A stretch of DNA of 59,912 nt, filler included. It is 3 parts of 3 records of this genome, joined end to end, with 100 filler letters (N's around TTAATTAATTAA, not from the genome) between each part and the next. Parts side by side here need not be neighbours in the genome. Positions count along the whole stretch, not along the records: positions 39,772 to 59,912 come from SRR22947725_2455; 2 more parts are not named here. One strand, 5' to 3'. Made by a program: the position numbers and the translations under genes. Position 1 is the first letter of the stretch. Each line of letters opens with the position of its first letter. The notes under the pieces were generated by a model, which was given only the letters and a program-made list of their open reading frames with translations, was not told where the DNA came from and searched no databases. Below, one piece after another: positions 1 to 59,912 of this stretch.

Positions 1-1
1 C

Positions 2-466
2 CAACACAAACTTATCGATGCTCGACCAGTTGTCATAGCCTGCATCCGGAGTGGGTGGTTTTCGGATAGGTTCAAAGGCCCAGTGTTTTTCGTAAAATGC
101 TCCTTCATCAATCCAACGATTGAGTGTTTCTATCTCAATTTCAGACAATCCAGAGCTTTCTTCGGGTGGGGGCATGCGCTCCTCAGGATCTGTTGTAAGG
201 ACGCGCTTGATCAGTGGGCTTTTTTTAGAGTCACCTTCTACAATCGCATGTTGCTTGGCGTCGGATTCAAGATCCAGTCTCAGTTTGCCTTTGCGCGAAT
301 CTGAGTCAGGCCCGTGACAGTGAAGGCAATGCTCGGCAAGGATCGGGCGGATGTCTCTATTGAAACGCATTGTTTCTGCCTTCAGCGAAATTAAAGTGGC
401 GCCAAAGAACAGGAGGAGGTAACCGCAGGCTAACCAATAAAATGGATCATACCGGGAGTTTGTCAT
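2..466 (-). CDS. Planctomycete cytochrome c (PSCyt1) domain protein, probably PSD1/DUF1549-DUF1553 type; 3' end cut by window edge
   Basis: Not in the ORF track. Manual translation from ATG 466 gives a signal peptide, then FNRDIRPILAEHCLHCHGPD (CxxCH heme motif) ... RMPP ... WIDEGA ... HWAFEP ... IDKFVL, the typical N-terminus of this PVC family. Confidence 0.85.
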   Translation of the reverse strand, partial: MTNSRYDPFYWLACGYLLLFFGATLISLKAETMRFNRDIRPILAEHCLHCHGPDSDSRKGKLRLDLESDAKQHAIVEGDSKKSPLIKRVLTTDPEERMPPPEESSGLSEIEIETLNRWIDEGAFYEKHWAFEPIRKPPTPDAGYDNWSSIDKFVL

Positions 467-631
467 GGTTCTAAACTTTGGCAGTTTTTTCATGGATTGA
501 TCATGACTATATTATTGTCATCACTCAGCTTGTCCAGATTGTTTGGTGCTATTCTTGATTGCAGAATGATTTTAACCGCTTTCATATTTGCATTGCGCAT
601 TTTTGTATGTTTGAGCGATGATTCCCACATC

Positions 632-1783
632 ATGAGATACTTTTCTAAGTCCTTTTCTGTGGTGTTGATTTTTATGTCCATGGGGCTCACTCAGCATTTG
701 CAAGGAGCCGCTTCGCAACCAGAGCTAAGCGCTTGGATCAAGACCATTCGCGCCGTATCCATCGAAGGGCTTGGAAATCGTGATGCTTCAACAGCATCAC
801 ATTCGCTTGGTAAACAGGCCCCTGATACTCTTGTCACGATATTGACAGGCATGAAGGGAGCCTCTCCTTTGGCTCAGAATTGGCTTCGATCTTCCATTGA
901 AAGTATTGTTCATCTTGCATTCAAGACGGATTCGCCTCTTCCTTTGATGGATTTGACCGAATTTCTGCTGAATGATGAGAATGCGCCCAGAGCTCGATCT
1001 TTGTGTTTCGAACTAATTCAAAACAGTGATACCAAAGCAGGAGAAATCTTGCTTCGCGGGATGTTGAATGATCCGTCAAATGACCTGAGAGAAAAGGCGG
1101 TTGATCAGTGGATTGCTTCAGGTAACGAGGCCTTGTCTGACAATCAAGCTTCCACAGCAAAAGTGATCTTTCGGCAGGCGCTCCAATATGCTCGTGATGT
1201 TATACAGATCAGAGCTTTGGCTGATGAACTTGAAAAAATGGAATACACTGTTGATATCCCTGATTTGCTGGGGTTCATCACCGATTGGAAAGTTGTCGGT
1301 CCTTTCCATAATCTGGATCGAGGAGGCTTTGAAACTGTTTTCCCTCCTGAAAAAGAATTGCGGCTGGATGGTACATTTGACGGGAAAAGTGGTGAGGTGT
1401 CCTGGGAATCGTTGAGTAGCGATGATCGATTTGGGATGATTGATATCAATGATGCCTATGCAGGATATCAGAAGGAAGTCACCGCATACGCGCATCATGC
1501 CTTTATTTCTGATCAGGAGCGGCCTGTGCAGTTAAGGTTGGGTTGTAAAAATGCCTGGAAGGTATGGCTCAACGGCGAGCTTCTTTTTGGGCGGGATGAA
1601 TATCATCGCGGAATGAAGATCGATCAATACATCATGGATGCCGGCCTCCGTGCGGGACGGAATGACATCGTGGTTAAAATCTGTCAAAACGAGCAGGTAG
1701 AAGATTGGACCATTGAATGGGAATTCCAGCTGCGCGTATGTGATGAAACGGGTAAAGCCATCCATTCCCTTGCTCGTCAGTAA
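632..1783 (+). CDS. Secreted HEAT-repeat-like protein with C-terminal PA14-like beta domain
   Basis: ORF 497..1783; ATG 632 (MRYFSK...) gives a plausible signal peptide. Helical N-half; C-terminal W.VVGPF...KVWLNG...GRNDIVVK pattern is common in PVC proteins. Confidence 0.6.
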   Translation: MRYFSKSFSVVLIFMSMGLTQHLQGAASQPELSAWIKTIRAVSIEGLGNRDASTASHSLGKQAPDTLVTILTGMKGASPLAQNWLRSSIESIVHLAFKTDSPLPLMDLTEFLLNDENAPRARSLCFELIQNSDTKAGEILLRGMLNDPSNDLREKAVDQWIASGNEALSDNQASTAKVIFRQALQYARDVIQIRALADELEKMEYTVDIPDLLGFITDWKVVGPFHNLDRGGFETVFPPEKELRLDGTFDGKSGEVSWESLSSDDRFGMIDINDAYAGYQKEVTAYAHHAFISDQERPVQLRLGCKNAWKVWLNGELLFGRDEYHRGMKIDQYIMDAGLRAGRNDIVVKICQNEQVEDWTIEWEFQLRVCDETGKAIHSLARQ

Positions 1784-1866
1784 GTCACGAGCAGAGTTTC
1801 CCGCTCATCCCATGGAGGGACTGGTTGTTCCCTGTCCCTTGATGACCTTGCCGATCGTCTGTAAAC

Positions 1867-2811
1867 TCAAAGGCCGGCTTTGGGATCTCCTTTGAAATGA
1901 AAGGGTTTGTCTCCCAGTAGCTGATCAGACGTGACAGTTGGGCAGACGTACTTTTCGATGTGCTCCACTATCAACTCGGTGCCTTGAAAATGATCCACAT
2001 AGGGCCACATTTTTGGGTTGTACATCGTATCTGTCATGTCGCGCATGAGGACGACATTTTTACCATTCTTTGCCATTTGCCTTAAACCGAATGGACGCCC
2101 CAGAACACACATGTTGGTATGCACTCCCAGAAGGATGACATTTTTGATCTTGTGCTGTTCCAATAAATTCCACACCTCCTTGCCATCGTCAGTGATGGCA
2201 TCGCTTGAGTCGATTTGCAATGTGTCCACCTGCCTGATCCAGGGGGCCCTGGGGTTCCTGCCGATGCTCTCCAGGTATTTCGCCCATGCTGCGTGCTCAA
2301 CGGGATCGTCATCCTCACCGCCATCTGATTGATCAATGGGGTAAACTCCTTGCTCTTCTTCGGGGATGACGTAGCACCAGGCTCCAATGTCTTCCGGGAG
2401 GTTGGGTGCAGTAGGAGCATTTTTTGCTTTCAGCCTACCTGGATGCCCTTCGTAAAAATCCATGCAACTGCTGGGAGAGTGAATGATAAGTACTCCTGCT
2501 TTCCTTGCTTTGATCAGCACTTCATTCATTCGCGGTGACATCTCACCCACGCGGGTCACTGCATTTTTACAATGATGCAAATCCCACATGTCACAAACAA
2601 TAACCGCGGTCTCTCTCGAGTTCCATGTTTGTTGGATATTGTTGATCTGGTAACCAGAATTGGTGTCTGAAGATTTAACCCGCTCACGCAGGGTCATATC
2701 AAATGCGGAACTGGCAGCTTGAACGTGTGTCATGAGAATCAACAATGATGCCCCAGCCAAAAGAGCCAGACGGTATGACTTCCTGCGGAGTTTTGAAATG
2801 ATGGGATACAT
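1867..2811 (-). CDS. Secreted isochorismatase/cysteine hydrolase (nicotinamidase-like) family protein
   Basis: Signal peptide; AVIVCDMWD (catalytic Asp) and GVHTNMCV (catalytic Cys) motifs. Confidence 0.75.
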   Translation of the reverse strand: MYPIISKLRRKSYRLALLAGASLLILMTHVQAASSAFDMTLRERVKSSDTNSGYQINNIQQTWNSRETAVIVCDMWDLHHCKNAVTRVGEMSPRMNEVLIKARKAGVLIIHSPSSCMDFYEGHPGRLKAKNAPTAPNLPEDIGAWCYVIPEEEQGVYPIDQSDGGEDDDPVEHAAWAKYLESIGRNPRAPWIRQVDTLQIDSSDAITDDGKEVWNLLEQHKIKNVILLGVHTNMCVLGRPFGLRQMAKNGKNVVLMRDMTDTMYNPKMWPYVDHFQGTELIVEHIEKYVCPTVTSDQLLGDKPFHFKGDPKAGL

Positions 2812-3383
2812 AAGTATTCTTTAGTAAACTAGAGCGTGAAATTGTTCAATCTGAAACTAAGCTTGTGTTTGTTTACAGTGCAATCCAGACCAAGTGGGAA
2901 ATTAAATTTGCATAGGTCTGCTTCCGCAGGTCCCTGAATATCCTCATCATTAACTTACCCTGTTGCATATGGGTGTGTTTTGGCCGCGTAGCATCGCTGT
3001 CCTACTGAATGACAGATAATAGAGAAGACTTCCTCATCTTTTTGGAACCATACCATCACTTAAGGTTGTTTGAAAGACTTTAAGGCATGACTGTTATTTG
3101 GGTTCAAGGAAATGAGTAGGCAGATTTGGCAGGCCTTCGATGCTAAGCTGAAGCTGTTACCGTGCCATTAAATAGATTACCAGCTATTGGGCTTTCAGGG
3201 AAGTTGAGGGAGTGTGTTTTTCTGCCGTTACTTAAATGTCTTGAATATAGATTTCCTCGCAATTGCATTCTCCTTAAAACCCATAAGAAAACTTAAATTC
3301 CACTGTAAGCGTAAAAAAGGTAAGTCTTGCATCATTCCGTTGACTCACATCTGCAAGCAGGCTTTGATGTCAATGTGAACCCT

Positions 3384-4844
3384 ATGATGAAAATCAAATC
3401 TGTCTTAACGGTTTTGTGCTCGCTCTTAATTTGTGATGCCTTGCATGCTCAGAGCTCTGAGCGCCCGAACATTCTCTTCATTTTTCTTGATGATTTTGGT
3501 TGGAAAGACACCAGCTATATGGGGTCTGATTTTTACGAAACACCCCATCTCGACCGATTGGCGCGCGAGGGCATGATATTCACACAAGCCTACTCCGCAG
3601 CTGCCAATTGTGCCCCGGCAAGAGCAAGTTTGTTAAGTGGTCAGTACACCCCTCGACATCAAGTTTTCAATGTGGGGACCCGCCCCAGAGGGAAGGCCAA
3701 GCACCGGCGACTGAATCACATTCCGGGAACTGATACACTACGCACCGATATTCAGACCTGGGCTCATCGCATTCAAAAAGCAGGTTATCGCACGGCTACC
3801 ATGGGGAAGTGGCATTTGTCTGATGATCCGACACCTTATGGGTTCGATGTGAACGTAGGCGGCACGCACTCTGGAGGGCCGCCACGTGGTTACTATCCAC
3901 CGCATGGTAAAGTCCCGGGATTGCAGGACGTGCCCGAGGATGAATTTGTGACTACCACACTATCCAGGAGAGCCGTTTCTTTTATTGAGTCCAGCAAGGA
4001 CCAGCCCTGGTTTTTATATCTCACGATGTTTGCGGTTCACACACCGATTCAGGCAAAAAAAGATCTCCTGGACAAATACGAATCCAAGACCCCGGGCAGA
4101 CTTCATCATAATGCTAAAATGGCAACCATGATACAGGCTGTGGACGATGGAGTAGGGCGCATCGTAACGAAATTGGAGGAACTGGGTTTGACCAATCAAA
4201 CAGCGATTGTTTTCTTTTCCGATAACGGTGGATACGGGCCGGCAACGGACATGGCTCCATTGAAAGGATACAAAGGTGCCTATTACGAAGGTGGCATCCG
4301 TGAGCCATTTTTTGTCAAATGGCCGGGAGTTGTAGAGGCTGGCACGATCAATGAGACCCACATTATTGGAGTGGATTTGTATCCCACATTCCTTGAGATG
4401 ACCGGTGCGACTGCCAAGGACGGTCAGGTTCAGGATGGACTCAATCTTGTTCCCTTGTTCAAGGGAGGAACACTTTCCGAGCGTTCCTTGTTCTGGCATT
4501 TTCCTGCTTATTTACAGAGTTATGGTGGCAAAGGCCCGTTCGAACAAAGAGATCCTTTGTTTCGATCGCGACCCGTCGGGGTCGTTCGGCATGGTGACTG
4601 GAAATTGATGGAGTTTTTTGAATCAGGTGACCTGGAATTGTACAACCTCAAGCAAGACATTGGTGAGTCCAGGAACCTGGCGAATTCGCACCCTGAAACA
4701 CTGCGGAAACTGCATGGGATCATGAAAGAATGGCGTCAAAAAACAGGGGCCCCCATTCCCTCAGATCGTAATCCCTCATTTGATCCCGTTGCAGAAAAAC
4801 AGGCCATTGAAAAAGCACTGGCCTTAAGAAAGTCATTTCCGTGA
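3384..4844 (+). CDS. Sulfatase (S1, Cys-type, arylsulfatase A-like)
   Basis: PNILFIFLDD, CAPARASLLSG (CxPxR), GKWHL, SDNGG and ELYNL motifs; start placed at ATG 3384 before the signal peptide. Confidence 0.93.
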   Translation: MMKIKSVLTVLCSLLICDALHAQSSERPNILFIFLDDFGWKDTSYMGSDFYETPHLDRLAREGMIFTQAYSAAANCAPARASLLSGQYTPRHQVFNVGTRPRGKAKHRRLNHIPGTDTLRTDIQTWAHRIQKAGYRTATMGKWHLSDDPTPYGFDVNVGGTHSGGPPRGYYPPHGKVPGLQDVPEDEFVTTTLSRRAVSFIESSKDQPWFLYLTMFAVHTPIQAKKDLLDKYESKTPGRLHHNAKMATMIQAVDDGVGRIVTKLEELGLTNQTAIVFFSDNGGYGPATDMAPLKGYKGAYYEGGIREPFFVKWPGVVEAGTINETHIIGVDLYPTFLEMTGATAKDGQVQDGLNLVPLFKGGTLSERSLFWHFPAYLQSYGGKGPFEQRDPLFRSRPVGVVRHGDWKLMEFFESGDLELYNLKQDIGESRNLANSHPETLRKLHGIMKEWRQKTGAPIPSDRNPSFDPVAEKQAIEKALALRKSFP

Positions 4845-6349
4845 TTTCAAACGTGTCTTATCGATTCTTTGAGTCCTTATTTGGAAGGGTGGCTCTTTTA
4901 GCTTTGGTTCTGATTGCAATGCCGGACATCAGAGCCACCGCCCCGAATGTACTATTTATTGCGGTGGACGATTTAAATGATTGGATTGGGTGTATGAATG
5001 GACACCCTCAGGCTCAAACACCGAATATGGATAGGCTCGCCGAGCGAGGGGTGTTGTTTACGAATGCCCATTGCGTCGCTCCTGCCTGTCGCCCATCACG
5101 TTCAGCTGTGTTCACCGGAAAACGACCACAACAGACGGGCGCATGGTCCAATCAAAGTCGGGACATCATCAATGACTATCCGCGAAGCGATCTCTTACCG
5201 CAATATATTGCCGATCAAGGCTACAAAACGTTTGGAACGGGGAAGCTTTTCCATGGAGACGGCACGGAATATTTCCAGCACGCATTTGAAATACACCAAC
5301 GATGGAGTCCATTCTCATCCGGGCAGGCTAGCTATACCGCATTGGAATTACCAAGCAAAGGAAGTGAGCATCCAAAGCACGTCATTCAAAACGGTCCAGG
5401 AGGGCATGATTATGTGTTGCCTTTGAACGGACTTCCAAGTGAACGCAATCCCTCCAAAGCATCAGGAGAGTCATTTGATTGGGGGCCTTTTGATGTGGAG
5501 GATCGGGAAATGGGGGACACGCAGATCACCGATTGGGCGATGTCACAATTGAAATCAGAACATGATCAGCCCTTTTTCATGGGAGTCGGCTACTACCGCC
5601 CTCATATACCGCTCTTTGCACCTCAGCAGGATTTTGATGTTTACCCTTCTGCTGATCAGATTCAGTTACCGTCCGTGTTGGCAAAAGATTTGGGGGACAT
5701 AGGAGCCGCAGGCAAACAATGGGCGCTGGAACCGATCACTGCAGGTTCTCACGAGATTGTAGAAAAATCGGACCAATGGCGTGAGGCCGTGCGAGCTTAT
5801 CTTGCCTGTATGACCTACGTGGATCGTCAGCTCGGGAGACTCTTGGATCAACTTGAACAATCCAAACACGCCGAGAATACCTGGGTCATTTTGTGGAGTG
5901 ACCACGGTTGGCATTTAGGTGAAAAACGTCATTGGGGTAAATGGACCGGTTGGCGTGAATCGACGCGTGTCCCTTTGATCATTGTCCCTCCCCTCAATGA
6001 AAAACAAGCGATTCGAGGGGAGTCATGTGATGAGCCCGTGAGTTTGCTAGACCTTTATCCCACGTTGATAGAAATCTGCCAGCTTCCCGAGAAGAAGGGA
6101 CTCGGTGGTCAATCCCTCATGCCGCTCATGCGCGCACCCAGAACCGTAATTAACCGTCATGTGTTTACCATGTTCAATCCCGGTAACGTAGCCATCACTG
6201 GGCATCAGTGGAAATACATCCGCTACGCCAGCGGAGAAGAAGAACTCTACAACATCAAAAACGATCCAAATGAATGGCTCAATCTCGCGAGCCAGAAGGA
6301 TCAAGAAAAAAGACTCCGTCAGTTTCGAGCGAGGCTTGCAGGAAATTAA
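4841..6349 (+). CDS. Sulfatase (S1; iduronate-2-sulfatase/choline-sulfatase-like)
   Basis: PNVLFIAVDDL, CRPSRSAVFTG, GKLFH, RPHIP and WSDHGWHLGEK motifs; GTGA overlap with the upstream sulfatase. Confidence 0.92.
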   Translation: MISNVSYRFFESLFGRVALLALVLIAMPDIRATAPNVLFIAVDDLNDWIGCMNGHPQAQTPNMDRLAERGVLFTNAHCVAPACRPSRSAVFTGKRPQQTGAWSNQSRDIINDYPRSDLLPQYIADQGYKTFGTGKLFHGDGTEYFQHAFEIHQRWSPFSSGQASYTALELPSKGSEHPKHVIQNGPGGHDYVLPLNGLPSERNPSKASGESFDWGPFDVEDREMGDTQITDWAMSQLKSEHDQPFFMGVGYYRPHIPLFAPQQDFDVYPSADQIQLPSVLAKDLGDIGAAGKQWALEPITAGSHEIVEKSDQWREAVRAYLACMTYVDRQLGRLLDQLEQSKHAENTWVILWSDHGWHLGEKRHWGKWTGWRESTRVPLIIVPPLNEKQAIRGESCDEPVSLLDLYPTLIEICQLPEKKGLGGQSLMPLMRAPRTVINRHVFTMFNPGNVAITGHQWKYIRYASGEEELYNIKNDPNEWLNLASQKDQEKRLRQFRARLAGN

Positions 6350-6407
6350 ACCAGTTCCAGTAATTGCCAGATTGAGGTTTCTGATTTCGTTAATCGATTC
6401 TCTGCAA

Positions 6408-8327
6408 TTATTTGGGTTTTCCGAAGAAGCGGTCGATGAGAGATGCATCGAGGGGTTTCGTTGTTTTTGAGACAAGGAGCGCAAAGAGGGTGGACCCGAT
6501 GATGTCCCAGAGAAAGGGTTGGATGTTGAGGAAGGAGTAGACTTTGAACTCCTGATGGATAACGTAGCCAGCAATGTAGAGCACCAGGTGGGTGATGCAT
6601 CCTCCAAGCATGCCGGCAATGATTCCAGCTCTCGTGATCCCCGGCCAATAAAGTGCCAGTGCCATGGGCATGAGGAAACAACCTGCGAGTCCTCCGGTAG
6701 CAAACACGATCAAGTTCTGTAAATATTGTGGCGGATTCAAAACCGCCATGACGGCTGCCACGCCGATGACGGCTGTGACAATATAAGTCAACCACTTGAC
6801 TCTCTTCTCAGAGGCGTTGGGGTTGAGATGATGATGGTAAACGTCGCGGACAACGCCTGAGGATACCATCAATAAGAAACTATCCACACTGCTCATGACG
6901 GCTGCAAAAGGTGCGGCAACGATAAGCCCAGTCAGCCAGGGCATGCCTGCATTTTCGGACAATGTGCGTGCCAGTGCCGGCATGATACGATCCGGCTCGA
7001 TTTCCATGCCGGGCAGAATGACCCGAGCACAGCAGAAAATAATGATCAATGGGAAATAAATGGCGGTGTAGTAAACGGAGACAAGTACGATAGAACGTTT
7101 CAAAACGCGACTGTCAGTGAAGGCCATTTGACGCACCATGTTACTTGGTTGGCCGGCCCCTCCGAAAGCCCAGAAAACAAAAAAGCTAAAAGCCATGCCC
7201 AGTGACAAAAAGCCCATATCCTCGTTTTTGCTTGGCCCCGGGGGCGTGACATAGACCCCTTTTTGTCCGTCACCACGCGCATAGGGAAGGGTAGAAGTGA
7301 TGTTCACGCGACCCCACTCGGAAAGGTTCAGCGCTTTGTTTTTCACTTTCTGGCCTGGGTCGGGTTGTATGAGCACTTCAAGCTCGGGAGTTGTTGGTGT
7401 ATCGGGCTCTATGACGACATGGTTGGCAATCCGGACGACGCGTTGATCGTCGGTATGCATCCAGGTGCCTTTTTGAATGGAGAGTTTTTCCGTCAACGAA
7501 GACTTCCACTGAATGGTGATCGTTCCCATTTGGGGAGGCTTCATTTCGGCAAGTTGCTCGGTTGCCTTGCTTAGCCCCCCGACCTGACTCAGGGCCAGCA
7601 CGAGCATGACCATAACGCCTATCACCATGACCAGCCCTTGCATGACGTCAGTCCAAACCACCGCACGGAATCCCCCATAAGTCGTGTAAACAATGACTGT
7701 AGTGGCAAAAAGCATCAGGCAAAGGAGATAATCAGGTTCCGTGGATTGAGTTAAAAAGAAATTTCCTTTCCAGCTTGCAACCCAGGTCACAGCGGATTGA
7801 AAAAAATCTAAATCTTCAAGTAAGGTTGCGAGAATGACGCTCCCTCCCTTGAACTGCGCCAAGAGATAAAAGAACATGAAAAAGGTCAGTAAGGATGTCG
7901 CTACCAAACCGACAGATGCGCTTCCAAATCTGGCTCGCAGAATGTCTGGCACCGTGACCGCATTGGCTTTGCGCGAAACTTGATTGAGACGTTTGGCAAG
8001 CAAACCAGTGGTGACCAGGGGGACGATCATGTAACCTGCAATCCAAAGCGCGAGGACCCAGCCGTGCGTATAAATCAATGCAGGAAACCCCATGAAGCTA
8101 CCTCCGGATGCATTGGTGGCAGCGAAGGTGAGCGCAAAAGCCCAAACCCCCAAGCCGCGGCTCCCAAGAAAATACTCACTGACGAATTCTTTTTTGCTGC
8201 GAATCCTTCCGGCCAGCCAGGCAAGGGCAAAAACGAAGAGCATGTAAATTGCGAAGCTGATTAAAGCTGCATTCTGGCCCTGACCTTTTGCGCTGGCGTC
8301 AGCAATTAAATTTTGGAGAGATTCCAT
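6408..8327 (-). CDS. Sodium:solute symporter (SSS; PanF/PutP-like) with a large loop insertion
   Basis: EYFLGSR, SGGSFMGFP, GGFRAVVWTD and AAVMSSVDS motifs; many TM helices; 639 aa. Confidence 0.9.
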   Translation of the reverse strand: MESLQNLIADASAKGQGQNAALISFAIYMLFVFALAWLAGRIRSKKEFVSEYFLGSRGLGVWAFALTFAATNASGGSFMGFPALIYTHGWVLALWIAGYMIVPLVTTGLLAKRLNQVSRKANAVTVPDILRARFGSASVGLVATSLLTFFMFFYLLAQFKGGSVILATLLEDLDFFQSAVTWVASWKGNFFLTQSTEPDYLLCLMLFATTVIVYTTYGGFRAVVWTDVMQGLVMVIGVMVMLVLALSQVGGLSKATEQLAEMKPPQMGTITIQWKSSLTEKLSIQKGTWMHTDDQRVVRIANHVVIEPDTPTTPELEVLIQPDPGQKVKNKALNLSEWGRVNITSTLPYARGDGQKGVYVTPPGPSKNEDMGFLSLGMAFSFFVFWAFGGAGQPSNMVRQMAFTDSRVLKRSIVLVSVYYTAIYFPLIIIFCCARVILPGMEIEPDRIMPALARTLSENAGMPWLTGLIVAAPFAAVMSSVDSFLLMVSSGVVRDVYHHHLNPNASEKRVKWLTYIVTAVIGVAAVMAVLNPPQYLQNLIVFATGGLAGCFLMPMALALYWPGITRAGIIAGMLGGCITHLVLYIAGYVIHQEFKVYSFLNIQPFLWDIIGSTLFALLVSKTTKPLDASLIDRFFGKPK

Positions 8328-8457
8328 GGATTGTATTGTTTCAGGTGTAGGGGCTTTCAGCTGCAGGGCTGCGAGTTACGCTCGCCTCCTATCGCCTCAT
8401 TTTATTGGCCATTGGCTTATTGGGGATCGAGTGCATGCTGCAAAAGTGGCCTAGCAA

Positions 8458-8763
8458 TCAGCTGGATTGATTCGATGAATCTCTTGCAGCTTCATCACTC
8501 AGTGGATCATCCTTCATGACTTTACTGGCAAAATAGAAAATGATGATATTTGCTCCTAACCAGGGAATAGCCACTCCCCAGAATACCCAGGCAGGAAATC
8601 CGAATACTGTTTTTACTGGCGTATCAGGGGCATGACCAAAACCCAACCAACCCGAGACACCCACGACCCACAAAGCAAAGGCGGCCCAAATGAGGAGGAT
8701 CCAGAATGTTTCACGCCTTGAATTTTGGTAAACGGGGTCGGTTCCAATAGGGTGTTTACTCAT
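8458..8763 (-). CDS. DUF997/YhdT-family small membrane protein (SSS accessory)
   Basis: RRE..W, two TM segments, GFPAWVFW and a C-terminal KDDPL; lies upstream of an SSS gene, as yhdT does with panF. Confidence 0.8.
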   Translation of the reverse strand: MSKHPIGTDPVYQNSRRETFWILLIWAAFALWVVGVSGWLGFGHAPDTPVKTVFGFPAWVFWGVAIPWLGANIIIFYFASKVMKDDPLSDEAARDSSNQSS

Positions 8764-8778
8764 GATGAAACCATGCGT

Positions 8779-9882
8779 TCAGGGTTTCCAGCAAGACTTG
8801 CTTGCATCGTAAGCCATATTTGCGAATGCCGGTTGCATGGTCGCAAGATCTTTTAGCTCCATTTCTTGTAACGCATGGATCACATTTCCCCAAAGGAGGG
8901 TACGTTTCTCAGAGAATGCATTCTCGCCATCAATCAAAAAAGAGGTGATCCGGTCCATCATACGACTGAACTGGTGATCATTAGGTTTTGGGGGGCGATA
9001 AAATTGAGCTGAAAGAGTATCTCCAGCCTTGGTGCGTGCCGCAAAATTATCATCGTTCAAGATTCCGTCCACTGTGATGATAGTGGATTTAAGACCATCG
9101 TTATGTTTAAAAATCCAGGCGCGAGTATCTTTAGCTAATTTAGGAACCATGCCCAGTCCAACAATATCCTGTGTTCGGCCGTCGATGGTGGCTTCGCCTT
9201 GTTTACTGTTGGTGCGTGAAGCCGCTGCTGAAAAAAGATCCCAGGAAAAATGTCCTTCTCTGGCACCCTTCCAAACATCATTGCCTCTGTATCTTTCAAT
9301 ATTCGAGATGCCGCTTTCGCCGCCCTTGCGATGAGAAGTCAGTGTCAGCAATGCATCCACGGCTTCCTTTTCAGCTGATGGGAAAGCACCGCGAATCAGT
9401 ATCACAGTCTCCTCCAGTTCTGCTCCCGACGGCGTGTCCACTTCGGGAAGACGCCAGGTCAGACCGAGTGGGGTGCCTGCTTGAATGCGTGTCTTTTGCT
9501 CGAGGATCATTTGTTCCAGTCCATCAGTTGCCAAATTCTCCGGAAGCCCCACTACAAATCCTCGAGTGGATTCGGAACTCTGCTTGATGGCGGCTTCGAG
9601 TTGTTGCGAACTACATGTCCAATCGTCGTTCGCTCCAGCAGCCAGTATCCATGCATCGGCGTCAGCGATGGCTTCATCGAATGTATCTGCAATCGTCAAG
9701 TTGGGATGATTCTGGCGATGCTTCAGCGTTTGATTCATGGGAGCTCCGTAGACAGCAATTTCTTCAAACGGACTTTCGATGAATCGTCCCTCCGATGGCC
9801 ATCCCATCAGGCAACGGTCAATAAGATGCTGGGCAGGCGAACCGCCTTCAAATTGGGTGCTGAAAAATGCCAGTTTTTTCAT
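8779..9882 (-). CDS. Hypothetical protein; divergent paralog of the upstream GFO-like protein, no signal peptide
   Basis: Shares AQH.IDR.L.G, L..TWR.P.VD.P, R.GGESG and H.DG..(S/T)T motifs with ORF 9911..11233. Confidence 0.75.
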   Translation of the reverse strand: MKKLAFFSTQFEGGSPAQHLIDRCLMGWPSEGRFIESPFEEIAVYGAPMNQTLKHRQNHPNLTIADTFDEAIADADAWILAAGANDDWTCSSQQLEAAIKQSSESTRGFVVGLPENLATDGLEQMILEQKTRIQAGTPLGLTWRLPEVDTPSGAELEETVILIRGAFPSAEKEAVDALLTLTSHRKGGESGISNIERYRGNDVWKGAREGHFSWDLFSAAASRTNSKQGEATIDGRTQDIVGLGMVPKLAKDTRAWIFKHNDGLKSTIITVDGILNDDNFAARTKAGDTLSAQFYRPPKPNDHQFSRMMDRITSFLIDGENAFSEKRTLLWGNVIHALQEMELKDLATMQPAFANMAYDASKSCWKP

Positions 9883-9910
9883 TGGATCGACTTGTTTTTT
9901 TTCTGCGAAA

Positions 9911-11233
9911 TCATCCTCGCCAGTAAGTTGACAGGGGTTCCACCTGATAGGGCACTGTGAGTTCCGGAGTCAGGAGTTTCGCCGAACCTCGATATAATGA
10001 TTCGACTCCAAAAAGGGTCATGCCGGATGTCAGTAAAGTGCGTTCGGGTGGGTAAACAGCATGTCCCGATTTGATGGATTCTTCTATCCGATGCGAAAGT
10101 GGGTTGAAAAAGTCCGCCGTGGTGGTCTGTCGTGGCGGCATGGGGAGGTGCATCTGGCAACTCGTGATTTTACCACTGTCATGCATGCCGGCGTAGGTGA
10201 AATCCAGGACCAGTCCATTCAGCATGAAGAGGGTAGTCAAAAATCCATCATTGTGTTCGATGAAGTATGCAACCACTCCGGGGCTTGCCTGCTGAACCCA
10301 ATCAAGCGTGGGTGGCATGAAAGACCATTGATCTGGTGCCTTGCACTGGTGACTGCGTGCAAGTGCGGCCATCAACAGTTCTCGAGTTGAATCTCTTTTT
10401 TTCAGCATGGACCAAACCTCATTTCCACGCACGGCGTGAACCGATTTGACACCTGATTCGCCACCTGCACGGCGTTCGGACATACATTGAGCAGTTTCCA
10501 GCCCATGAATGTCATAAGAATCAACACCCCCGTAGCAAACACTGACACTTTCTCTTAAATTCGCGTTCCAGGGAATATCCACTGCTGGTATGCGCCAGGT
10601 GACGGGAAGAGATGAGCCTGCAAGGAATGCAAAATTCAATCGCTTCGCATCATCCACCATTTCCACGCATTCATTCCAGTCTGTCGACAAATGCTTGTCA
10701 TTGAAGACAGGCACTGATCGCCCGCTGGATTCAAAAACCTCCACCATTTCCTTGAAGAAATCATAGCGAGGATATCGTTTCTGCCCTTTGGCATTCCTGG
10801 GGTAATCCCCATGTTCCGCAATGATGATTACGCCATCGACATCCAAGGCCTTGCCACCTCGTGTCAGAGCCTCTGAGATGGTTGGGTAAATGGGGACTCC
10901 GTGACGGCGTTCCCGGTCGCGTGCAAGATCTTTTTCAGGGAATTGATCCACATACATTGAAACCAATTTGATCTTCGGAAAATAATGTTGCCCATGCCAT
11001 CCATAGCCTTCCAATAGGCGGTCAATAAAATGTTGAGCGTGACTGTGGCGTCGCACTTCAGTTGCCAGTAGAGCAACCGTTGGGGGGCGGTCGGCATCAG
11101 GGTTCCTGAAATGGAGGGCGGCGGATAACTGGCCACATGCGGTGGCGATGCCGGACATTGAAAGCGATTTAAGGAAATGCCGTCTTGTCCAAACGCCCTG
11201 GGGATCTGACTTTGAAAATATCAATTCATTCAT
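9911..11233 (-). CDS. Tat-exported uncharacterised protein, GFO/IDH/MocA-like oxidoreductase fold (inferred)
   Basis: TRRHFLKS twin-arginine motif after ATG 11233; DVDGVIII, VFNDKHL (EKP-like) and YDIHGLE (catalytic-His-like) segments. Confidence 0.65.
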   Translation of the reverse strand: MNELIFSKSDPQGVWTRRHFLKSLSMSGIATACGQLSAALHFRNPDADRPPTVALLATEVRRHSHAQHFIDRLLEGYGWHGQHYFPKIKLVSMYVDQFPEKDLARDRERRHGVPIYPTISEALTRGGKALDVDGVIIIAEHGDYPRNAKGQKRYPRYDFFKEMVEVFESSGRSVPVFNDKHLSTDWNECVEMVDDAKRLNFAFLAGSSLPVTWRIPAVDIPWNANLRESVSVCYGGVDSYDIHGLETAQCMSERRAGGESGVKSVHAVRGNEVWSMLKKRDSTRELLMAALARSHQCKAPDQWSFMPPTLDWVQQASPGVVAYFIEHNDGFLTTLFMLNGLVLDFTYAGMHDSGKITSCQMHLPMPPRQTTTADFFNPLSHRIEESIKSGHAVYPPERTLLTSGMTLFGVESLYRGSAKLLTPELTVPYQVEPLSTYWRG

Positions 11234-11315
11234 GCACCACTGGGTTTGAAATTCTACTTGGGATGGACTCACTATGCCTGTATGGACGCGAACCGTCAAT
11301 GGCAATAGGGTTGCA

Positions 11316-11378
11316 ATGGGAGGAAGAAAAAGGCTTCAGCCTCCTGGCGCTTACCTTCTCAGGGCCTGAGACTCCCAT
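11316..11378 (-). terminator. Possible intrinsic terminator / structured element after the ABC operon
   Basis: Minus strand GGAGGC-TGAA-GCCTTT followed by TTCTT, plus a TCTCAG/CTGAGA hairpin, enclosed by ATGGGAG/CTCCCAT. Confidence 0.3.
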
Positions 11379-11429
11379 CTCCATTTAAAGCCTGCGCTAC
11401 CGCGGAATCGAAGCAAGAAAGTAGACGGA

Positions 11430-12416
11430 TCAACTCTGTTTTCCTTGACGCCATTTATCAAGTCCCACGGCAAGAATGATCACGATACCGATGATGATTT
11501 CCTGCATGTAGGTAGGCCAGTTCATTTGACTGGATCCACTCTTCAATACCCCCATGATCAACGCGCCCAGCATGGTGCCTGTGATACTTCCAGAGCCACC
11601 ACTCAAGCTGGCTCCACCAATGACAACTGCGGCAATGATTTCAAGTTCGAGTCCAATCGCGACGGTGGGATCTCCTTGCGTAAGTCGGGAATACTGCATG
11701 ACCCCGGCAAGACCAAAGAAAAGCCCGGCAAGGGTGTAAATCATGATTTTATTTGTTCGGACGCGGATGCCACAAAGCCTTGCGGTGTCTTCATTGGAGC
11801 CAATCGCAAATACATAGCGCCCAAAGACCGAATACTTCATGACAAAGATCATCACAATGGCCAGCGCAATCGTGATCCAGACGCCCATGGGAAGTGGCCA
11901 CAGGTTCTGCGGTGCGATGGGTTCCATGATCCCGTTCAAGGCATTTTCCTCAGGATTGACCGTTTTGTTGCCCGCCAGCCATTTGGCACTGCCACGAGCA
12001 ATTCCCATCATGCCAAGTGTCACAATGAATGGAACCATCCTGAAACCAGCGATGATGGTTCCATTGATGGCTCCAATGCATCCACCCGCAAGGACGGTCA
12101 GGATGAGCGCGGATGCAGGCGACCAGTCCTGGAGTAGCAATGTTGCAGCCACGACACTGCTCAATGCAACAAGTGAGCCGGCGCTCAAGTCAATGCCGCC
12201 ACTCACGATAATGAGCGTCATCCCCAAAGCCCCTGTTGCTACGATAACTGTCTGAGTTAATATGAGTTTTGCATTCCCACCGGTGAAAAACGTAGGTCGG
12301 AGCTCTGCGCTTAAGGAAAAGAGTCCGATCACCAGGAGAAGTCCCAGCAAGGGGCCAAATGAATTCAGGAATTGTTTCCAATTAAACGAGTCTTTGGAAT
12401 GTGGGTCGGTTGCCAT
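11430..12416 (-). CDS. Monosaccharide ABC transporter permease (RbsC-like)
   Basis: GGIDLSAG, PFIVTLG, GRYVFAIGSNE and AAVVIGGASLSGG motifs. Confidence 0.92.
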   Translation of the reverse strand: MATDPHSKDSFNWKQFLNSFGPLLGLLLVIGLFSLSAELRPTFFTGGNAKLILTQTVIVATGALGMTLIIVSGGIDLSAGSLVALSSVVAATLLLQDWSPASALILTVLAGGCIGAINGTIIAGFRMVPFIVTLGMMGIARGSAKWLAGNKTVNPEENALNGIMEPIAPQNLWPLPMGVWITIALAIVMIFVMKYSVFGRYVFAIGSNEDTARLCGIRVRTNKIMIYTLAGLFFGLAGVMQYSRLTQGDPTVAIGLELEIIAAVVIGGASLSGGSGSITGTMLGALIMGVLKSGSSQMNWPTYMQEIIIGIVIILAVGLDKWRQGKQS

Positions 12417-12445
12417 GAGGTGTTGAGTAAAAGATACCAGGTGAT

Positions 12446-13987
12446 TTAAGATTTGGTTGTGTCAATAGCTTGAGATTCCGGCGTGTCGCTCGTCTGCCCG
12501 ACGGCGACACTGATCAATTCATGCTCGCTCCATTCCGAAGCAGGTCGGCTTGCTTTGATTTCTCCCCGGCACATGACTCCAATGGTGTCGCAGATGCCGA
12601 GTAACTCGGGTAAATACGAGCTGACAAAAAGGATCGCCTTTCCCTGTTTCGCAAGTTCGCAGATCAGACTGTAAATCTGTGCTTTGCTTCCAATATCGAT
12701 GCCGCGCGTAGGTTCATCCAGCAGGAAAATATCTGCTTCATGGTGGAGTAATCGGCCAATGGCTATTTTTTGCTGATTACCACCCGACAACTCACTGATG
12801 GTTTGTTTCGCGCTGCGCGTCTTGACCTTAAGTTTATCTATCCAATGTTCGGCTGCTTCCAATTGTTTTTTTCGGGGAATGAAACCAAATTTCGAGAAAG
12901 ATCCAAACTTTGTGAGGGTTAGATTGTCCGCAAGATCCCTGTTCAGCAGTAATCCCTCTTCTTTTCTGTTTTCGCTCAGCAGACCCATCCCTTGCGCCAG
13001 GCGTTTGGTAGGTGTGGAGTAAGTACTTTCCCGTTCCATTACCACCACTCTCCCGGAATCAACTCGATCCAGACCAAAACATGCTCTGAGTGTCTCAGTG
13101 CGCCCGGCGCCTACAAGACCGGCGACCCCGTAGATCTCGCCTTTGTGCAGTCGAAAGGATGCAGACTTGGGCTTGATGCGGCCACGCAGGCCTTTAACTT
13201 CAAGTGCCGGTTTTCCAACACTATGCTCTTTTCGAGGGTATATATCCTTCATTTCCCGGCCCACCATTTGATGGATGATATGCTGAATATCAGCCTTTTT
13301 CATATCGCCTGTGCCTACGGATTCGCCATCTCTTAGAACCGTATAACGGTCACTGATAGTCTGGCATTCTTCCAGGAAATGACTGATGTAGACAACACTG
13401 ACTCCCGATGCCTTCAGCAGATTGATGACACGAAATAGATTTTGAACATCCACCTGAGTCAGGCTACTGGTCGGCTCATCCATGATCAAAACCTTCGGTT
13501 TGCCGATCAGCGCCCGGGCGATTTCGACGACCTGTTGTTCGGCAATGCTTAAGCGGTTGACCGGGATGTCGAGAGGTAATTGTTCGTGCTCAAGTTGTTG
13601 AAGCGCTTCTGTGGCGCGTGCTTTCTGTTCGGAAATGCGGCGCCACCCCAAAGCGCTGGGTTCATCCCCAAGCGTGATGTTCTCCATCACAGACAAATCA
13701 GGCGCGAGATTCAACTCCTGGTATATCATGGCAATGCCACACATGCGTGCATGATGAGGATTACTGGGATTGAAGGGAGATCCGTCGAGAAGAATCGATC
13801 CCTCGTCTGGTTTATGCACGCCACTCAGAATTTTCATGAGTGTACTTTTGCCAGCACCATTTTCGCCAATCAGCGTATGCACTTCAGACGGCCCCACCTC
13901 GAAGCTCACTCCGCGTAATGCGTGTGTGGCTCCAAAGCGTTTTCGAACGCCTTCCATTTTCAGGCGCTTGGTTGGGGTGGTCGTCAT
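12446..13987 (-). CDS. Monosaccharide ABC transporter ATP-binding protein (RbsA/MglA-like, two ABC domains)
   Basis: GENGAGKST, MDEPT, LSGGNQQK and LDEPTRGID motifs. Confidence 0.95.
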   Translation of the reverse strand: MTTTPTKRLKMEGVRKRFGATHALRGVSFEVGPSEVHTLIGENGAGKSTLMKILSGVHKPDEGSILLDGSPFNPSNPHHARMCGIAMIYQELNLAPDLSVMENITLGDEPSALGWRRISEQKARATEALQQLEHEQLPLDIPVNRLSIAEQQVVEIARALIGKPKVLIMDEPTSSLTQVDVQNLFRVINLLKASGVSVVYISHFLEECQTISDRYTVLRDGESVGTGDMKKADIQHIIHQMVGREMKDIYPRKEHSVGKPALEVKGLRGRIKPKSASFRLHKGEIYGVAGLVGAGRTETLRACFGLDRVDSGRVVVMERESTYSTPTKRLAQGMGLLSENRKEEGLLLNRDLADNLTLTKFGSFSKFGFIPRKKQLEAAEHWIDKLKVKTRSAKQTISELSGGNQQKIAIGRLLHHEADIFLLDEPTRGIDIGSKAQIYSLICELAKQGKAILFVSSYLPELLGICDTIGVMCRGEIKASRPASEWSEHELISVAVGQTSDTPESQAIDTTKS

Positions 13988-14042
13988 GGAAATTCTGAGT
14001 CCAAGTTTGCTTCAATGCATCATCGGACACGATTGATCTGTG

Positions 14043-15038
14043 TCATTGGTTCAGATACTCATCAAGGGGAGGATTCAGCAATCTTTGTGATTCTTCTTCA
14101 TTGAGATTTTCTGGGCTGATCATGACGACGCCGGTATCAATGCGTTTCTCGACCTTTTTGCCATCGAGATGTGCTGCCAAGGTCATGACGCCTTCGTAAC
14201 CCATCTTTACCGGATCCTGAACCACCAGTCCTTGCACATCTCCGCTCTCCATGTCCTTGATAGATTGTGATCCCGCATCGAAACCGATCATCTTAACCTC
14301 TCCATTCCCACGGCCGATTTCGCGCAGCGCTTTGGTCATTCCGATAGTTGAGTTCTCATTCACACAAAAAATAGCATCTACTTCCTTGCCGAAGCGATTC
14401 AGCAAGTTCTGCGAATTTTGATAGGCAGTTTCCCTTGTGGGACCCGCATAGAGATCGGAAGAGATGAGTTCAATATCAGGATATTTCGCCAACGCCTTCA
14501 GGAAACCATTTTCGCGGTTCTCGGTGCTGGCGGAACCAACGGCATACCGCAAGAGGATGACTTTACCTTTGTTTTCCAATTGTTGAGCCATATAGTTTCC
14601 AGCCATTTCACCGCCCTTGAGATTGTCTGTTGCGACAAAACTGACGTAATTGGTTGTCTCCAGACCGGAATCGATAATAACCACAGGAATGCCTGATTTT
14701 TGAGCGCTTTCAACCGGGCGAACGAGTGCTTTGGCGTCAAGAGGAGCTAACACGATACCGTCCACACCTTTGACAGTAAAACTCTCAACCAATCCCATTT
14801 GTTGATCTCGGTCATCTTCCTTGAGGGGGCCCTTCCAGATGATTTCCACCGATTTGCCTTGTGCGGTAAGTTCCTTTTCGGCTTTTCGAGCTCCGGCATG
14901 AATGGATTGCCAGAACTCGTGAGTGGTTCCTTTGGGAATGACCGCAATTCGAATAGTGTCATCCTTGGCAGCGGGGCCGCAACCTACCAGCCAAAGACTG
15001 CACAAACCTGCGAAAAAAGATTTCCAGTGGATATTCAT
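14043..15038 (-). CDS. Sugar ABC substrate-binding lipoprotein (RbsB-like)
   Basis: Lipobox LVGC; IPKGTTHEFW, VATDN, R..GF, GFD and QDP motifs. Confidence 0.9.
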   Translation of the reverse strand: MNIHWKSFFAGLCSLWLVGCGPAAKDDTIRIAVIPKGTTHEFWQSIHAGARKAEKELTAQGKSVEIIWKGPLKEDDRDQQMGLVESFTVKGVDGIVLAPLDAKALVRPVESAQKSGIPVVIIDSGLETTNYVSFVATDNLKGGEMAGNYMAQQLENKGKVILLRYAVGSASTENRENGFLKALAKYPDIELISSDLYAGPTRETAYQNSQNLLNRFGKEVDAIFCVNENSTIGMTKALREIGRGNGEVKMIGFDAGSQSIKDMESGDVQGLVVQDPVKMGYEGVMTLAAHLDGKKVEKRIDTGVVMISPENLNEEESQRLLNPPLDEYLNQ

Positions 15039-15161
15039 GGCGCGAGCTTAGTCACTTCAGTGGGTTTTTCAATGATTTTGGTGATGACTCGCCCTTGTTT
15101 TCCTGAGGCAGGGTTTAAAAAATCAATTTCAAACATTCATTCACTGGAATAAGATTGCCAC

Positions 15162-16727
15162 ATGGACATCTTGAGAGGCTACCGTTTCAGCTGCTTGGAA
15201 TTTAAGATCAGAAGCCTGATTTTTGGATTGCTGGCCTTTGCGAATATCATCCATTCCATTGGAGCCGAGGACCGTAGACCCAACATCGTCCTCATCCTTT
15301 GTGATGATCATCGCTACGACGCCATGGGGTTCATGGGGCACCCTTTCATTGAGACCCCTCACATGGATCGCTTAGCGGCAGATGGAGTGCATTTTGAAAA
15401 TGCGTTCGTTACGACATCGCTGTGCAGTCCGAGCCGGGCATCCATCCTGACTGGTATGTATGCTCATCGCCATGGAGTGATTGATAATTACAATCCTGTG
15501 AGCGAAGAGTTGACCTTTTTTCCGCAATTACTTCAGGAATCGGGCTACGAAACGGCTTTCATAGGTAAATGGCACATGGGGGGCAACATAGATGATCCCC
15601 AGCGCGGATTTGACCATTGGTTGAGTTTCAAAGGGCAGGGTGTTTACTGGACCGATCCTTCGAAATCCTCCGTCAAGGGCCGATATGTTCCACAAGCAAG
15701 TCGGGATGGATACAATGTGAATGGAAAGGACCGAGTTGGGCAGGAAGGATACATCACCGACGAGTTGTCTCAATTCACTCTGGAATGGTTGAATCAACGT
15801 AAATCGGAGAAGCCCTTTTTTCTTTATGTTTCCCACAAGGCAGCGCATGCAGATTTCATTCCTGCGGAAAGACATGCTTATCGATATAAAGACCAGAAAC
15901 TCCCTGTCCACAAGGATTGGAAAGGTAATAAAGTAATTGAACAAGGAAAACCCTTATGGGTTCAAAACCAACGAAACAGTCGGCACGGCATCGAATATGC
16001 CTACTACACTCACTTGGATATGGAGCAGTATTACCAGCGTTATTGCGAAACATTGCTGGCTGTTGATGACAGTGTGGGTGAGCTAATGCATTGGCTCGAT
16101 GAATCGGGGGAATCAGAGAATACGCTGGTTCTCTACATGGGTGATAATGGGTTTTTATTTGGTGAACATGGGTTGATTGATAAACGTAATGCCTATGAAG
16201 AATCCATGCGCATCCCTCTGATGGTAAAGTTTCCTGGTGTGGTTTCAAAGGGGCTCAAAGTGCCATCCATGGTGGCCAATATCGACATTGCTCCCACCTT
16301 GTTGGATGTGGCTGGCGTCAGGATTCCCGAGCACATGGACGGAAAATCTTTTTCTCCAATGCTGAAAGGGAAAAACACGCCTTGGCGGAAATATTTACTT
16401 TATGAGTATTTCTGGGAAAGGAATTACCCGCAAACGCCGACCACGCATTCTCTGCGAGGGGATCGTTTCAAGTATATCCGCTATCATGGAATTTGGGACA
16501 AGGATGAACTGTATGATTTGGAATCAGATCCTGATGAATTACGAAACTTAATCAGAGAACCTCAACATCAATCCAGAATCAAAGATATGAATCGAGTGCT
16601 TTTTGACATGCTAGAATTGAGTAAGGGGAGAGAGATTCCGTTGCAGCGAGACCGCGGAACACAGTTTTTCCATCGAGCTGCAGGCGGGTCCCCAGCATCT
16701 GACTTTACTTCTGATTTTTACCAATAA
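15162..16727 (+). CDS. Sulfatase (S1; N-acetylglucosamine-6-sulfatase-like)
   Basis: PNIVLILCDD, CSPSRASILTG, GKWHM, HKAAH and GDNGFLFGEHGLIDKR motifs. Confidence 0.92.
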   Translation: MDILRGYRFSCLEFKIRSLIFGLLAFANIIHSIGAEDRRPNIVLILCDDHRYDAMGFMGHPFIETPHMDRLAADGVHFENAFVTTSLCSPSRASILTGMYAHRHGVIDNYNPVSEELTFFPQLLQESGYETAFIGKWHMGGNIDDPQRGFDHWLSFKGQGVYWTDPSKSSVKGRYVPQASRDGYNVNGKDRVGQEGYITDELSQFTLEWLNQRKSEKPFFLYVSHKAAHADFIPAERHAYRYKDQKLPVHKDWKGNKVIEQGKPLWVQNQRNSRHGIEYAYYTHLDMEQYYQRYCETLLAVDDSVGELMHWLDESGESENTLVLYMGDNGFLFGEHGLIDKRNAYEESMRIPLMVKFPGVVSKGLKVPSMVANIDIAPTLLDVAGVRIPEHMDGKSFSPMLKGKNTPWRKYLLYEYFWERNYPQTPTTHSLRGDRFKYIRYHGIWDKDELYDLESDPDELRNLIREPQHQSRIKDMNRVLFDMLELSKGREIPLQRDRGTQFFHRAAGGSPASDFTSDFYQ

Positions 16728-17189
16728 TCCTCTACTGAAAAGTTGTTTTTCAATAAGCCTTAAACCCCCTTTCTCCAACACTTCAATCTCACCAGCAAAG
16801 GAGAATAAGTTTGGTTGATTGAAACCTCAGGTTTCTTGGGAGGTCCCCAGAACTTTCATGCCCAACTGGTTCGGTTTTTCGCGGGCTGAACTCACGTCCT
16901 CGGTGTTGATGCAGTGGTTTCACTGGTCTCTTTCAGCCAATGATCATGGCGCCCTTTTTGGCAACAGGCGGCATGGTTATATACATTCCTCTCAGAATCT
17001 GTTTATTTTCCAACAAAACAGGTGTAATACCCGCTCGTATTCTTCCAGGAAGTTCCGAAGTGTGACCTTTCCGAACGCATCCTTTGAATGGCTTAGACAG
17101 CGACAAAGCATGATATTTTTGCTCAATCATCTTTTTCTCACCCCGTAATCTCCTTGCACAACAGGCTGGGCTTTAATTAAAAGGTCTAT

Positions 17190-18020
17190 GTGCTTAAAAC
17201 ACGTGTCATCGCCGTTGCGAATCAAAAAGGAGGGGTTGGGAAAACCACAACCACAGTGAACCTGGCCGCTTGCCTGGCGGCTGATGGGTTCCGTGTCCTC
17301 CTGATTGATGTGGATTCACAGGCGAATGCAACCAGTGGCTTAGGTCTTGAGAAGGAAGAGGGCGCAAGTGCTTATCGACCATTGTTGGGCGAAGGGACCT
17401 TGTCGGAGAAAATTAAATCCACCTCATATGAAGGTTTGGACATTATCCCCTCTGAAGTCGACCTCTGTGGGGCTGAGATTGAATTGGCTCAAAGTGAGCG
17501 TCACCTCCATCGTTTTCGCGAAGCGCTTCAATCCATTGTTGATTCCAAAAAGTACGATGCCGTACTTATCGACTGTCCGCCTTCACTGGCTGTTATCACG
17601 CTGAACGCTTTTTGTGCTGCCGATTACCTCCTGGTCCCGCTTCAATGTGAGTACTATGCATTAGAGGGGGTTGCGATGCTTACGCGAGTGATGAATCAGC
17701 TCAAGGAGTCAGGTGCCAATTCGGAGCTTAAATTACTCGGTGTGTTGATGACCATGTTTGATGCGCGCACTCGTTTGTCGCACCAAGTTGTGGAAGAGGT
17801 GCGAGGCTATTTTGATGAAGATGTTTTTGATACGGTGATCCCCAGAACAACCCGTCTTGCCGAAGCGCCCAGCCACGGTAAAGCCATCATTGATTACGAT
17901 CCTTACAGTGCCGGGGCTGCAGCTTATGAAGTCTTGACTAGAGAAGTGGTGTCCAAACTCCAGTTGGAACATCCAAGTAAATTCCAAGCACCCGCTTCAG
18001 ATGCGTCGGACAACCTTTGA
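17190..18020 (+). CDS. parA: ParA/Soj family ATPase
   Basis: Deviant Walker A KGGVGKTT, DSQANAT, IDCPPSL, PLQCEYYALEG and LAEAPSHG motifs. Confidence 0.92.
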   Translation: MLKTRVIAVANQKGGVGKTTTTVNLAACLAADGFRVLLIDVDSQANATSGLGLEKEEGASAYRPLLGEGTLSEKIKSTSYEGLDIIPSEVDLCGAEIELAQSERHLHRFREALQSIVDSKKYDAVLIDCPPSLAVITLNAFCAADYLLVPLQCEYYALEGVAMLTRVMNQLKESGANSELKLLGVLMTMFDARTRLSHQVVEEVRGYFDEDVFDTVIPRTTRLAEAPSHGKAIIDYDPYSAGAAAYEVLTREVVSKLQLEHPSKFQAPASDASDNL

Positions 18021-18142
18021 TTAAGAATAGTGGGACTAGTGCGTTGCACTCTTGAATCAGGGCAATTTTATCCCTGTGGACTCTTTTTCAAGTCTTTGAA
18101 AGACTTACTTTAACTGATTGTGATATTGAAAGCCCTCTCCCG

Positions 18143-20071
18143 ATGATGAAAGTTTCTCATCTGCGCACGCTATGTTGTTTGCAAGCAGCTTGCTTGTTTT
18201 TTTGTTTCTCAGCGGATGCTGCTGTCCCCGCGCAGGGAAGTGCTCTGCTCAAGACAGATATTCTCGGGGTTTTTGCGCATCCAGATGATGAAACAGGCGT
18301 GGCCTCAACTCTGGCTCACTATGCGCTGGGTGAGGGGAAAACGATTGTAAACACCTACTGCACTCGCGGTGAGGGCGGGGGCAACATGGTAGGCACTCAA
18401 TACGGTCCATCGCTTGGCGTCCTGCGGGAAATCGAGTTACGCGATTGCCTGACTCAGCTGGGTGTAAGGCATTGGTATTTTCTGGAGCAGGTTGATTTTG
18501 CATATACCGAAAGTATCTGGGCTACTTTGAAACGTTGGAACAAAGAGGAAGCACTCGAGAGACTGGTGCGGATCATACGCAATCATCGGCCTGAAATTAT
18601 CGTGACCATGAATCCTACCCCTCGGCCCGGGCAACATGGCCATCATCAGGCTGCCGGTGTGCTGGCAACCGAAGCGTTTCGACTGGCGGCTGATCCCTCT
18701 GCATTTCCAAAACAAATCGAACGAGAAGGCATAAATCCCTGGCAAGTGCGCAAATTGTATTACGGAGGTTCCATGGGAGATCATCAAGCTGTGATCGAAT
18801 CCACCGCGGTCATCCAGGACGGTCTCTCCGCGGGGCAATTGGCAGGTGAGGCTCTTTCGAATCATCGTTCTCAAGGTTTTGGCCGCATGCGGGGAGCGAC
18901 ATGGCTCCAACGGCCCCGGACTTTTTCACTCGTCCATTCGGTCGTTCCGTTCATGATTGAAGAAAGGGATTTGTTCCGGGGCTTGCCGTTCAAGATTGAT
19001 GACTTGACGCCGCCGCTGATTTTATCACCAGCAACCAAGCTTCCGCGCGCTGCCCCTTTGAAACTTCGGTTTGTGACGCGTCCGGGGATTGAGCGTTACA
19101 AGGCATGGGCACGGGAACAGTTCATTGAACATCTTTCCCAGCAATTCGACCCGGATGTTCCCTTAGTGGCAGGTGAATGGAATGATGTAGTTTTAGAAAT
19201 AGGTAACCCAGGCAAGGACCCTGTCGAAGGTGAAGTGAGGTTTCACTTGCCGAAGGATTGGCGTGTAGATCCCATCGTTGTACCATATTCGCTCAAGGGG
19301 CATCTCGACATTGAAACATCCGTCAGAGTGAAACCTCCAGCAGGCCTTCCAGCGGATGGAAGCATCCGTATGAGGTCCGAAGTGAACGGGATTTCCGTTG
19401 CAACAGAGGCCAATCTTCACCCTGTCCCCACAGTGGAAATATCGAGGATGCCCGATGGAGGTCTGGATTGGGATAGTCCCTTCTGGGCCAGAGTAAAGCC
19501 ACTGCGTATTCTACCCGAACACAAGGTTCAAGGAAAAGCAGACGGTCCACAGGACAGCAGCGCTCTGGTGAAGTTGGCTCATGACCGAGCCTTTGTTTAC
19601 ATCGAAGCTGATGTCATGGATGATCGAGTTGTTTCGAATATCGAACCCAATGATATCCGGGGGCACTGGCGGAGTGATTCAGTGGAGGTTTGCCTGGATC
19701 CGGTGGGGGGAGCTGAGGATAGTTTTTCAACATTCAAAATAGGGATATTTCCCTTTGATGCCCTTGGGCAGGTACGAGCCGCTCGCGACGCTGATTCCAA
19801 TCAGGGGCCTGTCGAAGAAACCGCACCGGGAACTGAACTCATTTCACTGCGAACAGATCATGGTTATTTGATCAGGGTGAAAATTCCGTTCAATGAGATC
19901 GGGGATGACATTGTCTCCGGCAGTCGCCTGGGTTTTAATATCATCATTTACGATGGGGATAAAACGGATGCTGAGCCTGGTGAAAATATCAATGAATCGC
20001 GACTGGCCTGGGCTCCTCGGTCTGGCGTGCAGGGGCGGCCTGAAGATTGGGGTCGGGTCGACCTCGAGTAA
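18143..20071 (+). CDS. Secreted PIG-L family deacetylase with Ig-like (NEW3-like) and CBM9-like domains
   Basis: Signal peptide; AHPDDE, TRGEGG, HGHH and H.SQ motifs; C-terminal D..E..LD / GFNIIIYD.D pattern of CBM9/DOMON type. Confidence 0.8.
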   Translation: MMKVSHLRTLCCLQAACLFFCFSADAAVPAQGSALLKTDILGVFAHPDDETGVASTLAHYALGEGKTIVNTYCTRGEGGGNMVGTQYGPSLGVLREIELRDCLTQLGVRHWYFLEQVDFAYTESIWATLKRWNKEEALERLVRIIRNHRPEIIVTMNPTPRPGQHGHHQAAGVLATEAFRLAADPSAFPKQIEREGINPWQVRKLYYGGSMGDHQAVIESTAVIQDGLSAGQLAGEALSNHRSQGFGRMRGATWLQRPRTFSLVHSVVPFMIEERDLFRGLPFKIDDLTPPLILSPATKLPRAAPLKLRFVTRPGIERYKAWAREQFIEHLSQQFDPDVPLVAGEWNDVVLEIGNPGKDPVEGEVRFHLPKDWRVDPIVVPYSLKGHLDIETSVRVKPPAGLPADGSIRMRSEVNGISVATEANLHPVPTVEISRMPDGGLDWDSPFWARVKPLRILPEHKVQGKADGPQDSSALVKLAHDRAFVYIEADVMDDRVVSNIEPNDIRGHWRSDSVEVCLDPVGGAEDSFSTFKIGIFPFDALGQVRAARDADSNQGPVEETAPGTELISLRTDHGYLIRVKIPFNEIGDDIVSGSRLGFNIIIYDGDKTDAEPGENINESRLAWAPRSGVQGRPEDWGRVDLE

Positions 20072-20088
20072 CTGCTTTCAATCCAACC

Positions 20089-20901
20089 ATGTTGCGGCTT
20101 CACAATATCAATGACACAGAGTGCCCGGAATTGGCTCCGTATCGTTCCATGCGCAAAATGAGCGACCAGCTGGGTCAAGGGCTTTTTGTGGCTGAGGGCC
20201 TAAAGGTCGTCACTCGTCTGCTGGAAACGGATTTTAACATTCACTCACTGCTGCTCACTCAACACTGGTTCGACTCACTGAGAGAAAAACTTGAGAAGCG
20301 TCAGGAATCCATGGATGTTTTTATCACGGATAAAAAAGGAATCGAAAAACTGACCGGTTTCGGTTGCTTCCAGGCTATCAAAGCCGTTGCAAATGTCCCG
20401 GCTTCTCCTGATCTCGGCGCGCTTTTTCAATCCTCCATTCCCCTTCGTTTTTTTGTTGCCATTGACGGGCTTAGCAATGCTGAAAATGTGGGAGCACTGG
20501 TTCGTAGCGCCGTTGGATTTGGTGCTCAAGCGATCATTGTCGGGCAAAATTCCTGCAGTCCCTACATTCGGCGAGCGGTGCATGCCAGTATGGGAACGGT
20601 CTTTAAAATACCTGTGTTTCATTCCAGTAATTTGACAGAAACTATTGATTTCCTGCGTCAGAAGAGGGTCAGGATGGTTGCAGCTCATCCTCACACGGAT
20701 AAAGTGGCTTTACATCAGGCAAATTTCAATCAGGACGTCTGCGTGATTCTTGGAAGCGAGGGGGATGGGCTTTCAGAAGAAATCCTGGCATGCTGCGATG
20801 ATCAGGTATTGATTCCGATGGCTCATGATACGGATTCGCTGAACGTGGCGAGCGCCGCTTCTGTTTTCTTTTACGAGGTGATGCGGCAGAGAATCTCCTA
20901 A
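20089..20901 (+). CDS. TrmH/SpoU family RNA 2'-O-methyltransferase
   Basis: N.GA..RSA, ILGSEG.GL and IPM...DSLNVASA SPOUT motifs; start placed at ATG 20089. Confidence 0.92.
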   Translation: MLRLHNINDTECPELAPYRSMRKMSDQLGQGLFVAEGLKVVTRLLETDFNIHSLLLTQHWFDSLREKLEKRQESMDVFITDKKGIEKLTGFGCFQAIKAVANVPASPDLGALFQSSIPLRFFVAIDGLSNAENVGALVRSAVGFGAQAIIVGQNSCSPYIRRAVHASMGTVFKIPVFHSSNLTETIDFLRQKRVRMVAAHPHTDKVALHQANFNQDVCVILGSEGDGLSEEILACCDDQVLIPMAHDTDSLNVASAASVFFYEVMRQRIS

Positions 20902-21069
20902 TCAAATTTGACTGCTGTCACTTTCTGAACCCAGTCTTGACGTCGATTTGAATTTTTGGTGACAGAAGTTGCAAATTGGTAGTTTCCGCGTTATCTCTAA
21001 TTGTGATACAGGTTCATTTCATTCCTGGTTTGAGACCAGCAGATAACCTAATTTATTAAATTTTCTCTT

Positions 21070-21756
21070 ATGTTTTGGATCGTTCTCATTGGAACTTTGG
21101 TGATTGGATTTTGGGCGCAGGCCAAAGTCAAACGCTGTTTTGCACACTACAGCCAAATTCGGGCACACAACGGCTACAGCGGGGGCGATGTTGCCGCTCA
21201 GATCCTTCGGTCTGCCGGGATACATGATGTCGGCATACATGTTCAACGCGGGCAGCTCAACGATCATTACGATCCTATTCGCAAGCGTCTGGTTCTCTCT
21301 GATCAAAATTACCACGGCACGTCCATTTCTGCGATTGCTGTTGCAGCCCATGAATGCGGTCATGCCTTGCAGCACCAACAGTCCTACGGCCCTCTCAAGT
21401 TTAGGATGGCATCTGTTGGGATCACTTCTTTCGCCAATGGCATGCTTACCTGGATCATGATCGGCGGGTTATTCCTTGGATTAATTCCGTTTCAAATCGC
21501 GCTGCCAATACTGGCACTATGCTGGGGAGTCATCATGGCTTTCAATCTGGTCACGCTTCCCGTTGAATTCGATGCTTCTCGAAGGGCCAAAGTGGTCCTC
21601 AACCAGATGGGTTTTACATCCACATCCACTGAAGATGAAGGTGTTTCCAAGGTGCTCAACGCGGCTGCGTTTACTTACGTAGCAGCCTTTATTTCCAGTT
21701 TGGGTTGGTTTCTTTACTACATCCTTCCTTTCGTGACGGGCGGTAGCGACGATTAA
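21070..21756 (+). CDS. YugP-like neutral zinc metallopeptidase (membrane)
   Basis: DHYDP, AAHECGHA (HExxH), TLPVEFDASRRA and AAAFTYVAA motifs. Confidence 0.92.
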   Translation: MFWIVLIGTLVIGFWAQAKVKRCFAHYSQIRAHNGYSGGDVAAQILRSAGIHDVGIHVQRGQLNDHYDPIRKRLVLSDQNYHGTSISAIAVAAHECGHALQHQQSYGPLKFRMASVGITSFANGMLTWIMIGGLFLGLIPFQIALPILALCWGVIMAFNLVTLPVEFDASRRAKVVLNQMGFTSTSTEDEGVSKVLNAAAFTYVAAFISSLGWFLYYILPFVTGGSDD

Positions 21757-21783
21757 GCAGCACTCCAACAGCCGCTAGACAAC

Positions 21784-22890
21784 ATGTCCTGGTCCTTTAG
21801 AATTTTCCAGATTGCGGGCGTAGGCGTTTATTTACATGTAACCTTCATCCTTTTATTGGTGGTTGTTGGTTTTGCCGAAGTGAGTGCTTCGGACTCCGTT
21901 CTTACGGCTGTCATTGGCATCTTATCCTTCCTTGCTCTATTTGCATGCGTGCTGGCGCATGAATTCGGTCACATCCTGATGGCACGCCATTTTGGAGTTG
22001 GGACTCGTGATGTCACGTTGCTGCCCATAGGTGGAGTCGCCCGTCTGGAAAAAATTCCAGAGAAACCTTCACAGGAATTATGGGTAGCTCTGGCCGGCCC
22101 TGCCGTCAATGTTGTGATTGTCTGTCTACTATTCATCTGGATTCTACTGGTAGAGGGAGTAAGCGCAGATTTTCAAAGTATCTTCACTCACGAGGGGGGC
22201 GTCAATCTAATGACTGTCAATCTGATCATGATAGGATTCAATCTGCTACCGGCGTTCCCCATGGATGGAGGGAGGGTCCTGAGGGCTTTTCTGGCATCAC
22301 GGATGGATTATGCAAAAGCCACACGGATTGCTGCTTCATTGGGGCGTTTGATGGCCCTTCTTTTCGTTTTTGCTGGTTTATTCTGGATCAAGAATCCATT
22401 TCTTATCTTCATTGCACTTGTGGTTTGGTTTGGTGCCGGGCAAGAAGCACGATGGGCTGTTTCGAAGCATCAACGGCAGGGGAATACAATCAGACATTTC
22501 ATGATACGCGACTTTTACACAGCTCACACCGCCTGCACTTTGCTGCAAATGACTAATCGGATTCTTGCGGGCAAGCAGACTGAGTTTCCAGTGACGAATG
22601 ATCGTGATGAATTGGTGGGAATGATAGGAATTCACAATGTTCTTGATGGATTAAAAAATCATCCACCATCCACGCATGTCGATACCATCATGACAACCGA
22701 ACTCAAAACAGTAGAGGCAGATCAGTCATTGGAGTCGACCATGACCCAATACCAGAGGCATCCGGGGATGCTACTGCCTGTGCTGGATCAGACTCGGCTT
22801 GTCGGCTTGTTGCCGCTGGGAAACATTTCTGACCTGAGCTTAGCTCGTCGCGTATTCGTGGAGGAACTTGCACTGTTAAATCTGCGATAA
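21784..22890 (+). CDS. Site-2 protease (M50) with CBS domains
   Basis: HEFGH, LLPIGGVA, AGPAVN and NLLPAFPMDGGR motifs; C-terminal CBS pair. Confidence 0.93.
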   Translation: MSWSFRIFQIAGVGVYLHVTFILLLVVVGFAEVSASDSVLTAVIGILSFLALFACVLAHEFGHILMARHFGVGTRDVTLLPIGGVARLEKIPEKPSQELWVALAGPAVNVVIVCLLFIWILLVEGVSADFQSIFTHEGGVNLMTVNLIMIGFNLLPAFPMDGGRVLRAFLASRMDYAKATRIAASLGRLMALLFVFAGLFWIKNPFLIFIALVVWFGAGQEARWAVSKHQRQGNTIRHFMIRDFYTAHTACTLLQMTNRILAGKQTEFPVTNDRDELVGMIGIHNVLDGLKNHPPSTHVDTIMTTELKTVEADQSLESTMTQYQRHPGMLLPVLDQTRLVGLLPLGNISDLSLARRVFVEELALLNLR

Positions 22891-22933
22891 ATTCCCGTTG
22901 ATTAATGGTGATTGATATCGGCAAACTTAAACT

Positions 22934-24112
22934 GTGAACAAGAAGCATTCCAAATCATGTCCGCTTTCTTCTTTCCCCCGATTAAATCCAGGGGGAATCA
23001 GTAAAAATATGAAAGCTGCTGATCTTATTGATGAAACATTTCTAGCATACAATGGGGGGCGCTTAAGAGAAGCTGCTCGACTTTTGACGGACAAAATGTT
23101 GCCTGTAAACGGTTACGTTGGGATGAGTCTTACAGGGGCATTGACACCGGCCGGATTGGGGAAGTCCTGCCTGATTCCATGGATGAAGGCTGGTTTCGTT
23201 GACTGGGTAGTATCCACAGGAGCCAATTTATATCATGATCTTCACTACGGTCTGGACCTCTCCCTTCATCAAGGATCACCGTTTTTAGACGATGTGGACT
23301 TGCACAAACATGGCGTGATTCGCATCTACGATGTGATTTTTGATTATAACGTTCTTCTCGATACCGATGCCTTTGTGAGAAGTGTCATTCAAGGGCCGGA
23401 GTTTCAACGTTCTCTTGGAACAGACGAATTTCATTATCTACTGGGCAAGTATGTTGATGCCAGAGCCAAGGCATTGAATCTGAAGGATACATCTGTGCTG
23501 GCCACAGCTTACAGGTATGGGATTCCGATTTTTACAAGCAGTCCGGGAGACAGTTCGATCGGAATGAACGTGGCGGCCATGTCCTTGCGAGACCAGGCTG
23601 TTAGTTTCGATACAAACCGCGATGTCAATCAGACCGCGTCCATTGTTTATGCAGCGAAATCGACAGGTCATACATCTTCCGTTTTTATTTTAGGTGGTGG
23701 GTCTCCAAAGAATTTCATGTTGCAGACTGAACCTCAGATTCAGGAAATCATGGGGATTGAAGAGAAAGGGCATGATTACTTTCTTCAATGTACAGATGCT
23801 CGGCCTGATACAGGCGGCCTGAGTGGGGCGACTCCTGCAGAGGCGGTCAGCTGGGGGAAAGTGGACCCGGCGACGCTGCCTGACTGTGTCGTGGCCTATG
23901 TCGATACAACGGTCTCGCTGCCACTGCTCACTGCTTATTGCCTTTCCAGAAGTCCAAGGAGAAAACATAAGCGGCTCTACAACCATCGTGATACCATGTT
24001 GAATACGTTGAAATCTGCGTATCTGAAAGTGGGATCTGTATCCAAAACAAGCATCGGAAGGAAAGGGGTCCAAAAAGCCAATGACATTGGGAAGAAACAC
24101 AAAGCCAAATAA
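22934..24112 (+). CDS. Deoxyhypusine synthase-like protein (probable homospermidine synthase, SpeY-like)
   Basis: [22 protein letters not shown] and [16 protein letters not shown] (catalytic Lys) motifs. Confidence 0.88.
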
Positions 24113-24179
24113 AAGGTTGGTAGCGTTCTTTCCGGGATTTACTTTCCAATCATCACCCAGTACCAACGATCTTCTCAAT

Positions 24180-24938
24180 ATGAACCCACGCATCTTTTCT
24201 TTTCTCTTTTTATTCGTGTCGCTTCTGGTGGCTGCCGAAGGAAACCGTTCATTGCGGATCATGACCTACAATATTCATCACGCCGAAGGGGTGGACGGAA
24301 AAGTGGACTACGAACGCATCGCAGCCATTATCCGTAAAGCCGACCCTCACATTGTTGCCCTGCAGGAAGTTGATCGTGAGACCTTACGCACCCAGCAGGT
24401 GGATCAAGCAAAGCGACTGGCCGATCTCTTGGACTATCAGGTTGTTTTTGGAAAGGCCTTGAATTTTCAAGGAGGTGCCTATGGGCTCGCCATCATGGCT
24501 CGCGGTAACATCCATTCAAAATGCACGTTCGCCCTTCCTTATCGCATAGGTCAAGAGCCACGGATCGTGCTGGAAGCAAAGATTGAATTAGGCGACGATT
24601 GGCCTTTGATTCAGTTATTCAACGCTCATCTCTGTCATCTAAGCGCCGAGACTCGTTTGGAGCAGGTTCAACGCATGATTCAGATCATCCCCAAGAATAC
24701 AGACAATCTCACGCTGCTTGCGGGTGACTTTAATGCACGGCCCCAGACCGCACCCATGGATTTACTTTGGAAACAAGGATGGAATGATTGTCTTGAAACC
24801 CATGACGGGATCGATTACCTGCTTTCATCACCCGGAGCCAAGGTCCAGCTCAAATCATCTCGCATCATACAGGCTCCCTTAGCCTCGGATCATAATCCAG
24901 TTTTTGCCGAGCTGATTTTGAACGAAGATTTCAAATAG
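24180..24938 (+). CDS. Endonuclease/exonuclease/phosphatase (EEP) family, secreted
   Basis: MTYNI, ALQEVD, HL, GDFN, IDY and SDH motifs; signal peptide from ATG 24180. Confidence 0.88.
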   Translation: MNPRIFSFLFLFVSLLVAAEGNRSLRIMTYNIHHAEGVDGKVDYERIAAIIRKADPHIVALQEVDRETLRTQQVDQAKRLADLLDYQVVFGKALNFQGGAYGLAIMARGNIHSKCTFALPYRIGQEPRIVLEAKIELGDDWPLIQLFNAHLCHLSAETRLEQVQRMIQIIPKNTDNLTLLAGDFNARPQTAPMDLLWKQGWNDCLETHDGIDYLLSSPGAKVQLKSSRIIQAPLASDHNPVFAELILNEDFK

Positions 24939-25416
24939 AGGCGGATTTCAGAGGAGAGCATTCGAGTGCGTCGGGTAATTTGTCCAATATGAAAAGTCGT
25001 TGATTTCAATCAATACACCTCCAGCAAGGCCAGCCGCTCAATTGACAAAGAACCTGGCCTTACAATCTGTTTTTGGAAAAATGATGATCCTTCTCAATGA
25101 GTCGCGTTGGTCGAATCACCTTCGATTATGAACGCAATAAATCTACACTCAACAAGGGGGGCATTATCATTCAATCACTCTCGTTTCATCAATGTTCTCC
25201 CAGGAATAATAGTTGCCTTCATGAAGAGCTATCAGAATTGCCAGTATTTGGATCTCACCTTGTTTCGGTATAGGCAACGACCGAATTAGGAAAAAATGAA
25301 CTTTCACAACTCAGCTGATTTTTTCGCTGGTTGATTTGTGCCTCTCAAACAATGTAATTGCTTGAGCTCCACAAGCGGTCCCAATCGTTTATTTACATGC
25401 AGGATCCCAAGTTTAA

Positions 25417-28332
25417 TCAAACGGTTAACGAGTGGGTTTGGACCAACTCAGTCAGATTAATCTCTGCATCTTTAATTTCGCGCTGGATAACTTTGATCAA
25501 CACCCCCAAATCCTGCTTATTGAGATCTTTGGCAGAACCTTCAAGCTCAGCATTCAATTCTGCAAGTTCCTGAAGTCCGTTCATGCGGCAAATACTTTTC
25601 ATGCTGTGTCCAAATCTGGAAATGGCCTCCCGCTCATCAGTTTCAAAAATTTGTTCCAGTTCCTGACGTTTACCTGGCAGCATTTCGATCAGTGCTTGAG
25701 TCAGAGTCAGTGCAGCCTCCTTGCTTAGCTCACTGCAGAGTTTTTCAAAGGCCGACTCTGCATCCAATGGATATTTTTTGGTTTGATTTGAGTTTGAGTT
25801 TGATGCTCCCTGTTTTTCAGTTTGAAGTGCGACTTTCAGAGTTTCGATGACATCTTTTTTATAAATGGGTTTGCTGATGTAGTTGTCCATACCCGCCTCC
25901 AAGCACTTTTCACGATCTCCTTTAAGCGCAAAAGCGGTAATTGCGATGATGTAAGGGTTTTTCACCAATGAGCCTTTTGAGTAGAGCTTTCGGATTTCTC
26001 GCGTGGCCTCTATTCCGTCCATGACCGGCATCTGGCAGTCCATCAACAACACATCGTAAACCTTCTTCTTCACTGCTTCCACCGCCTCTAATCCGTTTCT
26101 TGCAATATCAGGAATAATACCCAGACGCTTCAGCAATATGGTCATTTGCTGAATATTAATCGGGTGATCTTCGACAAGCAAAACAGTGATACTCTTGTCA
26201 AAGAGTTCTGATTGTTTGGTAATGCCTCCTGACAAACTTTTCTGACTATCAGGAATTTCTTGAGCTCCTGTTGCTCGATGTATTTGTCCTGAGGCCTCAT
26301 AAGTCAGAGGACGGTAAAGGATTTCGTAATAAAAAGGGTAATCCTTACTCTTAGCGGCCTTTGATGTAGCTCGGGCGATGACGGTGACTTGAAATGTTTC
26401 GTTTTGTTCCTTGGCTTGCTTGAAGATTTCCTCGAGATTGCCCCATCCTGAGTGATCCAGTAAATTCTCGGAGAACATGAAATACTTGATTCCTTCCTTC
26501 AGTTGAATGGCTTCCTGAAGGCAGTCAAACCCTTCTTTGGGGTTGGCAAAAGATCTGCATTTCATCCCTTTCGTTTTTAGATGGTTTTCAATCACTTCCC
26601 TTTCCATTGAGTTGGGTATGACCGTAATGGCTTTTTTACCAAAGATAGAGGATCTGGGCTTGGGTTGCTTCTTCGTATCAGTCTCGAACGGCACTTCCAC
26701 TCTGAAGCTGCTTCCTTGGCCATGTGTGGACTCAACCTCAATCTTGCCATGCATCATATTGACCAACTGACTGCAAATGGAAAGCCCCAGACCGGTTCCT
26801 TGCTGATTGTGGCTGCCAAATCTACCCAGCTGAGTGAATGGTTTGAAAATGTCATTCAAACGTTCCGGAGGAATTCCGACACCTGTATCTGAAACTTCAA
26901 AATACACGATGGGGGATTCCTCAGATGATTCGTCTGTGATCCCAACTCTAACCTCAACTGAGCCTTCCTCGGTGAATTTGATGGCATTACCCACCAGATT
27001 GATAAGGATTTGTCTTAAGCGTGAACCATCTCCAATCCAATTGTTTGGTAATTCCGTATGCACCAAGACTTCAAAATCCAGGTTTTTCTTGGTCGCTGCA
27101 TAGGACATTAGCAAAACGACTTCATCGGTAAGTTTTCTCAATTCGAATGGCTTTAATTCAAGTTCGAATCGATCGGATTGGATTTTGGAAAGATCTAAGA
27201 CATCGTTGATTATTTTTACGAGCGATTCGGAGCTGACCCTGATCAATGATATATAATTTCGCTGCTCTCTTTCGAGTTTGGTATCCATCAGGATTTCAAG
27301 CATGCCAATGATTCCGTTCATCGGTGTGCGAATCTCATGGCTCACAGTAGCCAGAAATTCACTCATGGCAGCATTGGCCAGCTCAGCCTTGACTTTGGCC
27401 GCATGCAAACTGTCCTCAGTAAGTTTTTGTGCGGTAATGTCTGTTTCAACCGCAATAAAATTGGTCAACTCCGCCTTTGAATCCAATATGGGCTGAACCT
27501 CAATTCGAATCCAATACCTTCGTCCAGACTTGGAATAGTTGATAATTTCCACATTGAACCCCTCATGGTTTTTGAGGCAATCGTTCATGTGTTTTACGGT
27601 TTTCTGATCTGTTTCAGGTCCCTGAAGTAACTTTCCTGGGGTGATTCCCTTGACCTCGTTCAAATTGAATTCTGTAAGTTTCTCAAAACTTTCATTGACC
27701 CATTCAATTTCTCCGCGATCGTTGGTGATGATCACTGCATTGTCAGTGCGGCTTGCCACGTGGGCCAGCTTCCTTGCCTCCGAGGCTTGTATCTCCAACT
27801 CTTGCTGCGTCTTCAGCACAGTTCGGTTTTGTTCCTCAAGAGAATGGTTGGCTTCCTTGAGGGATGCCTTCTGCTGTGAAAGTTTGTTGACCAAAGCCTT
27901 GATCTCTCCACTTGCCATGCGTTCGGATTGGATGACGTTGAGCAAATCCAAGATTGGGTCGTGTACTGCAAAATCCGCCAAATCGAGGTCAAGCGCAATT
28001 AGGTTGTCCGGTGATTGCACCCAAGGAGATGCGGCAAGAAAAAAACTGCTGTCAGGCATTCCGATCAGTTGGCCACGAAGGGTCAAATCCTCGCTGACTG
28101 ATTTTAGAAGATACAGCTTTTTTTCCAAATCCGGTGAACTTAAATCAATGGGCAAAACCCCTCCTCGTTCCTTCATAAAGAGGCTGTTTACATTGATTCC
28201 AATCGTTGAGTGAGGTAGTAATTTCTTCAGGGATCGACCTACAGAAATGATTTGGCAATTCGAATTAATCCAAATGTAGAAAGGGAAGAGCTTCTCCAGG
28301 GTGCTGAATGGAATGTTTGATTCACTGCTCAT
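25417..28332 (-). CDS. Hybrid sensor histidine kinase: HNOBA - PAS - HisKA - HATPase - pseudo-REC - REC - Hpt
   Basis: HNOBA: LFPFYI...LTLRGQLI...SPWV...DFAVHD...DLL. Kinase: [39 protein letters not shown]...MDCQMP..KP. Hpt: GHSMKS. ATG 28332 overlaps the H-NOX TGA. Confidence 0.92.
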
Positions 28333-28895
28333 GAAACCGGTTCCCAACTAATGATAAATAACCTTTGGCTGACTCCTTCAACAGGTTGATCGCTTTCGGA
28401 TTTACATTGATCGATCTTTATTTCGATTTTGTGGCGCTTGGCTAACGCTTCGAGAATACCCACAACAAACATTTCAAGACCTTCACGAGTTGATTCGTAG
28501 ATCAAATGTATACTGTTCTTTTCTTCCTTTAAAATACTAAAGCTGGGCGGCTCGAGGTTTGGGAAAATCATAGCGACTCGCCGATGGAAATTAGGCAGGT
28601 TTTTCATGAATTCAACAAAGCTGTTTCCGCCTGCGTCCATCATTGCTCCATAATGTTGCACTGCAACCTCATTGATCCAGTAATGCCCCAACAACCTCAG
28701 TAACTCGGAGGCAGGCTGATTCACAATTTCCGAAGTCGCCACCAGCAAGTCGTAAGTCAGGCTATCCTTGTATGATTCATTACTAATGAACATTTCCACA
28801 TCGACATTGGCTCGCTCCTTTATCTGGTCCCAAGTTTCTTCGCCGTAGTTTTCTATTACCAGACCCTGAACTGCTTTATTAACCAAACCATATAT
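28329..28895 (-). CDS. H-NOX (heme NO-binding, HNOB) protein
   Basis: (I)YGLVNKA N-terminus, proximal His in NFHRRV, PP.F and the YxSxR heme motif (YESTR). Homology extends to an ATA codon at 28895. Confidence 0.93.
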   Translation of the reverse strand: MYGLVNKAVQGLVIENYGEETWDQIKERANVDVEMFISNESYKDSLTYDLLVATSEIVNQPASELLRLLGHYWINEVAVQHYGAMMDAGGNSFVEFMKNLPNFHRRVAMIFPNLEPPSFSILKEEKNSIHLIYESTREGLEMFVVGILEALAKRHKIEIKIDQCKSESDQPVEGVSQRLFIISWEPVS

Positions 28896-29092
28896 AACGA
28901 AAATTCTAGGTCAAAAGGGCCAAAATTCAAAGAAAGTTAAAAATTTAAATAAACTGCGAATCATTACCACCTGTTTTCTTTATTCAGTCGCCCCTGAAGA
29001 ACTCCCATTACTTATATAAGTATTGGTTTTTTTGAAGTTTTGGGTTCGTTAAAACGAGCTGGTAAATGCCTATTAACCCGAAGTTCCGGTGA

Positions 29093-29491
29093 AAACTGCC
29101 AGAGGAAACGATTAAAGCCTACTTGAAGGATCTCATGATTTATTGGCGTGTGCTTCTTCAAAAGCGCACGGATAAAAATAAAATCTATTCCCTGCATGAC
29201 CCACAAGTCTATTGCCTAGTCAAAGGTAAGATACACAAAAAATACGAATTTGGCAGCAAAGCATCAGTAGGCATCACAGCTGAGAGTGGAGTCATTGTAA
29301 GTGCCGTTTCACATCCAAAGAACATTTATGATGGCCACACACCCCCAGAAGTGTTGGAACCGGCAGAATCCATCATGAGACAAAGACCGAAGGTTGCCAT
29401 CGCAGATAGAGGCTACCGAGAAGTGGATGAAATTAATGGGACAACCATCTTAACACCGAAACCTGCGGACAAGGATGCTACTGCGGCTGAA
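29093..29491 (+). mobile_element. IS5-family transposase remnant (N-terminally broken, cut by contig end)
   Basis: KNKIYSLH.P.V..L.KGK.HKKYEFG.K, N.YDGHT and ADRGYR motifs; in-frame TGA at 29090-29092 and no recognisable N-terminal half. Confidence 0.8.
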
Positions 29492-29591
29492 NNNNNNNNN
29501 NNNNNNNNNNNNNNNNNNNNNNNNNNNNNNNNNNNTTAATTAATTAANNNNNNNNNNNNNNNNNNNNNNNNNNNNNNNNNNNNNNNNNNNN
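29492..29591. other. Artificial contig spacer (N44-TTAATTAATTAA-N44)
   Basis: Exactly 100 nt, stops in all six frames; base composition and gene content change abruptly across it. Confidence 0.98.
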
Positions 29592-29637
29592 TTGCCGCCG
29601 TGAAAGGGCGGTGTCCTAACCGTTAGACGAAGGGACC
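29592..29637 (-). tRNA. tRNA-Glu(TTC), 5' part only (3' arm cut at contig end)
   Basis: Minus strand GGTCCCT TC GTCT AACGGTT AGGAC A CCGCC CTTTCAC GGCGG CAA: acceptor 5' strand, D arm and anticodon arm with TTC. Confidence 0.93.
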
Positions 29638-29648
29638 ATGTAAGAATG

Positions 29649-29677
29649 TTATTAACTTTAATTTAAAAAAAAATCAA
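29649..29677 (-). promoter_or_regulatory. Putative sigma70 promoter of tRNA-Glu
   Basis: Minus strand TTGATT-17 nt-TAATAA, ending 11 nt upstream of the tRNA 5' end. Confidence 0.4.
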
Positions 29678-31488
29678 GTATCATCTGCATAAATAATATC
29701 GTCCAACATCATTTCTAAAGATTTGCTATTATTCCAAGTATCTACGTTTAATCTCCCTAAAAAACTCAAGTTTATATTTTCGTAATTATCGAAAATTTTA
29801 TTTAAGGGGCTATTAAGAGTATTAAACTTTTTAACTTTTAATTTTGTAGATGATCTATCAGTAATATAAAATGATATGTGTTCTTTATTAGATCCAAATT
29901 TTCTTAAAGATGAAATCTTAGAATTAGGAATGATAAATTTAGGCTCTTCCATATCAGTTCCCCATGGCCCTAAATCTTCTAACCACTTCGCTAATTTTAT
30001 AGTGCATCCAGAAATTGGAATAACTGATGCAGCAAAATGTTTGACTTTAGGAATTTCTCTATTCATAAGTGAATTTACTTTTCCGATTAAAAAATCGCTA
30101 AATGCATTTATTTTATCTTGTTTAACCGTAAAGCCAGCAGCCATATCATGACCTCCGCCTGAATGGATAATTTTTAATTTGGAGGCTTCTAAAATTATAT
30201 CACCTAAAGGGATACCATTAATAGATCTTCCGGAACCTTTACAAATTCCATTTTGATTTATAGAAATCACGCATACAGGTCGATTATATAACTCTTTCAT
30301 TTTACCAGCTACAATACCAATTATTCCTTCATGAAAATCATTACCACTTACTACTATTGCGTTTGGTATGATATTATTATTAATATTTATAATTTTTTCA
30401 ATTTGTCCAATGACTGATTTTTCTAATTCAGCAGTTAATAATCTTCTTTTTTTATTTAAGTCATCTAATTTACAAGCAATCTCAAGTGATTTAATTTCAT
30501 CAGTCTCTTTTAAAAGATAAACACCTAACTCACTATTACCTATCCTTCCTCCAGCGTTTATTCTAGGCCCTAAAGAAAAACCTAATGCCTGAGTGTTAGG
30601 TTGATTATTAACTTTGCTTACATCACATAAAGCTTTGATACCTAGGTTCTCTCTCTTTTTCATCACTGATAAACCTTGTTTTACGAAAGCTCTGTTTAAA
30701 CCTTTTAATGGAACCACATCACATACAGTTCCTAAAGCAACAAGGTCTAAAAATTTAAATAAATCTGGTTCTTTTTTATTTCTAAAAAAACCTTTCCTTC
30801 TTAATTCTCTGTTTAAACCAATTAAAAAAATGAAGCTAACACCTGCAGCACATAAATCTTCAAATCCTTTTTGAGTGTCAATTCTTTTAGGATTTATAAT
30901 TGCATATGCTGGCGGTAGGACAGTATCTGGAATATGATGATCTATAACAATAAGATCTAAGTTAACTGAACTCATTGCTTTCAAAGGCTCAAAAGAAGAA
31001 ATTCCGCAATCTACAGTCAGAATTAACTCAGCACCTTTTTCATGCAAACCTTTAAGCGCCGTCTCATTAGGACCATAACCTTCTAAAAATCTATCAGGAA
31101 TATGAATAAATGTTTTACATCCACAATACTCTAAATAATTTGCTATCAAAGCTGCTGAAGTTGCACCATCAACGTCATAATCACCAAAAATTCCAATTGG
31201 TCTAGAGTGAAGTACTTCTTCTGCTAATCTATTAACGCCCTTTTCTAAATCTTGAAATACAAATGGATCAGGTAATAAGTTCTTTATTTTAGGAAACAGA
31301 AAATCATCAAAATTTTCAAAGTTCATACCTTTAAATGATAAATATGGAGAAATATAATTAGGTATTTTGTGTTTTTGATATAAGTAATCAACTAATCTAT
31401 GAGTTTCATTATCTAAAGTTAGCAAATACCATTCGGCATCCAAAATAGATGGTTTAGAATTATATAATTTAGTATTATCAAATGTCAT
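29674..31488 (-). CDS. recJ: Single-stranded-DNA exonuclease RecJ
   Basis: GDYDVDG, EGYG, TVDCG, IDHH, PRINAGGR, GSGRS and GGGH motifs. Confidence 0.96.
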   Translation of the reverse strand: MTFDNTKLYNSKPSILDAEWYLLTLDNETHRLVDYLYQKHKIPNYISPYLSFKGMNFENFDDFLFPKIKNLLPDPFVFQDLEKGVNRLAEEVLHSRPIGIFGDYDVDGATSAALIANYLEYCGCKTFIHIPDRFLEGYGPNETALKGLHEKGAELILTVDCGISSFEPLKAMSSVNLDLIVIDHHIPDTVLPPAYAIINPKRIDTQKGFEDLCAAGVSFIFLIGLNRELRRKGFFRNKKEPDLFKFLDLVALGTVCDVVPLKGLNRAFVKQGLSVMKKRENLGIKALCDVSKVNNQPNTQALGFSLGPRINAGGRIGNSELGVYLLKETDEIKSLEIACKLDDLNKKRRLLTAELEKSVIGQIEKIININNNIIPNAIVVSGNDFHEGIIGIVAGKMKELYNRPVCVISINQNGICKGSGRSINGIPLGDIILEASKLKIIHSGGGHDMAAGFTVKQDKINAFSDFLIGKVNSLMNREIPKVKHFAASVIPISGCTIKLAKWLEDLGPWGTDMEEPKFIIPNSKISSLRKFGSNKEHISFYITDRSSTKLKVKKFNTLNSPLNKIFDNYENINLSFLGRLNVDTWNNSKSLEMMLDDIIYADDT

Positions 31489-31499
31489 AAATTAATTTA

Positions 31500-32798
31500 T
31501 TATGAGTATATACTTAAACAAACAGGATCTGAAATTACTCCATCTAACTTATTTATAGATAAAAGCGCCTTATCTAGCATTAATTTATTAGCTTCATGAG
31601 TGATTATAACTAATTCAGCAGTTTTGTCTTCATGATTAGATTTTTGAATAAAACTTTCAATTGACAATTCGTGATCCCTAAAAATAGAAGTAAGACTTGC
31701 AAGCACACCAGATTTATCAATCACATTGAGCCTTAAGTAAAATCTAAATTTTTCAGTATAAGTATTTGTTTTATAATTATTTTTTATTTTAGATGAATTT
31801 CTACCAAAAGACAGTAATTTTGTTCTATTTGCAAAATCAACAATATCAGCTAGTACAGCAGATGCAGTAGGTTCTCCTCCAGCCCCCGCTCCAGTAATCA
31901 TAACACTACCAGCCAAACTAGATTGAACTTGAACTGCATTAAGTACTCCAGAAACATTAGACAGCCCGTAACTTTTGGGAATTAACCATGGCTCTACTGA
32001 ACAGAAGAACTCTTCTTTACTACTTTTATTAAATGAGACTTCTGAATTACCTAGCAATTTAATTTTATATCCCAGTTCTGAACAATATTTAATATCATTT
32101 AAAGTAATATTTCTAATGCCTTTTATAGATAAATTATTGATATCTGGCATTTTGCCATAAGCAAGACCTGATAATATAATAGTCTTGTGAGCAGCATCAA
32201 TTCCATCTATATCAAATGAAGGGTCAGCTTCTGCATATCCTTTTTTTTGAGCATCTACAAGCACCTCATCAAAGTCTTTTTCATTTAACTCCATTTCTGA
32301 TAAAATATAGTTAGCTGTACCATTTAATATTCCAGTTACTTTTGTGATGTCGTTTACGATTAAACCTTCTCTAATCAACTTTAAAATAGGAATACCACCT
32401 GCAACAGAAGCTTCGAAAGAGAAAAATAGGTTATTATTTTCAGCTATCTCAGCAAGCTCTTTTCCATACTTGGCGATTAAAGCTTTATTAGCCGTTATAA
32501 GCCCTTTTTTATTATTGAGTGCTGAAAAACATAAATCCTTGGCAACACCCTCATCACCACCAATTAATTCAACAATAACATCTATGTCAGGAGAATTGGT
32601 CATAGAAACTGGGTTATCAAAAAAAGGTATGTTTTCAGTGTCTATCTTTCTTTTTTTATCTTTAGATTTTGCAGAAATACCATGTAACTCAATTTTAAAT
32701 TGATCGTTTTGTACTCTGAAACCTTTTATCAGTTGATATGCAACCTCTTCGCCTACATTACCAAGTCCTGCAATTCCAATTTTAATGGGCTTCATCAT
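31500..32798 (-). CDS. hom: Homoserine dehydrogenase with C-terminal ACT domain
   Basis: GLGNVG, TANKA, EASVAGGIP, GILNGT.NYIL, GYAEADP and GAGAG motifs. Confidence 0.95.
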   Translation of the reverse strand: MMKPIKIGIAGLGNVGEEVAYQLIKGFRVQNDQFKIELHGISAKSKDKKRKIDTENIPFFDNPVSMTNSPDIDVIVELIGGDEGVAKDLCFSALNNKKGLITANKALIAKYGKELAEIAENNNLFFSFEASVAGGIPILKLIREGLIVNDITKVTGILNGTANYILSEMELNEKDFDEVLVDAQKKGYAEADPSFDIDGIDAAHKTIILSGLAYGKMPDINNLSIKGIRNITLNDIKYCSELGYKIKLLGNSEVSFNKSSKEEFFCSVEPWLIPKSYGLSNVSGVLNAVQVQSSLAGSVMITGAGAGGEPTASAVLADIVDFANRTKLLSFGRNSSKIKNNYKTNTYTEKFRFYLRLNVIDKSGVLASLTSIFRDHELSIESFIQKSNHEDKTAELVIITHEANKLMLDKALLSINKLDGVISDPVCLSIYS

Positions 32799-32850
32799 GT
32801 AATCCTATTTTAAATAACTATTTAGAACATTTATATATTAATTAATAAAC

Positions 32851-32878
32851 AAAAAAAGGTGTGCAAAGCACACCTTTT
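32851..32878 (-). terminator. Rho-independent terminator after rpsI
   Basis: AAAAGGTGTGC-(3 nt)-GCACACCTTTT perfect hairpin with a T7 run on the minus strand, about 20 nt after the rpsI stop. Confidence 0.85.
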
Positions 32879-32899
32879 AATAAAAAATAATAACAAAAA

Positions 32900-33388
32900 T
32901 TATCTTTTAGAAAATTGAAAGCTTTTCCTTGCCTTTGCTCTTCCGTATTTTTTACGTTCAACCACTCTTGAATCTCTAGTTAACATCCCAGCTACTTTTA
33001 AGGGTTTTCTTAAATCGGGCTCAAATAAACTTAAAGCCCTACTCAAGCCATGCCTTACAGCACCAGCCTGTCCTGACAGGCCACCACCTTTAACAGTGGC
33101 AATAACATCAAATTGATCTTTTCTTTCTGTTACATCAAATACAAAATTTAATTGCATTTGTAATACAGGTCTAGCAAAATATAGAGGCATATCTTTGCCA
33201 TTTATTGTTATTTTTCCTGTACCTCTTTTAACCCAAACTCTTGCAGTAGACTCTTTCCTTCTACCAGTTGAATATGATCTGCCTAATTTATCAATTTTAG
33301 GTTCACGCTCTATCGAAGAATTTTCTTCAGTTTGGTTTAATTTTGATAAATCACTTAAATTATTAATATCTTTGTTCTCTTCAGTCAT
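32900..33388 (-). CDS. rpsI: 30S ribosomal protein S9
   Basis: [19 protein letters not shown] and ERKKYG...QFSKR motifs; alphaproteobacterial N-terminal extension. Confidence 0.98.
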
Positions 33389-33399
33389 TACAAAAACCC

Positions 33400-33864
33400 T
33401 TAACTATTTTTTCTATTCATAGATTTAACATCTAGAACTTTTGGAGATTGAGCTTCATGCGGATGTGAATTACCAGCATATAAATGCAGCTGCCTCATAA
33501 CTTGCCTGCCAAGTGGCCCCCTTGGAATCATTCTCTCAACGGCCTTTTTAAGAACTCTATCAGGGAACCTACCATCTAGTATTTTATCAGCTTTTCTCTC
33601 TTTAATTCCCCCAGGGTAGCCTGTATGCCAGTAATAAGTCTTTTGAGTTCTTTTATTACCTGTTAAAACTACCTTTTCACAGTTGATAACAATTACATTA
33701 TCTCCACAAGCCATGTGAGGAGTAAAACCAACTTTATGTTTTCCCCTTAACCTATTAGCAATAATAACTGCTAAACGTCCTAAAACTAGTCCTTCAGCGT
33801 CAACTACAAACCAATCTTTTGTAATGTCTGAGGGCTTGGCTGTATAAGTACCTTTTAAAGCCAT
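33400..33864 (-). CDS. rplM: 50S ribosomal protein L13
   Basis: VDA...LGRLA, GKHK..FTPH, HTGYPGG and HPHEAQ motifs. Confidence 0.98.
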
Positions 33865-34102
33865 TTAATTTCCTTTTGAATTATATTAAAGTAATTTTCT
33901 ATTTTCTACATTTTTAATGTTGTACAGTCAACATATTTAAATTAAATTAAATCATTTATTTTCAAAGACTTAATTAAGTGAGTTCTATAGTACCACATTA
34001 TAATAAACAAATAAAAAATATAATGTTGATTAATTAAAATATTGTAATTCGTTAAAATATAAGATTAATTATCAAATGCAACAATGAGGGAAAAGAAAAC
34101 TG

Positions 34103-35125
34103 ATGGAAAGCTATGAAAATTTTAAAAATCTTCTTAAAATAATAACTGATGGGAAAAAGTTAAATCACCAACAAAGTAAATTAGCTTTTGAAATAATCAT
34201 GAGTGGTAAAGCGACAGATTCACAAATTTCATCATTCTTAACGGCAATTAAAATGCAAGATCACAATCCTATTATGATTGCAGCTGGCGCAGAAATCATG
34301 CGTGAAAAATGTTTAAAAATAACATCTAAGGATAACACAATTGATGTTGTGGGCACTGGTGGAGATAATTTAGGAACTTTAAATATTTCAACAGCAGTTT
34401 CATTTGTTCTAGCAGGAACTAACGTTCCAGTTGCAAAACATGGAAATTATTCTGCAACGTCAAAATCTGGAGCTGCAAATGTTTTAAAATCACTTTCGGT
34501 TAATATTGACTGTGACATAAATATGGTTGAGAAGTGCCTGCACGAAATTGGAATATGTTTTTTACTAGCTCCTAAACATCATACAGCTATGAAATATGTT
34601 GGGAAAATAAGACAAGAAATAGGTATAAGGACAATTTTTAATCTTCTTGGACCACTGTCTAATCCAGCTTTAGTTAAAAAGCAGCTACTGGGTGTGTACG
34701 ATAAAACATTAATTATGCCATTTGCTCAGTCTTTACAAAAATTAGGATCAACAGATGCTTGGATTGTTCATGGCAGTGATGGATTGGACGAAGTAACTAT
34801 AACTGGGGAAACTTACTGCGCACAATTAAAAGACGGTGAGATAAATGAATTTTTAATACACCCATCTGACATAAATTTACCAACTGCCAGATTAAGTGAT
34901 ATAATAGGAGGAGAACCAGAGGAAAATGCAAAAGAAATTATAACTTTATTAAATGGTAAAAAAAGTGCTTTTAGAGATGTTGTAATACTTAATTCAGCAT
35001 CAGCGTTATTAGCGACTGGAAACGCTTCTAATTTAGAAGAAGCGGCAACTAAAGCAATTCTATCTATTGATAATGGTAAAGCTTTAGAAAAACTGAATAT
35101 GCTAATAAACATGACTAATGATTAA
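34103..35125 (+). CDS. trpD: Anthranilate phosphoribosyltransferase
   Basis: GTGGD, NIST, KHGN, RTIFNLLGPL.NP and DGLDE motifs. Confidence 0.96.
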   Translation: MESYENFKNLLKIITDGKKLNHQQSKLAFEIIMSGKATDSQISSFLTAIKMQDHNPIMIAAGAEIMREKCLKITSKDNTIDVVGTGGDNLGTLNISTAVSFVLAGTNVPVAKHGNYSATSKSGAANVLKSLSVNIDCDINMVEKCLHEIGICFLLAPKHHTAMKYVGKIRQEIGIRTIFNLLGPLSNPALVKKQLLGVYDKTLIMPFAQSLQKLGSTDAWIVHGSDGLDEVTITGETYCAQLKDGEINEFLIHPSDINLPTARLSDIIGGEPEENAKEIITLLNGKKSAFRDVVILNSASALLATGNASNLEEAATKAILSIDNGKALEKLNMLINMTND

Positions 35126-35137
35126 GGCTTAGGATAA

Positions 35138-35926
35138 ATGTTAACAAAATTACAAGAAATTATAAATTATAAAAAAGAAGAGCTTTTATTCAAGAAAGAA
35201 AAAACAACAGAGCAAGAGCTTGAATTTCAAATAGATAAACAAGAAAAACCTAAAGCATTTATTAAAACTTTAGACAATCCTAATCAATTAAATTTGATAG
35301 CTGAAATTAAAAAAGCTTCTCCGAGCAAGGGCTTAATCAGAAATGACTTTAATCCAACAGAGCTGGCTGAAAATTATAAAAATGGAACTGCTTCCTGTTT
35401 GTCAGTTTTAACTGATGAAAAATATTTTCAAGGTCACGATAAATATATCAAAATGGTAAAAGATAAAGTTGATTTACCAGTATTGAGAAAAGACTTTATA
35501 ATTGATCCATGGCAAATCAAAGAGTCTCGGGCGTTAGGTGCTGATTGTATCTTATTAATTATGGCAGCTCTTACTATTGATGAGGCTAAATTATTAGAAA
35601 ATGAAGCTTATAACTATGATATGGACGTATTAGTTGAAACTCATACTTATGAAGAAATAATAATGGCAAATAAATTAAAAACTAATTTAGTAGGTATAAA
35701 TAATAGAAACTTAAAAACCATGGAAGTTGATATAAATAATACTATAAATTTAAAGAAACATATAGATACTGATAAACTCATTGTTGCTGAAAGTGGACTA
35801 AAAAATCATCAAGATTTAATTATGTTAAAAGAAAATAGTGTTAATATATTTTTAATTGGTGAGAGTTTAATGAAAAAACCAGACGTTACGTCAGCTACTA
35901 AAGAAATTTTAGGAGTAAAAAATTGA
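35138..35926 (+). CDS. trpC: Indole-3-glycerol phosphate synthase
   Basis: IAEIKKASPSKG, SVLTD, LRKDF, GINNRNL and AESG motifs. Confidence 0.96.
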   Translation: MLTKLQEIINYKKEELLFKKEKTTEQELEFQIDKQEKPKAFIKTLDNPNQLNLIAEIKKASPSKGLIRNDFNPTELAENYKNGTASCLSVLTDEKYFQGHDKYIKMVKDKVDLPVLRKDFIIDPWQIKESRALGADCILLIMAALTIDEAKLLENEAYNYDMDVLVETHTYEEIIMANKLKTNLVGINNRNLKTMEVDINNTINLKKHIDTDKLIVAESGLKNHQDLIMLKENSVNIFLIGESLMKKPDVTSATKEILGVKN

Positions 35927-36408
35927 CTGAAAAAGAATTAACTCACTTCAATGATGATGGTGATCCAAGTATGGTTGATATTAACCACAAAGAAAATACT
36001 GTCAGAGTTGCTAGGGCTACTGGTAAAATTACTATGAAACCAGAAACTCTTAAAAAAATATTAGATATTAAAATCAAAAAAGGCGAAGTACTTAATATTG
36101 CTAAACTAGCAGGAATTATGGCTGCAAAAAAAACAGATCAATTAATACCACTATGTCATACTATACCTCTTTCATATGTAAATATGGATTTACAAACTGA
36201 TAAAAAAAAATCATGCATAAAGGTAATAGCAGAGGCATCCTTAATTGGTAAAACTGGAGTTGAAATGGAAGCATTTACCGCAGTGTCAATTGCACTATTA
36301 ACTATCTATGACATGTGTAAAGCAGTTGATAGAGGAATGATAATATCAGACATAAAACTTACTCACAAATCTGGAGGAAAATCAGGAGAATTCAATGCCT
36401 GCATCTAA
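35923..36408 (+). CDS. moaC: Cyclic pyranopterin monophosphate synthase MoaC
   Basis: LTHF...MVD, LIPLCH, TGVEMEA, YDMCKA and KSGGKSG motifs. Confidence 0.96.
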   Translation: MTEKELTHFNDDGDPSMVDINHKENTVRVARATGKITMKPETLKKILDIKIKKGEVLNIAKLAGIMAAKKTDQLIPLCHTIPLSYVNMDLQTDKKKSCIKVIAEASLIGKTGVEMEAFTAVSIALLTIYDMCKAVDRGMIISDIKLTHKSGGKSGEFNACI

Positions 36409-37648
36409 ATTAATATCTTTAGATGTAGCCATTAGAAATATTAAATCTAATTTTAAAAAAATTAGCAATGAAGACGTGTTTCTTCAAAACTCCTTAGGTA
36501 GATGTCTAGCTGAACCCATTTATAGTAAAATTGATAATCCAAAATATGATGTTTCTTCTATGGACGGCTATGCTATAAATTTCAAAGACTTTACTGAATT
36601 AAACTCTAAAAACAACTCTAAAAAAGCTATAAATTTTAAGGTTATTGGTGAATCTTCTGCAGGTAATCCATTCGAAAAAAAAATTAAAAATTTTGAAGCA
36701 GTTAGAATTTTTACTGGAGCAAAAGTACCACGAGGATGTGATGTTGTTATCATTCAGGAAAATGTTCATCCTTCAAGCGATCAAAAATATATTTCAACAC
36801 AATCAAACGTAATAAAATATCAAAATATTAGAAAAAAAGGTTTAGATTTCAAAAAAGGTGAATGTATTTTTAAAATTGGGTCATTAATTAAGTCTAGACA
36901 TATAGGCTCTATTGCGATGACCGGACAAACGTGGGTAACTGTATCAAGAAAACCAGTTGTTTCAATACTATCTACTGGTAATGAAATTTTAAGAGTAGGA
37001 GAACAACTAACAAAAGATCAAATACCAAGTGGAAACAACTTAATGCTAGCTGCAATGGTTACTCAGTTTGGAGGAATACCAAGAATTTTACCTATTGCAG
37101 ATGACAATGAAGATAGTATTTATAATATTTTAAATAAGGCTCTTGATAGTGACTTAATAGTAACCACTGGTGGAGTTTCTGTTGGTAAATATGATCTTAT
37201 TCAAAAGGCTTTACAAAATTTTGAAGGTAAAAGTCAAAATGAATTTTGGAAAGTTGCAATGAGACCTGGAAAACCTCTGTTATTTTCTATAATTGATAAT
37301 ACTCCTCTTATTGGGCTGCCAGGAAACCCTGTATCAAGTGGTGTATGTTCTTTGATTTTCGTAAATGTAGCAATTAGGTCAATGTTGGGTATTACAGAAA
37401 AATACCCAATATTTGAAAAAATTACTTTAGATGGCACCCTGCCTGTTAATGATGAAAGAATGGATTTTGTTAGAGCTAAGATTAATATTGAAGATGGAAA
37501 TCTTTTAGCTACGCCCATAAATAAACAGGATAGTTCAATGATTACACAGTTTTCATATTCTGATTGTTTAATTGTAAGAGATCCTTTTGAAGGCGTTAAA
37601 AATAAAGGTGAAATAGTAAAGATATTAAGATTTCCTAACAATATTTAA
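36395..37648 (+). CDS. moeA: Molybdopterin molybdotransferase MoeA
   Basis: SSMDGYA, RIFTGA, STGNE, TGGVSVG.YD, RPGKP and LPGNPVS motifs. Confidence 0.96.
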   Translation: MPASKLISLDVAIRNIKSNFKKISNEDVFLQNSLGRCLAEPIYSKIDNPKYDVSSMDGYAINFKDFTELNSKNNSKKAINFKVIGESSAGNPFEKKIKNFEAVRIFTGAKVPRGCDVVIIQENVHPSSDQKYISTQSNVIKYQNIRKKGLDFKKGECIFKIGSLIKSRHIGSIAMTGQTWVTVSRKPVVSILSTGNEILRVGEQLTKDQIPSGNNLMLAAMVTQFGGIPRILPIADDNEDSIYNILNKALDSDLIVTTGGVSVGKYDLIQKALQNFEGKSQNEFWKVAMRPGKPLLFSIIDNTPLIGLPGNPVSSGVCSLIFVNVAIRSMLGITEKYPIFEKITLDGTLPVNDERMDFVRAKINIEDGNLLATPINKQDSSMITQFSYSDCLIVRDPFEGVKNKGEIVKILRFPNNI

Positions 37649-37681
37649 AAAAACACTTGATGATTTGAACCTTATATGATA

Positions 37682-37696
37682 GAACAAAATAAGAAC
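37682..37696 (+). promoter_or_regulatory. Alphaproteobacterial LexA (SOS) box
   Basis: GAAC-AAAATAA-GAAC (GAAC-N7-GAAC direct repeat), 12 nt before the lexA ATG. It overlaps a putative -10 (TAGAAC) 17 nt after TTGATG at 37657. Confidence 0.85.
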
Positions 37697-37708
37697 ATAG
37701 AGGTTTTA

Positions 37709-38395
37709 ATGCTTACACTGAAACAAAATCAATTATTAAATTTCATTATTCTACGTATTGAAAAATATGGTGTATCTCCATCATATGAAGAAATGTGTGA
37801 GGAATTAGAGTTAAAGTCTAAATCTGGTATCAATAGAATTGTAAAATCTTTAGAAGAAAGAGGTTACATTGAACGTTTAGAAAATAAAGCAAGAGCAATA
37901 GCACCTAGGAAACATCCTAACGGACAGACTTATAACAGTGACGTAATTAATTTCAAAGATAAGTTTATTAATAAATACTCACATTCCTTAATTAAAAACC
38001 CTAAACCTCAAAAGGATCAAATTCCACTTCTTGGCAAAATTGCTGCAGGAACTCCGATTGAGGCAATATCTAATTATGGAGAATATTTAGATGTCCCCTC
38101 CTCATTTTTAACTTCTGAAGATTGTTATGCGCTTTATGTAGAAGGTGATTCAATGATTGATGAAGGTATTTTTGACGGAGATACAGTAATAATTGATAAA
38201 AAAACTAATATTAATAACGGTGATATAATTGTAGCTTTAATTGACAATGAAGAGGCTACATTAAAAAAATTTAGAAAAAAAGGTGATAGTATAGCTCTTG
38301 AACCAGCCAATAAAAATTATAAAACACAAATTTATGGACCTGATAGAATTGTCATACAAGGTAAAATGAGTGGTCTTATAAGAAGTTATAACTAA
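37709..38395 (+). CDS. lexA: SOS repressor LexA
   Basis: MLTLKQ start with a GAGG SD; PSYEEM...SKSG HTH; IAAG cleavage site; GDSM (Ser) and ATLK (Lys) catalytic dyad. Confidence 0.96.
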   Translation: MLTLKQNQLLNFIILRIEKYGVSPSYEEMCEELELKSKSGINRIVKSLEERGYIERLENKARAIAPRKHPNGQTYNSDVINFKDKFINKYSHSLIKNPKPQKDQIPLLGKIAAGTPIEAISNYGEYLDVPSSFLTSEDCYALYVEGDSMIDEGIFDGDTVIIDKKTNINNGDIIVALIDNEEATLKKFRKKGDSIALEPANKNYKTQIYGPDRIVIQGKMSGLIRSYN

Positions 38396-38469
38396 CTTTT
38401 AATTATTAGTCTTTAATTTATTTTAATTCTATGCCAATAGTATTTTTTAACTATTTTGTGAGTTTTATT

Positions 38470-39671
38470 TTGAGCGTTATTACCAGATTTGCCCCTTCAC
38501 CAACAGGTTTTTTACACATAGGTGGCGCAAGGACAGCTATATTTAATTTCTTGTTTGCAAAAAAACATCAAGGTAAATATTTAGTTAGAATAGAAGATAC
38601 TGACTTTAAAAGATCTACTAATGAAGCAGTTCAAGCAATTCACGATGGTCTTAAGTGGCTAAATATTTTTCCTTCAGAGAAAATCATTTATCAATCACAA
38701 GAAATTAAATCACATGTTAAAATAGCATATAAACTTTTAGAGAAAGGTTTTGCCTATAAATGTTATTTAAGCTCTGAAGAACTTACACTATTAAGGATAA
38801 AAAGCCGGGAAAATGGATTTCCTATAAAGTCACCATGGAGAGAAAATACTAACAATAGCAATGATGAAAACTTTGTTATTAGACTGAAAATGCCCTCTAG
38901 CGGCACAACTACAATACGTGATTTAGTTCAAGGTGAAGTGTCTGTTAATAATGAAATACTTGATGACATGGTTATACTTAGATCTGACAAAAGTCCAACA
39001 TACATGCTTTCATCTGTAGTAGATGATTATAATATGGGAATTACTCATGTTATTAGAGGTGATGATCATTTAAATAATGCTTTTAGACAAATTCAAATTA
39101 TAAAATTTTTGAATTGGCAAGAGCCCTCTTACGCTCATATACCACTTATACATGGAAGCGATGATTTGAAACTATCAAAAAGACATGGTGCTACTAATAT
39201 ATTTGACTATCATAAAATGGGATACACATCTGAAGCTATGTTCTCCTACTTATTACAGTTAGGTTGGACAGCGCAAAACGAAAATGATTTTGATTTAAAA
39301 AAAAATATTAGCGAGTTCTCTATTGAAAAAATTAATAAATCTCCAGCTAGGTTTGATATTCAAAAACTTAATAGTATTAATTCTAAAGTTCTTAGGCAAA
39401 AAAATCTTAACGAAGTTTTAGATTTAATAACGCAACATTTTTCTCTCGAACTTAAAAACATCCAAAAGAAGAGACTAAAAGCTCTATTACCTGAACTGTT
39501 AAAAAGAATTAATACATTCATTGACATTGAGGACGACATAGAATGGATTACTTCTGATGACTTTGTTTGCACTGATATAGATAATCTTTTAATATTGAAA
39601 GATAAGATTTTAAATATAAAAGAAATTAGTATTTTATTAAATAAATGCAAATGGACTAAAGATGATATTGA
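38470..39671 (+). CDS. gltX: Glutamate--tRNA ligase (3' truncated at contig end)
   Basis: RFAPSPTG.LHIGG, RIEDTD, THVIRGDDH and KLSKR motifs; start placed at TTG 38470. Confidence 0.95.
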
Positions 39672-39771
39672 NNNNNNNNNNNNNNNNNNNNNNNNNNNNN
39701 NNNNNNNNNNNNNNNTTAATTAATTAANNNNNNNNNNNNNNNNNNNNNNNNNNNNNNNNNNNNNNNNNNNN
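39672..39771. other. Artificial contig spacer (N44-TTAATTAATTAA-N44)
   Basis: Identical to the first spacer. Confidence 0.98.
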
Positions 39772-39993
39772 TTCAAAAACGACTCTTGCCCCTTTTTCTT
39801 TTGCTAAAATTGCAGTTTGATCGGAACAGTTATTATCTACCACAATAACTTCTCCCGTAAGATTTTTTATTTCAGCAATCGCATTGAAGAGTCTATCTAG
39901 AACTGCACCGATATAATTTTGTTCATTATAGGCGGGAATAATAACTGAGAAATCTACTGTATCATTCGTTTTAGGCTTCATTGCTTCACTCAA
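39772..39993 (-). CDS. Glycosyltransferase family 2 (N-terminal fragment, cut at contig end)
   Basis: SVIIPAYNE and EVIVVDN.CSD.T motifs. Confidence 0.88.
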
Positions 39994-40015
39994 TGAAATC
40001 TATATCAATTTAATA

Positions 40016-40639
40016 CTACTTAGAAAATTTCTTTGCCCGCTTACTTACCCCAAATGACAAACCGGAGAGCCAACCTTCCAACCTTGCCGCTGGTCGTTTC
40101 CCATATTGATCTAGATCGCCACTTGGTTTAATAAGTCTTTTACCAGTAATATCGGATGCGATCTCATTGAGACTGGGTAATTGCTCTCCTGAGTCTTGAA
40201 GAGATTTATGCAAAAATGCAAGACGGTCTAATTCAAGCTGCCTGGATAAGCTAGCCAATGTCTGCCGAAATTGTGCAACATCCCCATCTCCATTTTGGCT
40301 CGAGTTGGGTTTATTATTATTTTCAATGATTGGACTTAGATGGTCTTCAGTACTATCTGCATTTTCTACTTCCTCATCTGGCAAATCTACACTGGCTTCT
40401 TTTTCGACATCTTGACTAGGAGGCTTATCTGCATGGAAGTCTTCATCAAAATCATTGATGCTGAAAGATTCTTCGCTACTATCAACCCCATCGCCTTCTT
40501 GATTTAATTGCGGAGGAATACCAACCTCTACAGAACCTGCTGAAACATCTTCATTTGCATCAGATTGATCGGTAGTATCCGGATCTGCTATAAGATCAGC
40601 AAGCTGTTCGTCAGTAGTATCTTCGGGGGGGGTATCCAC
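40016..40639 (-). CDS. Hypothetical protein: acidic disordered N-terminal two-thirds, helical basic C-terminus
   Basis: 207-aa ORF from GTG, very D/E-rich up to about aa 120, co-oriented with its neighbours. Confidence 0.6.
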   Translation of the reverse strand: MDTPPEDTTDEQLADLIADPDTTDQSDANEDVSAGSVEVGIPPQLNQEGDGVDSSEESFSINDFDEDFHADKPPSQDVEKEASVDLPDEEVENADSTEDHLSPIIENNNKPNSSQNGDGDVAQFRQTLASLSRQLELDRLAFLHKSLQDSGEQLPSLNEIASDITGKRLIKPSGDLDQYGKRPAARLEGWLSGLSFGVSKRAKKFSK

Positions 40640-40729
40640 AAGTAAAGTTAATAAGAAAAGCGAAGGATGGGGTAATTAAAAAAATTTAGCAAGAAATAAT
40701 ATAAACTGGAGATGGAAAGTTTTTTCACA

Positions 40730-41635
40730 CTATTCAAGAGTAATGTTTTGATCAACTTGATTCCTTTCTTCTGTAATTTGACCACTTCTTGTTACTATTA
40801 AAGTCTGCCCTTCCGAAGCAAAAGATGAATCCTTCACTTGTAATTGATCCATAAACTTCAAAAAAGAAAAGTTTTTTTGTACTAATGTCGCCTTTAAGCG
40901 AAAAGATAAATTAGATGTTGCATTTTCATTTCGAGTAATGAACTCCATATTATCGCGAAACCCATCGATATATCCGTTATTAATAAAGATTCCCTTACCA
41001 GACGGAGCACGATTTGCTACTACGATCTCTTTATCAACCGCATAATACAGATGGTGAGGTTTCTTGATTCCTTTCATCAGTCTACTCCGTTCTTCCTCAA
41101 AACTATCTGAAGCTAAATTCCGCTTAACCTCCAGAGAGTTGAACTTATTTTCTATCTGCTCTGCCTCCTGAGCGACCAAAGACAGAGTTTCTTGAAGTTT
41201 TAATTTCTCTTTTTCTATTATTTTCTTCTTCTCCTCAATCGGTTGGATTTGCATCACAATCTTGTCAATTGGTTCGCGAGCAGAAGAAATTTCTTGGTCT
41301 AATTTAGAAAGCTCATCAGATTTTTCCTTAATCTCTTTTTCTATAGTTGCGAGTCGAGGAGTAAATCCATCCACTTCCCCTTGCAAATCTTTGATCTTGG
41401 ATAAGGTTTCTTCTTCTTTATCTCGATAGTCGACACGACTCCTGTACAAGGCAGATAAAGCAAGATTCGATTCGTTTTTATCCAAATCAAGTTGAAGGGT
41501 GAGTTCCGCGTGTTTTTTTTGAACGAGTTCGAGATCCAGAGATAATGAATTCGAAGCATTTGGACCAAGAAGCATGTAAGCAAACAGGCCAAGCACCCCC
41601 AAAAAGGTGAAAACTCTAAAGATATATAAGGTCAA
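40730..41635 (-). CDS. Membrane-anchored coiled-coil protein with C-terminal beta domain
   Basis: N-terminal TM, long E/K/L heptad region, C-terminal IFINNGY.DGF...F beta-rich domain. Confidence 0.7.
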   Translation of the reverse strand: MTLYIFRVFTFLGVLGLFAYMLLGPNASNSLSLDLELVQKKHAELTLQLDLDKNESNLALSALYRSRVDYRDKEEETLSKIKDLQGEVDGFTPRLATIEKEIKEKSDELSKLDQEISSAREPIDKIVMQIQPIEEKKKIIEKEKLKLQETLSLVAQEAEQIENKFNSLEVKRNLASDSFEEERSRLMKGIKKPHHLYYAVDKEIVVANRAPSGKGIFINNGYIDGFRDNMEFITRNENATSNLSFRLKATLVQKNFSFLKFMDQLQVKDSSFASEGQTLIVTRSGQITEERNQVDQNITLE

Positions 41636-42461
41636 GGTTTGTAACTTCCAGTAACTCTTTTGGGTTTCCTAACAATGGAATAATCATGGCAATACAATGA
41701 TCAAATGCGACTTTATTTATCTTAATCTGACAAATCGACTTTCCATTTCCTCGAACGGCAAACCTCATGCTCTGCTCCAGTCCATGATTTTTCCCGATCG
41801 GTAGCATAATCATTCCCGTTTCTAAATCTAAGCTAGAAAACGAGACGCTTACTCGTTCACCTTTTTCCAACCAAGGATGTTCGTAGAAATCTTTCTGTAA
41901 TGCATATACCGTAAATTCAAAGTGCTCTTTTAATAGATCCGTCTCTCTATCATAAGACAAAATCTTTTTTTCTAATTCCATTATTCGATCTTTCTTCTGA
42001 GAAATATCATCTTCTAAAGATACAAGGGAGGATTGTAAATTGGGAACGAGGAGAGTCATCGAGCGTAAAGTACTCCTCGATCGGTCGATTTCCTTATCAA
42101 TCCCTGCTAGACTTATTTTGGCTTTTTGTATCGAGGAAGACAATTCTTCGACCTTCTTGGTTTTTTCCTCTAAAATAATACTCATCTCTCTCTTCTTACG
42201 ACTCAGATCAGTAATCTCTCCGACCGACGATTGTTCATTCACTTCTAATTCTGCATTTTTTCTTTTTTCCCGTGCAAATTTGTCGGACTGCCCTTTTTTT
42301 GCCTCATCTACAGCAAGCGTAATATCTTGGACTTTAGAATTAAAATCAGAAATTTCTTTTTCCAAAAATTCATTCTCTGCCTGCACAGAAAAAATCTGCC
42401 ATAATGCAACCGTACCCATAGCAAGGGTGAGAATATTTAAAATGTATCCTAATTTATACAT
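41616..42461 (-). CDS. Membrane-anchored coiled-coil protein with C-terminal beta domain (probable paralog of 40730..41635)
   Basis: N-terminal TM, coiled coil, then GMIMLPIGKNHGL...F.VR....ICQIKI..V....A.IIP. Confidence 0.7.
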   Translation of the reverse strand: MYKLGYILNILTLAMGTVALWQIFSVQAENEFLEKEISDFNSKVQDITLAVDEAKKGQSDKFAREKRKNAELEVNEQSSVGEITDLSRKKREMSIILEEKTKKVEELSSSIQKAKISLAGIDKEIDRSRSTLRSMTLLVPNLQSSLVSLEDDISQKKDRIMELEKKILSYDRETDLLKEHFEFTVYALQKDFYEHPWLEKGERVSVSFSSLDLETGMIMLPIGKNHGLEQSMRFAVRGNGKSICQIKINKVAFDHCIAMIIPLLGNPKELLEVTNLDLIYL

Positions 42462-42466
42462 TTATA

Positions 42467-43069
42467 TTAAAGAGGCGGCAAAGGAGCAAAGGGAGAGGGT
42501 GGTTCTTGTGTATCCAGATCATTGGGGTCACCTAAACCAGCTTCTGGCAATTGAGGTATACCTTCATTAAAATCTGTATTCATGGGCTCACTTGGCTCCA
42601 TATCAATGCCCTGAGGCAAAAATGGAGCAGGAAGAAATTCATCGCTTTTAGTAGTTTCTATTTCAGAGTCCTCATTTAATGATTCCGTACCTCCCTTCCC
42701 ATCAATTGTTGAGATCTGCGCCAATTCGATCTTTCTTGCTTCGATTAAATTACTGTTTGCCTCCTCCCATCGAAGATCTCGTTCTGCATTAAGTTTAGAT
42801 TTATTTATCTCCAAGAGATTTTCTCCCTTAAATGGTTTCATAACCCAGTAACGATCATGATCAATCCTACCCCACTCATCTCTACCGATGGACCGACCAA
42901 TTTTCTTGTTGTCATATTTTGAAATCATCCTTCTGTTCTCCAAGTCGTAATGATAACGGGCATCCCAAGCCTGATGGACCTTTGGAACTTGATTATCCTT
43001 CAATCCCCCACACCCTAAATTAAAAAATAGGAAAGCTAAGAAAATAATATGTGAAATAAATGGTCTCAA
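42467..43069 (-). CDS. Hypothetical lipoprotein with Pro/Glu-rich tail
   Basis: Lipobox NLGC; ends SPFAPLPPL; 5 nt from the next gene. Confidence 0.6.
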   Translation of the reverse strand: MRPFISHIIFLAFLFFNLGCGGLKDNQVPKVHQAWDARYHYDLENRRMISKYDNKKIGRSIGRDEWGRIDHDRYWVMKPFKGENLLEINKSKLNAERDLRWEEANSNLIEARKIELAQISTIDGKGGTESLNEDSEIETTKSDEFLPAPFLPQGIDMEPSEPMNTDFNEGIPQLPEAGLGDPNDLDTQEPPSPFAPLPPL

Positions 43070-43292
43070 GATTTTATAGTAAGTTAATTCGTTATTCTAA
43101 TGCAAGAACCCTTCGATCTTATTATTAAAATCTTATACTCGAAATTCAATGTCATTTTACAATTGAAAAAAGACTCGCTTTGTTCTGTTCAAAAGAAAAA
43201 ACAGCAGTTCAATTTCTCCTAACATTATCAAATAACGTTAGCCCACAACAAATGTCAATTCCCCCACTTATTAAGCACGGATATTGAATCAA

Positions 43293-43748
43293 TCAATAAT
43301 TCTTCTCTTTTGAATCAAGCCATAAACTTACTGGACCGTCGTCAATTGAAAGAATTTTCATGTCTGCTCCGAATTCTCCGGATGCTACCCTACCATTCAA
43401 TTTTTCTTTTATTATTTGTAAAAACTTACGATATTGACCAACCGCAAACTCTGGAGTTGCCGCATGATTAAAAGAAGGTCGAAACCCTTTTCGAAGGGAT
43501 CCAAAAAGTGTAAATTGGCTAATCACCATTAGTTCGTACCCTTTCTCTACTAATGAATTATTCATTTTTTTCGCATCATCCTCAAAAACTCTCATTCCCA
43601 AAATTTTTTGGCTGATCCATCCCAAATCAGAATCTTCATCGTCCCTGTGAACGGCCAAATAAACTAAGAGTCCTCGATTAATCTCACCAACGGTTTGACT
43701 ATTCACCGATACAGTTGCCGAAAGAACTCGTCGAACTAAAGCTCTCAT
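43293..43748 (-). CDS. dtd: D-aminoacyl-tRNA deacylase
   Basis: SQFTL, G.RPSF, GEFGADM and DGPV (Gly-cisPro) motifs. Confidence 0.95.
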   Translation of the reverse strand: MRALVRRVLSATVSVNSQTVGEINRGLLVYLAVHRDDEDSDLGWISQKILGMRVFEDDAKKMNNSLVEKGYELMVISQFTLFGSLRKGFRPSFNHAATPEFAVGQYRKFLQIIKEKLNGRVASGEFGADMKILSIDDGPVSLWLDSKEKNY

Positions 43749-43817
43749 TACAAAAGAAGAAGGTCTTCAGGTGAGCAAAAACCCTGAAAATCGGTTCTAC
43801 TGTAGCACTATTGGATC

Positions 43818-44786
43818 CTACTCTTCCGCCACTGCATCCATAACCTCAGATGCAGCTTGTGCAGCAAGTGGAGTCGAAAGATAACGCTCCCCACAACTTG
43901 CACCAACCACGACAATATTTTTCCCTGCCATCTCAGGTCGTTTTGCAATTCTGAGTGCTGCTGTTACCGTGGCACCAGTTGAAATTCCACCTAGTACACC
44001 CTCAGTTAAACTTAACTCACGGGCCATCTCAAATGCGTCATCGCTACTTACCAGTTCAACCTCGTCGATAATGTCCAAATTGAGATTATTGGGAACAAAT
44101 CCTGCACCAATGCCTTGGATTTTGTGTGGACCCGGCTTAACTTCCTCCCCATTTCTTGTCTGGGTTATTACAGGACTTTCAATCGGTTCAACTGCAACCG
44201 CAATCATATCGGGGTTGCGCTTCTTGATCACCTCGGACACCCCAGTAATTGTTCCTCCAGTTCCCACTCCAGAAATAAAACAATCAATCTTGCCTTCCAT
44301 CCCTGACCAAATTTCTTCTGCAGTTGTTTTGCGGTGAACTTCGGGGTTCGCAGGATTGTTAAATTGTTGGGGCATAAAACCGTTTTCTCCATGCTCCTCC
44401 ATTAATTGACTCGCCTTTGAAATCGCTCCCCCCATTCCTTTTGGCCCTGGTGTAAGAACAATATCAGCTCCCAACAATCGAAGAAGCAATCTTCTTTCTT
44501 TGGACATAGTCTCGGGCATTGTAAGAATACATTTATATCCCTTCGCCGCGCAAACGAAGGCAAGCGCGATGCCTGTATTTCCAGAAGTGGGTTCAATTAC
44601 TACGCTATCTGGTTTTAATGAGCCGTCTTTTTCAGCAGCCTCAATCATCGCAGCACCGATTCGATCTTTTACGCTTGCGAGCGGATTAAAAAACTCAGAC
44701 TTAAGAAATATGCGAGCGCCACAATCCTTCGTTAATTTAGTAAGTTCCACCAAAGGTGTACGACCGATCGATTCAATAATATTCAT
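43818..44786 (-). CDS. cysK: Cysteine synthase A
   Basis: SVKDR (PLP Lys), TSGNTG, GVGTGGT, HKIQGIG and GERYLST motifs. Confidence 0.96.
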
Positions 44787-44820
44787 AATAACTTATTTTG
44801 AGTGAAAAAATGAAAAAGAA

Positions 44821-45099
44821 TTATCTTCTCTTACCTCGTGGACCAAAGCTTCGGATCGGCGCATTACGATTTACCTCCGCATTCTTTAAGCGATACACAA
44901 TTCTTGCCTTTTGCAAATCCTGCGTGCTCATTTCCATCTTAACAATATCGCCCACTGTAATTTTGATAAAATGTTTCCTCAGCTTTCCGGAAATATGAGC
45001 GAGTACTTGATGACCATTTTCAAGTTCTGCTCTAAACATTGTACTTGGTAAAACTGCGGTGATTTTACCCTCGACTTCAACAACTTCTTCTCCAGACAT
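44821..45099 (-). CDS. infA: Translation initiation factor IF-1 with basic C-terminal extension
   Basis: [16 protein letters not shown]...I.I..GD.V..E.S..DL..ARI.YR pattern. Confidence 0.95.
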
Positions 45100-45204
45100 A
45101 AATTTAATATAAAAGCTTCATAACACCATCTTTTAGGATTTCGTCAAGTTCGACCTTCTATTATAATTTAGATTAATTGCCGTAGTAAATTGTAAATCCC
45201 CCTA

Positions 45205-45717
45205 ATGCCAACCAAACAAAATTGTCCATTCACCAAGCTTTTCCCGAGTCAGTTAGAGAGAAACGCATCGTTTTATATGCAGCATGCCTACAACCAATCG
45301 ATTAATGGGTGGAATGCAGATGAGGTTCCTATCGGTGCTGTTATAGTCTTCAAGGATGAAATTATTGCTTCTGCTTACAATCAAACTCGGCAACAAAAAG
45401 ATCCGAGTGCCCATGCTGAAATGATTGCCATTACCCAGGCAGCAAAGTTCGTAGGCGATTGGCGGTTAAATGAATGTCAGTTATTTGTCACTAAAGAACC
45501 GTGTCCCATGTGTGCAGGTGCAACAATAATATCTCGCATGGGGGAAGTCCATTACGCATTTACAGATCCCAAAATGGGTGGCTTGGGCGGATCGACATCT
45601 TTGCATGAACTTCCACATTCAAATCATAAACCAAAGGTTTTCAAGGGAACTTTAGAGTTAGAATGTAAAAGCCTTATTCAGAAATTTTTCCAATTAAAAC
45701 GACTAGTTAACACTTAA
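45205..45717 (+). CDS. tadA: tRNA adenosine deaminase TadA
   Basis: EVPIGAV, DPSAHAE, WRL and EPCPMCAGA motifs. Confidence 0.9.
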   Translation: MPTKQNCPFTKLFPSQLERNASFYMQHAYNQSINGWNADEVPIGAVIVFKDEIIASAYNQTRQQKDPSAHAEMIAITQAAKFVGDWRLNECQLFVTKEPCPMCAGATIISRMGEVHYAFTDPKMGGLGGSTSLHELPHSNHKPKVFKGTLELECKSLIQKFFQLKRLVNT

Positions 45718-45808
45718 AAATCATTGCTTCCGCAAAATTATTTATTAATATTGGATTTTAATAAATTTATTAATTTCAAATAACTTTAATCCATAAATTA
45801 AAACCATT

Positions 45809-46429
45809 ATGACTTTTACATTACCAAACCTCCATTTTGCGACTGATGCACTCGAACCCCACATCGATGCAAGGACAATGGAAATTCATCACGGGAAGCA
45901 TCACCAGACCTACATTAATAATTTAAATGCTGCCCTCGAAGGCCATGATGATCTCTCAAAAATGGAAATTAATAATCTAATTTCAGATATTTCTTCCCTA
46001 CCCGAGTCGATTCGTGGTGCAGTTAGAAACAATGGCGGTGGACATGCTAATCATTCTTTTTTTTGGGAAAGTCTATCTCCGGAAGGCGGAGGCTTACCAG
46101 ATGGTGCATTGAATGAAGCTATCTCAGCAACTTTTGGTAATCTTGATGCATTGAAAGATACCTTTTTAAAAGCTTCGCTGACTCGATTTGGATCTGGTTG
46201 GGCTTGGCTTATCCAGCAATCAGACGGAACTTTAACAATTACATCTACTCCCAATCAAGATTCCCCACTAATGGAAGGAATCGCTGACGATATAGGTACT
46301 CCGCTAATTGGACTCGATGTATGGGAGCACGCCTATTACTTGAATTATCAGAATCGACGACCTGATTATGTTGCTGCATTTTGGAATGTGCTTGATTGGA
46401 ATCAAGTTTCATCAAGATTTCAATCATAG
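45809..46429 (+). CDS. sodA: Superoxide dismutase, Mn-type signature
   Basis: HHGKHH, NNGGGH.NH, FGSGWAW, NQD and [10 protein letters not shown] and QD residues indicate the Mn type. Confidence 0.92.
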
Positions 46430-46487
46430 CCCCACTTGGTAAAGAGGGAATCTTAGTTCCTTCTCCGCTTTAGTAGTTCGTTGTCAT

Positions 46488-48812
46488 ATGAGTTCTACTT
46501 TTAAGTATAGGGCATTTCTAACTTATGCTCACAAAGATGAGGAAAAAGCACGTTGGCTGCGTAAGAAATTAGAAGACTTTAGAGTACCAAAACATTTGAT
46601 TGGGCAAAACAGCCCTTTTGGCACTGTCCCTGGTAGACTTTATCCTATATTCAGAGACAGAGATGAATTGGCAGGTGCAGCACAGTTGGGTCCCCTGATT
46701 GAACAGGCTCTTAAGGACTCATCCCATCTTATCATTTTGTGTTCTCCCCACGCAGTTCAATCACGATGGGTAAATGAAGAGATTCGAATGTTCAAAGCGA
46801 TGGGGAAAGAAAATCGCGTTCTCTGCCTAATCCTTTCAGGAGAGCCTATGTCCGAAGATGCAAAGGGTGAAAGTAAAAATGAGTGTATTCCCCTCGCTGC
46901 GAGAAGACTAGTAAATGCAGAGGGTGAAATTACCGATCAAAAACATGAACCAGCCGCCGCCGATTTACGAGAAACAGCAGACGGCGAGAAAAATTCTTTG
47001 CTTAAATTAGTCGCTGGTTTGATTGGGGTGGGACTTGATGATCTCAAACAGAGGGATTTACTGGCTAGGCAAAAAAGGCTCGCACGAATTGCCTTTGTTT
47101 CCGCCATTCTAGCAATCTCTGCAATTTCACTTGCTGTATATGCGATGTTTCAACAACAACAGGCTAAAATAGCCCGGGCAAATGCTGAAATTGAAAAACA
47201 ATTAGCAATGGTAGAGTTGGCAAAAACGCAGACTATCACTGCTTTTGTTCAAAATCTTTTCATATCCCTTGACCCCCAAAACACCGCGGGAATGGATACA
47301 CAATTACTAAAAACAATGCTGGACCAAGGATCAAGAAGGGCCAACGAACTCGCAGAAAAACCGGAAATAGAAGCTAAAATCAGACTATGCCTGGGGCAGA
47401 CATACCGATCTATTCGATCGTATGAAAAAGCCGAAATTGAACTTGAACGGGTATTAACTCTTTATCATCGTCCGGATCAGTTAAATCTGACTATTCGGCT
47501 ACATGCAATGAACGAAATTGCCATGGTGCATGAAGCCCTTGGAAATTATGTCGAGGCAGAGCCAATGCTTGAAGAACTCCTTCAAAGGAGAACTCAATCA
47601 TTGGGAGCGAACCATAATGATGTCATTGATGCCCAAATCGACCTGGCCATTGTCTATCGTAGAATTGGTAAATTAGAACAGGCAGAAAATCGCTGTACCC
47701 AATCATTATCCCTCTTAAATGATCAGAATCGTACGCAAGACGATCCAATGTTGCTTCGTTGTATGACCGAACTTTCCAGGATTTACCTGGCGAGTGACAA
47801 GATTCAACAGGCGGAAAGCCTCGCTCGAAATACCTACGAACGCTCGAGACTACGCTTTGGAGCCAACAACCCCAAGAGTTTACGAAGAGGACAAGTTTTA
47901 GTGGAATGCTTAGGAAAACTAGGCAGATTAGATGATGCTCAGGACCTCTCGACTCAAATTGTATCAAAATTACAGTTGGCACTAGGGCAAAGCCACCCTG
48001 ATACGTTGGGAGCAATGGATTCTCTGGCCAATATTGCAGCGGCTCGAAATGATTTCAATCTAGCACTCGAACAGTACCTTCAAATACTAAAGCTTAAAGA
48101 AGAGGAACTCGGTTCGATGCATCCGGAAACTCTCAACACCCTCAATGCAACAGCCGAAATTTATCGAAAGCTTGATATGCTCGAAGAGGCAAAGAAGGCA
48201 CAATACACCGTCTATCAACGCTTGCAGGAAAAATACGGCCACGAACACCCCGAGACTCTAAGATCCATGAATGAATTAGCTGACTTACATCTAGAGTTAG
48301 GAGAAGAAGACAGTGCCTTTTCAATCAGCGAAAGAGCCCTTGCCATTGAGAGGGCAATTATGGGAGAGAAGGATCCAATGACTCTCAATACATTATTTAG
48401 AATTGGTAAATTACACTACCTCGCCCAGCGTACTGATGAGGCAATGGTTATCTTAGGCGAAACTCTTTCAAAACAAGAGAAGCTTCTAGGCTTTGATAAT
48501 GCAGAAGTTACTTTAACCCGTGACCTCCTGAACCAAATTCTGGGGGAAAGAGCAACTGCGATCAAGGTTACAGAAGATGTTTACCCCACCACTGAGGATC
48601 CAGAAGTCCAGTCCCCCTTACCTGATTTCCTTCGTCCGAAAGATCAAAACATTGCTCCTCCCCTGCCCCCTATTCTAGAAAAAAATTCAACTCTAGTGGA
48701 AGACACAATTGAAGATAAACCAAAGACCGTTGAGAAAGAAGGAGGGTTTTTCAAAAGCCTAAAAAGGACCTTACAAATCGGACCCGATACAAGAGACGAG
48801 ACTGCTGAGTAA
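46488..48812 (+). CDS. TIR domain - transmembrane helix - TPR repeat protein
   Basis: AFLTYAH.D, IFRDRDEL, ILCSP...SRWVNEEI (TIR_2); TM at about 47088-47150; about 42-aa TPRs with LG..HP.TL motifs. Confidence 0.88.
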   Translation: MSSTFKYRAFLTYAHKDEEKARWLRKKLEDFRVPKHLIGQNSPFGTVPGRLYPIFRDRDELAGAAQLGPLIEQALKDSSHLIILCSPHAVQSRWVNEEIRMFKAMGKENRVLCLILSGEPMSEDAKGESKNECIPLAARRLVNAEGEITDQKHEPAAADLRETADGEKNSLLKLVAGLIGVGLDDLKQRDLLARQKRLARIAFVSAILAISAISLAVYAMFQQQQAKIARANAEIEKQLAMVELAKTQTITAFVQNLFISLDPQNTAGMDTQLLKTMLDQGSRRANELAEKPEIEAKIRLCLGQTYRSIRSYEKAEIELERVLTLYHRPDQLNLTIRLHAMNEIAMVHEALGNYVEAEPMLEELLQRRTQSLGANHNDVIDAQIDLAIVYRRIGKLEQAENRCTQSLSLLNDQNRTQDDPMLLRCMTELSRIYLASDKIQQAESLARNTYERSRLRFGANNPKSLRRGQVLVECLGKLGRLDDAQDLSTQIVSKLQLALGQSHPDTLGAMDSLANIAAARNDFNLALEQYLQILKLKEEELGSMHPETLNTLNATAEIYRKLDMLEEAKKAQYTVYQRLQEKYGHEHPETLRSMNELADLHLELGEEDSAFSISERALAIERAIMGEKDPMTLNTLFRIGKLHYLAQRTDEAMVILGETLSKQEKLLGFDNAEVTLTRDLLNQILGERATAIKVTEDVYPTTEDPEVQSPLPDFLRPKDQNIAPPLPPILEKNSTLVEDTIEDKPKTVEKEGGFFKSLKRTLQIGPDTRDETAE

Positions 48813-48817
48813 ATAGC

Positions 48818-49483
48818 ATGGCATTAGGGGGGGTAATTTTTGATTGGGATGGAGTAGTAATTAATTCAGCATCTTTGCATGAGAAAAGCTGGGAGATGCT
48901 CGCCAATGAACTCGGTCTCAGCCTACCGAAAGACCACTTTATTCTTGGATTTGGAAAGAGAAATGAAATTATAATCCCCCAGATCCTAAAATGGACACAA
49001 AATAAAGATGAAATTTCGTTATGGGGAAAAAGGAAAGAAGAATTATACCGAGATTTGGGAAAAGCTGAGGGAATTCCAATCTTGGAAGGAGTTCGTACAC
49101 TTCTTCAATCATTGGCAAGAGAGGAAATTCCCTGTGTAATTGGAACTTCGACTGAGAAGAACAATCTTTCTCTTGCCTTCGAACAGTTAAAGATTGGTCA
49201 TTTTTTTTCCGGTTCAGTCTGTTCGGAAGATGTAACTCGTGGAAAACCGGATCCTGAGGTATTTCTGAAAGCGGCTCAAATTATCAATCAAGCTCCAGAA
49301 AACTGCGTGGTATTGGAAGACAGTACACACGGCATAGAAGCAGCAATTTCTGGCGGAATGAAAGCACTTGGGCTCTCCACGACGAGAACGGAAACGGAAC
49401 TGTTCGCAAGCGGTGCTCACAAGGTGGTTACCGACCCCACCATGGTAAACATCTCCTTGCTCAATAGCTTATTTATAAATTAA
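48818..49483 (+). CDS. HAD-family phosphatase (beta-PGM/CbbY-like)
   Basis: FDWDGV (DxD), GTS, GKPDPEVF and EDS..GIEAA motifs. Confidence 0.92.
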   Translation: MALGGVIFDWDGVVINSASLHEKSWEMLANELGLSLPKDHFILGFGKRNEIIIPQILKWTQNKDEISLWGKRKEELYRDLGKAEGIPILEGVRTLLQSLAREEIPCVIGTSTEKNNLSLAFEQLKIGHFFSGSVCSEDVTRGKPDPEVFLKAAQIINQAPENCVVLEDSTHGIEAAISGGMKALGLSTTRTETELFASGAHKVVTDPTMVNISLLNSLFIN

Positions 49484-49491
49484 ATGAACCT

Positions 49492-50811
49492 ATGAAAAAG
49501 CTCGCACTTCACTGGAAAATTCTGATCGCCCTACTCCTTGCATTTTCAATTGGCTTATGGGCAAATTTCACCACTGAATCTACAATAGAAAAACCGGCGT
49601 GGTTTGAGAATCTTCACTACTTTACCAATTTCGTGGGAAGTCTATTTCTAAACGCTCTTAAAATGGTTGTTATTCCGCTTGTCATGACTTCGATAATCTG
49701 TGGAGTTGCCAAGATTGGAGAAGATAAAGACTTTGGACGGTTAGGGCTCAAAACACTTTTCTTTTACTCCCTGACCGGACTCCTCGCTGTGGTCGTGGGA
49801 TTACTTTGCGTCAATTTAATCGAACCCGGACAGGTGGATCCAGAAATTCGTGAAAAAATGCTTTCCGGACAAAGTGCCCTTGAAGCTCAAAAGGTGGAAC
49901 GGGCATTTGAGCATGCCGATGGAGGCATGAAAGGCATTCTTGAAATTTTTCAAAGAATGATTCCCCAAAATCTTTTTAAAGCAGCAGTGGAGGGTCAACT
50001 TCTCGGTCTGATATTCTTTAGTTTACTCTTTGGCTTTTTTATTGCCCGGCTTCCCGGAAAATACAAACAAAGCCAGACCATATTTTGGGAAGGTCTCAAT
50101 TCAACCATTCTTGGAATTACGAATTTTGTAATCTCTTTTGCACCCTACGGTGTGTTTGGCTTAGTAACCCCTACCTTGATGATGGTTGGGATTGAAACCA
50201 TTTCCGTGATGGGGACATTTGCTTTAACGGTTCTTCTTGGACTGGCAATTCATAGCTTCCTGGTTCTGCCTATTTTACTTCGAATTCTTGGAAAGATTAA
50301 TTTCTTCCAACACTTTCAAGCACTATCTCCTGCCTTACTAACTGCCTTTTCAACCGCCTCCTCATCAGCAACTCTTCCCGTTACCCTCGATTGTATAACC
50401 AAACGAGCAGGGGTTTCCAAAAAAATTGCTAGCTTCACACTTCCTCTCGGGGCAACTATGAATATGGATGGAACTGCACTCTTTGAGTGCGTGGTGGTGG
50501 TCTTCCTCGCCCAGTTATTTGGTGTGGAAATGACATGGGTTACTCAATCCACAGTTGTAATCATGGCATTACTCACCTCAATAGGAGTTGCCGGGATTCC
50601 CTCAGCCAGTCTCGTTGCAATCATAGTAATTTTACACGCGGTGGGTTTTCCGGATGCTACCATTTCGATCGGAGTGGGTATCGTTTTTGTCGTCGACCGG
50701 CTCCTCGATATGACTCGTACTGCAGTCAATGTACTAGGTGATAGTTGTGCCGCTGCCATTATTGGCAAATCCGAAGGCGAGACTGGATACTACCCGAGTA
50801 ATCCGGGCTGA
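49492..50811 (+). CDS. Dicarboxylate/amino acid:cation symporter (GltP/DAACS)
   Basis: [27 protein letters not shown] and DRLLDM.RTAVN..GD motifs. Confidence 0.94.
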
Positions 50812-50837
50812 ATTCCTGTACTTAATAAGGGGGTAAT

Positions 50838-52880
50838 ATGGATTTTCGATTACAATCGGATTATCAACCAATGGGTGATCAACCGCAGGCCATAAAAGGA
50901 CTCGTGGAATCAATATCAAAGGGCAACATGGACCAAACCCTCTTGGGTGTTACTGGATCAGGAAAAACTTTCTCCATGGCCAATGTGATCCAGGATTTAC
51001 AACGGCCGGCATTAATTATTTCTCCTAATAAAACTTTAGCTGCTCAATTATATTCAGAATTCAAAGCTTTCTTTCCCAATAATGCCGTAGAATACTTCGT
51101 AAGTTACTATGATTACTATCAACCCGAAGCCTATGTCCCCTCGACCGATACATTTATCGAAAAGGACTCCTCTATTAATGAAGAAATTGAACGCTTACGA
51201 CTGGCAGCGACCAGTTCATTAATTAGCCGTCGCGATGTCATCGTTATTGCCAGTGTTTCGTGTATTTATGGATTAGGTTCACCCGATGATTTTGAGGCAT
51301 TATCTATTGAAATAACCAAAGGGCAAGACCTGGGTAGAGATAACTTACTCGAAGGATTGGTCGAAGCATTGTACAATCGCAATGACATGGAATTAAAAGC
51401 CGGTCGGTTTCGAGTTCGTGGAGATGTAGTCGATTTATTTCCTGCCTATGCAAACAATCCAATTCGCGTGGAATTTTGGGGGGATGAAGTAGAGGACATT
51501 CGTGAAATTGATCCAATTTCAGGAGAAACAATTCGTAAATATGATTCATATCGAGTGTACCCGGCGACACAATATGTTACAACTAAGGACAAGTTGGAGG
51601 TTGGGTGTAAAGCGATTGAAAAAGAACTCGAAGAACAAGTTAAACATTTTGAAGGAAGCAATCTTTTACTGGAGGCCCAACGTATCCGTATGCGTACTGA
51701 ATATGATTTAGAGATGCTTCGAGAAATTGGTTTTTGTAATGGAATTGAAAATTATTCAAGGCACTTATCGGGAAGAAAGCCAGGAGAGCGCCCATGGTGT
51801 CTGATCGACTTTTTCCCCGAAGACTTTCTTCTCTTTATTGATGAAAGTCATGCATCAATTCCTCAAATTGGGGGAATGTTTAAAGGGGACCTTTCAAGAA
51901 AGCAGAAACTTGTGGACTTTGGATTTCGCCTCCCGTCTGCCTTGGACAATCGTCCACTTAAACCCGAAGAGTTTGAAAGTGTAACCGGCCAATCTATCTA
52001 TGTCTCGGCCACTCCTGCTGCAGTTGAACTCGAAAAGTCGTCAGTGGTTATGGAACAGCTTATTCGCCCCACTGGTCTACTTGATCCCGAAATGGAAATA
52101 CGTCCGATAAAAGGACAAGTGGAAGACTGTATCGGGGAAATCAAAAAAGTGGTCAAACAGGGCTATCGAATTTTGGTGACCACCTTAACCAAAAGAATGA
52201 CTGAGGACTTAGCCGAATTCCTAAGAGATCACGAAATAAAAGTCGAATACCTACACTCCGATATTGATGCGATTGAACGGGTAGAAATTCTCAGAAGTCT
52301 TCGAGCTGGAACTTTCGACGTGCTGGTAGGAGTCAATCTATTACGGGAAGGTTTAGATTTACCGGAAGTGGCATTGGTCATTGTGCTGGATGCAGATAAA
52401 GAGGGATTTCTTCGTAGCGAGACCAGCTTGATCCAAACTGCCGGAAGGGCTGCAAGGCATGAAAAGGGAAGAGTGATCTTTTACGCAGATGTAATGACCA
52501 AGTCGATCACCAGGACACTTCAAGTATGCCAATATCGAAGAGACAAGCAAATGGCATATAATGAAGAACATGGTATTACTCCCCAGAGCGTGATTCGACC
52601 TCTACAAGAAAGTTTACGTTCCAAGAAAGAAGAGAGTGAAGATTTATTAGCGGTTTCCGAAAATGTTTCAAAGGAAGATATCCGCAAACTCCTTAAGGAA
52701 CTAGAGAAAGACATGCTCGCAGCAGTAAAGAAATTGGAGTTTGAAAAAGCCGCTCTGCTGCGCGATCAAATCTCTTTTCTCAAGGAAGGTGGGAAAAACC
52801 TTAAAACTGCCCAGACCGGGGGTTACTCTGGGGGAAAGAAGTACGGAAGAAAGAAAAAGTATGGAAAAAAGAAATTCTAA
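50838..52880 (+). CDS. uvrB: Excinuclease ABC subunit UvrB
   Basis: GVTGSGKT, YYDYYQPEAY, DESH, SATP and LREGLDLPEV motifs; C-terminal UVR domain FEKAALLRD. Confidence 0.98.
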   Translation: MDFRLQSDYQPMGDQPQAIKGLVESISKGNMDQTLLGVTGSGKTFSMANVIQDLQRPALIISPNKTLAAQLYSEFKAFFPNNAVEYFVSYYDYYQPEAYVPSTDTFIEKDSSINEEIERLRLAATSSLISRRDVIVIASVSCIYGLGSPDDFEALSIEITKGQDLGRDNLLEGLVEALYNRNDMELKAGRFRVRGDVVDLFPAYANNPIRVEFWGDEVEDIREIDPISGETIRKYDSYRVYPATQYVTTKDKLEVGCKAIEKELEEQVKHFEGSNLLLEAQRIRMRTEYDLEMLREIGFCNGIENYSRHLSGRKPGERPWCLIDFFPEDFLLFIDESHASIPQIGGMFKGDLSRKQKLVDFGFRLPSALDNRPLKPEEFESVTGQSIYVSATPAAVELEKSSVVMEQLIRPTGLLDPEMEIRPIKGQVEDCIGEIKKVVKQGYRILVTTLTKRMTEDLAEFLRDHEIKVEYLHSDIDAIERVEILRSLRAGTFDVLVGVNLLREGLDLPEVALVIVLDADKEGFLRSETSLIQTAGRAARHEKGRVIFYADVMTKSITRTLQVCQYRRDKQMAYNEEHGITPQSVIRPLQESLRSKKEESEDLLAVSENVSKEDIRKLLKELEKDMLAAVKKLEFEKAALLRDQISFLKEGGKNLKTAQTGGYSGGKKYGRKKKYGKKKF

Positions 52881-53640
52881 ACTGTTCGCGTTTATATTCT
52901 TTTTTTTAGCTGCTAGCCTCCTTCGGGGGGAACTTGAATCAAAAAAGAAATTATTATTTTTCTTTGATAAAATTGAAGTAAATGGAAATGTTGATGTTTT
53001 TTTGGTAAAGGGCAAACGTTTGAGGGAAGCGTCTGTTTATGCAGATACAGAGATTATTCAATCGATTAAAACTAAGGTTTCCAGGAAGACACTATTTATC
53101 GATGCAAATAACACCTATAATATAGCTCGTCGGTTACCATTTATAAGACTCAATGCAGAAAGAACTTATCCAGTTGAAATCGTAGTTTCGGTTGAAGAGA
53201 TTCGTGAAATTCGTCTCCTCGGACAGAGTAATCTGACAGCAGAAAATCTGAGAGCCAAAAAAATCTCCTTATTTATGGCAAGTTCCGGAAAACTTCATAT
53301 TGATAACCTAGCTGCCGAAGTATTAAATGTAATCCACGAGGGATCTGGTAACATTTTACTCAAAGGAAATATAAGTGAAGAGATGGAAGTAAAAGTCTCT
53401 GAAAATGGATCGTTCATTGCCGATGAATTGGAAGTAGAACGAGCAACCCTGATACACCAAGGAAATGGAATCGTTCACCTGAAACCTAATAAATGGATGG
53501 ATGCAAGAATTTTGGGGAATGGAAATATTTTTTTACACTCCAAACCTGAGAGATTGATTATTAATAAACAAGGGCTCGGTACGATTAAGGACATCTTACC
53601 CGATTCAGCCCCCCTCTACGATCTCAACAACTCCAAGTAG
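52861..53640 (+). CDS. DUF2807 / GIN-domain (putative adhesin head) beta-helix protein
   Basis: Signal peptide from ATG 52861; FDKIEVNGNVDV then repeating SG/GNG beta-solenoid units. Confidence 0.75.
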   Translation: MEKRNSKLFAFIFFFLAASLLRGELESKKKLLFFFDKIEVNGNVDVFLVKGKRLREASVYADTEIIQSIKTKVSRKTLFIDANNTYNIARRLPFIRLNAERTYPVEIVVSVEEIREIRLLGQSNLTAENLRAKKISLFMASSGKLHIDNLAAEVLNVIHEGSGNILLKGNISEEMEVKVSENGSFIADELEVERATLIHQGNGIVHLKPNKWMDARILGNGNIFLHSKPERLIINKQGLGTIKDILPDSAPLYDLNNSK

Positions 53641-53648
53641 GAAAGAGA

Positions 53649-54494
53649 TTAAATTGTAATTACTTCGCCTTCAATGGCAGGACGAACTCCATCCCTAAGA
53701 GAAGAAACTTCCTTCGCGATTTGATCCATTTTTTCATCATTGTGGGAAGGATCGTGGTGAAAGAGTAATGTCTGTTTTACATTAGCAGCTTCGGCTACCT
53801 TTAGTGCTTCCTGCCAAGTTGAATGCCCCCAACCTTTAAAATTTTGATACTCCTCATTGGTGTAAGCAGAGTCGTACACCATAATATCGGCATTTTTAGC
53901 AAGGGTAACCACATTTTCATCAATCCGATCTTCAAAGTGTTCAGTATCGGTACAAATTGCGATGACCTTGTCGGCAAATTCAATTCGATAGCCACAGGCT
54001 CCGTTGGGGTGATTTAATTGACCGGTTTTAATTGTAATACCGCCCTCCAAAGAAAATTCGTGCCCACAATCGTAGTCGTTAAATGAACATGCTTTTTCAA
54101 TGAGCGCGCTGGGGACTGGAAAGACTGGGTCCTTCATAAGCATTGTCCCTATAATGCCGTGTAAATCATATTTATCTCCTGCAAGGTGACCCGCGTGGAG
54201 GCGAACATTGCTATTGGGATTATACAAAGGAGCAAAAAATGGTAATCCCTGGATGTGATCCATGTGGGTATGAGTAAAAAATAAATCAGCATCGAGCAGA
54301 TTTTTTTCTTCGATCATAATTTTCTTACCCAATAAACGAATACCAGTGCCAGCATCAATAATCACTCGTTTATCACCACAGAAAATTTCAAAGCAAGTAG
54401 TATTACCTCCGTATTTGATCGTATCAGGACCAGGACATGGAATACTTCCGCGCGTCCCCCAAAATTTTATGCTTAATGATGTTGGGCTGTTCAT
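53649..54494 (-). CDS. MBL-fold metallo-hydrolase (RNase Z / phosphodiesterase-like)
   Basis: FWGTRGS, GGNT.C, DAGTG, THTHMDH, HP...GYR, TDTE, GHS and FHHDP motifs. Confidence 0.9.
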   Translation of the reverse strand: MNSPTSLSIKFWGTRGSIPCPGPDTIKYGGNTTCFEIFCGDKRVIIDAGTGIRLLGKKIMIEEKNLLDADLFFTHTHMDHIQGLPFFAPLYNPNSNVRLHAGHLAGDKYDLHGIIGTMLMKDPVFPVPSALIEKACSFNDYDCGHEFSLEGGITIKTGQLNHPNGACGYRIEFADKVIAICTDTEHFEDRIDENVVTLAKNADIMVYDSAYTNEEYQNFKGWGHSTWQEALKVAEAANVKQTLLFHHDPSHNDEKMDQIAKEVSSLRDGVRPAIEGEVITI

Positions 54495-54571
54495 AAAAGA
54501 AATTTATAATAATTTAGATGAAAAAAACTACACTTGGCAACAACGAATCTTACCTACCCTATTAGTAAACT

Positions 54572-55552
54572 CTATTCTCGATCAATCCAATTCCCATTTT
54601 CATCTTGGAATGAATTTGTTAAAACTCCTTCTCCCCAGTCGTAAAAGCCTTCTATTGCCAATCCCTGGAGAAACTTTCCAGTATAACTTGTACCATCCCC
54701 AAAATCGAGGGTACCAGCACCCTGTTTCTCTCCATTTGACCAAGATCCACTGTATACAACTCCGGATTGATCGGTCTGAACTCCTTGACCATTGGGCACT
54801 CCGGATAAAAATCCACCCGAGTAAACCGAACCGTCATTTTCAGTTAAAATACCGTATCCAGAAAATTCCCCCTCTTTAAATGACCCGGTATAAATACTTC
54901 CATCTGCAGTTCTCAACATGCCCTTTCCCCAATATATGTTTTTTTGAAACCTTCCCGTGTAATGATCTCCATTAATCGAGAGTAAACTACCATAAGAAAA
55001 AACTCCCTCCCCTGCAAAACTTCCGGAGTATTCAGCACCATCCTCTAACCTCATCGTGCCCTCTTCTAAATAATCTTTATTCCATTTCCCCGACATTATT
55101 ACTCCATTTGAACTTTGGTATTCACCATAATTAAGATTATCATTCTTCCAGTCCCCGACCAATCGAGAAGAATCTTCCAATATTAATGTACCAAAACCAT
55201 ACCTTTTCCCACTTCTCCAATTCCCGACATATCGATCTAATTTAGATTCAGACTTATACCTCATTGTACCATGTCCATGTGCAAAACCATCTGTATGTTG
55301 CCCTTCAAAGATATCTCCGTTTACCAGATTATGGGTACCAAAACCATTTGGCTTACCCTTCACTAATTCTCCCTCATATATTGAACCATCTTTAAATACA
55401 TGTCTTCCACGCATTGCTTCTTTATTAAGAGTAATTGATTCCCGTGAAGATGAAACTTCAATTTCATCTTCTTGTTGGGTACAACCGAAAAAAAGCCAAT
55501 TAAGGAGAATACTGAGACTGAACAGGGAGAGTTTTAACTGAGTACAATACAT
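54572..55552 (-). CDS. MORN-repeat lipoprotein
   Basis: Lipobox FFGC; about ten Y.G.F..G...G.G repeats of about 23 aa. Confidence 0.88.
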   Translation of the reverse strand: MYCTQLKLSLFSLSILLNWLFFGCTQQEDEIEVSSSRESITLNKEAMRGRHVFKDGSIYEGELVKGKPNGFGTHNLVNGDIFEGQHTDGFAHGHGTMRYKSESKLDRYVGNWRSGKRYGFGTLILEDSSRLVGDWKNDNLNYGEYQSSNGVIMSGKWNKDYLEEGTMRLEDGAEYSGSFAGEGVFSYGSLLSINGDHYTGRFQKNIYWGKGMLRTADGSIYTGSFKEGEFSGYGILTENDGSVYSGGFLSGVPNGQGVQTDQSGVVYSGSWSNGEKQGAGTLDFGDGTSYTGKFLQGLAIEGFYDWGEGVLTNSFQDENGNWIDRE

Positions 55553-55554
55553 TT

Positions 55555-56820
55555 TTAATAACTAATACTTTTACTGACCTGAAAAATACTACTTACGATT
55601 GATATTGCAACTAAGGCGACTAAAGAAAAAGCGAAGCCGAGAGCACCTCCGGAAACTAATGTCGTCATTGTCTTTATTTTCTTCGTTAATTGTTCACGAA
55701 ATGAATGGCTACTATCTTCCATGCTGTTACCCAGATTTCCAGTTCGCTCACCCACTTCAAGAATATCGAGTTGCATTAATGGCATAAGTTTAAATTTACG
55801 CAGAGCTTCGGGAAGAGATTTCCCTTCATTTACCAAGGCCCGAGCCGAGCGAAAACGGGCTCTTATATATCGATTGCGAATTGTTTTCTCACACAAACGC
55901 AAGTTTTCAGTTAAGCCAATCCCACTCCAAATCAAAGTGGAAAGCAAACTTGCCAACTGGAACATTTCAGACAGATATATAATATTCCCAAAGAGTGGGA
56001 GTTTGAGCATGGTTTGGTCAAAAGTCATCCCCCCTTTTTCTGTCTTACTCCATTGAATTATAGTTCCCGAGGCAATTAATAAACCAATCAGAACGAATGG
56101 CCCCACTGCGAGTACCCAGTTTGAACCATTGATCAAAACTCGTGCCATAAGGTTTAACTCACCGCCAAGGGATGCAAGCATTTCTTCGATTTGAGGCAGT
56201 AAGAAAAAGAGAAAGAATAAAACGACCCCAAATGCAACCAAACCCACAAATACTGGGTACGCCATGCTGCCAAGAACCTTCGATTTTATTTCTCTTTTCT
56301 CCTCCAAGTGAGAAATAATTTTTTTTAATATGGGAGAAACATTTCCAGTCGCCTCTCCTGCCTCAATTACGAAACTGGAGGATTCGCTAAAATATTCAGG
56401 TAAGTTTCTCATTGCTCGAGACAATGTTTTCCCTTCCGCCAATTCCTTCCATAAAACACCTGCAATCTCCTTTTGCCCTGGGTCTGATAGTCGTTGATTG
56501 AGCAGTTTAACTGCATCAGCAACCGGCATTCCGCTGCTATGTAATTCTAATAATCTTTTGAGAAATTCTAAACCAATCTTCTCCCCTTTTCCACGAACTC
56601 CTTTTTTCGTTTCATTGAAAGCCTTCTTTTTAGAACTAGATATTTTTTTCGTCTTCTTTTTATCTTTTTCTAACCCTCCCCCAGAAACTGACTTAATTTG
56701 AAGAGGGGTTAATCCTTTCTGCCTAATTTTCTGGCGTGCTTGCTTTGCATCATTCGCTGCAATCTCACCAGGCAGGGTCTTCCCCTTTGAATCGATTGCA
56801 ACATATTTGAATTTGGCCAT
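55555..56820 (-). CDS. Type II secretion/type IV pilus inner-membrane platform (GspF/PilC)
   Basis: F.Y.A.D..G start, SG.P...A, AGEATG, YP, GERTG and three TM segments. Confidence 0.9.
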   Translation of the reverse strand: MAKFKYVAIDSKGKTLPGEIAANDAKQARQKIRQKGLTPLQIKSVSGGGLEKDKKKTKKISSSKKKAFNETKKGVRGKGEKIGLEFLKRLLELHSSGMPVADAVKLLNQRLSDPGQKEIAGVLWKELAEGKTLSRAMRNLPEYFSESSSFVIEAGEATGNVSPILKKIISHLEEKREIKSKVLGSMAYPVFVGLVAFGVVLFFLFFLLPQIEEMLASLGGELNLMARVLINGSNWVLAVGPFVLIGLLIASGTIIQWSKTEKGGMTFDQTMLKLPLFGNIIYLSEMFQLASLLSTLIWSGIGLTENLRLCEKTIRNRYIRARFRSARALVNEGKSLPEALRKFKLMPLMQLDILEVGERTGNLGNSMEDSSHSFREQLTKKIKTMTTLVSGGALGFAFSLVALVAISIVSSIFQVSKSISY

Positions 56821-56857
56821 TAAGAGATAAGTTCCCGAGATTGGAGTAGTTTAAACA

Positions 56858-58657
56858 CTAAGCATCAGCAGACGAAAATGATTCCGTGGGAGTTTCTTCC
56901 ACAAAACCATCTGCGTACCGAATTACCTCCTCAATACTGGTTAATCCGCGCTTAATTTGGTTCCAACCGCTTCCCTGTAATGTACTCATTCCTTCTGCCA
57001 ATGCGACCTCTCTTATGTCGGGCGCAGAGGCACTTTTAATTACCAAACTGTGAATTGGATCGCTCATTCTCATCAATTCAAATATCCCCACACGCCCACG
57101 ATAACCCAAATTTTGGCAATGTGGACAACCCACAGCCTGCATGATTTTGTCTTTATTTTTGATTTCAGACTCTTCCGCCTCAAGCAAGGCAAGGGATGCA
57201 ATCACTTCTCTTTCCGACTTAGTTGTTGGCTTGGCACATTCTTGACAAAGCCTCCGAACTAATCTTTGAGCAATTACCATCTCAACAGAAGAAGCAATAA
57301 GGAAAGGTTCTATCTCCATATCAATTAATCGAGTAATTGCACCGGGTGCATCGTTCGTATGAAGCGTACTCAGGACCAAATGACCAGTCAAAGAAGCACG
57401 GATTGCAATATCAGCAGTCTCGCGATCCCGAATCTCTCCGACCATAATAACATCCGGATCTTGCCTCAAAATCTCTCGTAATGCACTAGCGAATGTAAAA
57501 CCAATTTCAGAGTTTACTTGTGTCTGATTAATTCCCGCCACTTCATATTCAACTGGGTCTTCCACCGTCATAATTCGGCGTTCTGGTTTATGAATACGTC
57601 GAATAAAAGCAGTTAAAGAAGTTGATTTACCAGAACCTGTTGGTCCAGTAACTAAGACAATCCCATGTGGTTTTTCCAATACTCCCACAATATTTCGCTC
57701 ATCGTCATCCAAAAGTCCTAACTCTCGCATTGATAGTGGTTGCGACTTTTCATTTAACAGACGTAGACTGATACTTTCTCCATATAAAGTAGGTAAAGTG
57801 GATACCCGAATATCCAAATCACTCTGGCCTTGTGAAAAAGTTATACGACCACCCTGAGGTCTTCTTTTTTCGGAAATATTAATCCCGCTCATAATCTTGA
57901 TTCGAGAAATAATAGCGTCCTGAAAACTTCTCAAGTTATCCGGAACACGAACTGGCACCAATTGTCCGTCTATCCTGTAGCGTATTTGAAGAGTATCCTT
58001 ATGTGGTTCAAAATGAATATCAGTTGCTCGATCAACAATAGCTCGTTGGATAACCTCATTTACAAAGCGAATAATTGCGGCATTTTGATCCTCCAAATCA
58101 TCTTGGGAATCTTCATCGCTCTCATCCTCTAAATCACTTTCATCGAGGCTGTCTGCCCCGATTCCAAAATTTTCTGTAATCGCCCGAGAAATTTTTTCGG
58201 GGGAACCAAGACTCCACAATGGCTTTCTTCCAGAAACAGCAAATACCCATCTGCTCATAACCTCAGTCGGTGGCCAAGGAGTTACAAGGCAAAGTTTATC
58301 CTTGTTGTTTATCTCCGTGGGTAAGCAACAATAATTATGGATCAACCTCATGGGGAGGAGTTTCGTCGGGTTTTCCGGCATTTCAAAATCCTCATGATAA
58401 TCAAGATCAGTTTTCTTACCAATCTCGATCATTATTTCAGCCACTGGTCTCGAATACTTCGATGCAAGTAAGCGGGCACGATCCTCCTTGGGAGAACTTA
58501 GAATATTTAAACGATCGAGATCAGCCAATTCTGGCCACCAATCCATGTCCTCAAAAGTATGGTTAAAATCAAAAGCCATGTCCTGCTGTTCTTCCTCTTC
58601 AGCAGTTCCAGCTCCCCCCTCGCGGATACCTTCATCTTTTCCATTCTGATTGACCAT
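56858..58657 (-). CDS. Type II secretion/type IV pilus assembly ATPase (GspE/PilB)
   Basis: [45 protein letters not shown] and CxxC...CxxC motifs. Confidence 0.95.
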
Positions 58658-58661
58658 CTAA

Positions 58662-59189
58662 CTACTTTTTGGGCGGTGAATTCACACGTGCTGGTATAGT
58701 AATCGTACGAGGCCTCGCACCAGGCGAAGGAAGCCGAGGTGTAGTTACTACCCGTTGGGGCTTAGAAGGTTTCTTGACCGGTTGTCCACTCGGTACTGGA
58801 AGAACGCTCTTATTTGAATTCTTCAATGTTAGAGAAATTCCGCCTCTTAATTTCAATTCATCTGTCTCAGGATTAAACCCTTCAATCTCGACCTTCCCCT
58901 CATCAAAGCTTTCCCCAATTTTAAGCCACGCCCCCTTGTTAGTGCCTCGATTAAAAAGGCTGAAGTGCCATTCGTCCCGAAATTTAAAAATTCCCCGTAG
59001 TTCAATATTTGGATTAATTGATTTAGGAGCTGGTGGAGGGGGGGCGGGCCGAATAATAGGAGGAGGTTTGGGCTGCCTGGAACCGGGTCGCTCAAATGGA
59101 TTGATTTTCTGTCCATGCGAATTGGAATAGCAAAAACAGAAAAAACAAATCCCCAAGCAAAAGAAAGTTTTAAATTGAATGAACATCAT
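58662..59189 (-). CDS. Pro-rich exported protein, GspC/PilP-like (inferred)
   Basis: Signal peptide, NPF motif, Pro-rich linker and LRGI...W.K.GE beta domain; located between the secretin and the ATPase. Confidence 0.55.
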   Translation of the reverse strand: MMFIQFKTFFCLGICFFCFCYSNSHGQKINPFERPGSRQPKPPPIIRPAPPPPAPKSINPNIELRGIFKFRDEWHFSLFNRGTNKGAWLKIGESFDEGKVEIEGFNPETDELKLRGGISLTLKNSNKSVLPVPSGQPVKKPSKPQRVVTTPRLPSPGARPRTITIPARVNSPPKK

Positions 59190-59912
59190 TTAAAATGAAG
59201 GCTTGCTGGACTGCACATCTGGGGAAGATGTATTATTTTGTTGAATTCCTTCAATATTGGGCATACCCAAAATTCGACCCGATGGAGAGCGGAATTTGGG
59301 TGCGTATTCACTATCAATTCTCTCGTCAATGGATCTGATGTTTTTAAGTGTGTTATCTCGTCCGGGCTTCATTATTGTGGGCTTTAGAAAAATGAGCAAT
59401 TCGGTGGGTGTATATTTAATCGTTTGTGGTCGGAAAAACTTATCACCAAAATATGGAATATCACTTAACAGGTTATATTTAGATTCTGTTGAATCAACCT
59501 GTACCTCTTGCAGTCCACCCAAAACAATGATTTCTTCGTCTCTAATCGTCACAAAAGACTTCGCTTCTCGTATTTTTTTAGCCGGTAAAGACTGACCTTG
59601 ATAAGTATTACTCTGAGTTTCATCAAACTTTTCTGCCTTCACCTCTACTTCCATAAAAATAGAGCCCTTCGATATAATAGTTCCATTTTCATCAATTAAT
59701 GGAAGTCCTATTTTTGGCTTCTTAATTTCAAGTGATGTCTTCGCGGTAATTTTCTCCGCATTTCCGGTACTGCTGGTGCCATCCGTTGAAGTATTCCCGT
59801 AATAGGTTGGTATCACAATATTTCGTTCATCCTCGATCAAAATATGGACCTCTGGTGCATTATGAGAAACCATAAGCGAGGGCGTAGAAAAGATCCTTAC
59901 ATCATTACGTTC
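59190..59912 (-). CDS. Secretin (GspD/PilQ family), C-terminal part; 5' end beyond the window
   Basis: The frame stays open to the edge (ERNDVRIFSTPSLMVSHN); IVLGGL, L.DIP..G..F and TELLIFLKP motifs. Confidence 0.9.
   Translation of the reverse strand, partial: ERNDVRIFSTPSLMVSHNAPEVHILIEDERNIVIPTYYGNTSTDGTSSTGNAEKITAKTSLEIKKPKIGLPLIDENGTIISKGSIFMEVEVKAEKFDETQSNTYQGQSLPAKKIREAKSFVTIRDEEIIVLGGLQEVQVDSTESKYNLLSDIPYFGDKFFRPQTIKYTPTELLIFLKPTIMKPGRDNTLKNIRSIDERIDSEYAPKFRSPSGRILGMPNIEGIQQNNTSSPDVQSSKPSF

Follow-up and report, generated by a model that had tools for sequence, protein, structure and literature searches.

To our knowledge, the TIR domains of bacteria have been studied almost exclusively as soluble enzymes of phage defence. 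ThsB of the Thoeris system and its kin, the bacterial TIRs that act as NADases or make signals, are soluble proteins that are encoded in defence islands with an effector gene adjacent. The TIR domains of the animal Toll-like receptors, on the other hand, are scaffolds without NADase activity. A further group of relevance consists of Hanks-type Ser/Thr kinases in which the kinase domain is followed by a single transmembrane (TM) helix, a juxtamembrane block and an array of TPR repeats of the TPR_10/TPR_12 (kinesin-light-chain) type. Named examples of these kinase-TM-TPR proteins come from Planctomycetota, Phycisphaerales, Bryobacteraceae and Thermoanaerobaculales, and we know of no characterised member.

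Two described arrangements come close to the one reported here. In the Toll-like receptors a solenoid ectodomain of LRR repeats is connected through one TM helix to a cytoplasmic TIR domain, the ectodomain being N-terminal and the TIR domain C-terminal (PMC7075850). E. coli TIR-II, identified in a search for defence systems as one of the candidates and dependent on its TIR active site, unites TIR and TPR in one polypeptide; about 30% of its members add an ATPase domain, and the part of the description cited here reports no membrane helix (PMC11350192). In the literature we found no description of a bacterial TIR-TM-TPR protein or of a membrane-anchored TIR receptor; TM-bearing TIRs might be listed in the architecture tables that supplement 10.64898/2025.12.03.692087 and 10.1101/2023.05.26.542521.

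The gene that is the subject of this study stems from a lineage of marine Verrucomicrobia. Its product resembles the Hanks-type kinase-TM-TPR proteins in having a single TM segment, the juxtamembrane block and the kinesin-light-chain-type TPR array, as well as an N-terminal, predicted cytoplasmic output domain with a positive-inside bias. Unlike in those proteins, the output domain is a TIR and not a kinase. With ThsB and the other NADase or signal-making TIRs it shares the TIR fold, a match to the ThsB_TIR family and a catalytic-type Glu, whereas the TIR appears to be anchored in the membrane with a sensor outside, no effector is encoded next door and the neighbours are housekeeping genes. 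The solenoid ectodomain, the one TM helix and the cytoplasmic TIR recall the Toll-like receptors, whose TIRs are among the best fold matches, yet here the order is reversed, with the TIR domain N-terminal, and the repeats are TPR instead of LRR. The shape common to both is convergent, not inherited.

Domain organization

The window, i.e. the whole stretch of DNA that was analysed, measures 59,912 nucleotides, and the true contig of the gene is formed by positions 39772-59912. The gene and the parts of its product are:

46488..48812, plus strand: whole gene of the TIR-TM-TPR protein, 774 aa (ORF list, translation, ATG start; 48-87% identical to full-length orthologues)
46488..47027, plus strand: TIR domain, residues 1-180 (Pfam TIR_2 and ThsB_TIR, AlphaFold2 model, Foldseek)
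46767..46781, plus strand: WxxxE helix W94-V-N-E-E98 with the catalytic-type glutamate E98 (invariant in alignments; alignment with the L6 and TLR2 TIRs)
47046..47087, plus strand: basic juxtamembrane stretch, residues 187-200 (KQRDLLARQKRLAR), predicted to be cytoplasmic (K/R counts)
47088..47150, plus strand: predicted single transmembrane helix (signal-anchor), residues 201-221 (Kyte-Doolittle 2.31)
47151..47492, plus strand: post-membrane helix and juxtamembrane block, residues 222-335 (common to kinase-TM-TPR proteins)
47493..48575, plus strand: TPR solenoid of the kinesin-light-chain type (TPR_10/TPR_12), residues 336-696, 42-residue period, predicted to be extracytoplasmic (Pfam, model helices)
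48576..48809, plus strand: acidic C-terminal tail, residues 697-774, predicted to be disordered (pLDDT <50)

In the structural model the tail contains one short helix, at residues 754-762. Its identity among the Opitutales orthologues is 22% only, and a GFF..LK patch recurs in the alignment. A scan of positions 44700-53700 yielded 13 promoter-like sites, where 17.7 were expected, and 9 terminator-like sites, where 8.2 were expected, numbers that are uninformative as to operon structure.

Genomic context

The locus reads sod, the gene itself, a HAD hydrolase gene, an SDF transporter gene and uvrB, and this syntenic place is kept in all 17 Opitutales loci, taken from 17 species genomes. The HAD gene follows in 15 of the 16 loci with downstream DNA, and the SDF transporter gene and uvrB follow in all 15 loci that reach far enough. 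The sod gene lies upstream in 12 of the 17, adjacent in eight and about 4.3-4.7 kb away in four. The identity of the gene product across these loci, 49-88%, lies in the range of that of the neighbours (65-85% for sod and 55-79% for HAD). No defence genes are present in contig 39772-59912 and no adjacent Thoeris-type effector, ThsA-like or other, was found. The TIR module has no matches in phage records and matches 10 of 72,556 plasmid records, the plasmids in question being 0.24-2.4 Mb long. Fixed synteny and these counts do not fit the cargo of a defence island or a mobile element. Judged by such sequence comparisons, the Opitutales gene is best read as a vertically inherited, conserved housekeeping-type sensor and not as a mobile phage-defence gene.

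Two other leads from the surroundings of the gene were not followed further. The HAD hydrolase encoded 5 bp downstream was considered as a functional partner and then discarded, its gene being absent from one Opitutales locus (L006) and from all non-Opitutales loci; though conserved, it shows no evident link. The low-GC block at 29.6-39.7 kb was set aside as genomic context, as it belongs to a separate contig.

An earlier note on this DNA had placed the gene among housekeeping neighbours and outside a defence island, which agrees with the gene content of the contig and of the 17 Opitutales loci, and had suggested a phage-related trigger, which is not favoured by the same data. The corresponding explanation is that of an abortive-infection sensor, in which a phage protein or damage to the envelope is sensed by the periplasmic TPR array during infection, the TIR domains cluster, NAD+ is depleted and the cell stops or dies. 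There is a precedent in TIR-II, a single protein with TIR and TPR that protects E. coli from phages and requires its TIR active-site residues to do so (PMC11350192), and the Pfam ThsB_TIR match and the invariance of the catalytic-type Glu would suit such a role. Apart from the fixed housekeeping place and the scarcity of the module on phages and plasmids, however, the ectodomain is 65% identical among the Opitutales orthologues and thus not hypervariable. Moreover, the ThsB models of PADLOC match the target only weakly (E 2e-3 to 7e-3) and give no system-specific assignment, the NCBIfam model for the type III Thoeris protein ThcB4 reaches 20.2 bits, below its cutoff of 220, and what is encoded near relatives (see below) is a cyclase or TrkA_N fusion and no effector of the killing type. 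A role in abortive infection is therefore considered unlikely.

Conservation of the TIR domain

The N-terminal TIR domain with its intact WxxxE helix, as read from the letters alone in the earlier note, was recovered by independent means. Pfam TIR_2 (PF13676) matches residues 10-117 (E 4e-10; 40.7 bits, cutoff 28) and ThsB_TIR matches residues 10-112 (39.4 bits against a cutoff of 21.2). The AlphaFold2 model of residues 1-195 is confident (mean pLDDT 89.4, pTM 0.87), and among the matches listed by Foldseek in the PDB all are TIR domains, including those of TLR15, SPARTA TIR-APAZ, TLR1, SARM1, RPP1, MAL, RUN1, AbTir and EcThsB, with E-values from 2.6e-4, TM-scores of 0.4-0.65 and identities of at most 20%. 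Model and matches together identify the flavodoxin-like TIR fold. A search of solved structures with the single target sequence returned matches at E>=0.53 only, while a TIR profile reached a best E of 2.4e-5; a search of the ESM Atlas with residues 1-230 returned generic TIR clusters only. The domain consists of a core (residues 1-120) and a conserved extension with a beta-hairpin (residues 121-180), which carries the motifs EC.P.A and EP.AAD.R..DG.

The conservation of the domain is considerable. Its mean column identity is 64% in an alignment of 38 sequences that takes in records titled Verrucomicrobia, Opitutales, Gammaproteobacteria, Acidobacteriota and Solidesulfovibrio. The core is the most conserved part of the protein: its sequences are 78% identical among the Opitutales and still 53% identical between the Opitutales and the distant group, where the TPR array drops to 21%. 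In two alignments (64/64 and 38/38 relatives) neither W94 nor E98, four residues apart in the helix that follows strand C, ever varies, and the same is true of many further TIR residues. The pair lines up with the corresponding residues of the TIRs of flax L6 (W and E in 'SKWCLMEL') and TLR2. The TIR glutamate is critical for NADase activity, and in SARM1 the corresponding Trp and Glu bind ligand (PMC7075850). As the target is at most 20% identical to the listed solved TIRs, we infer its catalytic competence from one motif and the fold; on that basis the domain is of the catalytic type and may turn over NAD+. A prediction of self-association for two copies of residues 1-195 scored 0.16, with the mark at 0.32, and weighs on neither side.

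The same data speak to a second explanation, in which the TIR is a non-enzymatic assembly module like that of the animal TLR adaptors. It would bring partners from the cytoplasm to a TPR platform that spans the envelope, with a role in, for instance, envelope biogenesis or secretion. The best fold and profile matches do include the non-catalytic TIRs of TLR15, TLR1 and TLR2, and TPR solenoids are general protein-binding platforms, in line with the fold matches of the full-length protein, which are generic TPR superhelices only (e.g. LGN, KLC, OGT and APPBP2). Nevertheless, the invariance of W94, E98 and many other TIR residues in all aligned relatives, the reported role of this Glu and Trp, and the degree of TIR identity that is kept between the Opitutales and distant relatives suit an enzyme better than an adaptor, and make a pure scaffold quite improbable.

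Ectodomain and membrane topology

The earlier count of roughly 8-10 TPRs of about 42 residues agrees well with the matches to TPR_12 (E 3.6e-43) and TPR_10 (E 3.6e-33) and with the full-length model (pLDDT 80.7). In this model residues 270-696 contain 20 helices, which form about ten hairpins, and the helix pairs start at residues 335, 377, 420, 462, 504, 546, 588, 630 and 672, i.e. with a period of 42-43 residues. In sequence the array is matched by the TPRs of kinesin light chain (E 1e-15). The NCBIfam model NF040586 (FxSxx-COOH system TPR protein) stayed below its cutoff of 300 with 144.6 bits, in a match to TPR residues 302-531 only.

Between the membrane and the repeats lies a block in which F253, L257, P263, L278, D279, P292 and A296 are invariant, and which had been likened in the earlier note to that of Ser/Thr kinase-TM-TPR receptors. 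An exhaustive search with residues 236-335 as query confirms the likeness. It retrieved 1611 representatives at E<=1e-3, and among the best 149 of these a kinase motif is present in 100, five more are N-terminally cut kinases and two carry a TIR. All 53 representatives that were scanned combine Pfam Pkinase with TPR_12. The identity to the kinase proteins over the 100-residue block is 30-44%, and those relatives of the nearest kinase that bear a name are ten Planctomycetota/Phycisphaerales and two Acidobacteriota. The target itself has no Pfam Pkinase match; it has the TM helix, juxtamembrane block and TPR_10/12 array of the receptor family, with a TIR in the place of the N-terminal Hanks kinase domain. 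On the strength of these sequence similarities, the TM-proximal block and the TPR array are homologous to the module of the Hanks kinase-TM-TPR proteins. A swap of kinase for TIR, as had been proposed, holds up in part: kinase forms dominate the ectodomain matches, but the TIR-bearing ectodomains occupy four places on an ectodomain tree without a root, on which a single TIR clade is marginally disfavoured (AU test, p 0.05 and 0.042).

The sole hydrophobic segment of the protein spans residues 201-221, with a Kyte-Doolittle hydropathy of 2.31 over 19 residues compared to 0.91 for the runner-up. It is flanked by 6 K/R in 15 residues on the N-side and 2 in 15 on the C-side, in keeping with the basic stretch before one hydrophobic helix and the positive-inside orientation that had been pointed out previously. 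The bias is general, as the N-side flank is the K/R-richer one in 64/64 members of the TIR family (mean 5.4 versus 2.0), and in 82 of 98 kinase relatives (equal in 12, poorer in 4). Exactly one segment above 1.6 is found in 57 of the 64 TIR relatives and two are found in one, the remaining six falling below the threshold (minimum 1.32); of the kinase relatives 97/98 have exactly one hydrophobic segment. A kinase requires ATP and a TIR requires NAD+, so both domains belong in the cytoplasm, and with a single span the repeats would then lie outside. This suggests a type II (N-in) single-pass topology with the TIR inside and the TPR array outside, and predicts the export of a TPR domain of 550 residues. 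The alternative of an ordinary cytosolic TIR-TPR protein, in which the helix does not span the membrane or both domains are cytoplasmic, could draw on the usual cytoplasmic location of TPR_10/12 arrays, on the six relatives of lower hydropathy and on the low confidence of the full-length model at residues 190-215, but is very hard to reconcile with a segment that has no second like it in the protein, persists in relatives whose C-termini differ (WD40 and other repeats), recurs together with the block behind kinase domains and shows a charge bias without exception in the TIR family.

Relatives in other phyla

The TIR-TM module makes up a very large family. Of 8000 scored candidates 7981 match the TIR-module profile at E<=1e-20, and at least 590 stretches were found in species-representative genomes, with the module also joined to WD40 and other repeat domains. 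In the vicinity of 7 of 79 related TIR-TM loci, none of the seven being from Opitutales, a TPR-S-cyclase protein (L074, L075, L078 and L051) or a TrkA_N-RyR protein (L031, L032 and L055) is encoded. The partner is co-directional in six of the seven, at a distance of 5-20 bp in five and of about 470 bp in L078. The relatives concerned belong to other phyla and are 29-34% identical overall to the target. The partners recall the TIR systems centred on TPR-S and RyR (Burroughs and Aravind 2020, J Bacteriol 202:e00365-20, as cited in later work). Proteins with an RyR domain either bind 2'/3'cADPR or cleave it (PMC13232231), and a TPR domain of the TPR-S kind has been proposed as the perceiver of cADPR in type VIII Thoeris (10.64898/2025.12.03.692087). 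The partner genes may thus hint at a signal relay for TIR-TM proteins.

Unlike in those systems, the locus of the target and those of its 16 Opitutales orthologues lack such a neighbour: neither the window nor the 8 kb around any of the 17 loci was found to encode a TPR-S, an RyR or another putative receiver. Also, the TPR repeats of the target are TPR_10/12 and not TPR-S. The case for a signalling output consequently rests on distant relatives.

Discussion

The reading that we prefer, and to which we would give about an even chance, is that of a conserved sensor of the inner membrane that works from the outside in, with the TPR array outside and TIR chemistry on NAD+ as output. The ectodomain would bind a conserved ligand of the periplasm or envelope, with the TPR groove probably taking up a peptide or a segment of a protein, or would alter its self-association, and the cytoplasmic TIR domains would then be brought together. 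Because a TIR domain has to assemble with others before its active site is formed, such clustering would lead to NAD+ turnover. The sequence would fit a plain NAD+-depleting (abortive) output and a signalling output alike. We favour signalling over a suicidal drain of NAD+; the signal would be an ADP-ribose-derived nucleotide, read by a receiver that is encoded elsewhere in the genome.

A more general proposal can be put forward only tentatively, and we consider it possible rather than probable. The membrane-anchored TIR clade might form a class of transmembrane transducers beside the histidine kinases, Hanks kinases and receptor cyclases, in which a TPR, WD40 or other ectodomain controls TIR assembly and an NAD+-derived nucleotide serves as second messenger for physiology and not only for immunity. 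The class would include a TPR-S-cyclase/TrkA_N-RyR relay in some lineages and a fixed core gene in the marine Opitutales.

In the protein described here a catalytic-type TIR is placed behind what appears to be a membrane-spanning sensor, the outside part of which is common to receptor kinases. This architecture suggests a possible route of transmembrane signalling in bacteria. Should the TIR prove to be active and under control from outside, bacterial outside-in signalling would have NAD+-derived nucleotides among its outputs, and the ectodomain-TM-TIR logic of the Toll-like receptors would have a bacterial case that was reached independently. Since the family is very large and uncharacterised, a single biochemical study would annotate many genes.

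Domain architecture of the protein

The sequence features concerned are the following (window coordinates):

46488-48812 (+): intact open reading frame (ORF) of 774 codons with an ATG start, encoding the TIR-TM-TPR protein
48576-48809 (+): its C-terminal tail (residues 697-774), acidic, proline-containing, poorly conserved and disordered after residue 697 in the structural model

The earlier note had read from this ORF a TIR domain with a WxxxE helix, a basic stretch before a single hydrophobic helix, and TPRs of about 42 residues. Wherever sequence analysis can test these observations, they were confirmed by Pfam, hydropathy, motif, structural model and fold matches. The TIR domain (residues 10-117) exceeded the Pfam cutoffs of TIR_2 (40.7 bits versus 28) and ThsB_TIR (39.4 versus 21.2), and the ThsB models of PADLOC matched weakly (E 2e-3 to 7e-3). 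A model of residues 1-195 alone reached pLDDT 89.4 and pTM 0.87, and all its listed Foldseek matches to solved structures were TIR domains (E from 2.6e-4, TM-score 0.4-0.65, identity at most 20%), namely those of TLR15, SPARTA TIR-APAZ, TLR1, SARM1, RPP1, MAL, RUN1, AbTir and EcThsB. The motif W94-V-N-E-E98 is present, and in the family profile W94 and E98 line up with the corresponding W and E of two other TIRs, those of flax L6 ('SKWCLMEL') and TLR2 ('SEWCKYEL').

The hydropathy scan found one hydrophobic segment, at residues 201-221 (mean 2.31 over 19 residues; second-best segment elsewhere 0.91). It is preceded by six K/R within 15 residues (LKQRDLLARQKRLAR) and followed by two. The full-length AlphaFold2 model (mean pLDDT 80.7, built on 64 homologues) contains an alpha/beta domain at residues 1-180, one long helix at 183-259, of which the membrane part has low confidence, and 20 helices within residues 270-696. 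Helix pairs start at 335, 377, 420, 462, 504, 546, 588, 630 and 672, a period of 42 residues, and both TPR_12 (E 3.6e-43) and TPR_10 (E 3.6e-33) match from about residue 338. By fold matches the solenoid resembles peptide-binding superhelices, e.g. those of kinesin light chain, LGN, OGT and APPBP2. Near the end of the tail a short helix (754-762, pattern GFF..LK) is kept in many Opitutales orthologues. Among solved structures, an 824-residue chain entered as 'Tetratricopeptide repeat protein' (PDB 9m0n, 9umd) matches the profile of the TIR module (residues 1-230) at positions 68-122 (E 0.0032) and may be a solved TIR-TPR protein; a literature search found no paper on either entry.

An ectodomain common to receptor kinases

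The block following the membrane helix had been compared with that of Ser/Thr kinase-TM-TPR receptors of PVC and related bacteria, and this likeness proved well founded. An exhaustive HMMER search of 1.84 billion library representatives with residues 236-335 only (the post-helix block and first TPR) gave 1611 proteins at E<=1e-3. The best 149 matches were examined, the query's own cluster left out: 100 have the Hanks kinase catalytic-loop motif, each with a hydrophobic segment directly before the matched block, and Pfam found Pkinase and TPR_12 in all of the first 53 of these. Among the 49 matches lacking the motif, the 28 of at least 350 residues were scanned with Pfam (the 21 shorter ones were left out), yielding two TIR proteins, five N-terminally cut kinases, one NB-ARC protein and 20 with TPR-type domains only, two of which also carry YaiO or Sel1. 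Of the relatives of the nearest kinase (P0171) that bear a name, 10 are from Planctomycetota/Phycisphaerales and 2 from Acidobacteriota, in line with the earlier note.

Of 98 kinase relatives, 97 have one span only. K/R residues are more frequent on the N-terminal flank in 82 of the 98, equally frequent on both flanks in 12 and less frequent there in 4. A kinase requires ATP and a TIR domain requires NAD+, which would place both output domains on the cytoplasmic side and both sets of repeats outside; we thus predict extracytoplasmic repeats for the TIR and the kinase receptors alike.

The TIR-TM module is itself found with other ectodomains. It is highly conserved, alignment columns averaging 64% identity across 38 sequences, which include records titled Verrucomicrobia, Opitutales, Gammaproteobacteria, Acidobacteriota and Solidesulfovibrio. 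Among the loci of relatives in species-representative genomes (L001-L079), the helix is followed by a WD40 propeller in L027, L069 and L078 (Pfam) and L033 (by sequence inspection), by a different TPR-like array in L038, L058, L059, L066 and L073, and by an uncharacterised domain in L075. As L027 and the orthologue L009 belong to the same bin, one Opitutales genome has two receptors with different outside domains. The paralogue (L027:8001-10880) is 50% identical over residues 1-226 and continues with 13 WD40 repeats. A profile search among longer proteins gave at least 7981 of 8000 scored candidates at E<=1e-20; the table of the 120 listed has five with WD40, one with PDZ, two with no Pfam domain besides TIR, and TPR families for the rest.

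Ectodomain trees were built from the 300 residues after the helix by FastTree (26 TIR and 97 kinase rows) and IQ-TREE in quick mode (17 and 32 rows); they are unrooted, the repeats are hard to align, and the kinase rows were chosen by likeness to our protein. In both, TIR-bearing proteins occupy four spots among kinase-bearing ones, and no fewer than three changes are needed to satisfy the branches with strong support. A kinase pair, P0171 and P0233, stands as sister to the Opitutales clade (support 86). The AU test disfavoured a single clade of all TIR rows (p 0.05) and a clade of Opitutales and Gammaproteobacteria (p 0.042), both marginally. Output domains have likely, though not provably, been exchanged repeatedly on one receptor chassis, and the direction given in the earlier note, from kinase to TIR, is supported only by the far greater number of kinase forms.

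Genomic setting and inheritance

The window carries the following further features:

3327-16727: three sulfatase genes, a sodium:solute symporter and an ABC sugar-uptake set (binding protein, ATPase, permease), which looks like a sulfated-glycan utilisation cluster
25420-28886 (-): H-NOX (haem-NO-binding) gene adjoining a 976-aa hybrid histidine kinase (HNOBA, PAS, HisKA, HATPase, receiver, Hpt) on the first contig, likely an NO/O2-sensing two-component pair
29492-29591 and 39672-39771: artificial linkers, each of two 44-N runs around a 12-base all-frame stop spacer
40016-43069 (-): four successive ORFs of 200-301 aa without Pfam match; the three checked for synteny (40733-43069) have syntenic counterparts in nine further Opitutales loci (28-69% identity)
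54572-59873 (-): MORN-repeat protein, then T2SS F, T2SS E ATPase and secretin (type II secretion/pilus), at the end of the third contig

Since the window consists of three joined contigs, genes across a linker are not genomic neighbours. The third contig (39772-59912) is 99.46% identical over 17,038 bases to Candidatus Seribacter sulfatis NZ_CAXLMO010000081.1 (L001); the match covers the window only from 39772 onward and ends at the linker, the upstream genes of L001 being different. The low-GC block at 29.6-39.7 kb was rejected as context for the gene because it is a separate contig. This middle contig (29592-39671) has a GC content of 0.28-0.34, versus about 0.42 in the third and 0.45-0.51 in the first contig, carries the housekeeping genes recJ, hom, rpsI, rplM, trpD, trpC, moaC, moeA, lexA and gltX, and may come from another organism of the same bin.

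On its own contig the gene stands in the plus-strand order tadA, Mn/Fe superoxide dismutase (sod), TIR-TM-TPR gene, beta-phosphoglucomutase-family HAD hydrolase, GltP/DctA-like SDF transporter and uvrB, with gaps of 58 (sod-TIR), 5, 8 and 26 bp from sod to uvrB; dtd, cysK and infA are minus-strand neighbours. Defence, mobility and toxin genes are all absent among the neighbours on this contig, and the order is kept across the Opitutales loci, which bears out the housekeeping setting noted before.

A word-indexed search scored 8000 candidates, 446 of which were relatives at E<=1e-3. Full-length orthologues (48-87% identity) come from marine metagenomes and records named Opitutales, and a second tier of equal architecture (29-34%) from Woeseiaceae and other Gammaproteobacteria. 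In species-representative genomes a relative is encoded by at least 590 of 607 pattern matches, of which the top 80 were carried forward as 79 loci. The best 17 (L001-L017) all bear record titles of Verrucomicrobiota, Opitutia, Opitutae, Opitutales or Puniceicoccaceae. The HAD gene follows in 15 of the 16 with downstream DNA (L006 lacks it), and SDF and uvrB in all 15 reaching far enough. Upstream, sod is present in 12 of 17, adjacent in eight and at about 4.3-4.7 kb in four (L006, L011, L012, L014). In L006, L012 and L014 the ORF lists place three co-directional genes in this insert, the first of which in L012 encodes 828 aa with a FecR domain, the other two having no Pfam match. Across these loci the receptor is 49-88% identical to ours, a range resembling that of sod (65-85%) and HAD (55-79%) and below that of uvrB (77-93%).

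Identity to the protein within the Opitutales group, by region
TIR core: 78%
TIR extension: 65%
Juxtamembrane block: 67%
TPR array: 65%
C-terminal tail: 22%

Compared with the distant group, identity is 53% in the TIR core and 21% in the TPR array. Taken together, synteny and region-wise identity are what is expected of a gene passed on vertically and kept under purifying selection along its whole length, and not of a fast-evolving mobile defence sensor.

Neighbours of the relatives

The TIR ORF was called in 53 of the 62 non-Opitutales loci (L022, L036, L037, L040, L044, L049, L053, L065 and L070 were dropped) and 367 flanking ORFs were clustered. The commonest neighbour family (about 500-1080 aa) occurs in 17 loci, directly downstream in 14, and two of three scanned members have NHL or Big_2 domains; many of these loci are titled Steroidobacteraceae, so that the cases may be non-independent. 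A local phmmer search over 4007 ORFs (79 loci and the window), confirmed by Pfam, found a TPR-S protein with an adenylate/guanylate cyclase domain or a TrkA_N-RyR protein near the TIR gene in 7 of the 79 loci:

L074:5656-7986, TPR-S-cyclase fusion
L075:9874-12162, TPR-S-cyclase fusion with an extra N-terminal RyR domain
L078:5600-7510, TPR-S-cyclase fusion
L051:13034-14953, TPR-S-cyclase fusion, opposite strand, 3.1 kb off
L031:3414-5276, L032:6062-7996 and L055:6119-7981, TrkA_N-RyR proteins of 620-644 aa

Six of the seven are co-directional with the TIR gene, five at 5-20 bp and L078 at about 470 bp; the TrkA_N-RyR genes lie 5-20 bp upstream of TIR-TM-TPR genes in Haliea, Microbulbifer and Kineobactrum (Gammaproteobacteria). 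According to PMC13232231, RyR-domain proteins bind or cleave 2'cADPR and 3'cADPR, and the text on type VIII Thoeris (10.64898/2025.12.03.692087) proposes that cADPR is perceived there by a TPR domain, of a kind that Burroughs and Aravind had predicted. The linkages suggest a relay and not a killing device: the TIRs of this clade would make a nucleotide signal that is passed to a cyclase or a K+-transport-type regulator, and the TPR-S-cyclase neighbours could relay the TIR signal to cNMP. Neither type of partner was found by local phmmer, whether in the window or among the 17 Opitutales loci.

Mechanism and comparison with known systems

Our preferred reading, for which the case stands about evenly balanced, is an N-in single-pass receptor whose TIR assembly would act on NAD+. 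A conserved periplasmic ligand or envelope state would act upon the TPR solenoid and alter self-association, after which the cytoplasmic TIR domains would assemble and act on NAD+. A signalling product seems more likely than NAD+ exhaustion, considering that the gene is a fixed core gene, that both halves are conserved and that relatives are linked to relay proteins. The protein might instead sense phage and trigger abortive infection, as the E. coli TIR-II TIR-TPR system described in PMC11350192 suggests by analogy; we consider this unlikely given the fixed synteny, the conservation and the absence from mobile DNA: the TIR module has no match in 50,697 phage records and occurs in only 10 of 72,556 plasmid records, these being 0.24-2.4 Mb long. 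A non-catalytic scaffold is less probable again, as the catalytic-type residues are invariant, and a wrong topology call is very improbable.

The protein is a member of the TIR superfamily that has its TM-TPR module in common with the kinase receptors. It would work as a receptor kinase does, with TIR in place of the kinase. It differs from Thoeris in lacking a system-specific model match and an adjacent effector, and from the FxSxx TPR family in that its TPR part scored 144.6 bits against the FxSxx-COOH cutoff of 300 (NCBIfam). Compared with the TLRs it has TPRs instead of LRRs and the opposite orientation; the overall logic is alike and independently reached. The bacterial TIR architectures described in PMC9153377 and PMC7075850 are TIR alone or extended by short regions, for instance transmembrane segments; TIR combined with a nucleotide-binding domain and LRR, WD40 or TPR repeats; and TIR at the N-terminus followed by TPRs at the C-terminus. 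In 10.1101/2023.05.26.542521 a figure legend names 'TM' among the domains of TPR-S-type operons, and TM-bearing TIR partners of TPR-S systems may already have been mentioned in the comparative genomics of Burroughs and Aravind (2020). A full-text literature search turned up no account of a membrane-anchored TIR-TPR receptor in bacteria, and the names given to these proteins in public databases are limited to 'toll/interleukin-1 receptor domain-containing protein' and 'TPR repeat protein'. Tentatively, and with the chances somewhat against it, they may form a general class of bacterial receptors that signal from outside in through TIR.
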